Below are positions 1-64,000 of a stretch of 64,000 nt of DNA, in pieces (the stretch's first letter is position 1; each line of letters begins with the position of its first letter). A model generated the notes under the pieces. The model worked only from the letters and a program-made list of their open reading frames with translations, was not told where the DNA came from and made no database searches. The translations under genes were made by a program, and so were the position numbers. The stretch covers positions 1 through 64,000 of the forward strand of contig NW_026852972.1 of the NCBI RefSeq assembly GCF_026571515.1. Reading direction: 5' to 3'. The stretch is from Ruditapes philippinarum. Taxonomy: Eukaryota.

Positions 1-89
1 GTTTAAAATGTTTTACTGTGATTTCAATATTTTGTCTGTAAATCAATAATCTTACATTATTCAATATATTTCCGATAATATTGGTATAA

Positions 90-550
90 TAGTTATATAA
101 CCATTAAAATATTTCAATACGTATTATTTTAATTTTGCATAGCTTCATGTAGTATCTTTTATGGAAATGTCAATGAGTTCAGTGTGTTAACTTTACCTAT
201 GCTTTATATGCTTTTTTATTTTAAGTTACTCGAATTATATGATGCGTGCTTTATTTTGTACTTATGTAATGAGACTTTCATTTTAACTGTCAGTGTACGT
301 ACCTTTATCTGTATACGTACCATTTTTAGCAGATGCAGGGATGCCAAAAATAGATTTCTACACATTTACTATTACAGCCTTTATTTATAGACTGATAATT
401 TTCAGGATTGAAAGGAACATACATTGGATGGTCCTGTGTTGGGAGTCACAAGGTCACTTGTGCTAGCAATAGATATGTGAGATTTTTTTATACAACCTTT
501 GTAAAATAATTACCAATGTCTTATATTTACAATATAAGGAACAAAACTTA
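90..550. repeat. Older, internally deleted copy of part of the tandem unit
   Basis: About 107-330 matches ~1582-1820, and ~335-550 matches ~3378-3590, with more substitutions than between the three young copies. Confidence 0.8.
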
Positions 551-949
551 GGTGGTCCTGTGAGCTTGGAATAAGTTTGTGTACACTTGGCTCAAGTTCA
601 ATGATTTTTATTTATATGTATTTGATAAAGTTTTATGGGTAAGTTGAATATTTTTCAACTTCTTCACAAGTCAAAGCAATGACTTGCCAACTCACATTTT
701 CACAGTAACAAAACGCAATGATTGTCAAGTAATATAATTGTGTTGACAAATATAGTGGCAATTTTTTGGCCATATCTGAGTGAATGTGTAAAGCTTTAAA
801 AAAAGTTACCGACAAGAATCTGAGCCAGGGACATTCGTGTCTAACAAACACGTTCTTGTTTTAATCTAGGAATTTGTTTGATACATTCTGTGCTTTGATT
901 TGTCCTCGAGCTTGATTAGGGGTGTAACATTATTTCCATTTTGTAGTTT

Positions 950-1540
950 TAAAAAGTAAAACTGGCTGTTAAAAGTCTCCCCGTATATCTAGTCAATGAT
1001 GTTATATTTTCGATCCTTGAAGATCGTTCAGCACGACATTATTGTTGTGCTTGTGGTATTTTAAGTTTCAACTTTTCGGCATTTTCTAGTTGGGTGGTTC
1101 CAATATTCCTACTTGAATAATATGTTGCCTGCTTTTTAAATTTGTCTTTTGACGTCTTATCTGTGATACGCAGGCTTCATTTCCTCTGATCCCCTTTCAA
1201 AATTCCATTTTATTTAGTTCCGCATATTGTTTTCTCGTTTAGGGCACACGCTTTTTATTACTTTGGGACCATACGCCGCTTTTCATGGAATGGCACGGAA
1301 GTGTCACATTGAAAGTTCCATGATAACCGCCGTATGAACACATCTGCGGATGTTTCTAAATTCAAAATTTTACTATTACATGTTTAAATGTTGAATTCTG
1401 CTTAAGCCGGTGCTAGGGGGCGTGGACGGTAACTTGCACTTTCCAGTACCGTCCATGAACACGCTCAATCAAACCGAGCCTGCAACATTTTCAATTTTGC
1501 CGTGTTGAGCTTTCTTTAGGGATTCTGTATTTATCTAATT
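950..1540. mobile_element. ~590 bp insert of an unidentified repeat family with structured hairpins (also ~4700-5290 and ~8485-9078)
   Basis: The paralogous empty site at ~3900-3930 (tagttttagttaacttgccag) lacks this segment. Diverged homologues lie at ~19820-20055, ~41640-42025, ~42795-42915 and, inverted, ~43440-43870. Confidence 0.7.
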
Positions 1541-2221
1541 TAGTTCACTTGCCAGTTATTATCTTACTATAATGTAAAAAAAAATATTTCAATACGTATA
1601 ATTTTAATTTTGCTATGCTTCATGTAATATTTTTATGGAAATGTCAATGAGTTCAGTGTGTTAACTTAACCTATGCTTTATATGTTTTTTTTATATTAGG
1701 TTACTCGAATTATATGATGTGTGCTTTCTTTTGTACTTATGTAATGAGGAGTGAAATTTTAAATTTTCATTTTAACTGTCAGTGTACGTACCGTTATCTG
1801 TAAACGTATCATTTGTTAGCAATTTACATTGTTGAATCATTCCGCAATAAGATTTTAATAAGTATCATTGCAATATTAAATTGTTAAAAAAAAACTTTGT
1901 CCATTTTCAAGTAACCAGCCAGTTTTAATAAATTTTGTATGAATTTGTTACTTCTGCTTTAAGATACTTTGAACATCAGTAAAATCGTTTTCGTTTCCAA
2001 ATTGTGAAAACATTTTGTAGTAGGATAACGAATACAATAGTTTTTGTGCTGTCATTCTTTCTATATCGATCTAATAGCTTATATTAGTGCATTTTCTTTT
2101 CATTTTTTTGTATTATACTTATTATTAAATACGCATAGTAATATTTCGTTATTTCATTTTTGTGAAAAAGAAATTAATTGTATGTGGTCAGATTGTTTGC
2201 TTGACATGCAATATTTTAGCC

Positions 2222-3590
2222 TTTATATGCTCCCGGCATATAGTAATTGAATTGTCCGTCCGTCGGTCCATCTGTTCGTTCTTCCTTACGAGGTTGACCT
2301 AAAACGGCAAGTTCTATATGTACCAATGGCTTCATAATTTACACACTTACTAATAAATACAAAGTACATAATCTTGGCAAGTGCCATAACTATGGCTTTA
2401 ATTTTTTCAAGTTATTTCCCATTTCAGCATTTTGTAAATGGATATGGTTAACCTAAGTCGGCAAGTTGGATATAATTTTTGTTCCAACTATAATAATGAC
2501 TTCATATTTCCATACTTACTTATCAATATAAAGTACATGATATTTCCAAATTATATAGCTGTGCCATTCATTCTTCATTTTATTGCCCTTTTTATCGATT
2601 TGAAAATAGAGCCTTGTTCAATTAACCTATTTCGGTAAGTTGAATGAATCTTGAATTTCGTCTATTTTCTTTAATTATTTAATGGTATCTTTCATATTTG
2701 GAAGGTGGTCATTGATATAAAAATAAACGTTTGGTCTCATACAGCCTTTATTTTTAATTTGATGTCTTTTGTGGTTAATACGGGCGTGCCTAGAGAGGTC
2801 CTCTTCCTAGAGAGGTACAGTTAGAGGTCAAGGTCAATGACACCAATGTCAAACATAGGTTTTGACACTTGTACATGTGTAAAGTTACTAGTATTCTTAT
2901 AACTGATGTCTTTTATTTTGTATAGGAAATCTTCTTCCTTCGGATGGAGTTAGGAATCTGTTGGGATAGGTCACCAGTGCCTTAAAAAAGATTTTTACAC
3001 TTTCACCCAATCAGCCTTTAATTATGGACAGACGTCTATATACTTGGCAGGCAGATCATTTGCACGATTTTCTTCATTTTGATTGTGTCAGAGGTTACTG
3101 GGTTGAGGACAAGAGTGCCAATAATAGATTTCTACACATTTGCTTATACAGCTTTTATTTTTATCTGATGCTTTTCATATTTGAATAGATAATTACTTGC
3201 ATGATCTGATTTCTTTAGATTGAGTAAGGTGTAATTTTGATCAAGTTCAGCTGTGCTAAAATAGGATTTTTACATTTTTGCCCATACAGCCTTTATTTAT
3301 GTACACATATCTTTCATATTTGGTAGAAAGATGTCTTTTATGATATTCTGCCTTTGGATTTGGATTTTGGCTCATTATCAGGGATGCCAAAAATAGATTG
3401 CTACACATTTACTTATACATCCTGTATTTATAGACTGATAATTTTCAGTTTTGGAAGGAACATACCTTGGATGGTCCTGTGTTGGGAGTCACAAGGTCAC
3501 TTGTGCTAGCAATAGATTTGTGACACTTTTTATACAACATTTGTGAAAAAATACCAATGTCTTATAATTACAATATAAGGAACATACCTT
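2222..3590 (+). mobile_element. Degenerate HINE-like (Helentron-associated) non-autonomous element, repeated in each tandem copy
   Basis: It starts tttatatgctcccggcatatagt, followed by a (GTCC)n microsatellite and decayed ~130-170 bp core repeats (tacagcctttatt, ggtcaaggtca). This architecture is typical of bivalve HINE/pearl-type elements. The right boundary is approximate. Confidence 0.55.
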
Positions 3591-6500
3591 GAGTGGTCCT
3601 GTAAGCTTGGAATAAGTTTGTGTACACTTGGCTTAAGGTCAATGTCTTTAATAAGACGTCTACAAAAAAGAACAAAACGCCATGACTGTCAAGTAATATA
3701 ATTGTGTTGACAAATATAGTGGCATTTTTTGGCCATATCTGAGTGAATGTGTAAACCTTTAAAAAAATGTTACCGACAAGAATCTGAGCCGGGGGCCAAT
3801 TGTCTTTAACAAACACATTCTTGTTTTAATCTAGGAATTTGATTGATACATTCTGTGCTTTGATTTGTCCTCGAGCTTGATAAGGGGTGTAACATTATTT
3901 CCACTTTTTAGTTTTAGTTAACTTGCCAGTTATTATCTTACTATAATGTTGTCTAATCAAACAGTAGTGTATGTTGTTATTGTATTATTAGCTTATCTGA
4001 GCACAAATTTCTCACAGGTGAGCTTTTGTGATGGCAGTTTGTCCGTCGTTGGTCAGTTGTCGCTTGTCGTTATCCACAGTCCCTTGAAACAACATCTCCT
4101 AAACCAGTCAGTTATTTTTACCAAATTCCACAGCAATTATTCTTACGTGGCTTTCTCAAAAGTTAAATAAATTCTTCAAATCTGATTTTAAGTAGGTCAT
4201 AACCACAATGCCCTGAGTTCAAATATTTATCTTCTAAAAAGGTTATTAAAATCATGTACCTGAGGTTCAAGATTCAACCCGCCCCTGTGGTCACTTAATG
4301 TATTGAGACTTAAGTGGTCCTGTAAGCTTGGAATAAGTTTGTGTACACTTGGCTCAATGTCAATGTCTTTTATTTATATATATTTGATAAAGTTTGATGA
4401 GTAAGTTGAATATTTTTAAACTTCTACACAAGTCAAAGCAATGACTTGCCAATTCACATTTTCACAGTAACAAAACGCAATGATTGTCAAGTAATATAAT
4501 TGTGTTGACAAATATAGTGGCAATTTTTTGGCCATATCTGAGTGAATGTGTAAAGCTTTAAAAAAAGTTACCGCCAGGGACATTCGTGTCTAACAAACAC
4601 GTTCTTGTTTTAATCTAGGAATTTGTTTGATACATTCTGTGCTTTGATTTGTCCTCGAGCTTGATTAGGGGTGTAACATTATTTCCATTTTGTAGTTTTA
4701 AAAAAGTAAAACTGGCTGTTAAAAGTCTCCCCGTATATCTAGTCAATGATGTTATATTTTCGATCCTTGAAGATCGTTCAGCACGACATTATTGTTGTGC
4801 TTGTGGTATTTTAAGTTTCAACTTTTCGGCATTTTCTAGTTGGGTGGTTCCAATATTCCTACTTGAATAATATGTTGCCTGCTTTTTAAATTTGTCTTTT
4901 GACGTCTTATCTGTGATACGCAGGCTTCATTTCCTCTGATCCCCTTTCAAAATTCCATTTTATTTAGTTCCGCATATTGTTTTCTCGTTTAGGGCACACG
5001 CTTTTTATTACTTTGGGACCATACGCCGCTTTTCATGGAATGGCACGGAAGTGTCACATTGAAAGTTCCATGATAACCGCCGTATGAACACATCTGCGGA
5101 TGTTTCTAAATTCAAAATTTTACTATTACATGTTTAAATGTTGAATTCTGCTTAAGCCGGTGCTAGGGGGCGTGGACGGTAACTTGCACTTTCCAGTACC
5201 GTCCATGAACACGCTCAATCAAACCGAGCCTGCAACATTTTTCAATTTTTGCCGTGTTGAGCTTTCTTTAGTGATTCTGTATTTATCTAATTTAGTTCAC
5301 TTGCCAGTTATTATCTTACTATAATGTAAAAAAAAAAAAATATTTCAATACGTATAATTTTAATTTTGCTATGCTTCATGTAATATTTTTTATGGAAATG
5401 TCAATGAGTTCAGTGTGTTTAACTTAACCTATGCTTTATATGTCTTTTTTATATTAAGTTACTCGAATTATATGATGTGTGCTTTCTTTTGTACTTATGT
5501 AATGAGGAGTGAAATTTTAAATTTTCATTTTAACTGTCAGTGTACGTACCGTTATCTGTAAACGTATCATTTGTTAGCAATTTACATTGTTGAATCATTC
5601 CGCAATAAGATTTTAATAAGTATCATTGCAATATTAAATTGTTAAAAAAAAACTTTGTCCATTTTCAAGTAACCAGCCAGTTTTAAATAAATTTTGTATG
5701 AATTTGTTACTTCTGCTTTAAGATACTTTGAACATCAGTAAAATCGTTTTCGTTTTCCAAATTGTGAAAACATTTTGTAGTAGGATAACGAATACAATAG
5801 TTTTTTGTGCTGTCATTCTTTCTATATCGATCTAATAGCTTATATTTAGTGCATTTTCTTTTCATATTTTTGTATTATACTTATTATTAAATACGCATAG
5901 TAAATATAGCGTTATTTTCATTTTTGTGGAAAGAAATTAATTGTATGTGGTCAGTTTGTTTGCTTGACATGCAATATTTTAGCCTTTATATGCTCCCGGC
6001 ATATAGTAATTGAATTGTCCGTCCGTCGGTCTATCTGTTCGTTCTTCCCTACGAGGTTGACCTAAAACGGCAAGTTCTATATGTACCAATGGCTTCATAA
6101 TTTACACACTTACTAATAAATACAAAGTACATAATCTTGGCAAGTGTCATAACTATGGCTTTAATTTTTTTCAAGTTATTTCCCATTTCAGCATTTTTGT
6201 AAATGGATATGGTTAACCTAAGTCGGCAAGTTGGATATAATTTTTGTTCCAACTATAATAATGACTTCATATTTCCATACTTACTTATCAATATAAAGTA
6301 CATGATTTTTCCAAATTATATAGCTGTGCCATTCATTCTTCATTTTATTGCCCTTTTTATCGATTTGAAAATAGAGCCTTGTTCAATTAACCTATTTCGG
6401 TAAGTTGAATGAATCTTGAATTTTCGTCTATTTTCTTTAATTATTTAATGGTATCTTTCATATTTGGAAGGTGGTCATTGATATAAAAATAAACGTTTGG

Positions 6501-9500
6501 TCTCATACAGCCTTTATTTTTAATTTGATGTCTTTTGTGGTTAATACGGGCGTGCCTAGAGAGGTCCTCTTCCTAGAGAGGTACAGTTAGAGGTTCAAGG
6601 TCAATGACACCAATGTCAAACATAGGTTTTGACACTTGTACATGTGTTAAAGTTACTAGTATTCTTATAACTGATGTCTTTTATTTTGTATAGGAAATCT
6701 TCTTCCTTCGGATGGAGTTAGGAATCTGTTGGGATAGGTCACCAGTGCCTTAAAAAAGATTTTTACACTTTCACCCAATCAGCCTTTAATTATGGACAGA
6801 CGTCTATATACTTGGCAGGCAGATCATTTGCACGATTTTCTTCATTTTGATTGTGTCAGAGGTTACTGGGTCGAGGACAAGAGTGCCAATAATAGATTTC
6901 TACACATTTGCTTATACAGCTTTTATTTTTACCTGATGCTTTTCATATTTAAATAGATAATTACTTGCATGATCTGATTTCTTTAGATTGAGTAAGGTGT
7001 AATTTTGATCAAGTTCAGCTGTGCTAAAATAGGATTTTTACATTTTTGCCCATACAGCCTTTATTTATGGACACATATCTTTCATATTTGGTAGGAAGAT
7101 GTCTTTTATGATATTCTGCATTTTGATTTTGGATTTTGGCTCATTATCAGGGATGCCAAAAATAGATTTCTACACATTTACTAATACAGCCTTTATTTAT
7201 AGACTGATAATTTTCAGTTTTGGAAGGAACATACATTGGATGGTCCTGTGTTGGGAGTGACAAGGTCACTTGTGCTAGCAATAGATTTGTGAAACTTTTT
7301 ATACAACATTTGTGAAAAAATACCAATGTCTTATAATTACAATATAAGGAACATACCTTGAGTGGTCCTGTAAGCTTGGAATAAGTTTGTGTACACTTGG
7401 CTTAAGGTCAATGTCTTTAATAAGACGTCTACAAAAAAGAACAAAACGCCATGACTGTCAAGTAAATATAATTGTGTTGACAAAATATAGTGGCATTTTT
7501 TGGCCATATCTGAGTGAATGTGTAAACCTTAAAAAAAAATGTTACCGACAAGAATCTGAGCCGGGGGCCAATTGTCTTTAACAAACACATTCTTGTTTTA
7601 ATCTAGGAATTTGATTGATACATTCTGTGCTTTGATTTGTCCTCGAGCTTGATAAGGGGTGTAACATTATTTCCACTTTTTAGTTTTAGTTAACTTGCCA
7701 GTTATTATCTTACTATAATGTTGTCTAATCAAACAGTAGTGTATGTTGTTATTGTATTATTAGCTTATCTGAGCACAAATTTCTCACAGGTGAGCTTTTG
7801 TGATGGCAGTTTGTCCGTCGTTGGTCAGTTGTTCCTTGTCGTTATCCACAGTGCCTTGAAACAACATCTCCTAAACCAGTCAGTTATTTTTAGCAAATTC
7901 CACAGCAATTATTCTTACGTGGCTTTCTCAATAGTTCAATAAATTCTTCAAATCTGATTTTAAGTAGGTCATAACCACAATGCCCTGAGTTCAAATATTT
8001 ATCTTCTAAAAAGGTTATTAAAATCATGTACCTGAGGTTCAAGATTCAACCCGCCCCTGTGGTCACTTAATGTATTGAGACTTAAGTGGTCCTGTAAGCT
8101 TGGAATAAGTTTGTGTACACTTGGCTCAAGGTCAATGTGTTTTATTTATATTTATTTGATAAAGTTTTATGAGTAAGTTGAATATTTTTAAACTTCTACA
8201 CAAGTCAAAGCAATGACTTGCCAATTCACATTTTCACAGTAACAAAACGCAATGATTGTCAAGTAATATAATTGTGTTGACAAATATAGTGGCAATTTTT
8301 TGGCCATATCTGAGTGAATGTGTAAAGCTTTAAAACAAGTTACCGACAAGAATCTGAGCCAGGGACATTCGTGTCTAACAAACACGTTCTTGTTTTAATC
8401 TAGGAATTTGTTTGATACATTCTGTGCTTTGATTTGTCCTCGAGCTTGATTAGGGGTGTAACATTATTTCCATTTTGTAGTTTTTAAAAAGTAAAACTGG
8501 CTGTTAAAAGTCTCCCCGTATATCTAGTCAATGATGTTTTATATTTTCGATCCTTGAAGATCGTTCAGCACGACATTATTGTTGTGCTTGTGGTATTTTA
8601 AGTTTCAACTTTTCGGCATTTTCTAGTTGGGTGGTTTCCAATATTCCTACTTGAATAATATGTTGCCTGCTTTTTAAATTTGTCTTTTGACGTCTTATCT
8701 GTGATACGCAGGCTTCATTTCCTCTGATCCCCTTTTCAAAATTCCATTTTATTTAGTTCCGCATATTGTTTTCTCGTTTAGGGCACACGCTTTTTATTAC
8801 TTTGGGACCATACGCCGCTTTTCATGAATGGCACGGAAGTGTCACATTGAAAGTTCCATGATAAACCGCCGTATGAACACATCTGCGGATGTTTCTAAAT
8901 TCAAAATTTTACTATTACATGTTTAAATGTTGAATTCTGCTTAAGCCGGTGCTAGGGGGCGTGGACGGTAACTTGCACTTTCCAGTACCGTCCATGAACA
9001 CGCTCAATCAAACCGAGCCTGCAACATTTTCAATTTTGCCGTGTTGAGCTTTCTTTAGGGATTCGGTATTTATCTAATTTAGTTCACTTGCCAGTTATTA
9101 TCTTACTATAATGTAAAAAAAAATATTTCAATACGTATAATTTTAATTTTGCTATGCTTCATGTAATATTTTTATGGAAATGTCAATGAGTTCAGTGTGT
9201 TAACTTAACCTATGCTTTATATGTCTTTTTTATATTAAGTTACTCGAATTATATGATGTGTGTTTTCTTTTGTACTTATGTAATGAGGAGTGAAATTTTA
9301 AATTTTCATTTTAACTGTCAGTGTACGTACCGTTATCTGTAAACGTATCATTTGTTAGCAATTTACATTGTTGAATCATTCCGCAATAAGATTTTAATAA
9401 GTATCATTGCAATATTAAATTGTTAAAAAAAAACTTTGTCCATTTGCAAGTAACCAGCCAGTTTTAATAAATTTTGTATGAATTTGTTACTTCTGCTTTA

Positions 9501-11529
9501 AGATACTTTGAACATCAGTAAAATCGTTTTCGTTTCCAAATTGTGAAAACATTTTGTAGTAGGATAACGAATACAATAGTTTTTGTGCTGTCATTCTTTC
9601 TATATCGATCTAATAGCTTATATTAGTGCATTTTCTTTTCATATTTTTGTATTATACTTATTATTAAATACGCATAGTAATATAGCGTTATTTCATTTTT
9701 GTGGAAAGAAATTAATTGTATGTGGTCAGTTTGTTTGCTTGACATGCAATATTTTAGCCTTTATATGCTCCCGGCATATAGTAATTGAATTGTCCGTCCG
9801 TCGGTCTATCTGTTCGTTCTTCCCTACGAGGTTGACCTAAAACGGCAAGTTCTATATGTATCAATGGCTTCATAATTTACACACTTACTAATAAATACAA
9901 AGTACATAATCTTGGCAAGTGTCATAACTATGGCTTTAATTTTTTCAAGTTATTTCCCATTTCAGCATTTTGTAAATGGATATGGTTAACCTAAGTCGGC
10001 AAGTTGGATATAATTTTTGTTCCAACTATAATAATGACTTCATATTTCCATACTTACTTATCAATATAAAGTACATGATATTTCCAAATTATATAGCTGT
10101 GCCATTCATTCTTCATTTTATTGCCCTTTTTATCGATTTGAAAATAGAGCCTTGTTCAATTAACCTATTTCGGTAAGTTGAATGAAATCTTGAATTTCGT
10201 CTATTTTCTTTAATTATTTAATGGTATCTTTCATATTTGGAAGGTGGTCATTGATAAAAAATAAACGTTTGGTCTCATACAGCCTTTATTTTTAATTTGA
10301 TGTCTTTTTGGTTAATACGGGCGTGCCTAGAGAGGTCCTCTTCCTAGAGAGGTACAGTTAGAGGTCAAGGTCAATGACACCAATGTCAAACATAGGTTTT
10401 GACACTTGTACATGTGTAAAGTTACTAGTATTCTTATAACTGATGTCTTTTATTTTGTATAGGGAAATCTTCTTCCTTCGGATGGAGTTAGGAATCTGTT
10501 GGGATAGGTCACCAGTGCCTTAAAAAAAGATTTTTACACTTTCACCCAATCAGCCTTTAATTATGGACAGACGTCTATATACTTGGCAGGCAGATCATTT
10601 GCACGATTTTCTTCATTTTGATTGTGTCAGAGGTTACTGGGTTGAGGACAAGAGTGCCAATAATAGATTTCTACACATTTGCTTATACAGCTTTTATTTT
10701 TATCTGATGCTTTTTCATATTTGAATAGATAATTACTTGCATGATCTGATTTCTTTAGATGAGTAAGGTGTAATTTTGATCAAGTTTCAGCTGTGCTAAA
10801 ATAGGATTTTTACATTTTTGCCCATACAGCCTTTATTTATGGACACATATCTTTCATATTTTGGTAAGAAGATGTCTTTTATGATATTCTGCATTTTGAT
10901 TTTGGATTTTGGCTCATTATCAGGGATGCCAAAAATAGATTTCTACACATTTACTAATACAGCCTTTATTTATAGACTGATAATTTTCAAGTTTTGGAAG
11001 GAACATACGTTGGATGGTCCAGTGTTGGGAGTCACAAGGTCACTTGTGCTAGCAATAGATTTGTGAAACTTTTTTATACAACATTTGTGAAAAAATACCA
11101 ATGTCTTATAATTACAATATAAGGCACATACCTTGAGTGGTCCTGTAAGCTTGGAATAAGTTTGTGTACACTTGGCTTAAGGTCAATGTCTTTAATAAGA
11201 CGTCTACAAAAAAGAACAAAACGCCATGACTGTCAAGTAATATAATTGTGTTGACAAATATAGTGGCATTTTTTGGCCATATCTGAGTGAATGTGTAAAC
11301 CTTTAAAAAAATGTTACCGACAAGAATCTGAGCCGGGGCAATTGTCTTTTAACAAACACATTCTTGTTTTTAATCTAGGAATTTGAATGATACATTCTGT
11401 GCTTTGATTTTTCCTCGAGCTTGATAAGGGGTGTAACATTATTTTCCACTTTTTAGTTTTAGTTAACTTGCCAGTTATTATCTTACTATAATGTTGTCTA
11501 ATCAAACAGTAGTGTATGTTGTTATTGTA

Positions 11530-13746
11530 TTATTAGCTTATCTGAGCACAAATTTCTCACAGGTGAGCTTTTGTGATGGCAGTTTGTCCGTCGTTGGTCA
11601 GTTGTTCCTTGTCGTTATCCCACAGTCCCTTGAAAAACATCTCCTAAACCAGTCAGTTATTTTTAGCAAATTCCACAGCAATTATTCTTACGTGGCTTTC
11701 TCAAAAGTTCAATAAATTCTTCAAATCTGATTTTAAGTAGGTCATAACCACAATGCCCTGAGTTCAAATATTTATCTTCTAAAAAGGTTATTAAAATCAT
11801 GTACCTGAGGTTCAAGATTCAACCCGCCCCTGTGGTCACTTAATGTATTGAGACTTATGTAGAAAATACATTAAAGTCTTCTTATGTGTAACTCTTATGT
11901 CAAAAGCATAGGCATTTTACATGAAGCATTACATAGTTGAACGCTACAAAAGTAATGTCAATTATTCTCTTTGGGTCAAAAAGGCCCCGCCCTGGGGCTA
12001 CTAAATTAACATAAAATTTCTTTAAAAAAATCTATTTCCCAGAAGTACCATGTCCAAAGCTTAGATATTTGACATAAATCGTACCCTTGGGTTAAAATTG
12101 GTCCTGTCCTGGATTTTACTTAATTTATAAAGTCTTATATGGGAAAATACAATTAAGGTCGTTTTCGGGGGTTTTCATATAGTCAAGAAAGCAAAATTAA
12201 TACTGTTTGATAGAATTTCATTAAACTCGGCATGTTGTAAGAATATAACGACAACAATATTTTGAGTGAAATAGAAATCAGAATTATGTACTTATTTGAG
12301 GTCATTTTAAGATCATTTAAAATTATGTGTTCGTTTTACTGTTGATCACAGACATAATTATTACATATTTTCCAATTTGAATTAAGGAAACAAAATGCAC
12401 ATGATGCTTCAGAATGAGTAAAATTTTCATCCTTTAGAAAAGTCAAACATTAGTTTTATATAGTTAAATTAATGGTTTTAGAACATTTAAAATGCTCATC
12501 TCTTGAAAAGATGTAGCACTGGATGTTAAATTATCTGTCATAAAAGTAGCCGAATGTAAAAAATTAAGTTTTTGACTTCCATTCAAAACTAAATCATTAT
12601 ACGTTTTACTAATTGCCAAAATGCAACATTTAGGTTTTTGGCCAATTAGTAACTTTTTTGACACTAATACAGGACACACAAAAATTGAAAGCTTTTAAGA
12701 AATTAGAATAAAGCATTTCCGGGGCGTAATGGGGCTTTAGAATTGGATTTAAAAAGAAAAAGAAAAAAAAAGGCACAGGTGTAGAGAAGGGTAAAAAACC
12801 AATCCGCTCTTTATTAGTTCTTGAAATTTTTTCTTATTGACTAAACCGAAAGTAAGCTACATGACAAAGAAGGAATACAAGGTATAGTTTACCTTAATTG
12901 TGAACCATCTGCCATTAAATTCAACATGAACAGTTCATTTTCAAGGGCAGATAAGTCAAAAGCGAGGAGGGTGACCAAAATTTAAATGTTTCGGTTATCA
13001 TATTCTAAAAGACAAGCCAAGTTGAAAGATATTCTATTGAACACTTTAAGTTATGCATATATGAAAACTCCAAAAACGTCTTTAAGTCTTTCACGCCGTT
13101 CTACAATACCCGAAGCTGATTTTTCCAAGCATTGCGTAGTAGATATTTAAAAAATATCGGCCCTAAGCTTCAGAAATGGTCCGGCCCTGGAGCTCTTTAC
13201 TTTACTGAGACTTGTATTTTAAAGATATCTTGCAAAACTTATTCTTGAATACTCAAATGTCCAAATCTTAAATATGTGGCACGTAGCTTTACTTTGTGGC
13301 CCACTTTAAAATCATGACCAGTGTGTGAAATTCAATCTGTCACTAGGCTCATTTTTTGTATAACTTTTATAGAAAAATATATTTAAATCTTTCTTGTGGA
13401 TAACTACAACTAAAGTCCACAAATAGTTGTATTGCATAAAACATTTTAAGTGACCCTGAACAAAAATTAGCTCCATCATTAAACGCATCTTTTTCTCTGA
13501 TATATTTTGAATGTAGTATCACTTAGATGTTCTCTATAATCAAATATGTTAATTCCTCTGGAAGGTCAAAATTGGTTCCATTCCGGGAGTTCCAGAGAGT
13601 TATTATTACAAATGTTTTAAAAATTAAAACAACTTGAGTTAACAATCTAATGTGAACTAATTACTGAGTTTTCAAGAGTGGATATGTTATTTTTTACTAA
13701 CAATGTATCAAAGATGAGCGAATCAGGGTAATCAATCTCTTTTGTT
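11530..13746 (+). mobile_element. HINE-like element with internal core repeats; 5' fragments also at ~3985-4312 and ~7757-8084
   Basis: The 5' end is ttattagcttatctgagc...caggtgagctttt plus a gtccgtcgt microsatellite. Internal degenerate tandem cores follow. The 3' end gatgagcgaatcaggg...ctcttttgtt is at 13713-13746. Confidence 0.65.
12157..13081. mobile_element. Non-autonomous DNA transposon with TTAA TSD (Kolobok-like), nested in the HINE-like element
   Basis: TTAA at 12153-12156 and 13082-13085. Imperfect ~25 bp TIRs GGTCGTTTTCGGGGGTTTTCATATA and (rc) AGACGTTTTTGGAGTTTTCATATA, with purine-purine termini. The rejoined flanks resemble the sister core repeat at ~11861-11880. Confidence 0.8.
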
Positions 13747-16700
13747 GAATTTATAAGAATGTATATTAAATTATACGCTTGTTATAAGCCAAAAGCGTTC
13801 AATCCTTTATCGCTTGTTCCACAATTTATGTACATATAATAAACTATATAATTCATATTTAAAACGCTGTTATCTTTTGTTTATTATCCATACTCTGAAT
13901 TTATTTACATTTATAGAAAATCCCATTCGAACAGGCTTTTTTAAACTACAAACAGTTTAGCTTGATACGAAAAAATAGCCACAATGTCCAGAGATGACAT
14001 TATTCTTCTTCATGGAATACAACTTTATAATATATTGTTGACATGAATCATGAGTAGAATTTTTATCTTCTTTCATCAATCTCCTGATTGAAAATGTGAA
14101 AACCAAACGTCGTTGATGAAAGCTCGTTCTACTTTGTCATGTTGAATTTAGTTACCATTCCTACAATTCAATTCAAAAACAGATATTACAGACAAAACCG
14201 TAAAGTCGACCATGTAACGCCCGATTAAAACAATTAAAGTTACAGAGAGTTCAATAAAATATCATATCCGAATATGTGAATATTTACAAATAACGTAGGC
14301 AACATTGACTTAAAAAACAGTATTTCATAAAATTTCCAAAGACAGGCATTAGTGTCGTTTAAAGAACTTATTGCCATTATTCCCTTTTCGTAACCTAGAC
14401 GTGACATTGTGCATCTGACTATAATTTACATCCTTAAACGTACAATGAAATATGTGCAATGAAATGAAGCTCAGTATAGGAAGTTTTACCAACAGATAAT
14501 AGAAAATTATATAAATGCTTTTTAATTTGGTCTGCTAAATTATTTTGTTCACTTCTTGCGTTTGAAAACTCTATGTGCATTTCATGTTTTAATATGTTAT
14601 ACCGATATTATGTGCGGTTATAATTATATTGTATCATAGTTTGGGGACCTTTCTGTTTGCAACGTATCAAAGTTAAATCGTATACATATACATGCACAGT
14701 GTGTTAACTGGAGTTCAGGTATTGAAAAACAAAAAATTCTGACTTCCAAGTAATACGACTTTGAAATTAGACAAATGAAGCTTCAATGAGAAACAAAACG
14801 TACATAGCACTCGTCCAATCATTCACTGGCCAAATATACAAGACAATGACAACAGAACACTGGACAAAGAGGTACAATTAACTGACCATTCGCAGATAAA
14901 CAATACCAGATGAATGAACATGAAGAAATTTGACGACAATTGAACTTGAATGAATATATACCACAAGGGTTTACTATAGTGATTCACTGTATGGAAGATT
15001 CATTTTGTGGAAATTGAATAAAAACTTAAGCCAGTTTTCTTGAGTCAAAATAACCATTTTGATGAACACATAAAATTACATGGTACTTTTTACAAGAAAA
15101 ACTAGTAAAAACCCAGTTGCATATTGTTTGACTGTATATATTGCATTTTCATGATAAGGATATAATTGTTTTACAATATCGAGATCTTCATAGTATCTTA
15201 TCATACTTTCTGAAGAATGATTGTGTACAAATAAATCATTAAGAATAAAATAATTGATAAATAAAATACTGTTGAATATGAAATGTATATAACAATTATC
15301 ACCATAGAGTGAAAATTGGAAGAACAAGATGATTATCAACTATCGTGCAAGAGAGATAATTCAGATAGCGACTCTTTGCAGTTTTTCTGATTTTGGTTTC
15401 CTCCCTTACATAACATAATCCTTTCAATTATTACGGAGGACTTAACGTTTTGTATCGGATCACACGATCCAAAAATGTATTTCATGTACAATGTATATTC
15501 AAAGCAGGTGTTCCATGATCAAAGTTAACATCTGGATATTAACCTCGTTTTTTCTTTTAAATTTTAAAGCGAACTTTTATTCATCAGACAAAAATATTTA
15601 GCTATATATTACATAAACAAAATATGTTACATCCATTTTTGATAGATATTATAATTGAAGAAACTTATATGTGTGACTTTAACATCGAAGCTTGGTCATT
15701 ATGTATTTTGCAATATTATGAACATCATTTAAGTGGTGTGAAAGTATACTTTGAGCACAAAATTGTTGGTGCAAACCTTTAAATTGTATATTTGGTGTGA
15801 AATTTACATTAAATTACATATCCAAAACATGGGTTCTGCACGTCGTCCCAATAAAACAATCATGAATTTCACTTTAGCAGATCTGAGGTTGACGTACAAT
15901 TGTTTCTGCAAGGATGAGTAACCAGCGGGCATAACAAAATACAAGTAGTCTTGATAACATGATATTGCCGTATAGAGAAATGAATTATATTGAGATATTA
16001 TCTCGTGACTTAATTTTTATAGATAATTACTTCAAATGTGTATTGTTGGTAAGTAATGTCTGCCTTGTCCTGAAATGATAGCTACATGTTATCAAACAAT
16101 TGTGCTTTCTTTGATTTTCAGAATCATCACGTGACAAATGCTTATGTAAGATTTGGTGGCAATGTTTTCATGATGGAAAATTTCAATTTACACGGCGTTT
16201 TATTTCTTCATCATATTCTTAAATTATCAAACATATAACGCTGCGTAAATGCTAAGACATTTAGATAAAGTAACCTTTATAATTAATAATATTTAAGTAG
16301 AGCATATTAAATGAGTTTGTATTAAATTTATTGAACGAGTTGAACACAACAGTTTAAGACTATAGTCCCTTGTTTTTAACGAGTTCATGTTCAAAACTGA
16401 ACACAATATACAGAGGAAATCATTGCAAGGTGGAACACTTTATCGATCGTTGATATAATTTACAATTTTAAATATATCTTTTTGTGACCTAATTTGATGC
16501 CTATTCTTAATTATATCTAAAATCAAATCTATTTTCATAACAAAACGAAAAACAGGACTTCTAGTTGAACTTTTTCAGTGCAAAAATTTAAACAGTAAAT
16601 AATATAAAGACAAAATTTCAAAACTGAATGAAGTCAACATTCTATTTCTACACTAGAAATTACCTATGTGTCCGTCTGCCGGTCGTTTAGGATTCTAACA

Positions 16701-17179
16701 AAATTATATTAGCATAATAAAAAAAAGTTTAATACGTGGTCTTTGATACAAGTTCTATTCGTTTAACAGTAGCATACATCAGGAACTCAGTCATATTATA
16801 AGGTTTGCCAGGAAATCAAAAGTTAACACAGTCTGTAATTAGCTCTTAATTACATAGAAAAGTCATCATTACAATTTTCGCTGAAAGTCATGGACTTTTT
16901 GATACTGTCTTTCGTTCGTAGTGAGCTTCTCATTTACACGCAAATTCATGTATGAATTCTTCACCTGGTTTACTATTTAAAAATTACTCAACAGAAATGG
17001 AACAAAACCACTCGTTCATCTTCAATCCTTTTTCTCTCTTTAAGAAATTTAGTATGTCAGCTTTTGAATCTAAACCTTCACAATTTGCTTATTAGTAGAC
17101 TTTACTTGTTTTTTCTGTTATTTTTTTACAACTCTTTTTCAATAAGCTTGTTATTGAGCGGACATAAAATATACCCTTT

Positions 17180-17390
17180 TTAACACTTGACCTTGACCAT
17201 AAGGGATAGAAACTCAATAATTGCGCCCCGCACATCGTCTCTAAATGGTGATCACTTGTGCAAAGTTATTTCCAGAACAATTACAGCGGTTCAAAAGTAA
17301 CGGAGCGGACACGAAAGTGTTACGGACGAACTGGCAGACGGAGGCTATTCCTATAACACCCTTCCCGCTGTGCGGAAGGGCGTTATTATG
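17180..17390 (-). mobile_element. HINE-like terminal fragment
   Basis: ttgaccttgacc core, a decayed (GGAC)n tract and a terminal hairpin taacacccttccc-gctgtgc-ggaagggcgtta. Confidence 0.55.
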
Positions 17391-17581
17391 CGTGACCCCT
17401 CTGAAAAATTGCCTGGTCGTTCAAGTACTATGCGGTTGAAAAGTACTGTCATTTGTATATTCGTGATAAAAGACTCTCCCATATACACCAAAAACATTGC
17501 ACAGAGCATTTGATCCAGCTTGGCTTCGTCTGTGTTGTACTACTTGTCATCTATATAACAAAATTTTGCCCTGCGTAAAAT

Positions 17582-17971
17582 CACAGACACTTGTAGTGAG
17601 GAGCTCAAAATGCCTTTAAAATCCAAATAAAATGTATATTTGTCGATTTCGCCTGTTGCGTTGTTCATATTGACGTTGAAATTGACCATCATCGTGAAGA
17701 ATAATATCTTCTGCGTCGATAGATCAAAGGATTATGTGAAAATATTGGAAATGAAATAAACTACATGGTGATTTTAACGGTAGGTGTGCGGATTTTTTCT
17801 GGCGAACATTTTTATCTTGTGTATTATCATAGACATTGAAATATGATAGTTTTTCAAAACGGCTTATATTATGTTTTTTGATATATATGACCAGTTAATG
17901 TGCTGGGATTGACAAATATACATTTTATTTGGATTTTAAAGGCACTTAGCTCCACACCACAAGTGTATGTG
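17582..17971. mobile_element. 390 bp MITE with 8 bp TSD (P- or hAT-type)
   Basis: ~65 bp TIRs (CACAGACACTTGTAGTGAGGAGCT... vs rc CACATACACTTGTGGTGTGGAGCT...). Perfect TSD CGTAAAAT at 17574-17581 and 17972-17979. CA...TG termini. Confidence 0.88.
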
Positions 17972-18209
17972 CGTAAAATATCGAGATTCATTTCCAACAT
18001 CCTGTTGTAGTAATGTGGACCTAAAAAAATGACGAAGCCAATGCCCTTCTCCAGCAATAGGGAAAATCAGCTACACTTTAAGGGGTGGGTATGTGTTAAC
18101 AAATTCGTGCTCACATAACACGTGTAACTGTAACAGGTGTAACGGAAAAACAAGTTCATTGTTATTTGTAGTAGCAGCTTATGGACAAGTGTTTCTATAA
18201 TTAGACATA

Positions 18210-19719
18210 TACAACTCAAGCAATTTTTATATTATCACAAGTATAAAACAGATTTCTTTCCAATTTGTGAAAATTCTGATTTAGCAAAGTTTTGAGATAT
18301 TCCCCTGAGATGAGTCTGTGTTGATTTATCCGTTACAACTGGTTTAGGTAGCATGGAAGCATGCATCCCCATTAAATTTATGTTTTTGATGTGGTGTATA
18401 ATCACATGTCTTTTGGTTATACGGCAACATGACTGGTTTATTGTCATTCAGTGGTTTACATTTCTTTCATCTGTTCTTTCGATATGGTAATGTTAACATT
18501 TGGCGGCATTTGAGAGAAACAGAGTTATGGATGGCTGTAGGGATGGTGCAGCAGGGGCCACCAGAGCCTGGCAGAGGTACAGGCTACATGTTACACCCGC
18601 CAGGAGGCATGCTGGAGGTCGGGAAATGGTCACATCACCAGTTTAGGATCGGTTTTGGGTTAATCAGGCACGTTGCACAAGGTTTTCGACAACAACTTTT
18701 CTTAAAAATGACCTTGTTAATGCTGCGGATGTCGTATTTCTACGCATACGGTACGTAGAAGGCTTCATGGAGGTAATTTGCGGTCTAGAAGACCTTGCGT
18801 ACGTATCCCCTTGACGCGTCGATATCGCCGGCCAGTTTGGAGTGGATCATGGAGCATACACAGTGGATCATGCAACATTGGAGACGCGTTCTGTCACTGA
18901 TGAGTTCAGGTTCTGACTAGACTTCACAGATAGGCTTGCTTGAGTCTGGAGAAGACGAACAAAACGGGTTCAGGCTGAAAATATTGCTGAGCATGACCGC
19001 TACGGAGGGGAGGTGGGTCAGTTATGGTGCGGCGAGGCATCAGCTGTGATGGACGAACCGACCTGGTTGTGCTAAATAGAGGCAAATTGACAGGACAGCG
19101 ATACATAGACGACATTATAGACAAAAAGGTTAGGTTGTATGCTGGAGCTATCCGCGATCAGTTCATTCTAATGGACGGTAATACTCGCCACCATAAGGCC
19201 AGGGTGGTGTAGGACTACCTAGAGAGGAGTCTATTGAGCGCATGGACTGGCCAGCTCGCTCAACTAAATTAAATCCAATAGAACACATGTGGAATAAGCT
19301 GCAGGTCAGAATTTTAGCTCGCCAGCTGCTACCTAGAACCACCTCTGAGCTTGGAGCCATGTTTGTTCATGAATGGGCAGCCATACCGTTCGAACAATCA
19401 GAAACCTTACAGGGAGTGTGAGAATGTGCTTCCAATAGTCACGGGTCACACACACAGAATTAAGTCAAAACTGTAAAAAAAAATCCAATTTAACAAATTT
19501 GTAAAACACGCTTCATGCTCTTAAATCCTCAAAAAGAGGGTCATTCTCTTCTCTAGCACAAAATCAGTGTAAATCTCATTTATAGGGTTAAATTCGTCTT
19601 TCAGCTTAATTGATAAAACATTAAATCAACATATTAAAACCTTTCGCAAAGCGTTAATAAAATTATCCCAGAAAATATTCACACTCAAACATATGGTTCT
19701 TAGCAAAAGTTGAGTAGTA
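18210..19719 (+). mobile_element. Tc1/mariner element (Tc1-like), decayed
   Basis: TA flanks at 18208-18209 and 19720-19721. Termini TACAACTCAA and rc TACTACTCAA enclose a transposase pseudogene. Confidence 0.8.
18490..19460 (+). pseudogene. Tc1-family DD34E transposase pseudogene
   Basis: Motifs spread across frames: LWMAVGMVQQG (HTH start), TDEFRF, GGSVMVRRGISCDGRTDLVV, FILMDGNTRHHKARVV, IERMDWPARSTKLNPIEHMWNKL. Stops and frameshifts are present. Confidence 0.92.
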
Positions 19720-21479
19720 TATCATGCTGAAGACGTTTTGAAATGCAGGAACATAAACAAACGCATGATCTTTACTTGTTTGGAAACTTGAAATTATGTG
19801 ACTGTTGTGTCGCGAAAACGTCTTACCTGTGATACCCTTTCAATATTTGATTTCATTTAGTTCTGCCCATGCATTCCTGCAGATGTTTCTAAATTCGAAA
19901 ATTTCATAATGTCCATACATACAATTTTTAATTCGATGCTAGGTGTTGGACGGTTACTTGCAATTTCCGTTACCGTCCAGCAAAAGCGACACTGCAACAT
20001 AAACAAAGACATATGTATGTCGCTTTATGTGTTTTTAGGGTTCCGTTTTTCTCTGTTTTACATCGTTCTATGTACGAAAGCCTCAAAACAGACAGCATGT
20101 AAATGATGATTGTTTTATCTGGAATTTACCTTAGTAAAGATATGCTTCACATATATGTTTTCATATACAGTTTTTCATATAATGAAAGATAGTTATCAAG
20201 CTAGTACTTTAGTACTTTTTGTCAATACTAACTATGCTATGTCTTAGGTTCTCAGTCCTGCCCAAAACGAACCAATTGTGTTCGAGTACTGACCAACGGC
20301 ATATCCCTTATGGCCAACTTTCGTGAAAATAATGTATTGTATTTAATATATCTTAATCAATGACTGGGCTATTGGCGATTTTTAATGATCGGATGACTGA
20401 CAATTAATTTATATAAAAATGGTCAAGAATGTGCATATTTCACATTGATTATGATATAAATATTTAAGTTTGTAATTTTTAGACCTATCAATATCTTGAA
20501 AGCTCAATTGTCTGTTTTTTCAATATATGGAAACAACATTTAACTATGTAGAAACAATTTGCATGAGACATATATGTTGTGATACATTGTAGATCATGTC
20601 TTATAATCATTAATTCTCAACCTGCTACATTAGAACAGTTGCCTTCTTCTTCTTCTTTAAAATTGATGATTGTTTGTGTGTAGGATTTTTATATGGAAAC
20701 GACATAATTTGGAAATAGTCAGTGTTTGGGTAGGACTAAACAGCCACCGGAAAATCTTTGCACCACCGGGATAGTGGCAAACTTCACTACCATTTATACT
20801 TGCCCTAAACACTTAAAAATCATTTCATCCGATAGATTAAATGTTAATTATAAATAATTGACTTCATTTGAAGCTATTTTAATTTTTTTCTTATCAGAAA
20901 GTGTATTTTAAAAAATTTGTCCGGGCGGAAATTAATGTATTCCGCCCGGAATTATGCTGTCCGGCCGGAATTTACTTATATTCCAATTGGAATTTTTTCC
21001 AACATTATTATTTATTCCAACGGGAATTTCAATTTTTCCAGCAACGCTTAAACTATAAAAATAACCATTCATACATCCTTTAATGACATTCTGACTAGTT
21101 TTGAAGAACTTATTCTCTAAAATAAAAAAATCCCATTTTGAAAGCTGGAAAAAATTCCGACTGGATTTTTACAGAAAAAATTTGATAAGTTTAAAAGCGG
21201 TAATAATTATAGGCAAATGATAGTTTTCGATAGAAATTAACATAATTATACACGCTGAATTACCAATAAGGTGCTTTGGAAAAAAATGAAAATCCGATTG
21301 GATTTATTTCCAATTATTTTTTTTGGAAAAAATTCCAACTGGATTTTTTTCCAATAAAAGTTATTGGAAAAAAATCCAACTGGATTTTTCATCAAATGAT
21401 TCATTTTTCAATTATTTCACAGTTATCCATTTGATTTCCTTTTAATAAGAGATTACGAATTATTTATAACTATGATGAT

Positions 21480-21600
21480 AAAATAATAATAATAATATAA
21501 TATAATAATAATAATGAAAACAAGGAAGAAGATTAAAATTCCATGATGCGATTATTAATTTATATAATCATTACTTTTATTCATTATAATTATTATAATG

Positions 21601-21642
<42 letters not shown>

Positions 21643-22746
21643 TATATTGATTATTTTTATTTTTAGTATTACAACTATTATAATTATGATTATTATGATT
21701 ATAATAATAATTATTATTAATTATTATTATTATTATTATTATAAATATATATTTTTCTATTATTTGTTATTGTTATTATTGTTATTATTATTATGAATAT
21801 ATATTTTTGATTATTTATTATTGTTTTTATTATTATTTTTATTTCTATTATTGTTATTATTATTATAACTATATTATGATTCTTATGATTATTATTATCA
21901 TTTCATTATAATTATTATTACTTTTATTATTATTATTATTATTATTTATTATATTATTTTATTATTATTATAATCATATATAATGATNNNNNNNNNNNNN
22001 NNNNNNNNNNNNNNNNNNNNNNNNNNNNNNNNNNNNNNNNNNNNNNNNNNNNNNNNNNNNNNNNNNNNNNNNNNNNNNNNNNNNNNNNNNNNNNNNNNNN
22101 NNNNNNNNNNNNNNNNNNNNNNNNNNNCTGTTGTGGACAGGATGATGATGATGACGATAATTATTCTTACTTATTATTACTTTTATTATTATTTTTATTA
22201 TTATTATTTTATTATTAGTTATTATTATTATATTGATTATTTTATTTTCATTATTACAATTATTATAATTTTGATTATTAATGATTATAATTATTATTAT
22301 TAGTAGTAGTAAGAGTATATTATTATTATTATTATTATCATTATACATATATATTTTTCTATTATTTATTATTATTATGAATATATTTTTTTATTATTTA
22401 TTATTGTTTTTATCATTATTTATATTTCTAATATTGTTATTATTATTATAAACTATGTTATGATTCTTATGATTTATNNNNNNNNNNNNNNNNNNNNNNN
22501 NNNNNNNNNNNNNNNNNNNNNNNNNNNNNNNNNNNNNNNNNNNNNNNNNNNNNNNNNNNNNNNNNNNNNNNNNNNNNNNNNNNNNNNNNNNNNNNNNNNN
22601 NNNNNNNNNNNNNNNNNNNNNNNNNNNNNNNNNNNNNNNNNNNNNNNNNNNNNNNNNNNNNNNNNNNNNNNNNNNNNNNNNNNNNNNNNNNNNNNNNNNN
22701 NNNNNNNNNNNNNNNNNNNNNNNNNNNNNNNNNNNNNNNTTATTAT
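21480..22746. repeat. Degenerate (ATT/AAT)n microsatellite tract with two assembly gaps
   Basis: Directly visible in the sequence. Confidence 0.95.
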
Positions 22747-23029
22747 TCCTATGCTATGATGGAAAAATGTTTGCGAAGTTCTTTTATATTTTATTTCTAT
22801 AAAATATCTCAATATGTGGGGGCAAAAATCATTTATATTTATCAACAAATTATAATCATTTTATATTATTTTATTTCATGTATTCTACTTCGCACTATCA
22901 TTAGGAAACGGACAGTTATAGGAATGCATTATTTTCGTAATGTATACTCCGTGTGTTTCCTACAATGGATTAGTTTAATTGGAACGATACTTTTCTGATT
23001 AAATCACACTTAAATTAAAATTATGAAAA

Positions 23030-24850
23030 ACACGATTGCTTGTATTGTCCGAATAATCCCTGATTTGAGGGTTATAGATAGCAAAGGACAAAATTATTTA
23101 TATCGCGTTTATTATATCTTAAAGAATGACTGTGTCCCTACATATGGAAATGTGTTTCAAAAAGACATCTTAACAAATAAGTCAAACATTGATTATTGGA
23201 AAATTATGAAATACACCGATTTGTCCTGAATTGTCGAACTTTTCTAAAATTTATGTATGTTAGTGGGCTATTTTAGCAGGCAAACGGACAGAGTTGTTTT
23301 TTCGCAAACAGAAATAGTACACTAACGTCCTTTGTAAGAATTGAATATCAAGAAAAACACTGTTTTTCTTTTATTAGCGCGCGAGTGCCCCCCCCCCCCC
23401 TCGTTATGAATGTATTTCTGGACAATATCACGCTTAAACGGACAAATATTATAAGTGTTGCCTTTAGTTGGACTTTAAGTTTCCAGATGTCCCTACAATA
23501 TGGTATATGTGTTTCATGACGATATCTTAATAAATAATGACAAAACTTGATAATAAAAAAATGAAATACAGCCGATTTTATATGCATTGTCCGACTTTCC
23601 TGAAAATATGTAAGTATGTGTATTATTAGCAGACAAACTGGCAGAGTTGTTTTAAGATGTATTTTCAGTATCTTGAACTAGACATTTCGTCCTCTACAAT
23701 ATATTGAATAACTTATGCTTTGTAAATAACGTCCTGCGTAAGAATAAAATATCATGAAAAGACGTTTTGATTTGCAGCGCGTGTTTTTCCAATTATTAAT
23801 GTAATTGTTGGACACTAGCATGGATAAAACGGGACAGATATATCTAATAATACATTCATTTTATCTTAAAGTACATATGTTAAACAAATATGGTAATATA
23901 TGTTTCATAAAAGACAACATTTTCTTTACAAAATAAAGCCAAATTGATTATTGAAAATTATGAAACACACCGATTTGTCTGAATTGTCCGACTTTTTTCT
24001 AAAATTTTATGTATGGTTAGTGTGGCTCTTTTAGCAAGCAAAACAGCACAGAGTTGTTTCCGCAACAGAAACATAGTAACTAACGTCCTTTGTAAAGAAT
24101 TGAATATCAAGAAAAAAAACACTGTTTTTTATTAGCCGCACGAGTGCTTCCCCCCCCCCTTCGTTATGAATGTATTCTGGACAATATCACGCTTAACGGA
24201 CAAACTATAGTAGTGTTGCTTTAGTTTCCAGATGTCCTACATAATCTATATATGTTTCATGACGATATCTTAATAAAATAATGGCAAACTGATAATAAAC
24301 AAATGAAATCACCGATTTATATATGCATTGTCCGACTTTCCTGACATATTTAAGTATGTGTATTATACGCAGACAAACTGGCAGAGTTGTCATTTAAGAG
24401 TATTTTCAGTATCTTGACATATACATTCGTTCTCTACAGATTTATTTTGAAAACTTATGCCGTATTGTAAATAACGTTTCTGCCGTAAGAAATACCAAAA
24501 ATCATGTAAAAGCCGTTTTATTTTGCAGCAGCGGTATTTTCCAATTATTAATGTAATTCTGGACTCTCAGCATGGATAAACGGACAGATATATCTAATAA
24601 TACATTCATTTATCTTAAAGTAATATGTTAAACAATATGGTATATGTTTCATAAAAATATCTTAACAAATAAAGTCAAACTTGATTATTGCATAATTATG
24701 AAAAAAAGATATTTTATTTGATTTTGTGCGACACAACATGTAAAATTATATCTATTTATATCAAACAAACGGACAGAAGCAATCTATAAAAGCATTTATT
24801 GATCTTGAAGTTTACATTCTCCCTGCAAAATAGTGAATATTTCACAGAAA
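23030..24850. repeat. Tandem repeat with ~755 bp period, built from two diverged ~355-390 bp monomers
   Basis: cgagtgc(C)n tcgttatgaatgtat at ~23383 and ~24141. The monomer marker atatggta..tgtttca recurs at ~23142, 23498, 23888, 24245 and 24635. Confidence 0.85.
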
Positions 24851-26886
24851 ATAGTTTACGTTAAAAAGTAATCTACTATGAAACTTGTGAAAAAACAGTT
24901 TTCATACGCCGCGTATCAGTCATATATGTGTAGAAACTAATACGGACAAATGAAGAAGAAATAGCTTTGAATGCATTGTATATATATTTCTCTGCAATAT
25001 GAGATATCACTTCAGAACTCTTGCTATGCCAAAACACAAGATCTCAGCGATACCGTTTGTTTTCAGGGTAATTAGCAGACGAATTGTTACGACGACTATT
25101 AATGATTATTGATCTAAGATGCTTTCGAATAACCTTACGTATTGGTATATAGGAAAAGTACTAATGTACATATATATATGTGTGTAAGAAATAAATAATG
25201 ATTGTATCAAAAAATAGTGTAAAAGAAACGCATTCCTATAAACCCGGTTATTTTGAAGATGATATTTGAGGTGATTTTTATTTTTAAATGTATGTCATAT
25301 TCATTGAAATACTTTGTTTCAATACATTTAGTCTAAAAAATACGTATCTTTGTACATTTTAATATTCTATGTAAATGTCATTTATGTACGCTGGTTAAAC
25401 TAAAAAATAAATAAACATGATTTCGATGCGAAAAATAGAAAAGACCCGTGATTTCTATGCATCAAATACTGAAAAAACTTCGTTAATGACGTTTACGAAT
25501 ATCACATTATATTTAAAATAAAGAAAATATTAAAAACTGTTTTTGACTGCAATAAAAATTGCACTGTTAATTATTCGTTTATCAACCAAAGACCAGAGCA
25601 ATGGCGGAAATATTTTGTTGAGGTTATTTAGATGTGCGTTTACCACGGGACCGGCATATAGTTTGTAGAAATATCAGTCTCTTCTATTCGTCATCATTTT
25701 CTGGAAAATAATTTGAAAGCTTCAGAACAAACTTAACCTTTAAGAACCTATGGGGAAAAGTAATTTGCATTTGTTACAGCAAAGTTTTTTTCCCCAAATA
25801 TCCTTTATTTTGTGTGCTTAGGTTCACCGGAAAAAAGATATAAAAATATCCTTAAAGCACAATAAAATTTATTTACTGCCTCGTTGCTTCTCATTTGCAT
25901 TAAGACGGGAATCGCGTGGACCGTCGATATGCTACCAATCAGATAATTTTGACCGTTTAGAGGTATCCAATGAAATCAGGTTTGATCACGCGCTGCCTTT
26001 TGCGACTGGTCAATTAGTAGATCTTGACCACGCCTATCAGTTAATAATAATTAGTGGTGTGTATGTATTTTAATTAGTTTAAGACATTAACATAATCAAT
26101 GCCATCTTTGATTATTCTTATGCAAAAATTTCAAGTATAATGGCTTTAAAATTATTAACGTCTATGAAAACGCGCAGATAATATTAGTCGTGCACGCAAA
26201 GTAATANNNNNNNNNNNNNNNNNNNNNNNNNNNNNNNNNNNNNNNNNNNNNNNNNNNNNNNNNNNNNNNNNNNNNNNNNNNNNNNNNNNNNNNNNNNNNN
26301 NNNNNNNNNNNNNNNNNNNNNNNNNNNNNNNNNNNNNNNNNNNNNNNNNNNNNNNNNNNNNNNNNNNNNNNNNNNNNNNNNNNNNNNNNNNNNNNNNNNN
26401 NNNNNNNNNNNNNNNNNNNNNNNNNNNNNNNNNNNNNNNNNNNNNNNNNNNNNNNNNNNNNNNNNNNNNNNNNNNNNNNNNNNNNNNNNNNTGTGCGCAC
26501 CTAACCAATTTATTTTTGTTAGTACGTACTAATAAACTTTAACCTATACTTAATTAATATTGTATTGTAAAATTTGGTTCGTAAGCAATAGCTATTTTTT
26601 TAATACACCATGAACAGAATGACGTTCTACGACATTGCGCTGGCACCCTTACTTCAACGATATGCAGACGATATTTTACTTCTGCTTACTATATACATAT
26701 ATTTTAAACTGCCACTATATACATGTTATTTAAAGTGGAATTGTTTTCCTTAAATGCAATCTGTTAAAAAGCCTATCTGTTAGTAAAGTTGCCATAAAAA
26801 TATCTCGATAAATGATTGTTTGCTAAATCAGTGAAGTTCGTGAAAACTCGTCTTTATTTTGCCGCTCCCGACAAAACAACCAACAA

Positions 26887-26888
<2 letters not shown>

Positions 26889-26919
<31 letters not shown>
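26889..26919 (+). repeat. Poly(A) tract
   Basis: Run of about 31 A. Confidence 0.9.
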
Positions 26920-26920
<1 letters not shown>

Positions 26921-28987
26921 AAAGCATACAAGAAGAAAAAGCACAACACGACACACCGGAGATTTTTTATTTTATTTTTTGTGTGTATGTGTGTTCCTGC
27001 CCGGCTTCTCAACCTTATAAAGATGTGATGTGTTCGTGCACAATACTATTCTAGCAGGAATGTATGGTGTGTTCCCTCTCGGTTTAGCAACTAAGCCTAT
27101 GATTTCGTTGTATTGCCTATCTTGTAGGACTATAATTTCTTATATTATGATCTATTTTAACTCAAGAAAATCTTATAAAAAACCTCATACTTAAATTCTT
27201 TCTTATCCAAAATGCATGTATTATGCATCTTGCACAGGGGATATAAGGGGATACTAGTATATCGATTATTGTTTTTTCATTTTTATGTATTAATCTGGAG
27301 ACAGTGTTTTTCTTGCTATCTTTTATAAAAGAATGGCGATCCTCAAATATTTTCCTATTAATTTGCAAGTTTTATAGACTTTGCTTTTTGCACGGTCCAA
27401 TATTTAAGTGTGCATTTTTCACGCTTAACATTTTATATTCAGCGTATTCATTTCTATATGTAGTTGTTCAGTGTGTGTAGCTAGGTAAGCGCCCGTAATT
27501 ACTATGAGAGATTTTTTTAGTAAATAATACATCCGTAACATTAATTTTCCAATGTAAAAAGTACATCATAAAGTATGTATAGGCATTTTTTGTCAGCCAC
27601 CGCCCCCATTATTTTTCTTAATTGATCACATTATATTGTGATATTTCTCGCATCGCGTTATTAAATCATCGATATGATTTTTCCATGTTCAAGTTTTATC
27701 AAATTTTCATTCCCTAGTAATTTCGCGGGATATTTGTATTAAGTTCAATGAAAGTTTGGATGTTTTTTTCGCTACCATTTCTTATGTTTTTCTATAAATC
27801 ATAAATTTGCTTTTTTGATAGATTTATATTATGAAACCGCTTTAGTCCAGTCATCTATTTACAGTGAGTTATGTTTTTTTGTTTTTTCTATGGAATTTAC
27901 TTATTTTAGATGGTTTGTTACTTAATATATTTCAAAAAATGTCAACGACTCCAAGCAAATTATTAAAATTTGTTTAATGTTAGATTTTCTTATCATAGTA
28001 TTGAACCGAAACACCGTTATCCCGTTCGGTAATATTCCTTGATATTCGACGACCGGTCATTATTCGAAGACTGACGAATAGGGCCGAAAAGTTGCGACTT
28101 GATTTCTAACATGCAATTCGCAATTTTGGTATTTGTATTTCAAGAGATAACTTTTGAAATGTTGAACCTGATTCTTTATCTTGTAGACGCTTGTTCTGAT
28201 CGAGGTAATGCGGTCAAAGCGCCTTATGACCCCGATCAAATTAAGTCAAGCACCTTCGGATACCTGATATTTATGAATGTCAAGAGTGAAGTAAGTTAAA
28301 GCGCCTGAAATGATCGCGATCAGATAAAAGAGAAGCGTCTACGAGTGTTCGATATATATGGCATTCAACGATACAGGGGTCCGTTAAGTTACTATTGCCT
28401 TAAGGTGTATTCTTATATGTTGTCGATAAAATATAAAAGCGGCTTAACAAATAAGCCAGATTATCGGAAAGCTGTTGTTCTTCATTAAAGGGTTGCTGCC
28501 GGTAAATGAGTTCTGTTGTAAAGGAGTTTAAGTTGTCGTATCTCCCCATTTTTTTGACGACGAGGCATTTTTCTAATAACACATATAAATTGAACATGAT
28601 AGTTATTACTGCTCGACTTGCTTGTACATAGTGCAGCCTCAAACATTATAATGTAAGACATTGATTGAAATACATATATAACATTTATGTGTCAGTACCA
28701 AATCTAAAATGCATTAAATGAATACATGTATACACAACAGCTAATCATCATCATCATCATCATCATAATCATCATCATTATCAGCAGCAGCAGCAGCAGC
28801 ATGAGAATTCCTTTATTCATTGGTAATTTGAAAATAAGAACTGCATAAGCTAAACCCATCCCAATTTACATTCAAGTGATTGAACGGTAATCATCCAATG
28901 AATGAATGGATGAATGAATGAATGAATGAATGAATGAATGAATGAATGAATGAATGAATGAATGAATGAATGAATGAATGAATGACA

Positions 28988-29166
28988 ATGAATAACCCTT
29001 TGAGAATGTTGTAAGAACTAATATTTAACTCGATGTGCAGATACAGTACGAAATTAATTAATTAATTAATTAATTAATTAATTAATTAAATTAATTAATT
29101 TCGTACTGTATCTGCATATCGAGTTAAATAATAGTTTTCCTACAACATTCTCAAAGGGTTATTCAT
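28988..29166. repeat. 179 bp near-perfect palindrome with (AATT)n centre
   Basis: Arm atgaataaccctttgagaatgttgta...gatacagtacgaaatt is mirrored by aatttcgtactgtatc...tacaacattctcaaagggttattcat. Confidence 0.93.
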
Positions 29167-29945
29167 GTGCAACATTTTTTAAAACTAAAATGAAATAGAT
29201 TTAAAATGTTTTTGACAATTTTAAAAGCTAAATTCGACATTGACGAAAAGGTAAAATATACTTACAATTACAGTAAGGTGATACACAACACTTTAGATAT
29301 TTTTTCAACATATCAAAAAAAAAATTATTTGTTCATAATTTCGAAAATAATATTTTTTTTTACAAAATTCAATGATCGACATGACATACAATATATTAAC
29401 TTTGCAGACAGTTTGAAATAAATATCAATTTCATTGCAAAATATCAATTTTCTCTATATATAACTTACCTAATCAGCATTTTCACTATATATTAAGTGGT
29501 CAAGCGCATTTGCTCGCCTGAAATGAAGGTTAATTTGCTGACCATATAGAAAAAGAAGAGTTTTACGGCTTTTATCAATTAAATTAATATTAAATTTGAT
29601 CAGCATTTTATTTTTGTACTAATTTAATCGTTGACATGACTTAATACAATATATTAACTTTGCAGACAACATAAAATGAATAATAATTTCACGGCAAAAT
29701 ATCATTTTTCTCTGTACAACTTTCTCGCTTGCATGTAAAGAGCGTTAAATTTACCGAACTTAAAGAATAAAAAGTTTTACGGCCTTAAACAAAATTGAAT
29801 TAATATCTAGGTGATCAGCAGTTTTTCACAAATTTAAATGGTCGGCATGATTTAATAAAATATGTTTTCCTGAATGTAAAGGCGTTATATTAATTAATTA
29901 ATTAACTAAATAAAGAAACAATCTTTTAAGAGCTAATTTCCGTCG

Positions 29946-32900
29946 TAACATAACATAACATAATCTTTATTTCTCTCAATACATGTATACATGCAAATAT
30001 GAGGAATTTACAAATAAATGATATAATCATACGAGGCTCATAAAAGATGACAAACAAAACATGCTAATCAATAATTACAAATTTTAGAACTAATGCAATA
30101 TAAATAACACAAGTATTTTCAGTGAATAGTTAAGTTCTTATCTTTTGAATAATACATTTAACAAATTTACACAATTTGGAGAAATTCAGATTTGTTTTTA
30201 GTACACATAAGATGTTCTAGTTTAAAAAAATGTTTGGTCGTTGATAATATACTTTTTTCAAAAATCGTTTTCTTTCTTCGTTAAATTGACAACATTCAAG
30301 TTTAAATAATGAAATTCGTCGCCAATTTTATTTTGACAATTAGGACAAAAAATCTTTAGTTAATTGGAGTACTGGACCAATTTCCCGTTTCTATTGGAAA
30401 TCGATGATTTCTTGTTCGAAATTTAATAAAAAAGTACAGTAATGAACTATCTAAATTTGCCAAGTACGATTCAAATCCATAAAGTTTTCTCTTAATTATT
30501 CTATTAAAATAAACTGTTACTCGAAATTTTCAATGTTTATAATACCACTCATTTAAAAAAAAATCTTTTAACTTTTGTTTAACAGAAAGTTTGAGCCACT
30601 CAGAGTTTGTAAATGTGTTGTCGAACCACACTTCTGATAGACCACATTTGATTAAAATAGTTTTGACATTAAAAACCATGGAAATTTCTTTTTTAAGCAA
30701 AATTATCACTTAAACCAGCTGCCTGAGTGTAGTAAGTTATTATAGACAAGAATTGACAATTTATTATTAGCGTTAACACCGTCGTTATTACATAATTTTG
30801 ACCAGAATGATATTATCCTTTCTTCGATGTCAATAGCTAGAGGCATACAACCGGTCTCTCCATAAACAAAATAATTTGCTGTTGACTTTTTTAATTTAAG
30901 AATAATTTTTAAAAACCTTAGTTGTACTCGCTCAATAATGTCGAGATTACCAAATCCCCAAATTTCTACACCGTACAGTAAAATCGGCTTAATTGTTTTT
31001 GTTAAATAATTCAATTTGTAAATCAATTGGAAGATTGAGACGATTAGAATTTTTTAATTAAACTATACATGGCTCTTGTAGCTTGGCTCGCGATATGTTT
31101 TTTTTACATTTTAGAAAAGAAACCTGTTTTACTAAAATAAATTCCAAGATATTTGTACTCATTTACTACCTCGATAGGTTTCGTTTTTGAAAGTAAAATT
31201 ATACATTTGTTGTCTACCTTTAGAAAAAACTACGATTTTTGTCTTTGACGTATTAACCTTAAGTTTCCAAGTATCACAGTATTGTTCATATATATTTAAT
31301 GCTTTTTGTAAATCATCTGCTGTTTCTGATATTATAACCGTATCGTCAGCATAGAGTAATATAAATAATTTTAAAAGACAGAGAAAAGCTCATTTGTATT
31401 ACTTCCATTTACCAATGTTATTCCATGTACGTTACTATCATTTAAAAAATACGATTCTAGATCGTTTAAAAAAAAGTGAAAATAGCAATGGCGATAAAAT
31501 TTTCTCCTTGTCGTACACCTATATTACAAGGAAAAAAAAATAGAAAAACAAGAATTTACCTTAACACATGACTTAATATTACTGTACAAATTTTTAATGA
31601 CCTGAAAACATTTTCCATTAATATTTGAGTTTATCAGTTTTTCCCGTAAACCATTTCTCCATCTGTGTCAAATGCTTGTTTAAGATCAATAAAGGAGCAA
31701 AAAAGCTTTTTTCCATTGTTATTAAGATAATGAAAATGTGTTGCAAAACAAATAAATGATCTGAAGTAGAAAAACCTTTCCTAAAACCTGTCTGTACATT
31801 GTTAATTATTTCATTAGATTCAACATAATCAGTTATTCTTTTATTTAAAAATACAAGTAAAAACTTTACCTAAACAACTTAACAAAGTTATAGGCCTATA
31901 ATTTCCAGGGTCAGATTTGTCCCCTTTGTTTTTATATATTGGGTTGATTATACCAATAGTCCATGATTCAGGAATTATACCGGTATTTAATATTAGGTTA
32001 AAAAGTTTAACATATATTGTTTTCATTAATGGAAATGTTGCTTTAAGGTGTTCATTTACTACATTGTCATATCCACTGGCTTTATTATTTTTAAGGGTTT
32101 TTGATTGCATACTCAATTTCATTGTCTGTGATTGGAACATTAATCTGTTCGTTACTTTCATTTACTTCATTAGAAATTTGGTCCATCTATAATTTCATCA
32201 CTTTCATCATTTTAAAATTTACACTTTTAAAGAAATTATAAAGGTCAGTTAGGTCAGCCTCGTAATTTTTGTTTTGTTTTTTGTTTAAAATTTTCCAATA
32301 GTTTCGTGGGTCTTTACCTTTAAAGATTTCGCAATTTACTTATACTTTCTTTTTTCTCATTTCTATAGAATTGTTTTAACGTGCCTTTATATATTTTTGC
32401 GTTTTGTTTCAAGTTTTCCTTTGTGGTTTCGTTTTTTTTCTTAATTTATAAAGTGCTTTGCAGTGTGAAAATTTTTTTCTAGCCTTTTTACATTTTGGTC
32501 CAAACCAAGGTTTGGAATTATTAGTTATTTTTTTTTGTTATTAATATCTTTTATTTTTGTATGTCCAAAAATTTCACGGGACGTATTTGAAAATAATGAC
32601 GATATGGTTTCAGTTATTATGTCAGCATTTTCTTGAGTGAAATTATTATTGACTTCAAAGTTATCTAATGCTTCATTAATGTTTTGTATTTCATTAACAT
32701 CTATCTTATTTAAAAACTCATTTGTTTTAGTGCTATCCCAAAGTTTTATGGTAGGTTTCTCCATTTGTACACTACATTTGCTCAATTCAAAAGCTTAATT
32801 TAAGTTCCACAGGGTTATGTACGTCTGACATTAAGGGACAAAAGTCTAACACATTAAGAGACACAATTTGCTTAAAACAGTTTGAATTACAGATAAAATA

Positions 32901-34615
32901 ATCAACAGTACTTGTGCCTTTACACGTTGTTTTCCCCCGGAATATCCATATTTGTTCTACCGTTTAAAATGTTATAGACAATTAAGTTTTAAAAAATCGA
33001 GTAATTGGGGATCCATAGTTGTTAGACGTTTTGTCACTATTTATACTGGTCCGTTTAAACATTAACTGCCGAGTCGAACATACTCATCTCAATATTATAT
33101 TCTGAACAAAGTTCTTCTAAATTTTGACTTTCAAAAAAATCTGTGTCAAGTATAATATAATCATCTAAAGATTTAGTTCTGCTATTGAAATCTCCAAATA
33201 GACGAAATGAGTCATATTTATCAATAAAATTACTATAATCGTTCTGTATCTCTAAAAAGGGGTCCTCAAACTGAATATTCTGAATATTCGGGTGGTATAT
33301 AAATAACACCACACAATAGATCATTATCAGTTTTACATATTGATTTTTGACACAGTAAACCATAACACCAATTTACAATCTGTTTCTATGATCTTAACGT
33401 ATTTTGAAATATCTTTTCTGACAAATAATGCTAAACCCCCTGATTTACGACGAGTTCTGATATCATGTCTATTTTTTTCATAAATACATCATAACCAGGT
33501 AAATCTATAAAGTCTAAGTTATCACATTTAGTTTCTTGTAAAACAATAATACAATATTGCTCTAATAACTTTGTAAATTCAGGGCAGCCTAGTTTCGATT
33601 TTAAACCACAGACATTTAGAGATAAAATACTAAACAGTTCTGCATCTAGAGAATCTTTGTTGCTCAGTAATTCGGATTCAGATAAATTTAAGTAGCTAGT
33701 CGAATTACCTCCCTTGTTTACTTCAACATCATTTACAGTAAAAAAGTTTAAATCATTAAATCCGGTGCAATCAATTTTATGGGTAACATTTGGGCTAATA
33801 TACCCTGCATTATTTAGGTTACTATTCATTGTATACAAATTCGTAAAGACATCATGACTTGTTAAGTAGTAATAATAAAAAAATTCCCTAGGATCGTAAT
33901 TCGCATATAAAAAATGATTAACATTCCAAGGTGATTTAAAGCTGTTATAACAGTTATATAAATACCATGATCTGTAACTGTAAAGATAATACATGTAGTA
34001 CATACACGTTTCATAGTAACTGACAGACAAATAATAAGAGTTTAACAAAGCATAATAATTGTAAATGTCTAGTCCGTTAAACACGTTACTGTTATCTGCA
34101 CTACACTGTTTATATTTTGGTATTTTTTTTGTCTGCATTATAAAAGTGAGGTTCCCCCTAGGGGGGTTACAATAGTAAAAGTCAAAATCCTTGAGAATAA
34201 TACCGTGTCAGCATCGTATCGATCTGACTCTTTTCTCAATAAGAACTCCATTGTTGTTTGATCCATTGCACACAATCATCAGCTGTAGCATTCCGTTTTA
34301 AGTTGCAATCAGACTCTAGCGGCGAGCGTTCTTTACGTTTTTGAACTGCCTATCAATATCCATAGTGTCGTAATAAAGAGCATTAAATCTGTTAGGAGTT
34401 TCAAAAGTTAGTGTTGTAGTATTGGTATTCTGAATATGACGTGACTGCACTGCACCAATTCGTTGGTTTTGAGAACTCCTGGGCACTAAAGTACTCTACT
34501 CGATCCCCAATGCGTTCACGAGAATTACTGGTTGGACTGGGATGGCGTACATAATGTTTGTCCAGTTTTGTCAGTATATTTTCCACTATTTGGGTTAAAT
34601 AACTGATTATTGATG
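29946..34615 (-). mobile_element. LINE A: non-LTR retrotransposon (RTE-X/CR1-like), 5'-truncated within ORF1
   Basis: 3' end AATAAA + (TTATG)n tail at ~29946-29972. The host satellite is interrupted at 29945 and resumes at ~34616. It encodes an ORF1 tail (TPNRFNAL, KRKERSPLE) and a full APE-RT ORF2. Confidence 0.92.
30140..34138 (-). pseudogene. ORF2 of LINE A: AP endonuclease + reverse transcriptase + C-terminal Cys/His motif, frameshifted
   Basis: SLNVCGLKSK..LQETK, GDFNSRT, KASGYD, KGDKSDPGNYRPITLLSCLGKVFT, GVRQGE (~31505), LYADD (~31342-31356), KPILLYGVEIWG, RTRNHRFPIETG. Confidence 0.95.
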
Positions 34616-34969
34616 TAAACTGTATGTAAAATTTACGGCTAATTGATCCACATTTTGTTTATGTTTTTGTGTGATATATCCAAAGATGGTCATTTGTGTT
34701 TTTCACACCATGCAATTCGATCTCAATCTGATTAAAGGGTAATAAAACTTAATTTATGGAATGTTTTCACAAGATTTTGGGGTGCGAACATCCAATTTTC
34801 AATTTCAAATTTTATTGCCTGAAACATTATACAATGTTTATAGCAGATAAACAATATAAACATATATACCTGTCCAATGGATAAGACATGAGTAAAACAA
34901 TTAACAAGAGCTTAACAAACAGACAAAGAGAAGAAGTTCAATACAATATTATCAAAATATGGTGCTTTA

Positions 34970-36363
34970 AACAATACGAATTTTATTTGCAGAAAAAATG
35001 AATTTTGCTAAGTTATATAAAGTATTTTTTGATGACGAACACTTGATATTTTCAAATTTGTTTAAAGAAGGCTTAGCTTTCTTTTTAAACCTATTATATC
35101 GTGTCTTGGCTTTAACAAACCTTTGTTTATTTTCATCCGTTTTATTCCTATTATGCAAGTTCTTAAGAGATTTAAATTTGATCTTTTCTTGTTTACATTT
35201 GCTATCAAACCATAAGTGATTTTCGTATTTAATTTTGTATTTTTTTGTTATTTATCTACCGAATACAGTTTCAGCTGCTGAATGAAGTAAATTTGTGAAT
35301 TGTGTGGCAGATTCATTGACGTCACCAGAATTAACTTGTGTTATCAATTTATTAATTGACTCATATCATTTCTTAAAAGACAATTAAAAGAGTTTACCTT
35401 ATTTGTGTCAAAAACTATTGTTTTTATATTATTTTGAGTGTTTTCTGATTTCGTACCGTCAAACTCTAATGTAACACTGAATTTAGACTTTAATTCAAAA
35501 GACATACACGCATGATCGGAGAATTCATTGAAATCATTTATAGAAAAAATTGTCTATATATTTTGAAAGTATCATATTTAAGTAGAAGATAGTCTAAAAC
35601 ACTGGCACCCCTATCGTTACAAAAAAAGTAAAATCTCCTGAAGTATCATTTCCTAATCGGCCATTTGCAATTAAAAAAACCGGTCGATTGACATAATTGT
35701 AACAGATTTTCTCCCATAAGAATCAATGACCTTATCTTTACTACATCTTGCGTGAGATATCTATCATATTTAAAATAAATGAAAAAGGTTGATTGTCATC
35801 TAAGTAATTTATCAAAAACAATAAAAATCGTAATCATCAGAAATTCTACTATTCATGTCACCAGTAATGAGAACATGGCCTAAGTTTTCATAATGAACAA
35901 TATTTGATTCTGAAGCAATCAAAAAAGTCAAAAGTATTATTTTCTAATACAAACGAATTATTACTTTTGGGTCTCTTGTAAACATGGCATAGATAATATC
36001 AGTATCTTGTGAAAAAGAGTTCTATCTAAATTTTTTAATCGCCAAAATAGTCCATTGATGTTTTTTTTTCAATTATACTTATTTTATCTTTAAGATATGT
36101 TTTTATAATATACGAGAAAATACCTTCCGAAAAACGTCCAGTCTTTTTGTGTTTCGATTTAACTCCATATAAATGATTATTTAAAACTATCAATGTTAAA
36201 GATTTGTTCTATTTTTCACTAGAAATCCACGTCTCAATTAAAAAAAATAATGTCAAAAAACACTTTGATATAGTCAATAAAGTCATGATCCCTAACTTTC
36301 CGTTTTAAATCCGTTTATATTCCATGCTCCTACGCTAAGGGATAGCTCTTGACCCCCCCCCCC
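34970..36363 (-). pseudogene. ORF2 N-terminal half of LINE B (AP endonuclease and linker)
   Basis: GAWNINGFK, ETWIS, GDMNSR, ANGRLGND, FNEFSDHACMSF, LWFDSKCK. It ends before the RT domain. Confidence 0.88.
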
Positions 36364-37470
36364 CTAAATGGAGTCCATGTGCTCATGGGTCGCTGAAGTG
36401 TACCGGTCGTCCATTGATAAAAAGCTCCTTACCGATAAATTTAACATTTTCCCAGCATTTTTTGCCTGTCGCATTACGCTATACAAGGGTTTGCGTGCAT
36501 CTCGAACCTCTTTCGGGAGTTGAGCCCCTATGCCAATGTTAGCTTCCTTCAGGGAAGTATTCTTCTCAAAGATGTTTTTACGCACTAGCTCACGTTGCCT
36601 GTTATAGTGAAACGTAGCTATTAATAGGGCGAGGTTCCCGGGGGACGCGTTTCGACGAAAAGGGCGGCATGCATTATCGATAAAGAGGTCCTCCGTGATT
36701 TCTATATGTTTATGGATAATGTCTTGAACGATCTTTTGGCAGTCTTCCGGTCTATCAGCCGTACTTCGGTATACCATATAAAACACAAGGTTGTCCTTCA
36801 TTGATTCATTTCAAGATCAAGTAACTTTTTCTCAGTGTTTTGCTTTGTTGTCGGACATTGTTTTTGAGTTTTTCTTCAAAGGATGAACAAGACTGTTTAA
36901 GTGTTTTATTCTCCTTTTTGTTTCGATCAAAGCATTATTATTTTCTTCGAACTTATCCCCGAGATACGAGGTTGCGATTTCTGTTTCTGTCACGCGCTTG
37001 TCGATATCTTTCACTTTGATTTCAAGGTCGGAAAGTTTTAGACTAATTGAATTAACTGTTTTTTCTATTTTGTCTATTTTCTCCAAGGGTTTAATTTCGA
37101 TTTGATGTCTCTAAGGGTCTTCCTAATTTCTAATCCACGGCGGCTGTTGAAGTCCAACACCGAATGGAGAAATTCGGAGGCGGGCTGTGCCCGTAACCTG
37201 GGACGGGTATCCCATATGGCCCCTGTGAAAAAGCCATTCCATATAAACCCAAAATAATGGGATGTGTCAGCTTTTGGTTTTTTTGACAATTGTCACATAT
37301 CCAAATATTGACCACTCGTAACGGATGAGTAACTCCCAACACAGTGTGTTGTCCGCATTGCCTATCTTCTCATGTACAATGTCCGATATTGGTGAGATTA
37401 TCTTGCGTTTTTCTTTACGTGATTTAACCACTTTTTCATTAGAATTTCCGAAATTTATTCCGTTTGACAT
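36364..37470 (-). pseudogene. ORF1 of LINE B (basic N-terminus, coiled coil, RRM-like DNLVFY domain), frameshifted
   Basis: ORF-track pieces 37267-37560, 37130-37342, 36832-37086 (heptad-rich) and 36364-36801 (MKDNLVFY..EDCQKIV..QLPKEVRDARKPLY). Confidence 0.85.
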
Positions 37471-39912
37471 TAAGAAGACTACATATGTATCTTTTAGTCC
37501 ATTAAAAATCCAATTTATATTTGGTAAACTAGCTTTAAATCCAAATAAACAAGTGTCCACGTTACACGTGTCTTATCCATTAAACTGATCACGTGATTAC
37601 ATATGGGGCCAATCAGATATATGTCATTGATTCATTTTGCATTCCAATCAATTTATTAGCCGAATGAGAATTTCTTTATTCATTGGTAATTGAAAATAAG
37701 AACTGCATAAGCCAAACCCCGCCCAACTTTACAGCTAAATGATTATGGTACGGTCTCAGAANNNNNNNNNNNNNNNNNNNNNNNNNNNNNNNNNNNNNNN
37801 NNNNNNNNNNNNNNNNNNNNNNNNNNNNNNNNNNNNNNNNNNNNNNNNNNNNNNNNNNNNNNNNNNNNNNNNNNNNNNNNNNNNNNNNNNNNNNNNNNNN
37901 NNNNNNNNNNNNNNNNNNNNNNNNNNNNNNNNNNNNNNNNNNNNNNNNNNNNNNNNNNNNNNNNNNNNNNNNNNNNNNNNNNNNNNNNNNNNNNNNNNNN
38001 NNNNNNNNNNNNNNNNNNNNNNNNNNNNNNNNNNNNNNNNNNNNNNNNNNNNNNNNNNNNNNNNNNNNNNNNNNNNNNNNNNNNNNNNNNNNNNNNNNNN
38101 NNNNNNNNNNNNNNNNNNNNNNNNNNNNNNNNNNNNNNNNNNNNNNNNNNNNNNNNNNNNNNNNNNNNNNNNNNNNNNNNNNNNNNNNNNNNNNNNNNNN
38201 NNNNNNNNNNNNNNNNNNNNNNNNNNNNNNNNNNNNNNNNNNNNNNNNNNNNNNNNNNNNNNNNNNNNNNNNNNNNTCACAAATTTATGTGGTCGGCATG
38301 ATTTCATAAAATATGTTTTCCTGAATGTAAAGAGCGTTAAATTAATAAATTAATGAACTAAACAAAGAAACAATCTTTTTAGAGCTTATTCTTAATAAAC
38401 TGTATGTAAAATTTACGGCCAACTGATCCACATTTTATTTATTTTTTGTNNNNNNNNNNNNNNNNNNNNNNNNNNNNNNNNNNNNNNNNNNNNNNNNNNN
38501 NNNNNNNNNNNNNNNNNNNNNNNNNNNNNNNNNNNNNNNNNNNNNNNNNNNNNNNNNNNNNNNNNNNNNNNNNNNNNNNNNNNNNNNNNNNNNNNNNNNN
38601 NNNNNNNNNNNNNNNNNNNNNNNNNNNNNNNNNNNNNGAACGAACGAACGAACGCGAACGAACGAACGAACGAAACAATCTTTAAAGAGCTAATTTCTCT
38701 CATTAACTGTATTGAAAATTTACGGCTAAATGATCCATATTTTATTTATGTTTTTTTGTGATATTTCCAAAGAGGGTCATCTGTGTTTTCACACCATGCA
38801 ATTGAATCTCAATCTGATTAAAGGGTAATAAAACTTAAATTGATCGATATATACTTCTGTTACGTAATATGTTAAGTAATTTATGTCATGTGATAAACAA
38901 TGTTTTCACACGTTTTTGGGGGCTAATCAGATATGGTCATGATTCATTTTGCAATCAATCATTTATAAGCCGAATGATGATTCCTTTATTCAATTGGTAA
39001 TTGAAAATAAGTACTGCATAACCAAACTCAGCCCAATTTTATTGCTTAATGATTATGTTATGGTCAAAGAAATTTTAGGGTAATCAATTCAACCAAAACC
39101 ATAATTTTTCATATGTTTTTATTCATTAAAGTTTATTCTTTGCTGATTCTATTTGTAAAATATTTTGTTGATTTAAGTGACCATATAGAAAAAGAAGAGT
39201 TTTACGGCTTTCATCAATTTGAATTAATATTAAATTGATCAGCATTTTATTTTTGCGTTGACATGACTAAATACAATTTATTAACTTTGCAGACATCATA
39301 AAATGAATAATAATTTCACGGCAAATATCATTTTTCTCTATATATCTTAATAGTCCGCCAATTCTCGCTTTGCATGTAAAGAGCGTTAAACTTGCCGAAC
39401 ATAAAGAATAAGAAGTTTTACGGCCTTCAATAAAATTGAATTAATATCTTGCGGATCAGCAGTTTTCACAAATTTATGTGGTCGGCATGATTTTATAAAA
39501 TATGTTTTCCTGAATGTAAAACAGCGTTAAATTAATAAAATTAATGAACTAAACCAAAGAAACAAATCTTTTTAGAGCTTATTCTTAATAAACTGTATGT
39601 AAAATTTACGGCCAACTGATCCCACATTTTATTTATTTTTTGTGTGATATATCCAAAGAGGGTCATTTGTGTTTTTCACACCATGCAATGGAATCTCAAT
39701 CTGATTAAAGTGTAATAAAACTTAATTGATCGAACTGAACTTCTGTTATGTAACATGTTAAGTAATTTATGACCAGTGAACATAATGTTTTCACAAGATT
39801 TTGGGGTGTGAACATACATTTGGGGCCAATCAGATACCAATCTAAAATGCATTATGAATACATGCATACACAACAGCTACATCATCATCATCATCATCAT
39901 CATAATCATCAT

Positions 39913-39944
<32 letters not shown>

Positions 39945-41639
39945 GCATGAGAATTCCTTTATTCATTGGTAATTGAAAATAAGAACTGCATAAGCCAAAC
40001 CCCGCCCAATTTTACAGCTAAATGATTATGGTATGGTCTAAGAAATTTAAAGTAATCATCCAATGAATGAATGAATGAATGATTGAATGAATGAATGAAT
40101 GAATGAATGAATGAATAAATTAATAGATGAATGANNNNNNNNNNNNNNNNNNNNNNNNNNNNNNNNNNNNNNNNNNNNNNNNNNNNNNNNNNNNNNNNNN
40201 NNNNNNNNNNNNNNNNNNNNNNNNNNNNNNNNNNNNNNNNNNNNNNNNNNNNNNNNNNNNNNNNNNNNNNNNNNNNNNNNNNNNNNNNNNCTAACTCACT
40301 CATTCATTTCATATATTTTCCGAATATGATATTCTTTATATGTAAGATCATCATATTATGAGTACATTTTCTAAATTTTATTCCAATATATATCACATAG
40401 AAGACATTTCATTAACATAACTGAATAAAATAATTTAACAATAGAAATTGAGAAAATAATATCAATTATTATTTATATATCACAATATTTATTATTTGTA
40501 ATGGTGTCATCTTGAAAAAATACGTCTTATCAAGCATCTCTCGACCTGCCTAGAATAACACTAATAGCTAGTTGACACCTAAATTGACATCTTTAAATGT
40601 TTTTCCTTCTTTATCTAAACTTGTCAGCAGTTTTTTCGATAACAGCTTCTTTTATTTAAACTAGTTAGCAGTTTCTTAAATAAATTATCATATATATCAT
40701 CATTCATCAGCATTTTAGTATTACATCAAAAAAAATCGACCCGTGCAAAAATCGGCTCTAACACGTTTCGGCCCATATTTTGTCTTTATTTAGTCCGGGA
40801 AGTACATAAAACTAACCTTAAATATTAATATATATTAACTTCCAATTGGATTAATTTCCATTCCTTTTAAATTGGAATTAATTCCAATAGGATTTATTTG
40901 CAATAAAAAGTATTGGAAAAACTCCAACTGGAATAATGCCCTGTTGGGTTTATTCCAATCGATTTTTTCCAGTTAAATTTAATGGAAAAAAAATCCGATC
41001 GGATTTTCCGAAAAAAAATGGTTAAATAGACGTTATTTTCAACAAGAAAATGCATACAAATACATATTAAGCCATGTGTTTTTGTATTTCGACAATTTCA
41101 TAAAAAATTGAAATTCCGGTTGAATAAATAATTAATTGTTGGAAATAAATTCAATTGGAATTTAAATGAATTCCGCCGCCCGGACAGCATAATTCCGATC
41201 GGAAAATACATGAAATTCCGCCCGGACAAATTTTTTAAAAATACAATTTTAGATAAGAAAAAAAATTAAAAATAGCTTTAAATGAAGTCAATTATTAATA
41301 ATTAACATTAAATCTATCGGATAAAATGATTTTTGAGTGCTTAGGGCAAGTATAAATGGTAGTGAAGTTTGCCACTATCCCGGTGGTGCAAAGATATTCC
41401 GGTGGCTGTTACTAAAAGAACCAGCTTAGCTCTATACTGATGGATTTAGCCAATATATATAATATGTATAACAATATATAACGGTCTATATCTAATACAT
41501 TTTCCTAGATATGAAAATATAAAAATAAAACTATTGTGTAAGCATATAGATATGGAATAAATTATTAACCACTTTCATGATCTAGACAATTGTTCGTGTT
41601 TAAAAAAAAAACACTCGTAATACCTCGGGCGATTTCATT

Positions 41640-42090
41640 AAGTATTTATGACAAAATCCAGAGGAAAGCAAGTAATAACGTTTGGTAGTCTTTTTAATCG
41701 AATCCAATCTTTTTCAATCGAATCTTGGTCTTCTAGTCTGCAATTCTCTTGTATTTTTGTGTGATTTATGCTTCCGAGGGATCACTTTGTTTCCAGATTT
41801 TTATACTTTACAACAGCAGGTGTCAAGTGCTGTGTGGCAGCTGTAAAAAGTTTCCCCGTACTTCACTTCAGTGTTGTTATATTTTTCTGGTCCTTCGGGA
41901 TCATTGATGCCAGCACTATTAAGTGTTGAGAATTGAGTACCGCTCAAGCCGGTGCTAGGGGGCGTGAGGGATGTTGCACATTTTCATTATCCCTCATGTA
42001 CAGACTCAATCAAACCGAGTCTGCAATTCTCTTGTAATTTTGTTGTGATTTATGCTTCTGAGGGATCACTTTGTTTCCAGATTTTTTATC
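41640..42090. repeat. Rearranged copy of the unidentified hairpin family, with a ~68 bp direct repeat
   Basis: 41830-41910 is similar to 960-1040, and 41946-42025 to 1404-1485. gtctgcaattctc...ccagattttt is repeated at ~41736 and ~42019. Confidence 0.75.
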
Positions 42091-44899
42091 AAGGTTTAAT
42101 TGTCATACAAGTTTTTTTTCACATAAAAAATGCTCTAAGTATCCATAAAGTGATATAGCTTTAAAAGTTCAACTTCAATGTGTTTTAACCTTATTTTAAA
42201 ATGAGGAGGCCAACAGTACAATGAACAAAATATAAAATTAAAGATAAAATATAATTACATTTCTGTTACGTTTATAAAAAGCAATTGCTTTTTTTAAAGA
42301 TATTGTGTGCAAAAAAAATCGAAATGGATGGATTTCAGTTCAGTATAATTGTCATTGCGGGCTTTAATCGTGTTTATAACCTGGTATTCAACCAAATTAA
42401 TTGGACGTAAAACCAAGTTTTCTATAGAATTGCAAAGCGCAAAGTGTCAATAAAGCCATCAGGAATGCAGACACACAGACAAGCGAAGTAACAACAATTT
42501 GTGTTCAAATTGAAACTGTGATATTTACATAGAGGCCGGCAGAATCTGGTGACAAAAAAGTGGATTCCAGTGGAATCTTTCATAAAAACTGTGGAAGCTG
42601 TGAAGAAATGTGTTGTAAACTTTACTCGAGAATGGAAAGCTTTAATTCCAAATTAGATGATTAGTTGGTTAATTTACCGAAAATTATTAAATTTTCTATG
42701 CCATCTATGATATTTGGAAATGGATGAATCACGTTGTATAAAATTTATTGTTTTGTGGATTAAAAGGTAGCGTTAAAAACGTCACTGCGAGAGAAAAAGG
42801 ACCGTGATATATACACTTTACAGTACCGTCCATGAATAGGTTGAATCAAATCGAGCCGCAACATCTTCAATTTTGTTTGTTATGGCCGTTGGTTACGGAT
42901 TCTGTTTTTCTTTATTTTATATGTGATCAAAATTCTGAGAAACAGCATTAAATCACATTATGTACAGACATCAAGTCACATTTTACTTCTATTTTAACAC
43001 AATCCATTTCCTCTCAGGAGCCTCACATAATCCTCAATTTCTATAAATAAGTGTAATGGAAGTAGAATTTAAGGATCATTTTAGAATAATTTTCGAAATT
43101 TACCGATTTATCTGAATATTCAGAGATATTATTCAAATAAATACATTATATCCTGCAACAAATGTGAAGTGAACTTGTCTTACTTTCAATGTAGGAAGTG
43201 TACTTTGCGACTTCCACGCTTTCGATATCAAATTGTTTTGATTTAGAGAAAAAATATCAAGAAAAAAGTTGCGACCACTTGGAAGCAATAAAAACAGCAA
43301 CAACGAAATTGTTTTTAAAAATGCTGATTTGGTTTGATCGAGTCTGTCTTTGGAAAAAACTGTTGGAGTACAACAAGCCTTTCGCCCCCAGCTCCGGTTT
43401 TGTGTGGTATCCAAACTTCAACAATTTCGTGTCGGAAGCATAGATCCCCGAGGATAAATAAAAGATAATAACACTAAAGTGAAATACAAGATAATTATAT
43501 AGCTGCCGCTTGGTACTCAACAACTGCAGTTGTGAAGTATAAAAATCTGGAAAACAGGTGATAACTCGGAAGTTTAATAGAACAAGAACTTCAGCAGATC
43601 GCATATATGTTGTGGTAGTATGTCTTTATACTGATAGTAAATGTTTATGCGGTTGTACGACGAGAAACAGTTTTAGCTGCACTACAAAATACTTACGACT
43701 GCGATCATGAAAATGACTTCAGTTAGCCGTTGAGATAATTCACCTTCTTCAGCTCTTATGGAAATGTTCAATCCATGCCAATATACTTGAAATGCTAGAA
43801 TTCCCAATTAGGTAAGTCGTCGTGCTTCAGTAAGTGTTCAATTAAGAAACCAACCAGATTCGATTACAAAAAGGTAAATGTCTTCCAGATGTAATTAGTT
43901 ATTTTATATTCTTAAAATGTTTCATTTATCTCTGCGAGCAAAATGCTGCGAATACCTTTTAGGAAATTAGGAAATACCAAGTATAGTAATTGTTTTATGA
44001 CATGATCGAATTTCTAGCTTTCTCAAAGTCATTCTAGACAGAATCCCTGTAATACAGTTTCATGTTAATTTCGTCTAAAATAGAAGTTGGCTCAGACAAA
44101 ACAAAACGACAAACCAGTGCGAAAGACTAATTGCAGCAATCAACAACGGCCACAAAACCAAGAAATGTGTTCGAGTGTTGCCGTCGAATAACAGAAAGCT
44201 TTTGACAGCTATAAAACGAATCGTTGACATTGTACCTTGAATTTAACAGATGACTCTGGAGCATTTACAATGTCTTACAATGATCATGAAATTGGGTTTT
44301 GTATTGGCATTCATAATTACTAATTATAAATTATAATATTTCTCATATGTACCTTCGGACAAGTTTTTCAAACACCGGTTAAAAGTCCGCGAAATTGTTC
44401 GCAGTTTATGACGGCCTTTCAAGCACCTTGTTGTCGCTAGATCATGAATTTTCACCATTTGTAGACGAAATTTAGACAGAATGTCAGAGAAGAATGATTT
44501 TCAGGTATTTTTGTATCTTTTTATGTCTTTTATTTAAAAAGAAATACAAAGTTTTAATGTGCAAAACTAGAATTTTTATTTTTTAGGAAGTTGCGTCTGC
44601 TGTCAAATAATAGAGCGCTTCAGTTAAAAAAATGAGTTTATCTTTGGTGAAATCATGTTTTTGACTTGTCAGTTTGCATCCTGCATGTAATATATAGAAC
44701 ACAGTATTTGAAATGTAAGTTTTAGCTATGAATTTTATCGAATAATCCTGGTTTTTCAGTGGTTAAACTTCTTAGCAACAGTATATACAAAAGGAAATTG
44801 TCTCCTTCATAACATAGTTACAGTGCAAGAGTAGTCGTCCAATGACATCGATCGATTTACTATAATATAGAATAATTAAACCTAACATAGATGTATATG

Positions 44900-44972
44900 C
44901 CTCTGTGATGTAAACTGGTAGAGTGTAAGTCTACCGATCGGGCGGTCAGAGGTTCCAAACCTCGTGCTATCT
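44900..44972 (+). mobile_element. tRNA-derived (SINE head-like) fragment
   Basis: A-box-like tgtaaactggtagag and B-box-like ggttccaaacc at tRNA spacing, followed by a T-run. The cloverleaf is not intact. Confidence 0.45.
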
Positions 44973-45479
44973 TTTTTTTTTATTAAATATTTTATATTCT
45001 GTGGTATATATATATAATTATATAAAACTATTTTATAGATGATTTGTTGAGAAGTGTTTTTTATAGGTAAAATACATTACCTGATTACTATCTTAACTGA
45101 TTTATTATAACTGGGAAAAAATATATTGTATTTTATTTTGTCCCAGATTTTTAACTGGTATTACCTGAATATCTATAGATTTATTAAAATTTATTATTGA
45201 CTTTATTAAAAACGCAGGAATTAGATGAGTTATATGAGGAATTTGGCGTAGTTAATGAGACAGTAGAGAAAGGCGCCACATGTAACAGAGGACGAATTAT
45301 ATGAAGAGTGGGGAAACGATGATGACGACCAACAGGCAGAGTCAATCATAGGACGTGTCCACGAGTTTGTCAACAATGCTGTCAACAAATTTTGTTTGCT
45401 TATTATTTACCCAAACTATGTAGGACGCACAGAGAGAGAGAGAGCGACAGTTCTACAGACAGACAATAGAAGAGGCTCG

Positions 45480-45742
45480 TGAGAAATGAGGCACACATCA
45501 GTCACAGTCAATCGACCTGCCCAGCCATGCACTAGTGATTTATCAAAAGTGCACTATACATTTGACTATTCTCAAAATGTGACAATACCACACCATAGTC
45601 AACAAATGGGCCCTTTGTATTTTGTGACTTGAAGGAAAATACAAATTTTTGGCGTCCGTGTTGATTCTGTGTCACAACAACATAATTACCTAATAGACGA
45701 GGATGAATCGATTGGTATGTTAAGAATAAATAAATAAATGAA

Positions 45743-45777
<35 letters not shown>

Positions 45778-48252
45778 ATGAAGGAATGAATGAATGAATA
45801 AATAAAGTACATGTAATTAATAAATACATAAAAAATAACTAAATAAATTTTGCTTTTTTTCAATAATATTGAAGATATTTTGCTTTTTCAGAATTGTAAA
45901 ATATTCATTTCATATAAAAGATAATCGATAAAATATTCTAATGTGTGCCGTCGAAATATTAAATATACTTAAAATTAATGTAAATTAACAGGTGTTGAAT
46001 GGTACAGGGACGCACGGGCCAAACTCAGTTATAAGTATGCTACACCACTGCCTCGCAAACCAGGGATTTGGAGAAAAAGCTTGCATCATGCACGCCGACA
46101 ACTGTGGTTGTGAGTATTTTACCGTATATGTGTTTTCAATTAAACATGAGTATAGTATTGAACAGTCACTTATATATTCAGAGTGCGACATTGTACAAAG
46201 CATCGATTTAATTTTTAAGTTTTAGTTCAAATGGTGAATATATTTTTATTACAGCGCAGAATAAAAATCGCTTTATGTTAGCGTATCTGGCATGGCGAAT
46301 TCATATGGGGCTCCATGATGAGATAACACTCCTGGACCGGGTTGTTCAAAACATTGGTTAAAATTAACCAATGGATAGCTTATCCACTGGTTAAATCCTT
46401 AACCAGCGGCCAGCTATCCAGTGGATAAAATTTCATTGTTCGACAGTTGGATAGTACCCTGGCTACCTAACCAGTGGATAGCATATTTATCCACTGGTTA
46501 AGTACCACAATGCAACAGGGTTGGTTAGTGATTCTGGAAACAAAATGGCCGATTTTTTGATGATAATTAATTTTTTAGAATCAAAAAGTTCCCAAAGAAA
46601 TAATTTTGCATGTTTTGTGCTTTCTAGATTTTTGGAATTAAACATAAAGTATATCAGAGACCTTAAAGTATTGATAGATCTATTTTTCCCTTAGACACAC
46701 ATAAGAAAAAATTCAAAAACAACTTTTTTTTCAAATTTTGGATTAAAATTACTTCCATTAGATGGGTTATGTTCTAACTAAGAAAATGAGTACTGACACT
46801 TGTATGTTTTATTGAAAAATAAGAAAGTTATGACTGTTTAATTGAATTTTCTGAACTACAACAACAACAAATTTTGATTGAAAAAGCGTTCTAAAAGCAC
46901 TTTTTCAGAAATGTTTCAATTTAATCCTATGCATTTCATATGAAATGATCTAGTTAAGAAAAATTAAACATATATTTGTAAGAAAAATCTGGTTTAAAAC
47001 AAGTTTTAATGATTTTTACTGTTTAAATGATGATAACTAACCACTGGTTAAGGGCATTATCCGGTGGTCCTACGACTGGTTAAAGTTAACCACTGGATAA
47101 TAAATTTTATCCCTTGGATAAGTTTTGAGCAACAGAATTTATCCAACAGACAAAATTTAACCAGCGGATAATGAATTTAACCACTGGTTAACACTAACCA
47201 ATGTTTTGAACAACCGGATCCTGATGGGAATTCCTGGTCACACAAAGTAATTAATGTTTTTAATATATGTTATATTTTATACTCGTATAATGCGAACTTA
47301 TGTATTTTAGTTTATGACAGTCCTCTACATTACTTTTGGTCTGCACAAAACGAGCATTTGCTATTTTTACGTGTTTAAACATATATGTGCTTGCACACCA
47401 GCGAGCGTGTTTAATACATGCCATAGAGACAATCTGGCCATTAGCTTAAAACTAAAACACTGTCGAACAAATCGATTATACTAGAACAAATCTACTTGCA
47501 ATTATTTTGTTCCTATAGAAATAAAGAAAAGAAATCAACATAAACTATAAATAAGCAGTTTTTGATATAGTTTTATTCGATTTTAGGTGTCTTGTGGACG
47601 GAGGATTTGGACATATCAAGAAGCTGTATAGGCGCACGGACTGCGACAGTATTTCGCAGGTGGCATCTGTCGTGAGAAAGTCTGCTTTTAGCAATTTCTA
47701 CGTGCTCTTCCGCAAGGAGGATGGATGTCAGAATTGGACTTGGTATTCTATTACAAATATTTGAATTTCTAAAATTTACACCCCATTTAAATAAGTTTGT
47801 ACAATAAAACAACTAAACAAATTAATAGAGAGCTCAATTCGGCGCTCGGCATATATGCTGTCATATTACTTGTACGTGTATTAATAATTGCTTGTCATTG
47901 TAAATTATCAAGTAGTTTATGATTGACATAATATTAACTAGTCAACATATGTTACAGGTATGACTGGAAGACATTTTTGCCGCGCTTCTTTTTACCATTA
48001 AGGGGTGTACAGCGGTATCACTATTTCCGTGTTATGAAGGATGCTGTATACGTGAAAGAGCGCTCAACTGACGTAGAGCAGCAGGTCACAATCCTAAAGA
48101 GAAATGCTACAGTACCAGAAGATATTCTCCCTGCAGTTTTGCTACCGGGTGGACTTTCCCGCGCAAGGCAGCAATACCTGTACAAAAATGTACGACCTTT
48201 TGTACGTCAGGCGTATCGTGATGTGACGCGCCCACCGTTACGGGAAGAATGA
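45480..48252 (+). pseudogene. Spliced Sola-type DDD transposase pseudogene (exons ~45480-45714, 45992-46109, 46255-46334+47224-47246, 47587-47742, 47958-48252)
   Basis: GT-AG introns. Motifs HYTFDYSQN..GPLYF..FGV..NYLIDE, HGPNSVISMLHH, ADNCGSQNKN, YLAWR..GLH, PGHTKCLVDGGFG, WYDWKTFL, GLSRARQQYLYKNVRPF. One in-frame TGA, one apparent frameshift at the first junction and a MITE insertion. Confidence 0.88.
46335..47220. mobile_element. 886 bp PIF/Harbinger-type MITE inside the Sola transposase exon
   Basis: 3 bp TSD CTG (46332-46334, 47221-47223). TIRs GACCGGGTTGTTCAAAACATTGGTTA and rc GATCCGGTTGTTCAAAACATTGGTTA. Many AACCACTGGWTA-type subterminal repeats. Removal restores the reading frame EITLL-MGIPGHTK. 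Confidence 0.93.
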
Positions 48253-49974
48253 CAATTTAGATTTACATGTACAAATGTATACATGCATTATCTTTGTCTG
48301 TATGTTTAGTCCTTAGATTTGTTATCAATAAACTAGATATTTATTTGATATAAGAATGATCTATATATTTCAAGTTATAAAATTTTGTTAATCGTAAATT
48401 AACCAATATACTGGGTACATAAGTGCTGATCCGTTTATGTGATTTCTTCCGTTATCGTTTTATTTTTATGATTTTGAAGTTTGTAACTTCATAGGACTGT
48501 AAAATAAATTCATTTGGAGTTACTGTCTTTATTGGTTCTTACACAATCCATTCTTAACACAAGGCAATTCGGCAATAAACCACGACGTTCTTTAAAACGT
48601 TCAACGTTTAAACAAACGTCGTCGTCGACGTCGGAGCAACACATTGGTCTATGTACATAAAAAGATATATCTTTGTCATTTTTCAAGTTATTTTTGTGAA
48701 ATAAAAAGTAAAATCATCTGTAATAATTGGTTTCGATGAAAATTATGAAACCAAAAAATCGAAGAAAATTGCCCGAAGGGTCATTTTGTCATGACGGCGC
48801 CCATATACTGTTTCTTATTTCTTATCTCATTATTAAAGAAAATATATTATTAATTTTATTATGATTCTAACATAAGATGTATGTGATTTCATACCCTTCA
48901 ACCTGTGTGTCCCAATTACATTCCCTGTTTAAATGATGACTGGAATCTTGTTAAAAAACCTACAGAACTGTTTTCAGATAACTGTATATGAGAAACGTCT
49001 GTTGTAGTCAGAGCTTCAATAATTGAACCGATCAAATTGTGTGTCTATTCTACATTAACAATTATATGTAGGTGCACTTTGCATCAGCGGCCAATCCTTC
49101 CGTGTTTCCATTTTTACTCGGTCCAGATTAGAGTGGCTACTTAAATTAAAGATAACCATTGTCTTAATTTAACGACATGCACTTCTGTATTAATAACTGA
49201 TAAAGTTATCAGCGGTTTGATTCTGATTGGGGTTACCATAATATATAAGTATGTTAAATGACAAGGATTTGACTCTTATATAGTATTGAAATAAATTGCA
49301 ATTTCTACAATTTCGTTAGGTGATAAAGGGGCATAATTCTGCACAAATGATAGATGGTGTGACCTGCTCTTGTCTACAAATTCGAGTCATCAGTATATTC
49401 ACAAGAAAACACATTACTGAACAGGCATAATATAATTTTACAAAGAAATTATATGGTCGTCACAGTCACATTGGCAGGGTACCAAATAATCGCTAATCAA
49501 GCAAAACTAGCTTAAATACTAGATGTTAAGTGGGAAAACAATGATGAAAAAATCCATAGCGATTTTATAAAAACTGAATGACAATATTGTGGCTATAGTT
49601 GCATGTTCCTTTAAATTTAGGTGATAAGACAAATCACAGATTGCAAAAGTATATCTGGTTATGCATTACATTTATTTCATGTTTTGCTTTTGTATGTGTG
49701 TCTGTCTTTTAATAAAAGAAGTGTCAGCATAAGACGGACCATATCAACTGATTTCCACGCGATACTTCTGCTTCTGCACTTGTGCCTGCCTTTCAGACTT
49801 GTTAGGACCTGTGTTTGAATGCGCTGGCCAACAGGTTTCACAATACGACAAATTCGAAGTATAACCAACAGATACCTTGTCCCGATCGATTAAAATGAAG
49901 GAATTCATACATGTGACCAAAAGTGGGCTGGTGGCAGTGAAGGACCTACAAAGTGGCCTAAACATGGTTTTATT

Positions 49975-52900
49975 ATCTTAGAACTTAATTATTAGAACTT
50001 TAAAATTAGAACTTTGAGATTAGAACTTAGTAATTAGATCTTAGACTTTATAAATTAGTTATCAGAACATAATTATTAGAAATTAAAAAAAATAGTTCTT
50101 GGAAGAGGGTAAAGAGGGAACATAGCTACCTTCTCATACATAATACTCTATTTAAGTTACAATAAACTGCAAAACATAATACAAAACACATCTAATTTTT
50201 TACAAAAGAAAATATTATCACAATCTCGACAAAAACTTGTGGATGGCATACCCCCGTGCACACTTAAAAATAGTTACTACTTCAGCTTTGTTACAATAAT
50301 ATTGTCGGTAAAGATCAATGATATCTTTATGTCAACATAATGTATTCATAGAAAAAAAGAAGTGCGTATGATCTAAGGGATAGCATGAGCCAAAAAGATC
50401 AAGAAATGCTTGCTTAAGTTATGGTAAAAAATCAATAAAATATCTCATGAGTATGTGTGAATATAAGCCAAAACAGTTCTAGAAATACTAAATTTTAGTA
50501 AATGTAATAAATATTTTTCATTTAAGATCATGGTCATCTTTAGGTCAAAGCCATATATTAACAGTTAAAGTAAATAGTTAAAATAGTCAAGAATTGGAAT
50601 CAAACTAAAAGCCTATAATTCTCAAGAAATGTTGATTTTAATAAAATTTATGGTACAAACCTAAAAAGTAAAAGGTCAAAAGGAAGTTCTTATCACTAAT
50701 GTATGAATATCAGTCAAATGGTTATGTAACATAAGCTTATGTTTAAATAATTATAGTAAAATGGTGCATACTGTTGTATGGAAAATGCAGCTCACAATAC
50801 CTCATGCTCAGGTACTCTATTCACGGGTGATCTGCGAATAATTAGTCTGAAGAAAAACAAAATGGAAATACAGAGCCACCCAGAACCTTTGTAATTGTTG
50901 GCTTCGTACGAAACTTCACTAGTCGTCATGTCGAAAGCACTGTTCAAACCCTCTAAAATGCACACCAGACGAACGATATCAACAAGGCAAATCTTATTTA
51001 CATCAGTCATGTTTATAAAAACCTCAAAACACATCATACACGGTTTGTAATCCTGTAAATTAAAGTACAATGTAATTCTTAACATGGAAATGTTAACAAA
51101 ATGAACATTTTAAACATATAGTGCATTTCTAACAATTTTCCTTTTTATATAAGAAACTCCAAACCAAGGCTACTAAGTGTACGATGTGTGTTCTTGTAAG
51201 TATGGTTCAGATGCAATAAAACATTGAAAATAAAGACTTAACACAATACTTATTATTAAACGTTTTGTTAAAAGCTTAATAAGATATCACAGCGTTTCTT
51301 TATTCGTCATTTATATTCAAAACATACATGCACATGAACTTGAAAATTAAACCAGGACGATGTACTAAGAACTTTGATATATTTTTGTGTAAAATGCCTG
51401 AGTTGACTATTTGTTTGTTCATGGACCCGATTTTTATCCATTAATCCCTTCGATTAACAGCAAAAAATAAATTCAGAATCAAAAACTCCTTCCTATTTCT
51501 ATTATGTAAAGTCATATTTTTGTTTAACCTCCGGTGAATCGCAGCATGTTATATCAATAAATGAGAACGGGAACAAATTTCTCGCCTCAACCGCAGGGAA
51601 AGCAGTATAAAAGACAACACCAAAAAAACCTTAAATTCGATAATTTATTTCTCTCATTTGTATCTTCTACAGAAAAGTACTTATTATTTGGAAGTACCGG
51701 TAGGTTATGTATATATTTAAGTGCTACACATGAATTCGAAAGCTATAAATAAATATATGACCTTAACATTCGGAAACTCCGAAATTTATTTAAAGAAGTA
51801 GTTTGAGTCTTAGTTTTAGTTAAACGCAACGGTCATTCGTGTCGGGCTATGAAGCAAATGCAAACATATTCAACAATAAATTGCACTCTTTATATTAATC
51901 AGGTCATTTTTCACGAATAGTTGTATTATAGTATTATCATTCTGAAATTGTCTTTTCCGTAGGTTCTTTCTTGTATAAAGCTCTTATCTTTTTACGACCT
52001 TGCTTGCTCTCCTGACATTTTTACCGTGAATATTTAAATCCACCCTGATTTCTCAATTTTTTTCTGTAAGAAGTTGATTGTAGTTTGTTTGAAGGCAATC
52101 GGTTTTATGATGGTTGGAGTGGAATGTCGATCGATTTGCCGAATACTGTGACATTTTAACAACAAACATTTTTGTGGTTTACAGGAATGTAAACACAGAT
52201 TGTTTTGAAAGCAATTTAACAAAATAGTAGATTGATCTCCCAATTAAATCAATAAAAAATAAATTCCAATCAATAGCAAACCTACCAAAGTTCAGTGTCC
52301 TTCCATTTATCTATGATATTCAATTCTGGTAAAATCCAATTAACAATAGAAACAACTTAATAGCATGCAGTAGTGACACAAACAGAACAATGCTGCACTA
52401 GTGTCATGTCACATTAACAGTCTTGTAAGTCTTGTTTGTATTCAACAGAATTACTTTGCTCACCAGGTAGGCATCAGTGAAAGCATTTTGTTTTTCAAAT
52501 TTAATATCTGGCCCCTCTCTCATGGACAGTGGATAAGATTAGTATTATTGTACAAAAAATGAATAACAAAACATCCGGAAAAATGTACATTAGTAATTAA
52601 TCTGAATAGAACATGACCTTGTCGTAGGAATGATTTGGTTAGGTATCTGAAATGAGCGCATTTTTGGCGCGGAGCTTTTTCAATTGCTACATTGCAGCAA
52701 CATTTGTACTTGTTCGTTTAATGTGTTAAGTTAGTATGACGCTATCAATGCAGGCGAGATGTGGCTGTTTGATACTTCGAGACTGAACCCTTGGATCGCT
52801 CCGTTGATGCAGAATCCTCATGGCTTTAACTTGTCGTAACCATTTACATGCCACACAAAGTAAGGACTTTTCAAGACAAAACTTCGCCGAGATGATCGGT

Positions 52901-53786
52901 GTGCATTGCGTTCATTAGTTCCTTTGGGATTGTTTTTTGGCATTACACTCATTACAGAATCGCTAGACATTGCAACCGGTAGTCACTTTCCAATTTGTGC
53001 TACATCGATCGAAACATACCCACTTGGTAATTCTCTGGATTTGCTACAATAATGGGGTCTCTAACTTCGTCCGTAAGTGTATGTGTTTGAGTTGGACAAG
53101 GTTATTAGCTTTTAGTATTAGTTTAATATTCTTGTAAAATCAACTATGTATAAGTTATTTTAATCAGTTCTAGTCCTGTTAAATGCGCCCCTCTGAGATA
53201 AACAGCTGAATCCTTAATCATAACACTAGATACTTGTGTTATAACAGCCAATTTCAAACATCCATGCCCATGTTGAAACCATTTTTGTCGTCCGGAAAAG
53301 GGAATACAAATGATTTTGCAATAGGAAAATAATTTACAAATGGGGAACTACACAAAGACAGGAAACATATATCACTTTTGACGCTTGCGTCTCTCATCGT
53401 AGGTCCTTTTTGTTGCAAGGTTTGACTAAAATAGCTACAATGGGCTAAATAGCCATCTTTGCCTTCTATTGAAATTGGTTGTTTTTCACATCGCCTTTCA
53501 AGTTATACAGATATAATCACCTTATCTTTTAACAAACTGGCTATATCTCTGCCATTCTTAAAAACAAACTATAAAATTGAAGAAATATGATAAGATGTTT
53601 ACCTCACATACATCTTCATGTCTATCTTGCAGTCAATGTGGCGTTTTCACGCCTTTACGGAAATTTTAGTTCTATGAATTAAGACCTAAGTTCTATGATC
53701 TAAGTTCTAAGATCTAACATCTAAGTTTTAATTCAATTTGCTGGATTCTAACTTTTTACACAACAGGGCCTCAATGGGGTTCCGTA
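49975..53786 (-). mobile_element. IS3EU-like DNA transposon remnant
   Basis: TACGG terminus on the minus strand at 53786. Inverted arrays of short repeats (TTAGAACTT ~49977-50082; AAGTTCTA ~53665-53755). Internal transposase relic. The left terminus and TSD were not resolved. Confidence 0.6.
52600..52960 (-). pseudogene. IS3EU-type integrase/transposase fragment
   Basis: NPKGTNERNAHRSSRRSFVLKSPYFVWHVNGYDKLKP*GFCINGAIQGFS matches the family pattern GPNxxWHxDGxDKLKPxGFxIHGxIDGxS. Confidence 0.85.
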
Positions 53787-55150
53787 CAACGCACATATAG
53801 GCTTTAGCTTTTACCAATATTTTACATTATAAAAAAAACATTTAGAAGGCAGATAGAACAAGTTTGTTAAAGCATATTAGTATAGACATCCAAATATACT
53901 GAAATACAATCAATAATTTAGTAGTGAGAACAAAATTGAATTTATCAACTTGTGTCAGTTTCTAGAGATAAAAATGAAAACTCTTAAAGTTAGTTATAAT
54001 TATTAACTTTCATTTAACAATAAAACATGTTTAAAACAATTCTAAATACATGAACATGCTTATACGTATATAAACATGGTGAATGTTTGTATATACATAT
54101 ACGTGTGTGTGCATGTATGTGTTTATCTATATATTAAAACAAAGGTATATGTGTGCTAGCTTGAAAAATGTATGTGATATATTGTGTCAGGGATTTTTTG
54201 TGAAAAAGAGTAGCAGTTTATGTTTATCTACGTTAAGTGTTTTACATGCTTAATCAACTGGAATGCATCTTAAATTTATTTTCAGTAAGATTTCTTGCCA
54301 AAGGCATAAGCATGTCAATTATTAACAAACAAAAAACTTCAACATTTTTGTTTTCTCTTTACAATAAATAAACATCAGAAATATAAAGCCAGGAGTAACA
54401 ATAATGAAGAAAAAAAACAACAACAATAATAATAATAAAAGTAATAATAATAAAATAAATTTAATGAGAATTTTTATATTGACATCTTTATATTTTGTTC
54501 GGTAAATACTTAGTCGCAAAAGAAAAAGCATGTCTGCAAATAAATTTGTGAACTCATTAACCATCTATTGTAAAAGACGACCAGTGTCCCCTTCATTGTA
54601 TTAAGAATACGGTATATCTACAGATGTATATAGTTTTACTCCCTTATTCTTTTTCCTTATAGTTGTAAATTAACTTGAGCAATTTTAATGAGAATGAGAA
54701 GTCAAATCGATACCACAGAGATAAGAGAAAGGTCAAAAACTTTCAATTTATTTAAAACAAAACCAAAACTCACAAAAAAGAAATATAAAACAAGCAAATA
54801 AGATACTACTTGCCATCTATGATATTAACAATAAAAAATGTTAACACTTACATTTTCCATAATAACGACAGCATTCGGTATATCAAGCCATTGCATCAAA
54901 ATTCACAGTGAAACATTAAAAAGATTAATCCAAACTTTAGAACACTGTTTAATTCCATTAGAAATTAATCCATAAATCACTTTCTGTGAGTATCTCAAAC
55001 CCCACGTGAGACCACGTAACTCAAGGCCCGTGAAATACGGAAATAAATAAACCCCGCAAAAAATGTGTTACTATTTCAGTCGACACAAATTTCAATTCAT
55101 TAAAATTCACATTCAATCTTAATTTGCACTTCTTATAAAAATAAAGACTA

Positions 55151-56133
55151 CTGGGATCCTACATATTTACCGGAGAATCACTTTATTTTTTGCTTCGATT
55201 AAAAAATCATACAGTCTAAATCGTACACACACTGTCTATTTTAAAGTAAATAACAACAGAACCACTCTCAGGTAAATATTGTTGATTCAGTTCTTTATTT
55301 ACTAACATGCCCTTTTGTTTACTAGTTATATCATGGCCTTGTCATGCGGGGGAATAATCTGATCTGCACAGGCCCGAATATAAAGACCCCTAAAGGGTTA
55401 TATTTTAGATAGGTTTTACTTTTAATTTCTCTCAACGTTACCTTAAGAGGCAATCGTAACAGATTTTAATGATAAAAAGTAATTTTCAATTTAGTTCAAA
55501 AAGTATCTCGTTGTTGTCTTTTACAAAGAAATGCAAATTAAAATACATATAAGGTAACGGGTTACGCCCATAGGAGGAAACTCGACATGAAATGTAAATA
55601 AAATAGATATTATGACTTTTGTAACATGCTACATGATGACCAAAAGGAAACTGTATGACAAAGAACAGAATTCCATTTGAATATCAAAATGTTTCAAACG
55701 TTTGAGATTCATGAAAAATCAATACGTTAATTGAGTTAATAGTGTTAATTTCAATTACAATATTGGTCTCTTCATAACAGGCATGGCTGCCGTATCTTTT
55801 TCTAGGGTTTTTCAAATATCTTAACTTTACCATTCAATAGTCGTAGTTTCTTGCTGATTATTTAAATATTAATTTCAATTCACGACTTCAAAAAATTTGA
55901 AACACAATGTCCGGTAAATTGAGTTGTGTACACGTTTTTTTCCTCTTTTAATGCCCTACTTTAAAGACTCAATTCAACGGTCAAATAATTAAATTCATGT
56001 TTGATAAAGGAATTTTTAAGTGCATTAAGAACCCAAAATTATTTGGGTAAAATTCCATTCTTTTTTTATTATTTTAGAAAAAAGTTACAGATAAAAAACA
56101 ACATATTTTGTCCGGTAATATGTAGGATCCCAG
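55151..56133. mobile_element. 983 bp non-autonomous element with TA TSD (Tc1/mariner/pogo-type)
   Basis: TA|CTGGGATCCTACATATTTACCGGA ... TCCGGTAATATGTAGGATCCCAG|TA. Confidence 0.88.
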
Positions 56134-59100
56134 TATCGTTTGCGCGATATTATGTATGACAGGTGCCAAAAGCTGGCTATATGAAATAGAAATCATTTCA
56201 TGTTAATTGCTGACTTTAAATAACACAAGGTCAAATATAATTTAGATATCTGCTGTTAATTGATAAAAGTGTTTGTTATACTATTATGTTAATTATGCTG
56301 CAGATTCATTACACTAAATTAAATTACTTTCATACTGAACGAAAGAAGAAATTAAAAACAAGCAATAGATGGTTAATATTTTTATGTATTGTGAACGACT
56401 TTCCGTGTATGTACTGCTGTTTTTTTACAAATTTTCATTGTTTCTGTACCTTATGTTTGTATCATGTATGATCCACTGAGAGAAATAAAGAATTTGAATA
56501 TGACATGATAAAGCTGTACCTGGTGAAATATTTAAAAAAATATATATTAACATAAGAATTATGTTGTTTTGATAATCGTATGGTCGCTTTTCCAAAATAT
56601 GTTACAGAGAATGTCTCTGTTATTAAAACACACATGGATAGTGCACGTAAACAGAATGAAAATATTAAGATACTATTATAGTATATGATGCTAGAAGTTG
56701 ACCATTTAACAATTAGTTCGTGCATGTTCCATTCGCACTTTGGAAAACATACCAACATATTTCTTTCATACAAAAACTTGGAAAGCAGTCTTTTTTCAAA
56801 TTCAATTTGTTTTTTGCAGCAGATGTACAACGTTATACTTTTAAACTCTACCTTCCCTATAAAGTAATAAGTTGAAAATTGCCAGTATCAAGCATTTGAT
56901 ATACATTTTCACTATAGGCAGATTAATATCATATAACAAGAACTGTCACAGGAGACAGCGAATCTCGACTTAATATATACTGGACGCAGTAAGGAAGACA
57001 AAACTATGACAGAAAAAAATAAATTATGATACAAATATATTTTGTATAAATATCAACAAAGCGCTCAAATGTTCTATATTTTTGAACAACATATTTATGC
57101 ATATGATCTTGTCAATAAATGTTAAACAGACATTTTAATGTTTTTAAGTAAAAGACATTAATTTTGAAATCTGAAGTCAATCCCTTCAAAAACAAAATTG
57201 GCCACATGTATTTTATTGCAGTAAAGGGGTGTCTCTCAACTACCCAAAGATCCTTCATTTAACGAATGGTATGTCACTTTGAGCAGCGGAAATAAATAGA
57301 GAAGAACTCCTTGCGGGCTTATACAAAAGACACATTGACCGCTCCTAATAATGTTCACGTATTGCCGTAAAAAGCATAGTTCTTGTTTAACTAAATTGCT
57401 GCAGCAAGTCGCCGACAGTACATGGTTGGCTGGGTACAGAAGTACGAAAGTATATGCGAACAAGTTATTAAGGGAAAAAAGCCACATTGATTAAGTCATA
57501 TAGCGCACGCACCTGCTGTAGCAACAACCACTTGCCTGGGGAAATTCTCATCTAACCAACAAACCTTTATTTAAAGAAACCGATCATTTTGATAGGCCGC
57601 ACTCAGCAAAGGTATAAGCAAGTGACTTTTATTGCCGTAGATAAGAGAACTTTCTTAATATGTGGAATTTTATCCCTTCTGACAAAGATAAATAATGACC
57701 AACTAAAAATATCAATGTCATTATTAACTGGATAGTTTAAATATTATACAACTTTGAAAGAATATTAATACTGTACTGCCTTATGGGCACATGGATTTGA
57801 TCATTTTATTAAACGAAAAATAAAACAAAACATAATACCAAAAAACAAATAAATAAATTAATTAATGAATAGATAAATAATAAAATAAAAAATAGTATTG
57901 TGTCTACAACTGCCAGAGAATCAATTAAATGAATTACTATAGAGGTTGCTGAGACATTAATAATGTAATGAAGGGCGTCAAGACGACACGATTTAAAGGC
58001 AAGACAATTGAGTTGGTTTGTTTCAATATTGATATTTATTTTAAAAAGTATACACGGTTGTGTTAATATTTCAAGACCGTAAGGTCTAAGATTAGAACAA
58101 AAATAAAAAAAATTCGGAAACATAAATTTTATGAAAATAATTCTTATTATCGCATCGTTTTATTTTCAAAACAGTGGCGGCTTTCGAAAGACTACTCATT
58201 CAAATAATACATTATTCGATTCTACACTCAACCCTACGGCAAAATAGGTCAAGTTTTGAACCATGCATTGTTTGGGAAAGACGTAGTCAATAGACAATTA
58301 TAATAATAAACAATTGTTCAACAATTTCTTTTGCGTATCTGCCATTTTAACACAATCATGTGATAAGACCACCATAACGTGATTTGTGTGAAGCCGTAGC
58401 GTAACCGGTGTGCGGAGTTTGACTCGATATGTGAAGGAGAAAATAGGTCAATCACAGGATAAGTTTTGAACTGTTTAAACATTTATATAAAAAACAAAGT
58501 TTTTTTTTTTTTAAAGAAAATCGAAATGTGATTCTACCCTACTGATTTTCCTCTATATCTATTGATATTTGTTCGGGATTCATATGAAGATTTTGTGGAG
58601 ATATTATTTTCGTTGTGGGTCCTGGTGTGTTCATAACATGCACTGCGTATGAAGGAAATGTCGCTGAACGGACTCAGAATACAGAGTTTTCACTAAATCT
58701 TACCAGCAAACGATGCGTAACATATAAACAACCCCTTATTGAAACATTTATTGAGATTTGGTTAAAAATTAAGGAATTGCCGGTCAAAATTTCATCTGAG
58801 CCCCATATGTGCTGAAGAGATCCATAGGTGCATGATATAAAATTCATCAACATAGTAACGGATCATTAACATAAAGCAATCAATGTTTTATCATTTTGTG
58901 TATCATAATGTAATAAAAACTTATATTCGAAATACATGTAGACAATAGTTGTCCAATGCTGAGCCTGAATAATATCATCAATAAAAATAAAATAAAAACA
59001 ATTTAGCATACTAAAGACATTGATTATAGCTATGTTTGGAAGTCCGTATATATTTAAAACGTACACGTATGGTAGCTTCTATATTGTCACTAACGGTTAG

Positions 59101-59294
59101 CAGAGTACTTTATTTGTAAAAAATTATGTGAATACCATTTACAAAAAAAAGGTAAAACGGAAACAGAATATCAACAAGTATAACATGTAACTTCTATTCA
59201 GCTTCCCAATGTCACTATAAATAAATGTATGTCTTATCGGTACGTTGATGCGTCTATTATATACATTGTAAACACTGCCTTTGTTTCTATCGCT

Positions 59295-60250
59295 TTTCGT
59301 ATTAAAAATGTATTTGTAAATATTATAAATAAAGACCAAACGGGATTCTTACCAGGGAGACTAATGGTATCAAATGTAAGAATGTTATATGATCTGCTTT
59401 TATATACAGACAAAAATATTAGCCTGGTTTATTAGTTTTAATTGACTTATATACTGTGTCCTGGAACATTATGTACCAAGTTTTAGACTTTTTAAATTTT
59501 GGCAATTTTATTAAAACTTGGATAAATGGTTTTATAACAATATTGAATCCTGTGTGATTGTAAATGGACATATGTCTGAATGGTTCTTATTACAGAAAGC
59601 CTGTTGTCAAGGAGATGCTCTGTCGTCGCCTTACCTTTTCATTCTAGGTGCTGAAATTCTTTCAACATGATAAGAAACAATAAAAAATATAAACGGTATA
59701 ACAATCTGTGGAAAAGAATATAAGATTCCCCAATATGCAGATGACACTAGTTTGTTTTGGGTGGTAAAGAAAATCTCTTTAGAACACAATGTTAACATTA
59801 CAATTTTATGCTAGAATCTCAGGCCATCATATGAATGTAGACAAAACAAAAGTGATTCGGTTTTGCTCTGGAAAAAAACAGTAGTATTATTCTTTGTTCA
59901 GAATATTATCTGTCGTGGAACGAAAACGATTATGAAATAGTTAAACTATTTTGGATGCAACTTCAGTTTTATATAACAAATATATGCAATCTACATTTTA
60001 ATTATTGGATCACTTTATATTATTTGGTAAAACAGAATTGAATATTGTCATAAATAAGATAATATTATGGGCGAGGTATATTATATATTACAGTAAAATG
60101 AAAAAAAAATAAGGCCTGGACTGGAAACTTTTAAGTCACAAATAATAGCCAATTATAACATTGAAAAATGTGTTGCAAAACGAACTTCCAAATATGAAAA
60201 ATTTGAAAAGTCATGGCAAAAGTTTAAAATTCTAGTTCTTCCGGTTGAAT
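59295..60250 (+). pseudogene. L1/Tx1-clade LINE ORF2 fragments (RT core joined to C-terminus)
   Basis: IINKDQTGFLPGR..SNVRMLYDLL, NGHMSEWF..CCQGDALS, PYLFILGAEILS, QYADDTSLF, then the C-terminal IILWARYIIY..KFEKSW. Confidence 0.88.
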
Positions 60251-60659
60251 CCGAATAGAGAATATTATATCCATGTACTATACTTTAAAGGTTATATGTA
60301 ATTTTTATTTATCATAACTATATACAAAATATGACTACTATACAGGTTATTGAGTCAAAAGAAGAAAAGTTTTTTTTTAACTCTCACCAAACATCATTAT
60401 AATGTGGTCTTCCGCCGCCTTATTCACATCATTTCTGATTCTCATTTTTAATTGCTTTCATTAATCACCTTTCATAAAGAAGTAACTCTAGTAGTTTGCC
60501 CCAGAAACCTTTGTAAATCTTTTTTGGTGAATCATACATAAAGCTTTCCACAATGACGGTGAAAATAAACGAGCAACTACGAATAGATTTGAGGTCATGA
60601 TTCTTCATTTCCCATTGTCATACACATATTATTTGATATTATTATATTTATTATTGAAT

Positions 60660-61350
60660 TAATTGTTCACAATTAAGCCCTATTTATGGAAGAATTTCTT
60701 TAAAAAAATATGTGGTAACAAGGGAAATAACAAAATGTCTTGGAAAAATTGAATAGAATAGTCGATGTTATTTCCCTTGTCTTTATGTGGCATTATTCAC
60801 CATATAGCACTTTTTATCAACAATTTTGGGTGACAAGGGCAAAAACTAATTGTATTGATTAAATTAGAATTGTCGATGTTGTTTCCCTTGTCTTTATGTA
60901 AGGCTTACATTTTGGAAATCTGGTTACGATGTAGGCCCTTTTACTTTAATTGTAGGAAAAGTCAGTATGTGGCATTGTTAGGTTATAAACACTTTTGCAT
61001 TAATTTTAGGACAAGTCAGTAAGTGGAAATTGTTCACCATAAAGCACTTGTTATAGAGGAAATTCTTTAAACAAATCTATGCTGTAACAAGGGAAATAAC
61101 ACAATGCTTTTAGAAAATTAGAATTGTCTTTATGAATTTCTTTGTCATTTTATATGTTTAACATTTGGGGGAAAATCAAGTTACGTTAAAAACATTTTTG
61201 CTTTAATTGTAGGACAAGTAAGCACGTGGCCTTATTCACCATAGTGTGCTTTTTATAAAGTATATTTCATGAACAACTTTGGGTGACAAGGGCAATAATA
61301 AAATGTATTGACTTAATTAAAACTGTCGACGTTGTTTCCCTTGTCGTTAT
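60660..61350. repeat. Degenerate tandem core repeats (acaagggaaataac...gttatttcccttgt), satellite/HINE-core type
   Basis: The motif recurs at ~60718, 60833, 61087 and 61286, each with an internal inverted repeat. Confidence 0.7.
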
Positions 61351-61442
61351 ATATATGGTTTAGGTTAAGGGGAGACTATCCGGGTTACTCTATCTCTCAC
61401 TGTCAGATATTTTGTTTTGCATGTCTTGATAGTAACAAAAAT

Positions 61443-61496
61443 TTGTATTGTATTGTATTATATTGTATTGTATTGTTTTGTATTGTATTGTATTGT
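61443..61496. repeat. (TATTG)n microsatellite
   Basis: Directly visible in the sequence. Confidence 0.9.
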
Positions 61497-62063
61497 AACA
61501 AACCCTTTTTTAACGCTTTTACGCGCATATATATTTGTGTTATGTGTTGGAGAGTTGAAAACCCGTCTGCGTGCATTTCGATACAATGGGCATCATATTG
61601 TCAATGTAGTTTCACTTTAGGATTTATTTGTGATCTTCTGTTATCTGACTAATCGAAAGTGTCAGTTTCCAGCAGTATGTGTTAAAAAGTTCCTTGTTTT
61701 CTGTACGACCATGTACGAGCCATGGACGAGACATGAACGAAAAAATTCCTATGTAAATTAAATAGAAACGAAAGTGCTATGTTTTAACTACGTGTTATGC
61801 CTTGACTACGTGCATTACTCTTGTTATTTATCATGGAAGAATTTAGTTTATTGATTAAACCGAGTAGGTCGTTATGTACAACCAGTAGATTATGCAAAGA
61901 AGAAACACGCTTTTTTGACGCTTTTGTCAACATTCATTCTTGAAGTAAGATGTTAGTAATAATGGATTTTACACATTAAACCTAACTAGACAAGTATTTG
62001 ACGTTTATTGGAAATTTTATTTCTTTTTTTTTTCATTTACCGTATGGAGCCGAGTTGCATTAA

Positions 62064-62409
62064 AGCAGCATGCCTCCAGATTTATGCTTATTTTCATGAA
62101 TTTTTGAAAATGCATTTATAAGTAAAATACTGTGAAGTGAACAAAGAAAGTAATTTACACATTACAAACGGCATTTTCAATCCACGTTAACTACCAAAAA
62201 GAGGTCAAAATATACATAAATGCCTCTTATTGCGTTAGTAACGCAGTAGAATTATAGTGATTGATACTGCAAAATCAGTCATTTATCGCACATAACATGT
62301 AAATAATTAATTAAATATTGAATCTTTTTACCTTTCTTTAGATCTTAATACATTTTGTATAAAGATTGAATTTCTTGAAATATTTTGGTTCATCTGGAGG
62401 CGTGCGGCT
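62064..62409. mobile_element. 346 bp MITE with TTAA TSD (Kolobok-like); an additional solo inverted end at ~63631-63652
   Basis: TTAA|AGCAGCATGCCTCCAGAT ... ATCTGGAGGCGTGCGGCT|TTAA. A third terminus atcttgaggcatgctgcttaa lies near 63650. Confidence 0.82.
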
Positions 62410-64000
62410 TTAATACAAATGGGTAGATATAATAATAGTACCATTTTAATTACTTTGATATTTTGTTATTGGAATTCTTGTTTTTGTACGTACAGTAATT
62501 TATACAGAGTTGTTTTCCTTATATACAAAGTCCACTCGAATCAAGAAACAAGTTTCATTTTCTCAGAATAAATTTCCCTACTTTTTATTTATATTTCAAT
62601 AACTTTTTATTCAAATTACGTTTAGTTTCTCATAAAAGCAAGCAATCTGTGCTTAAAGCAAACTCATATTAGGTCACGTGTCACTTATAATCAGTTGAAA
62701 TCATAGTCAATTTTGTTACTTAATAAAGTAACAAATGTACCAAAATAAATGCTGTATGCTTTAAACTAGACCGTGTTTCGTTTAATTAATATAATTTCAA
62801 AAAGGTATTCAACATGTTTTATTGTTGAAAGTTATGGGAGAATCAGAAAGCCTTACCAAAGGAGTTTGACTGTAAACCTTTTGTAAACATAATTTTTTAA
62901 GTAAAGTAGCCATTTTTTGTGGGTTATACGATTTCTTTTACATGTAAATAAAAGATATTTAATTGTTTTGAGTAAATATGCTAAGATATATCACACAAAG
63001 AATTGACAGAATTGCAATATTTTTCAGGAGCGCATAGTGCACCAGAACATACAGGGTTGTATCATCATAGAAAGCATATTCACAACAAAAAATATGTGTT
63101 AAGCATAATTAATATTGTCAAAATGGGAAACAGACTTACGTTTAGAAATTGACATAGGAAGTTCAACGGCTAGTTATCGCTGCACAAAACTAAGTTGAGT
63201 AATCGTTTAGGATGGACATTTTTAGTTTTTAGTTCAGTGCAGTAATTGAATTTGAATTTAAAGATCAAATTACACAAATTATTTACACATTTTTAAGGAA
63301 ATTTACGTAATCATTTATTAATTCGTAGGCCACAAAATGTTCGGCAAAGCTATGTTTAAAATACTATGATTGTTATTCTCCGAGTGATATGAATTTTATC
63401 CAGACTTAGCATGACCTATTACAACGATTTCACAGAGTATATCTCAAATAACAACGCAAAATAGTAACAAAAAAGATGTTGCCATATTTCTACAGTGTGA
63501 TTAATGCATTAAAGTCTATATTTGCATATTTTAACCTATTTTATTTTGTGAGTCAAAATTACTTCCTTTGTCCATTTTACTATATTTTACTTTTAAATAC
63601 ATTTTCCAAATTGATTTGAAAATAGGCATGGATCTTGAGGCATGCTGCTTAACGATGTCTAAAATATTTTTTAAAACCTTTTAAAAAAAATTGGAAATTA
63701 CATTTATTTTTTTTCCAAAAACTCTTAAATAAATGCTGAACTTTAAAGGGAACGTCGGTGGGGTTCACTTTTAAAATGGTTGGTCCTGAAAAAACGGAAA
63801 GGGAAAAAAATGGGTTTCCTCAAGTTAAGTGAACGTCGGAATGATTACGGCATGTGCGAAAACCCCAAAAAACAAACAAACAATTATTATTCAATGAACT
63901 AACCGGAAGGCAAGTCCTGCTCAACTTTAACTTGCATCTCTAATTATATACTTTCACAACACTGATAACTTTTCTTTTTCTTCGTATTAATCAAAAAGGC

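Follow-up and report, generated by a model that had tools for sequence, protein, structure and literature searches.

According to the available portions of two reports, animal non-LTR retrozymes consist of tandem non-coding monomers of ~150–450 bp, up to ~970 bp in vertebrates (PMC7229834; 10.64898/2026.07.22.740005), and their RNA circles are abundant in tissues (PMC7229834). In Ruditapes philippinarum, a structured RNA domain was found in two dispersed non-coding repeat families, A and C, with monomers of 630 and 283 bp, respectively. These families share with the retrozymes the head-to-tail arrangement of non-coding monomers of a few hundred bases, a predicted circle with strong self-pairing, copy numbers in the thousands, and, as stated for retrozymes in the same portions of the two reports, homology to the termini of a Penelope-like element (PLE) that is proposed as the helper. 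They differ from retrozymes, which carry a type I hammerhead in each unit, in having another covarying domain instead. The probable helper of A and C is Naiad, recognized by a common junction rod, and their RNA was not abundant in two RNA-seq runs.

Non-autonomous Chlamys elements (MRC1), as presented in part of PMC8557442, resemble A and C in lacking an ORF, in having pLTRs and multicopy head-to-tail insertions, in their similarity to the 3′ end of an autonomous family, and in having a helper in the Naiad/Chlamys clade. A and C differ from MRC1 in their animal host, in a similarity that extends to either side of the junction of the helper, and in a conserved RNA domain of their own. The clam elements Naiad_Mmer and Naiad_Scon, in the same portions of that paper, show 5′ truncation, partial tandems, and inversions, which form the Penelope-like insertion pattern, and a sequence similar to the rod of A and C also occurs at the start of Naiad_Scon. 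Naiad lacks the four-way junction described below, whereas A and C encode nothing. The traits of non-autonomous elements of the Naiad/Chlamys type were present in A and C (no ORF, an end in common, 5′ truncation, partial tandems, and inverted 5′-truncated copies), and no non-autonomous Naiad is described in the available portions of PMC8557442 and its supplement. Searches of the open-access literature gave no description of the A/C element; Repbase or Dfam may list the repeat as unknown or Penelope-derived. A and C are likely hammerhead-less, retrozyme-like passengers of Naiad.

Copies in the window and in the genome

The window analyzed here is a stretch of 64,000 nucleotides from the 1.41-Gb genome of R. 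philippinarum. A 5′-truncated family-A insertion without an ORF occupies positions 964..1542 on the plus strand, covers 0.92 of the 630-bp monomer, is 92% identical to the family majority, and ends 3′ at a T-run common to about 65 of the 89 A ends. The same insertion recurs on the plus strand at 4714..5294 (domain at 5134–5243) and 8499..9081 (domain at 8923–9032). Self-comparison revealed a 3.77-kb tandem triplication at 546–11860 with units 97.8–98.1% identical and an A insertion in each. The copies near 1400, 5150, and 8940, which the earlier note had counted as independent, therefore represent a single insertion that was triplicated. As to the further copies in that note, the one at 42798 was decayed, as had been reported; the one at 19947, where an intact stem had been noted, was also a decayed family-A copy.

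These two copies lie on the plus strand at 42798..42920 (5′-truncated, 81% identity, stopping at the T-run) and at 19825..20036 (29 bits, 73–83% identity), respectively. A family-C insertion of 1.25 units of the 283-bp monomer was located at 41735..42086 on the plus strand (domain at 41926–42034, 121.9 bits, 97%) and also stopped at the T-run, and an old C-type copy, absent from the earlier note, was found on the minus strand at 43313..43585 (24.6 bits, 70%). Elsewhere in the window, the region 2215–2790 starts with a GTCC microsatellite, contains ~170-bp internal repeats, and has a HINE/DINE-type look by eye. The minus strand of 30706–37572 contains broken reading frames resembling a CR1/L2-type non-LTR retrotransposon.

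The insertion at 964..1542 was divided into four parts. Its first segment (964..1050) comprises the rod tip and the rod 3′ strand, in common with the 5′ end of Naiad; in the alignment, A 141–223 and Naiad 1–82 were 92% identical over 83 nt. An insert of ~346 nt specific to family A follows (1051..1385), for which the comparison with Naiad as a possible source gave only short chance-level matches. The four-way-junction RNA domain (1386..1490; 113.6 bits with model R1) comes next. The last part consists of the rod 5′ strand (1491..1530), the partner of which is the sequence past the 3′ end of the insertion, in the next unit or in a circle, and the U-rich loop (1531..1542), which is the end point of insertions at the same place in A, C, and Naiad and is probably the priming site. 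The C monomer consists of a four-way junction and then a long rod, and the two families are ~68% alike over their common part.

Searches with A and C yielded 218 and 2,217 first-look candidates, respectively, 40 of each being scored. A sample of 400 kb, drawn from set positions on 20 long contigs, consisted of 1.0% A, 0.34% C, and 0.09% Naiad; the A/C coverage (~1.3%) is that of a rough sample, the contigs of which were already known to hold hits elsewhere. Model R1 detected 22 copies in this sample, and neither DNA queries nor the 400 kb revealed copies in this genome other than those of the A and C types. Runs X21 and X22, although filed as RNA-seq, were used as DNA because they contained GATC–GATC joints of the Hi-C type. 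The DNA-read depth of C peaked at 36,000 from 1.37 genome equivalents, which corresponds to roughly 2–2.6 x 10^4 units.

The 3′ end of the insertions was fixed, 59 of the 67 C ends falling at monomer positions 131–146 in the T-run. The 5′ ends were scattered, with no pile-up in unbiased DNA reads 36,000 deep. Arrays were head-to-tail and 0.37–6.42 units long; whole-number lengths showed no clear excess (5 of 36 versus 2.7 expected) among array loci that were picked for long matches, so that one-unit copies were under-sampled. Adjacent units in an array differed by 2.1%, compared with 5.6% between arrays, and had 38% of variants in common, compared with 8% between arrays. Since units share private variants, each array had a single molecule or a single source as its template. 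Inversions and A/C/Naiad chimeras were common, with joints at T-rich microhomology. No target-site duplication of at least 10 bp was found in the flanks of 58 of the 59 C insertions. The flanks started with TTTT, followed by 56–61% A and 52–57% T, with no microsatellite bias evident. Every monomer contained several runs of 4–6 T, and genomic copies decayed at random.

A fold conserved on the plus strand

The domain folds into a four-way junction of ~108 nt, and the two hairpins from which the earlier note had started are two of its arms. In the window, the junction is closed by an 8-bp stem at 1386–1393/1483–1490, which the earlier note did not list. The near-invariant first arm and a G-run (1394..1420) follow, and then an 11-bp stem with the loop containing TTGCAC (1421..1457) and a 7-bp stem with the 9-nt loop AAT(C/A)AAACC (1460..1482), in which the window copy has a C·C mismatch at 1462/1480. 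The long stems were confirmed at 1421–1431/1447–1457 in A and at 41963–41973/41988–41998 in C, together with the four double changes and the one change from A-U to G-U reported between them. The TTGCAC loop, the loop of the second hairpin, and GCCGGTGCTAGGGGGCG were identical between A and C, as had been noted.

In nine copies of A and 13 of C, the 55 named pairs had a pairing rate of 93.6%, compared with 36–46% in slid controls, in a test that favors the structure, which was derived from the same A and C sequences. Between A and C, 17 of these pairs carried double changes, 9 carried single changes, and 29 were unchanged, while 8.4 double changes were expected (Fisher p = 2e-6), and pairing was kept at 22 of 24 changed pairs, compared with a mean of 12.3 in a substitution null. 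Double changes were present at 4 of the 8 pairs of the closing stem in this comparison. Covariation inside this genome amounts to one A-versus-C contrast, a single phylogenetic one, and therefore the significance was computed on one contrast.

Related elements were collected from outside the lineage by scanning metagenome contigs for an exact 19-mer, which yielded 54 loci. Four of these (L206, L207, L208, and L238) were dropped as GC-rich chance matches, and 50 were related elements, with monomers of 276–286 bp in the foreign lineages. The main foreign lineage likely came from another host, because it matched the R. philippinarum genome with 70–72% identity at best. In an alignment of 20 copies covering A, C, and at least four foreign lineages, the 33 junction pairs were 90% paired, and 15 of them had double changes; the closing stem accounted for 6 of these (among 8 pairs), the long arm for 6 (among 11), and the last arm for 3 (among 7). 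These three covarying stems were also recovered by RNAalifold. Covariation thus persisted in the larger alignment, and the proposal that selection acted on RNA structure on the plus strand was borne out by double changes beyond chance and by the foreign lineages. The results show that the fold is conserved on the plus strand across lineages.

The first arm behaved differently from these stems. It was 81% paired without any double change in the 20-copy alignment, RNAalifold paired it differently, and only the 3-bp core at 1398–1400/1408–1410 paired consistently. All 19 of its bases were identical between A and C; the foreign rows are unable to test this invariance, because they were selected by exact match to that segment. 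The invariance could reflect a signal at the DNA level. The pseudoknot that had been proposed between GTGC and GCAC (1410–1413 with 1436–1439) was compatible with the alignment, being 96% paired, and it showed no double change and one-sided changes only; at column 27–56, G-C was found in 12, G-U in 5, and a broken pair in 3 of the 20 copies.

Folding energy was also strand-dependent for C. The real C monomer had z-scores of −7.9 on the plus and −2.1 on the minus strand, and its predicted circle (−103 kcal/mol) had z-scores of −6.1 and −1.8, respectively. The predicted circle of A was structured on both strands (−5.5 and −6.2). Wobble pairs numbered 6–7 for G-U versus 0–2 for A-C.

The comparison with Rfam called for in the earlier note gave no match at the gathering score over the whole window, so that the domain is without a match to any catalogued family; relaxed searches (E up to 5–10) of window 1250–1600, of L016, L045, and L059, and of six foreign loci gave chance matches only. 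No viral contig matched a 17-mer query, and phage records gave no match. A search of indexed sequencing runs listed no RNA run with the motif, a result that carries no weight in either direction. An HDV-like fold was rejected by inspection against the consensus, since there was no conserved P3, no linker from the last hairpin to the closing strand, and no Rfam match. A hammerhead was rejected as well, because CUGANGA...GAAA occurred on neither strand of A or C and all permutations, including SGC and CSG, failed. The hammerhead blocks are given as CUGAnGA and GAAA in the pertinent part of PMC10085705; the plus strand of C contained neither, and no lineage had both in a shared place.

Naiad as the probable partner of families A and C

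The recurrent flank of the A and C insertions was identified as the retrotransposon Naiad (loci L109, L111, and L113; G000 C4612, C6405, and C4413). A tandem copy had a unit of 4,249 bp with an N-terminal GIY-YIG and DKA, and in-frame UGA codons, at least five in number, were located, among other places, upstream of GIY-YIG and eight residues past DKA. An N-terminal GIY-YIG, DKA, and UGA at DKA+8 are marks of the clam selenoprotein Naiads in the available portions of PMC8557442, and the protein resembled Naiad_Mmer in the supplement of that paper by eye. Pfam gave no RT domain match on two frameshift-bounded pieces of Naiad. The Naiad copies were 98–99% alike, and read depth indicated ~14,000 Naiad 3′ ends, related families counted in, and ~55 copies reaching the 5′ end. 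The end of the ORF carries a hairpin that is presumably SECIS-like.

The head-to-tail junction of Naiad was 79% identical to A over 135 nt and 77% identical to C over 79 nt, ended at the same T-run as A and C, and folded into the same rod (z = −4.6). All four Naiad 5′ ends recovered whole ran on across the junction. The start of Naiad_Scon, as given in the supplement of PMC8557442, resembles the rod sequence. No R1 match was found in L109 and L113, indicating that the four-way junction is absent from Naiad. The earlier note had named correspondence to a known TE end as a finding that would refute its proposal, and this applies in part: the adjoining rod is such a terminus, that of Naiad, but the motif itself is not.

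Naiad sequence outside the rod was found within 3.2 kb of 22 of 88 A/C loci and of 3 of 120 background bins (odds ratio 13, p = 1e-6), in a comparison of the best, and hence young, A/C matches with bins of all ages, after 12 of the 100 A/C loci were dropped as self or duplicate. Conversely, a copy scoring >80 bits was present in 5 of 8 places chosen for long Naiad and in 5 of 40 background regions. The surmise that the motif is a signal of a mobile element agrees with its location inside two dispersed non-coding repeat families, and A and C are likely non-autonomous passengers of selenoprotein Naiad.

Several features of the Naiad copies were recorded alongside. Arrays of A or C, in both orientations, interrupt Naiad copies, which resume within ~5 bases (L035, L045, L047, and L111 7273–8276); such arrays may have arisen by in-and-out template jumps or by targeted insertion. 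Twister-like words in P5 order occur in Naiad tails (L111 5810–5890; L083, L188, and L231), and the twister-like tail of the active Naiad family has one P2 mismatch. Sites resembling a splice donor and an acceptor flank the Naiad junction (L111 5985–6510). This arrangement may place the rod within an intron, a situation known from Penelope and Chlamys-3; at near-zero RNA depth, the predicted intron gave no spliced read.

Proposed copying of the passengers and role of the junction

In run X23, the ratio of RNA to DNA depth was ~0.014 for C and ~0.015 for Naiad 3′ ends; in run X24, it was ~0.024 for both. Most reads continued into unique flanks, and in these two unstranded runs no enrichment of C RNA over passive transcription was detected, with only 4 and 8 unit-to-unit reads at the main joint, in libraries in which a circle of 283 nt could have been lost to poly(A) or size selection. 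Given the equal ratios of C and Naiad and the reads into unique flanks, this RNA looks like passive transcription.

Our reading of these results, to which we assign a probability of about 0.6, is that the covarying junction belongs to likely passengers of Naiad that are probably copied round an RNA circle and in which the junction would cut multimers to unit length. The Naiad RT/endonuclease would very probably prime at the U-rich loop of the rod. A and C are likely copied from an RNA circle, whether closed or kept together by the rod, since pairing of the rod bridges the loop and the RT continues without stopping. On such a closed or end-paired template, the RT would probably run further rounds and sometimes jump to A, C, or Naiad RNA. 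Multimeric linear transcripts combined with template jumps within the same molecule would give identical arrays.

By analogy with retrozymes, the junction might do the job of the hammerhead, with ligation afterwards, a step that we propose tentatively; self-cleavage by the junction and recognition of the junction by a host nuclease are, each to the same degree, doubtful routes for this putative cutting. The analogy points weakly to a module that cuts multimers to unit length. The junction is a candidate because the 283-nt monomer consists only of rod and junction and the junction is kept in every passenger lineage, because Naiad, without the junction, carries twister-like tail words instead, and because conserved unpaired sequence is flanked by covarying stems. 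Against a cutting role, there was no known catalytic core in A and C, no 5′ run-off site marked a cut, and the RNA was not enriched in the two runs. It seems unlikely that the junction represents a class of self-cleaving ribozyme not described so far, driving a hammerhead-free retrozyme branch in several bivalve hosts, with circle copying by the Naiad RT from a conserved priming rod.

The absence of known catalytic words from A and C would suit the same passengers with a junction that is a non-catalytic, protein-binding or stabilizing domain for RNP assembly, export, or protection, in which case the RNA would be of unit length, its ends would be held by the rod, and the RT would jump the gap. 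The rod would pair both ends of a linear unit anyway, and template jumps between A, C, and Naiad were frequent; moreover, non-autonomous Chlamys elements form head-to-tail arrays, and most Chlamys elements lack hammerheads in the available portions of PMC8557442. However, a linear unit should pile 5′ ends at its start, and none were seen, and Naiad works with the same RT without this domain, so that we regard a scaffold as a less probable, though serious, alternative. An internal promoter, either a degenerate tRNA-type head with Pol III A and B boxes or a GC-box Pol II promoter in SINE-like passengers, would provide the transcription that a passenger needs of its own and would suit the cloverleaf-like layout. 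The loop AATCAAACC resembles a B box, and the first arm is similar to an A box; relative to the B-box consensus, the G was missing from A, C, P, and Q, and the C varied to A. ARAGORN found nothing at the 90% threshold, and its calls at 70–80% differed from the four-arm fold. No significant alignment to three host tRNAs (Arg, Lys, and Sec) was obtained, the 15 of 16 bases that the A insert (window 1171–1190 region) has in common with the anticodon arm of host tRNA-Sec being not significant at p = 0.017 among 16 tests. Several internal T runs (4–6) per monomer, the lack of a 5′ pile-up at the start, and the 15 covarying pairs, which a DNA promoter leaves unexplained, make this explanation improbable. 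A tRNA-derived SINE was rejected, since A and C have no tRNA-like head or intact A/B boxes and contain internal T runs, as judged from the three host tRNA types and the box consensus. Both tRNA-derived SINEs and TRIMp3 (Helenus) are, in the relevant portions of PMC10886601, bivalve retroelements that are short, non-autonomous, and partly cloverleaf-like, from which A and C differ in having no recognizable tRNA or intact A/B boxes and in their PLE-type arrays and helper.

The similarity to twister is closer in its words than in its core. The domain shares with twister, as depicted in part of PMC5408937, the CCG/CGG hairpin with AAG in its loop, a downstream G-run with the potential to pair with that loop, and what may be a second pseudoknot, and a rearranged or decayed twister from the tail of Naiad itself would explain the common CCG-loop-AAG-CGG hairpin, GTGC:GCAC pairing, and G-run. 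Twister-like words lie in Naiad tails beside A/C elements in two hosts, and Rfam also missed the Naiad fold (L045). In the domain, however, the general-base G and the A that follows the cleavage position are both U, an 11-bp outside helix takes the place of P1, the loop lacks one base and carries C instead of a conserved U, and there is no Rfam score. Alignment to the Naiad fold gave p = 0.054, 0.25, and 0.011 among 16 tests, and a descriptor scan found no coherent twister core, although the same scan missed the Naiad fold too. In a test of P4, the 3-bp hairpin with a CTYAAGC loop was present and showed no double changes. At the presumed places of these residues relative to P2, TA for GA and TT for AA in all lineages led us to reject twister itself, and such a derivation is quite improbable. 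Rolling-circle DNA elements also yield tandem arrays, and the domain might be the ssDNA hairpin of such a transposon (Helitron/HINE type) or else a CTCF-like site exapted by the host. A word in the window presumably resembles part of the CTCF motif, of which the upstream CCAC/CCAG half is missing. Against either origin stand the fixed 3′ end with random 5′ truncation, the inversions and chimeras, the homology to a retrotransposon terminus, the G-U pairs, which favor RNA, and the random decay of genomic copies. The ends are those of a retroelement, so that the suggestion of an ssDNA element was not upheld, and we consider this explanation very improbable.

For passengers of Naiad copied round an RNA circle, the results bear on two standing questions, namely how Penelope-like elements form partial tandems and what their RT recognizes. 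Craig et al. named an in vitro system as the next task for these elements, in the available portion of PMC8557442. The probable priming site maps to one loop that A and C have in common with an active helper, and the other module, a fold with strong covariation and no Rfam match, sits where retrozymes have their ribozyme. Pipelines for retrozymes that are based on the hammerhead miss the A and C families, which make up ~1.3% of the sampled DNA. Because the 283-nt RNA keeps just two modules, the rod and the junction, it would offer a natural substrate of minimal size for an RT related to telomerase.
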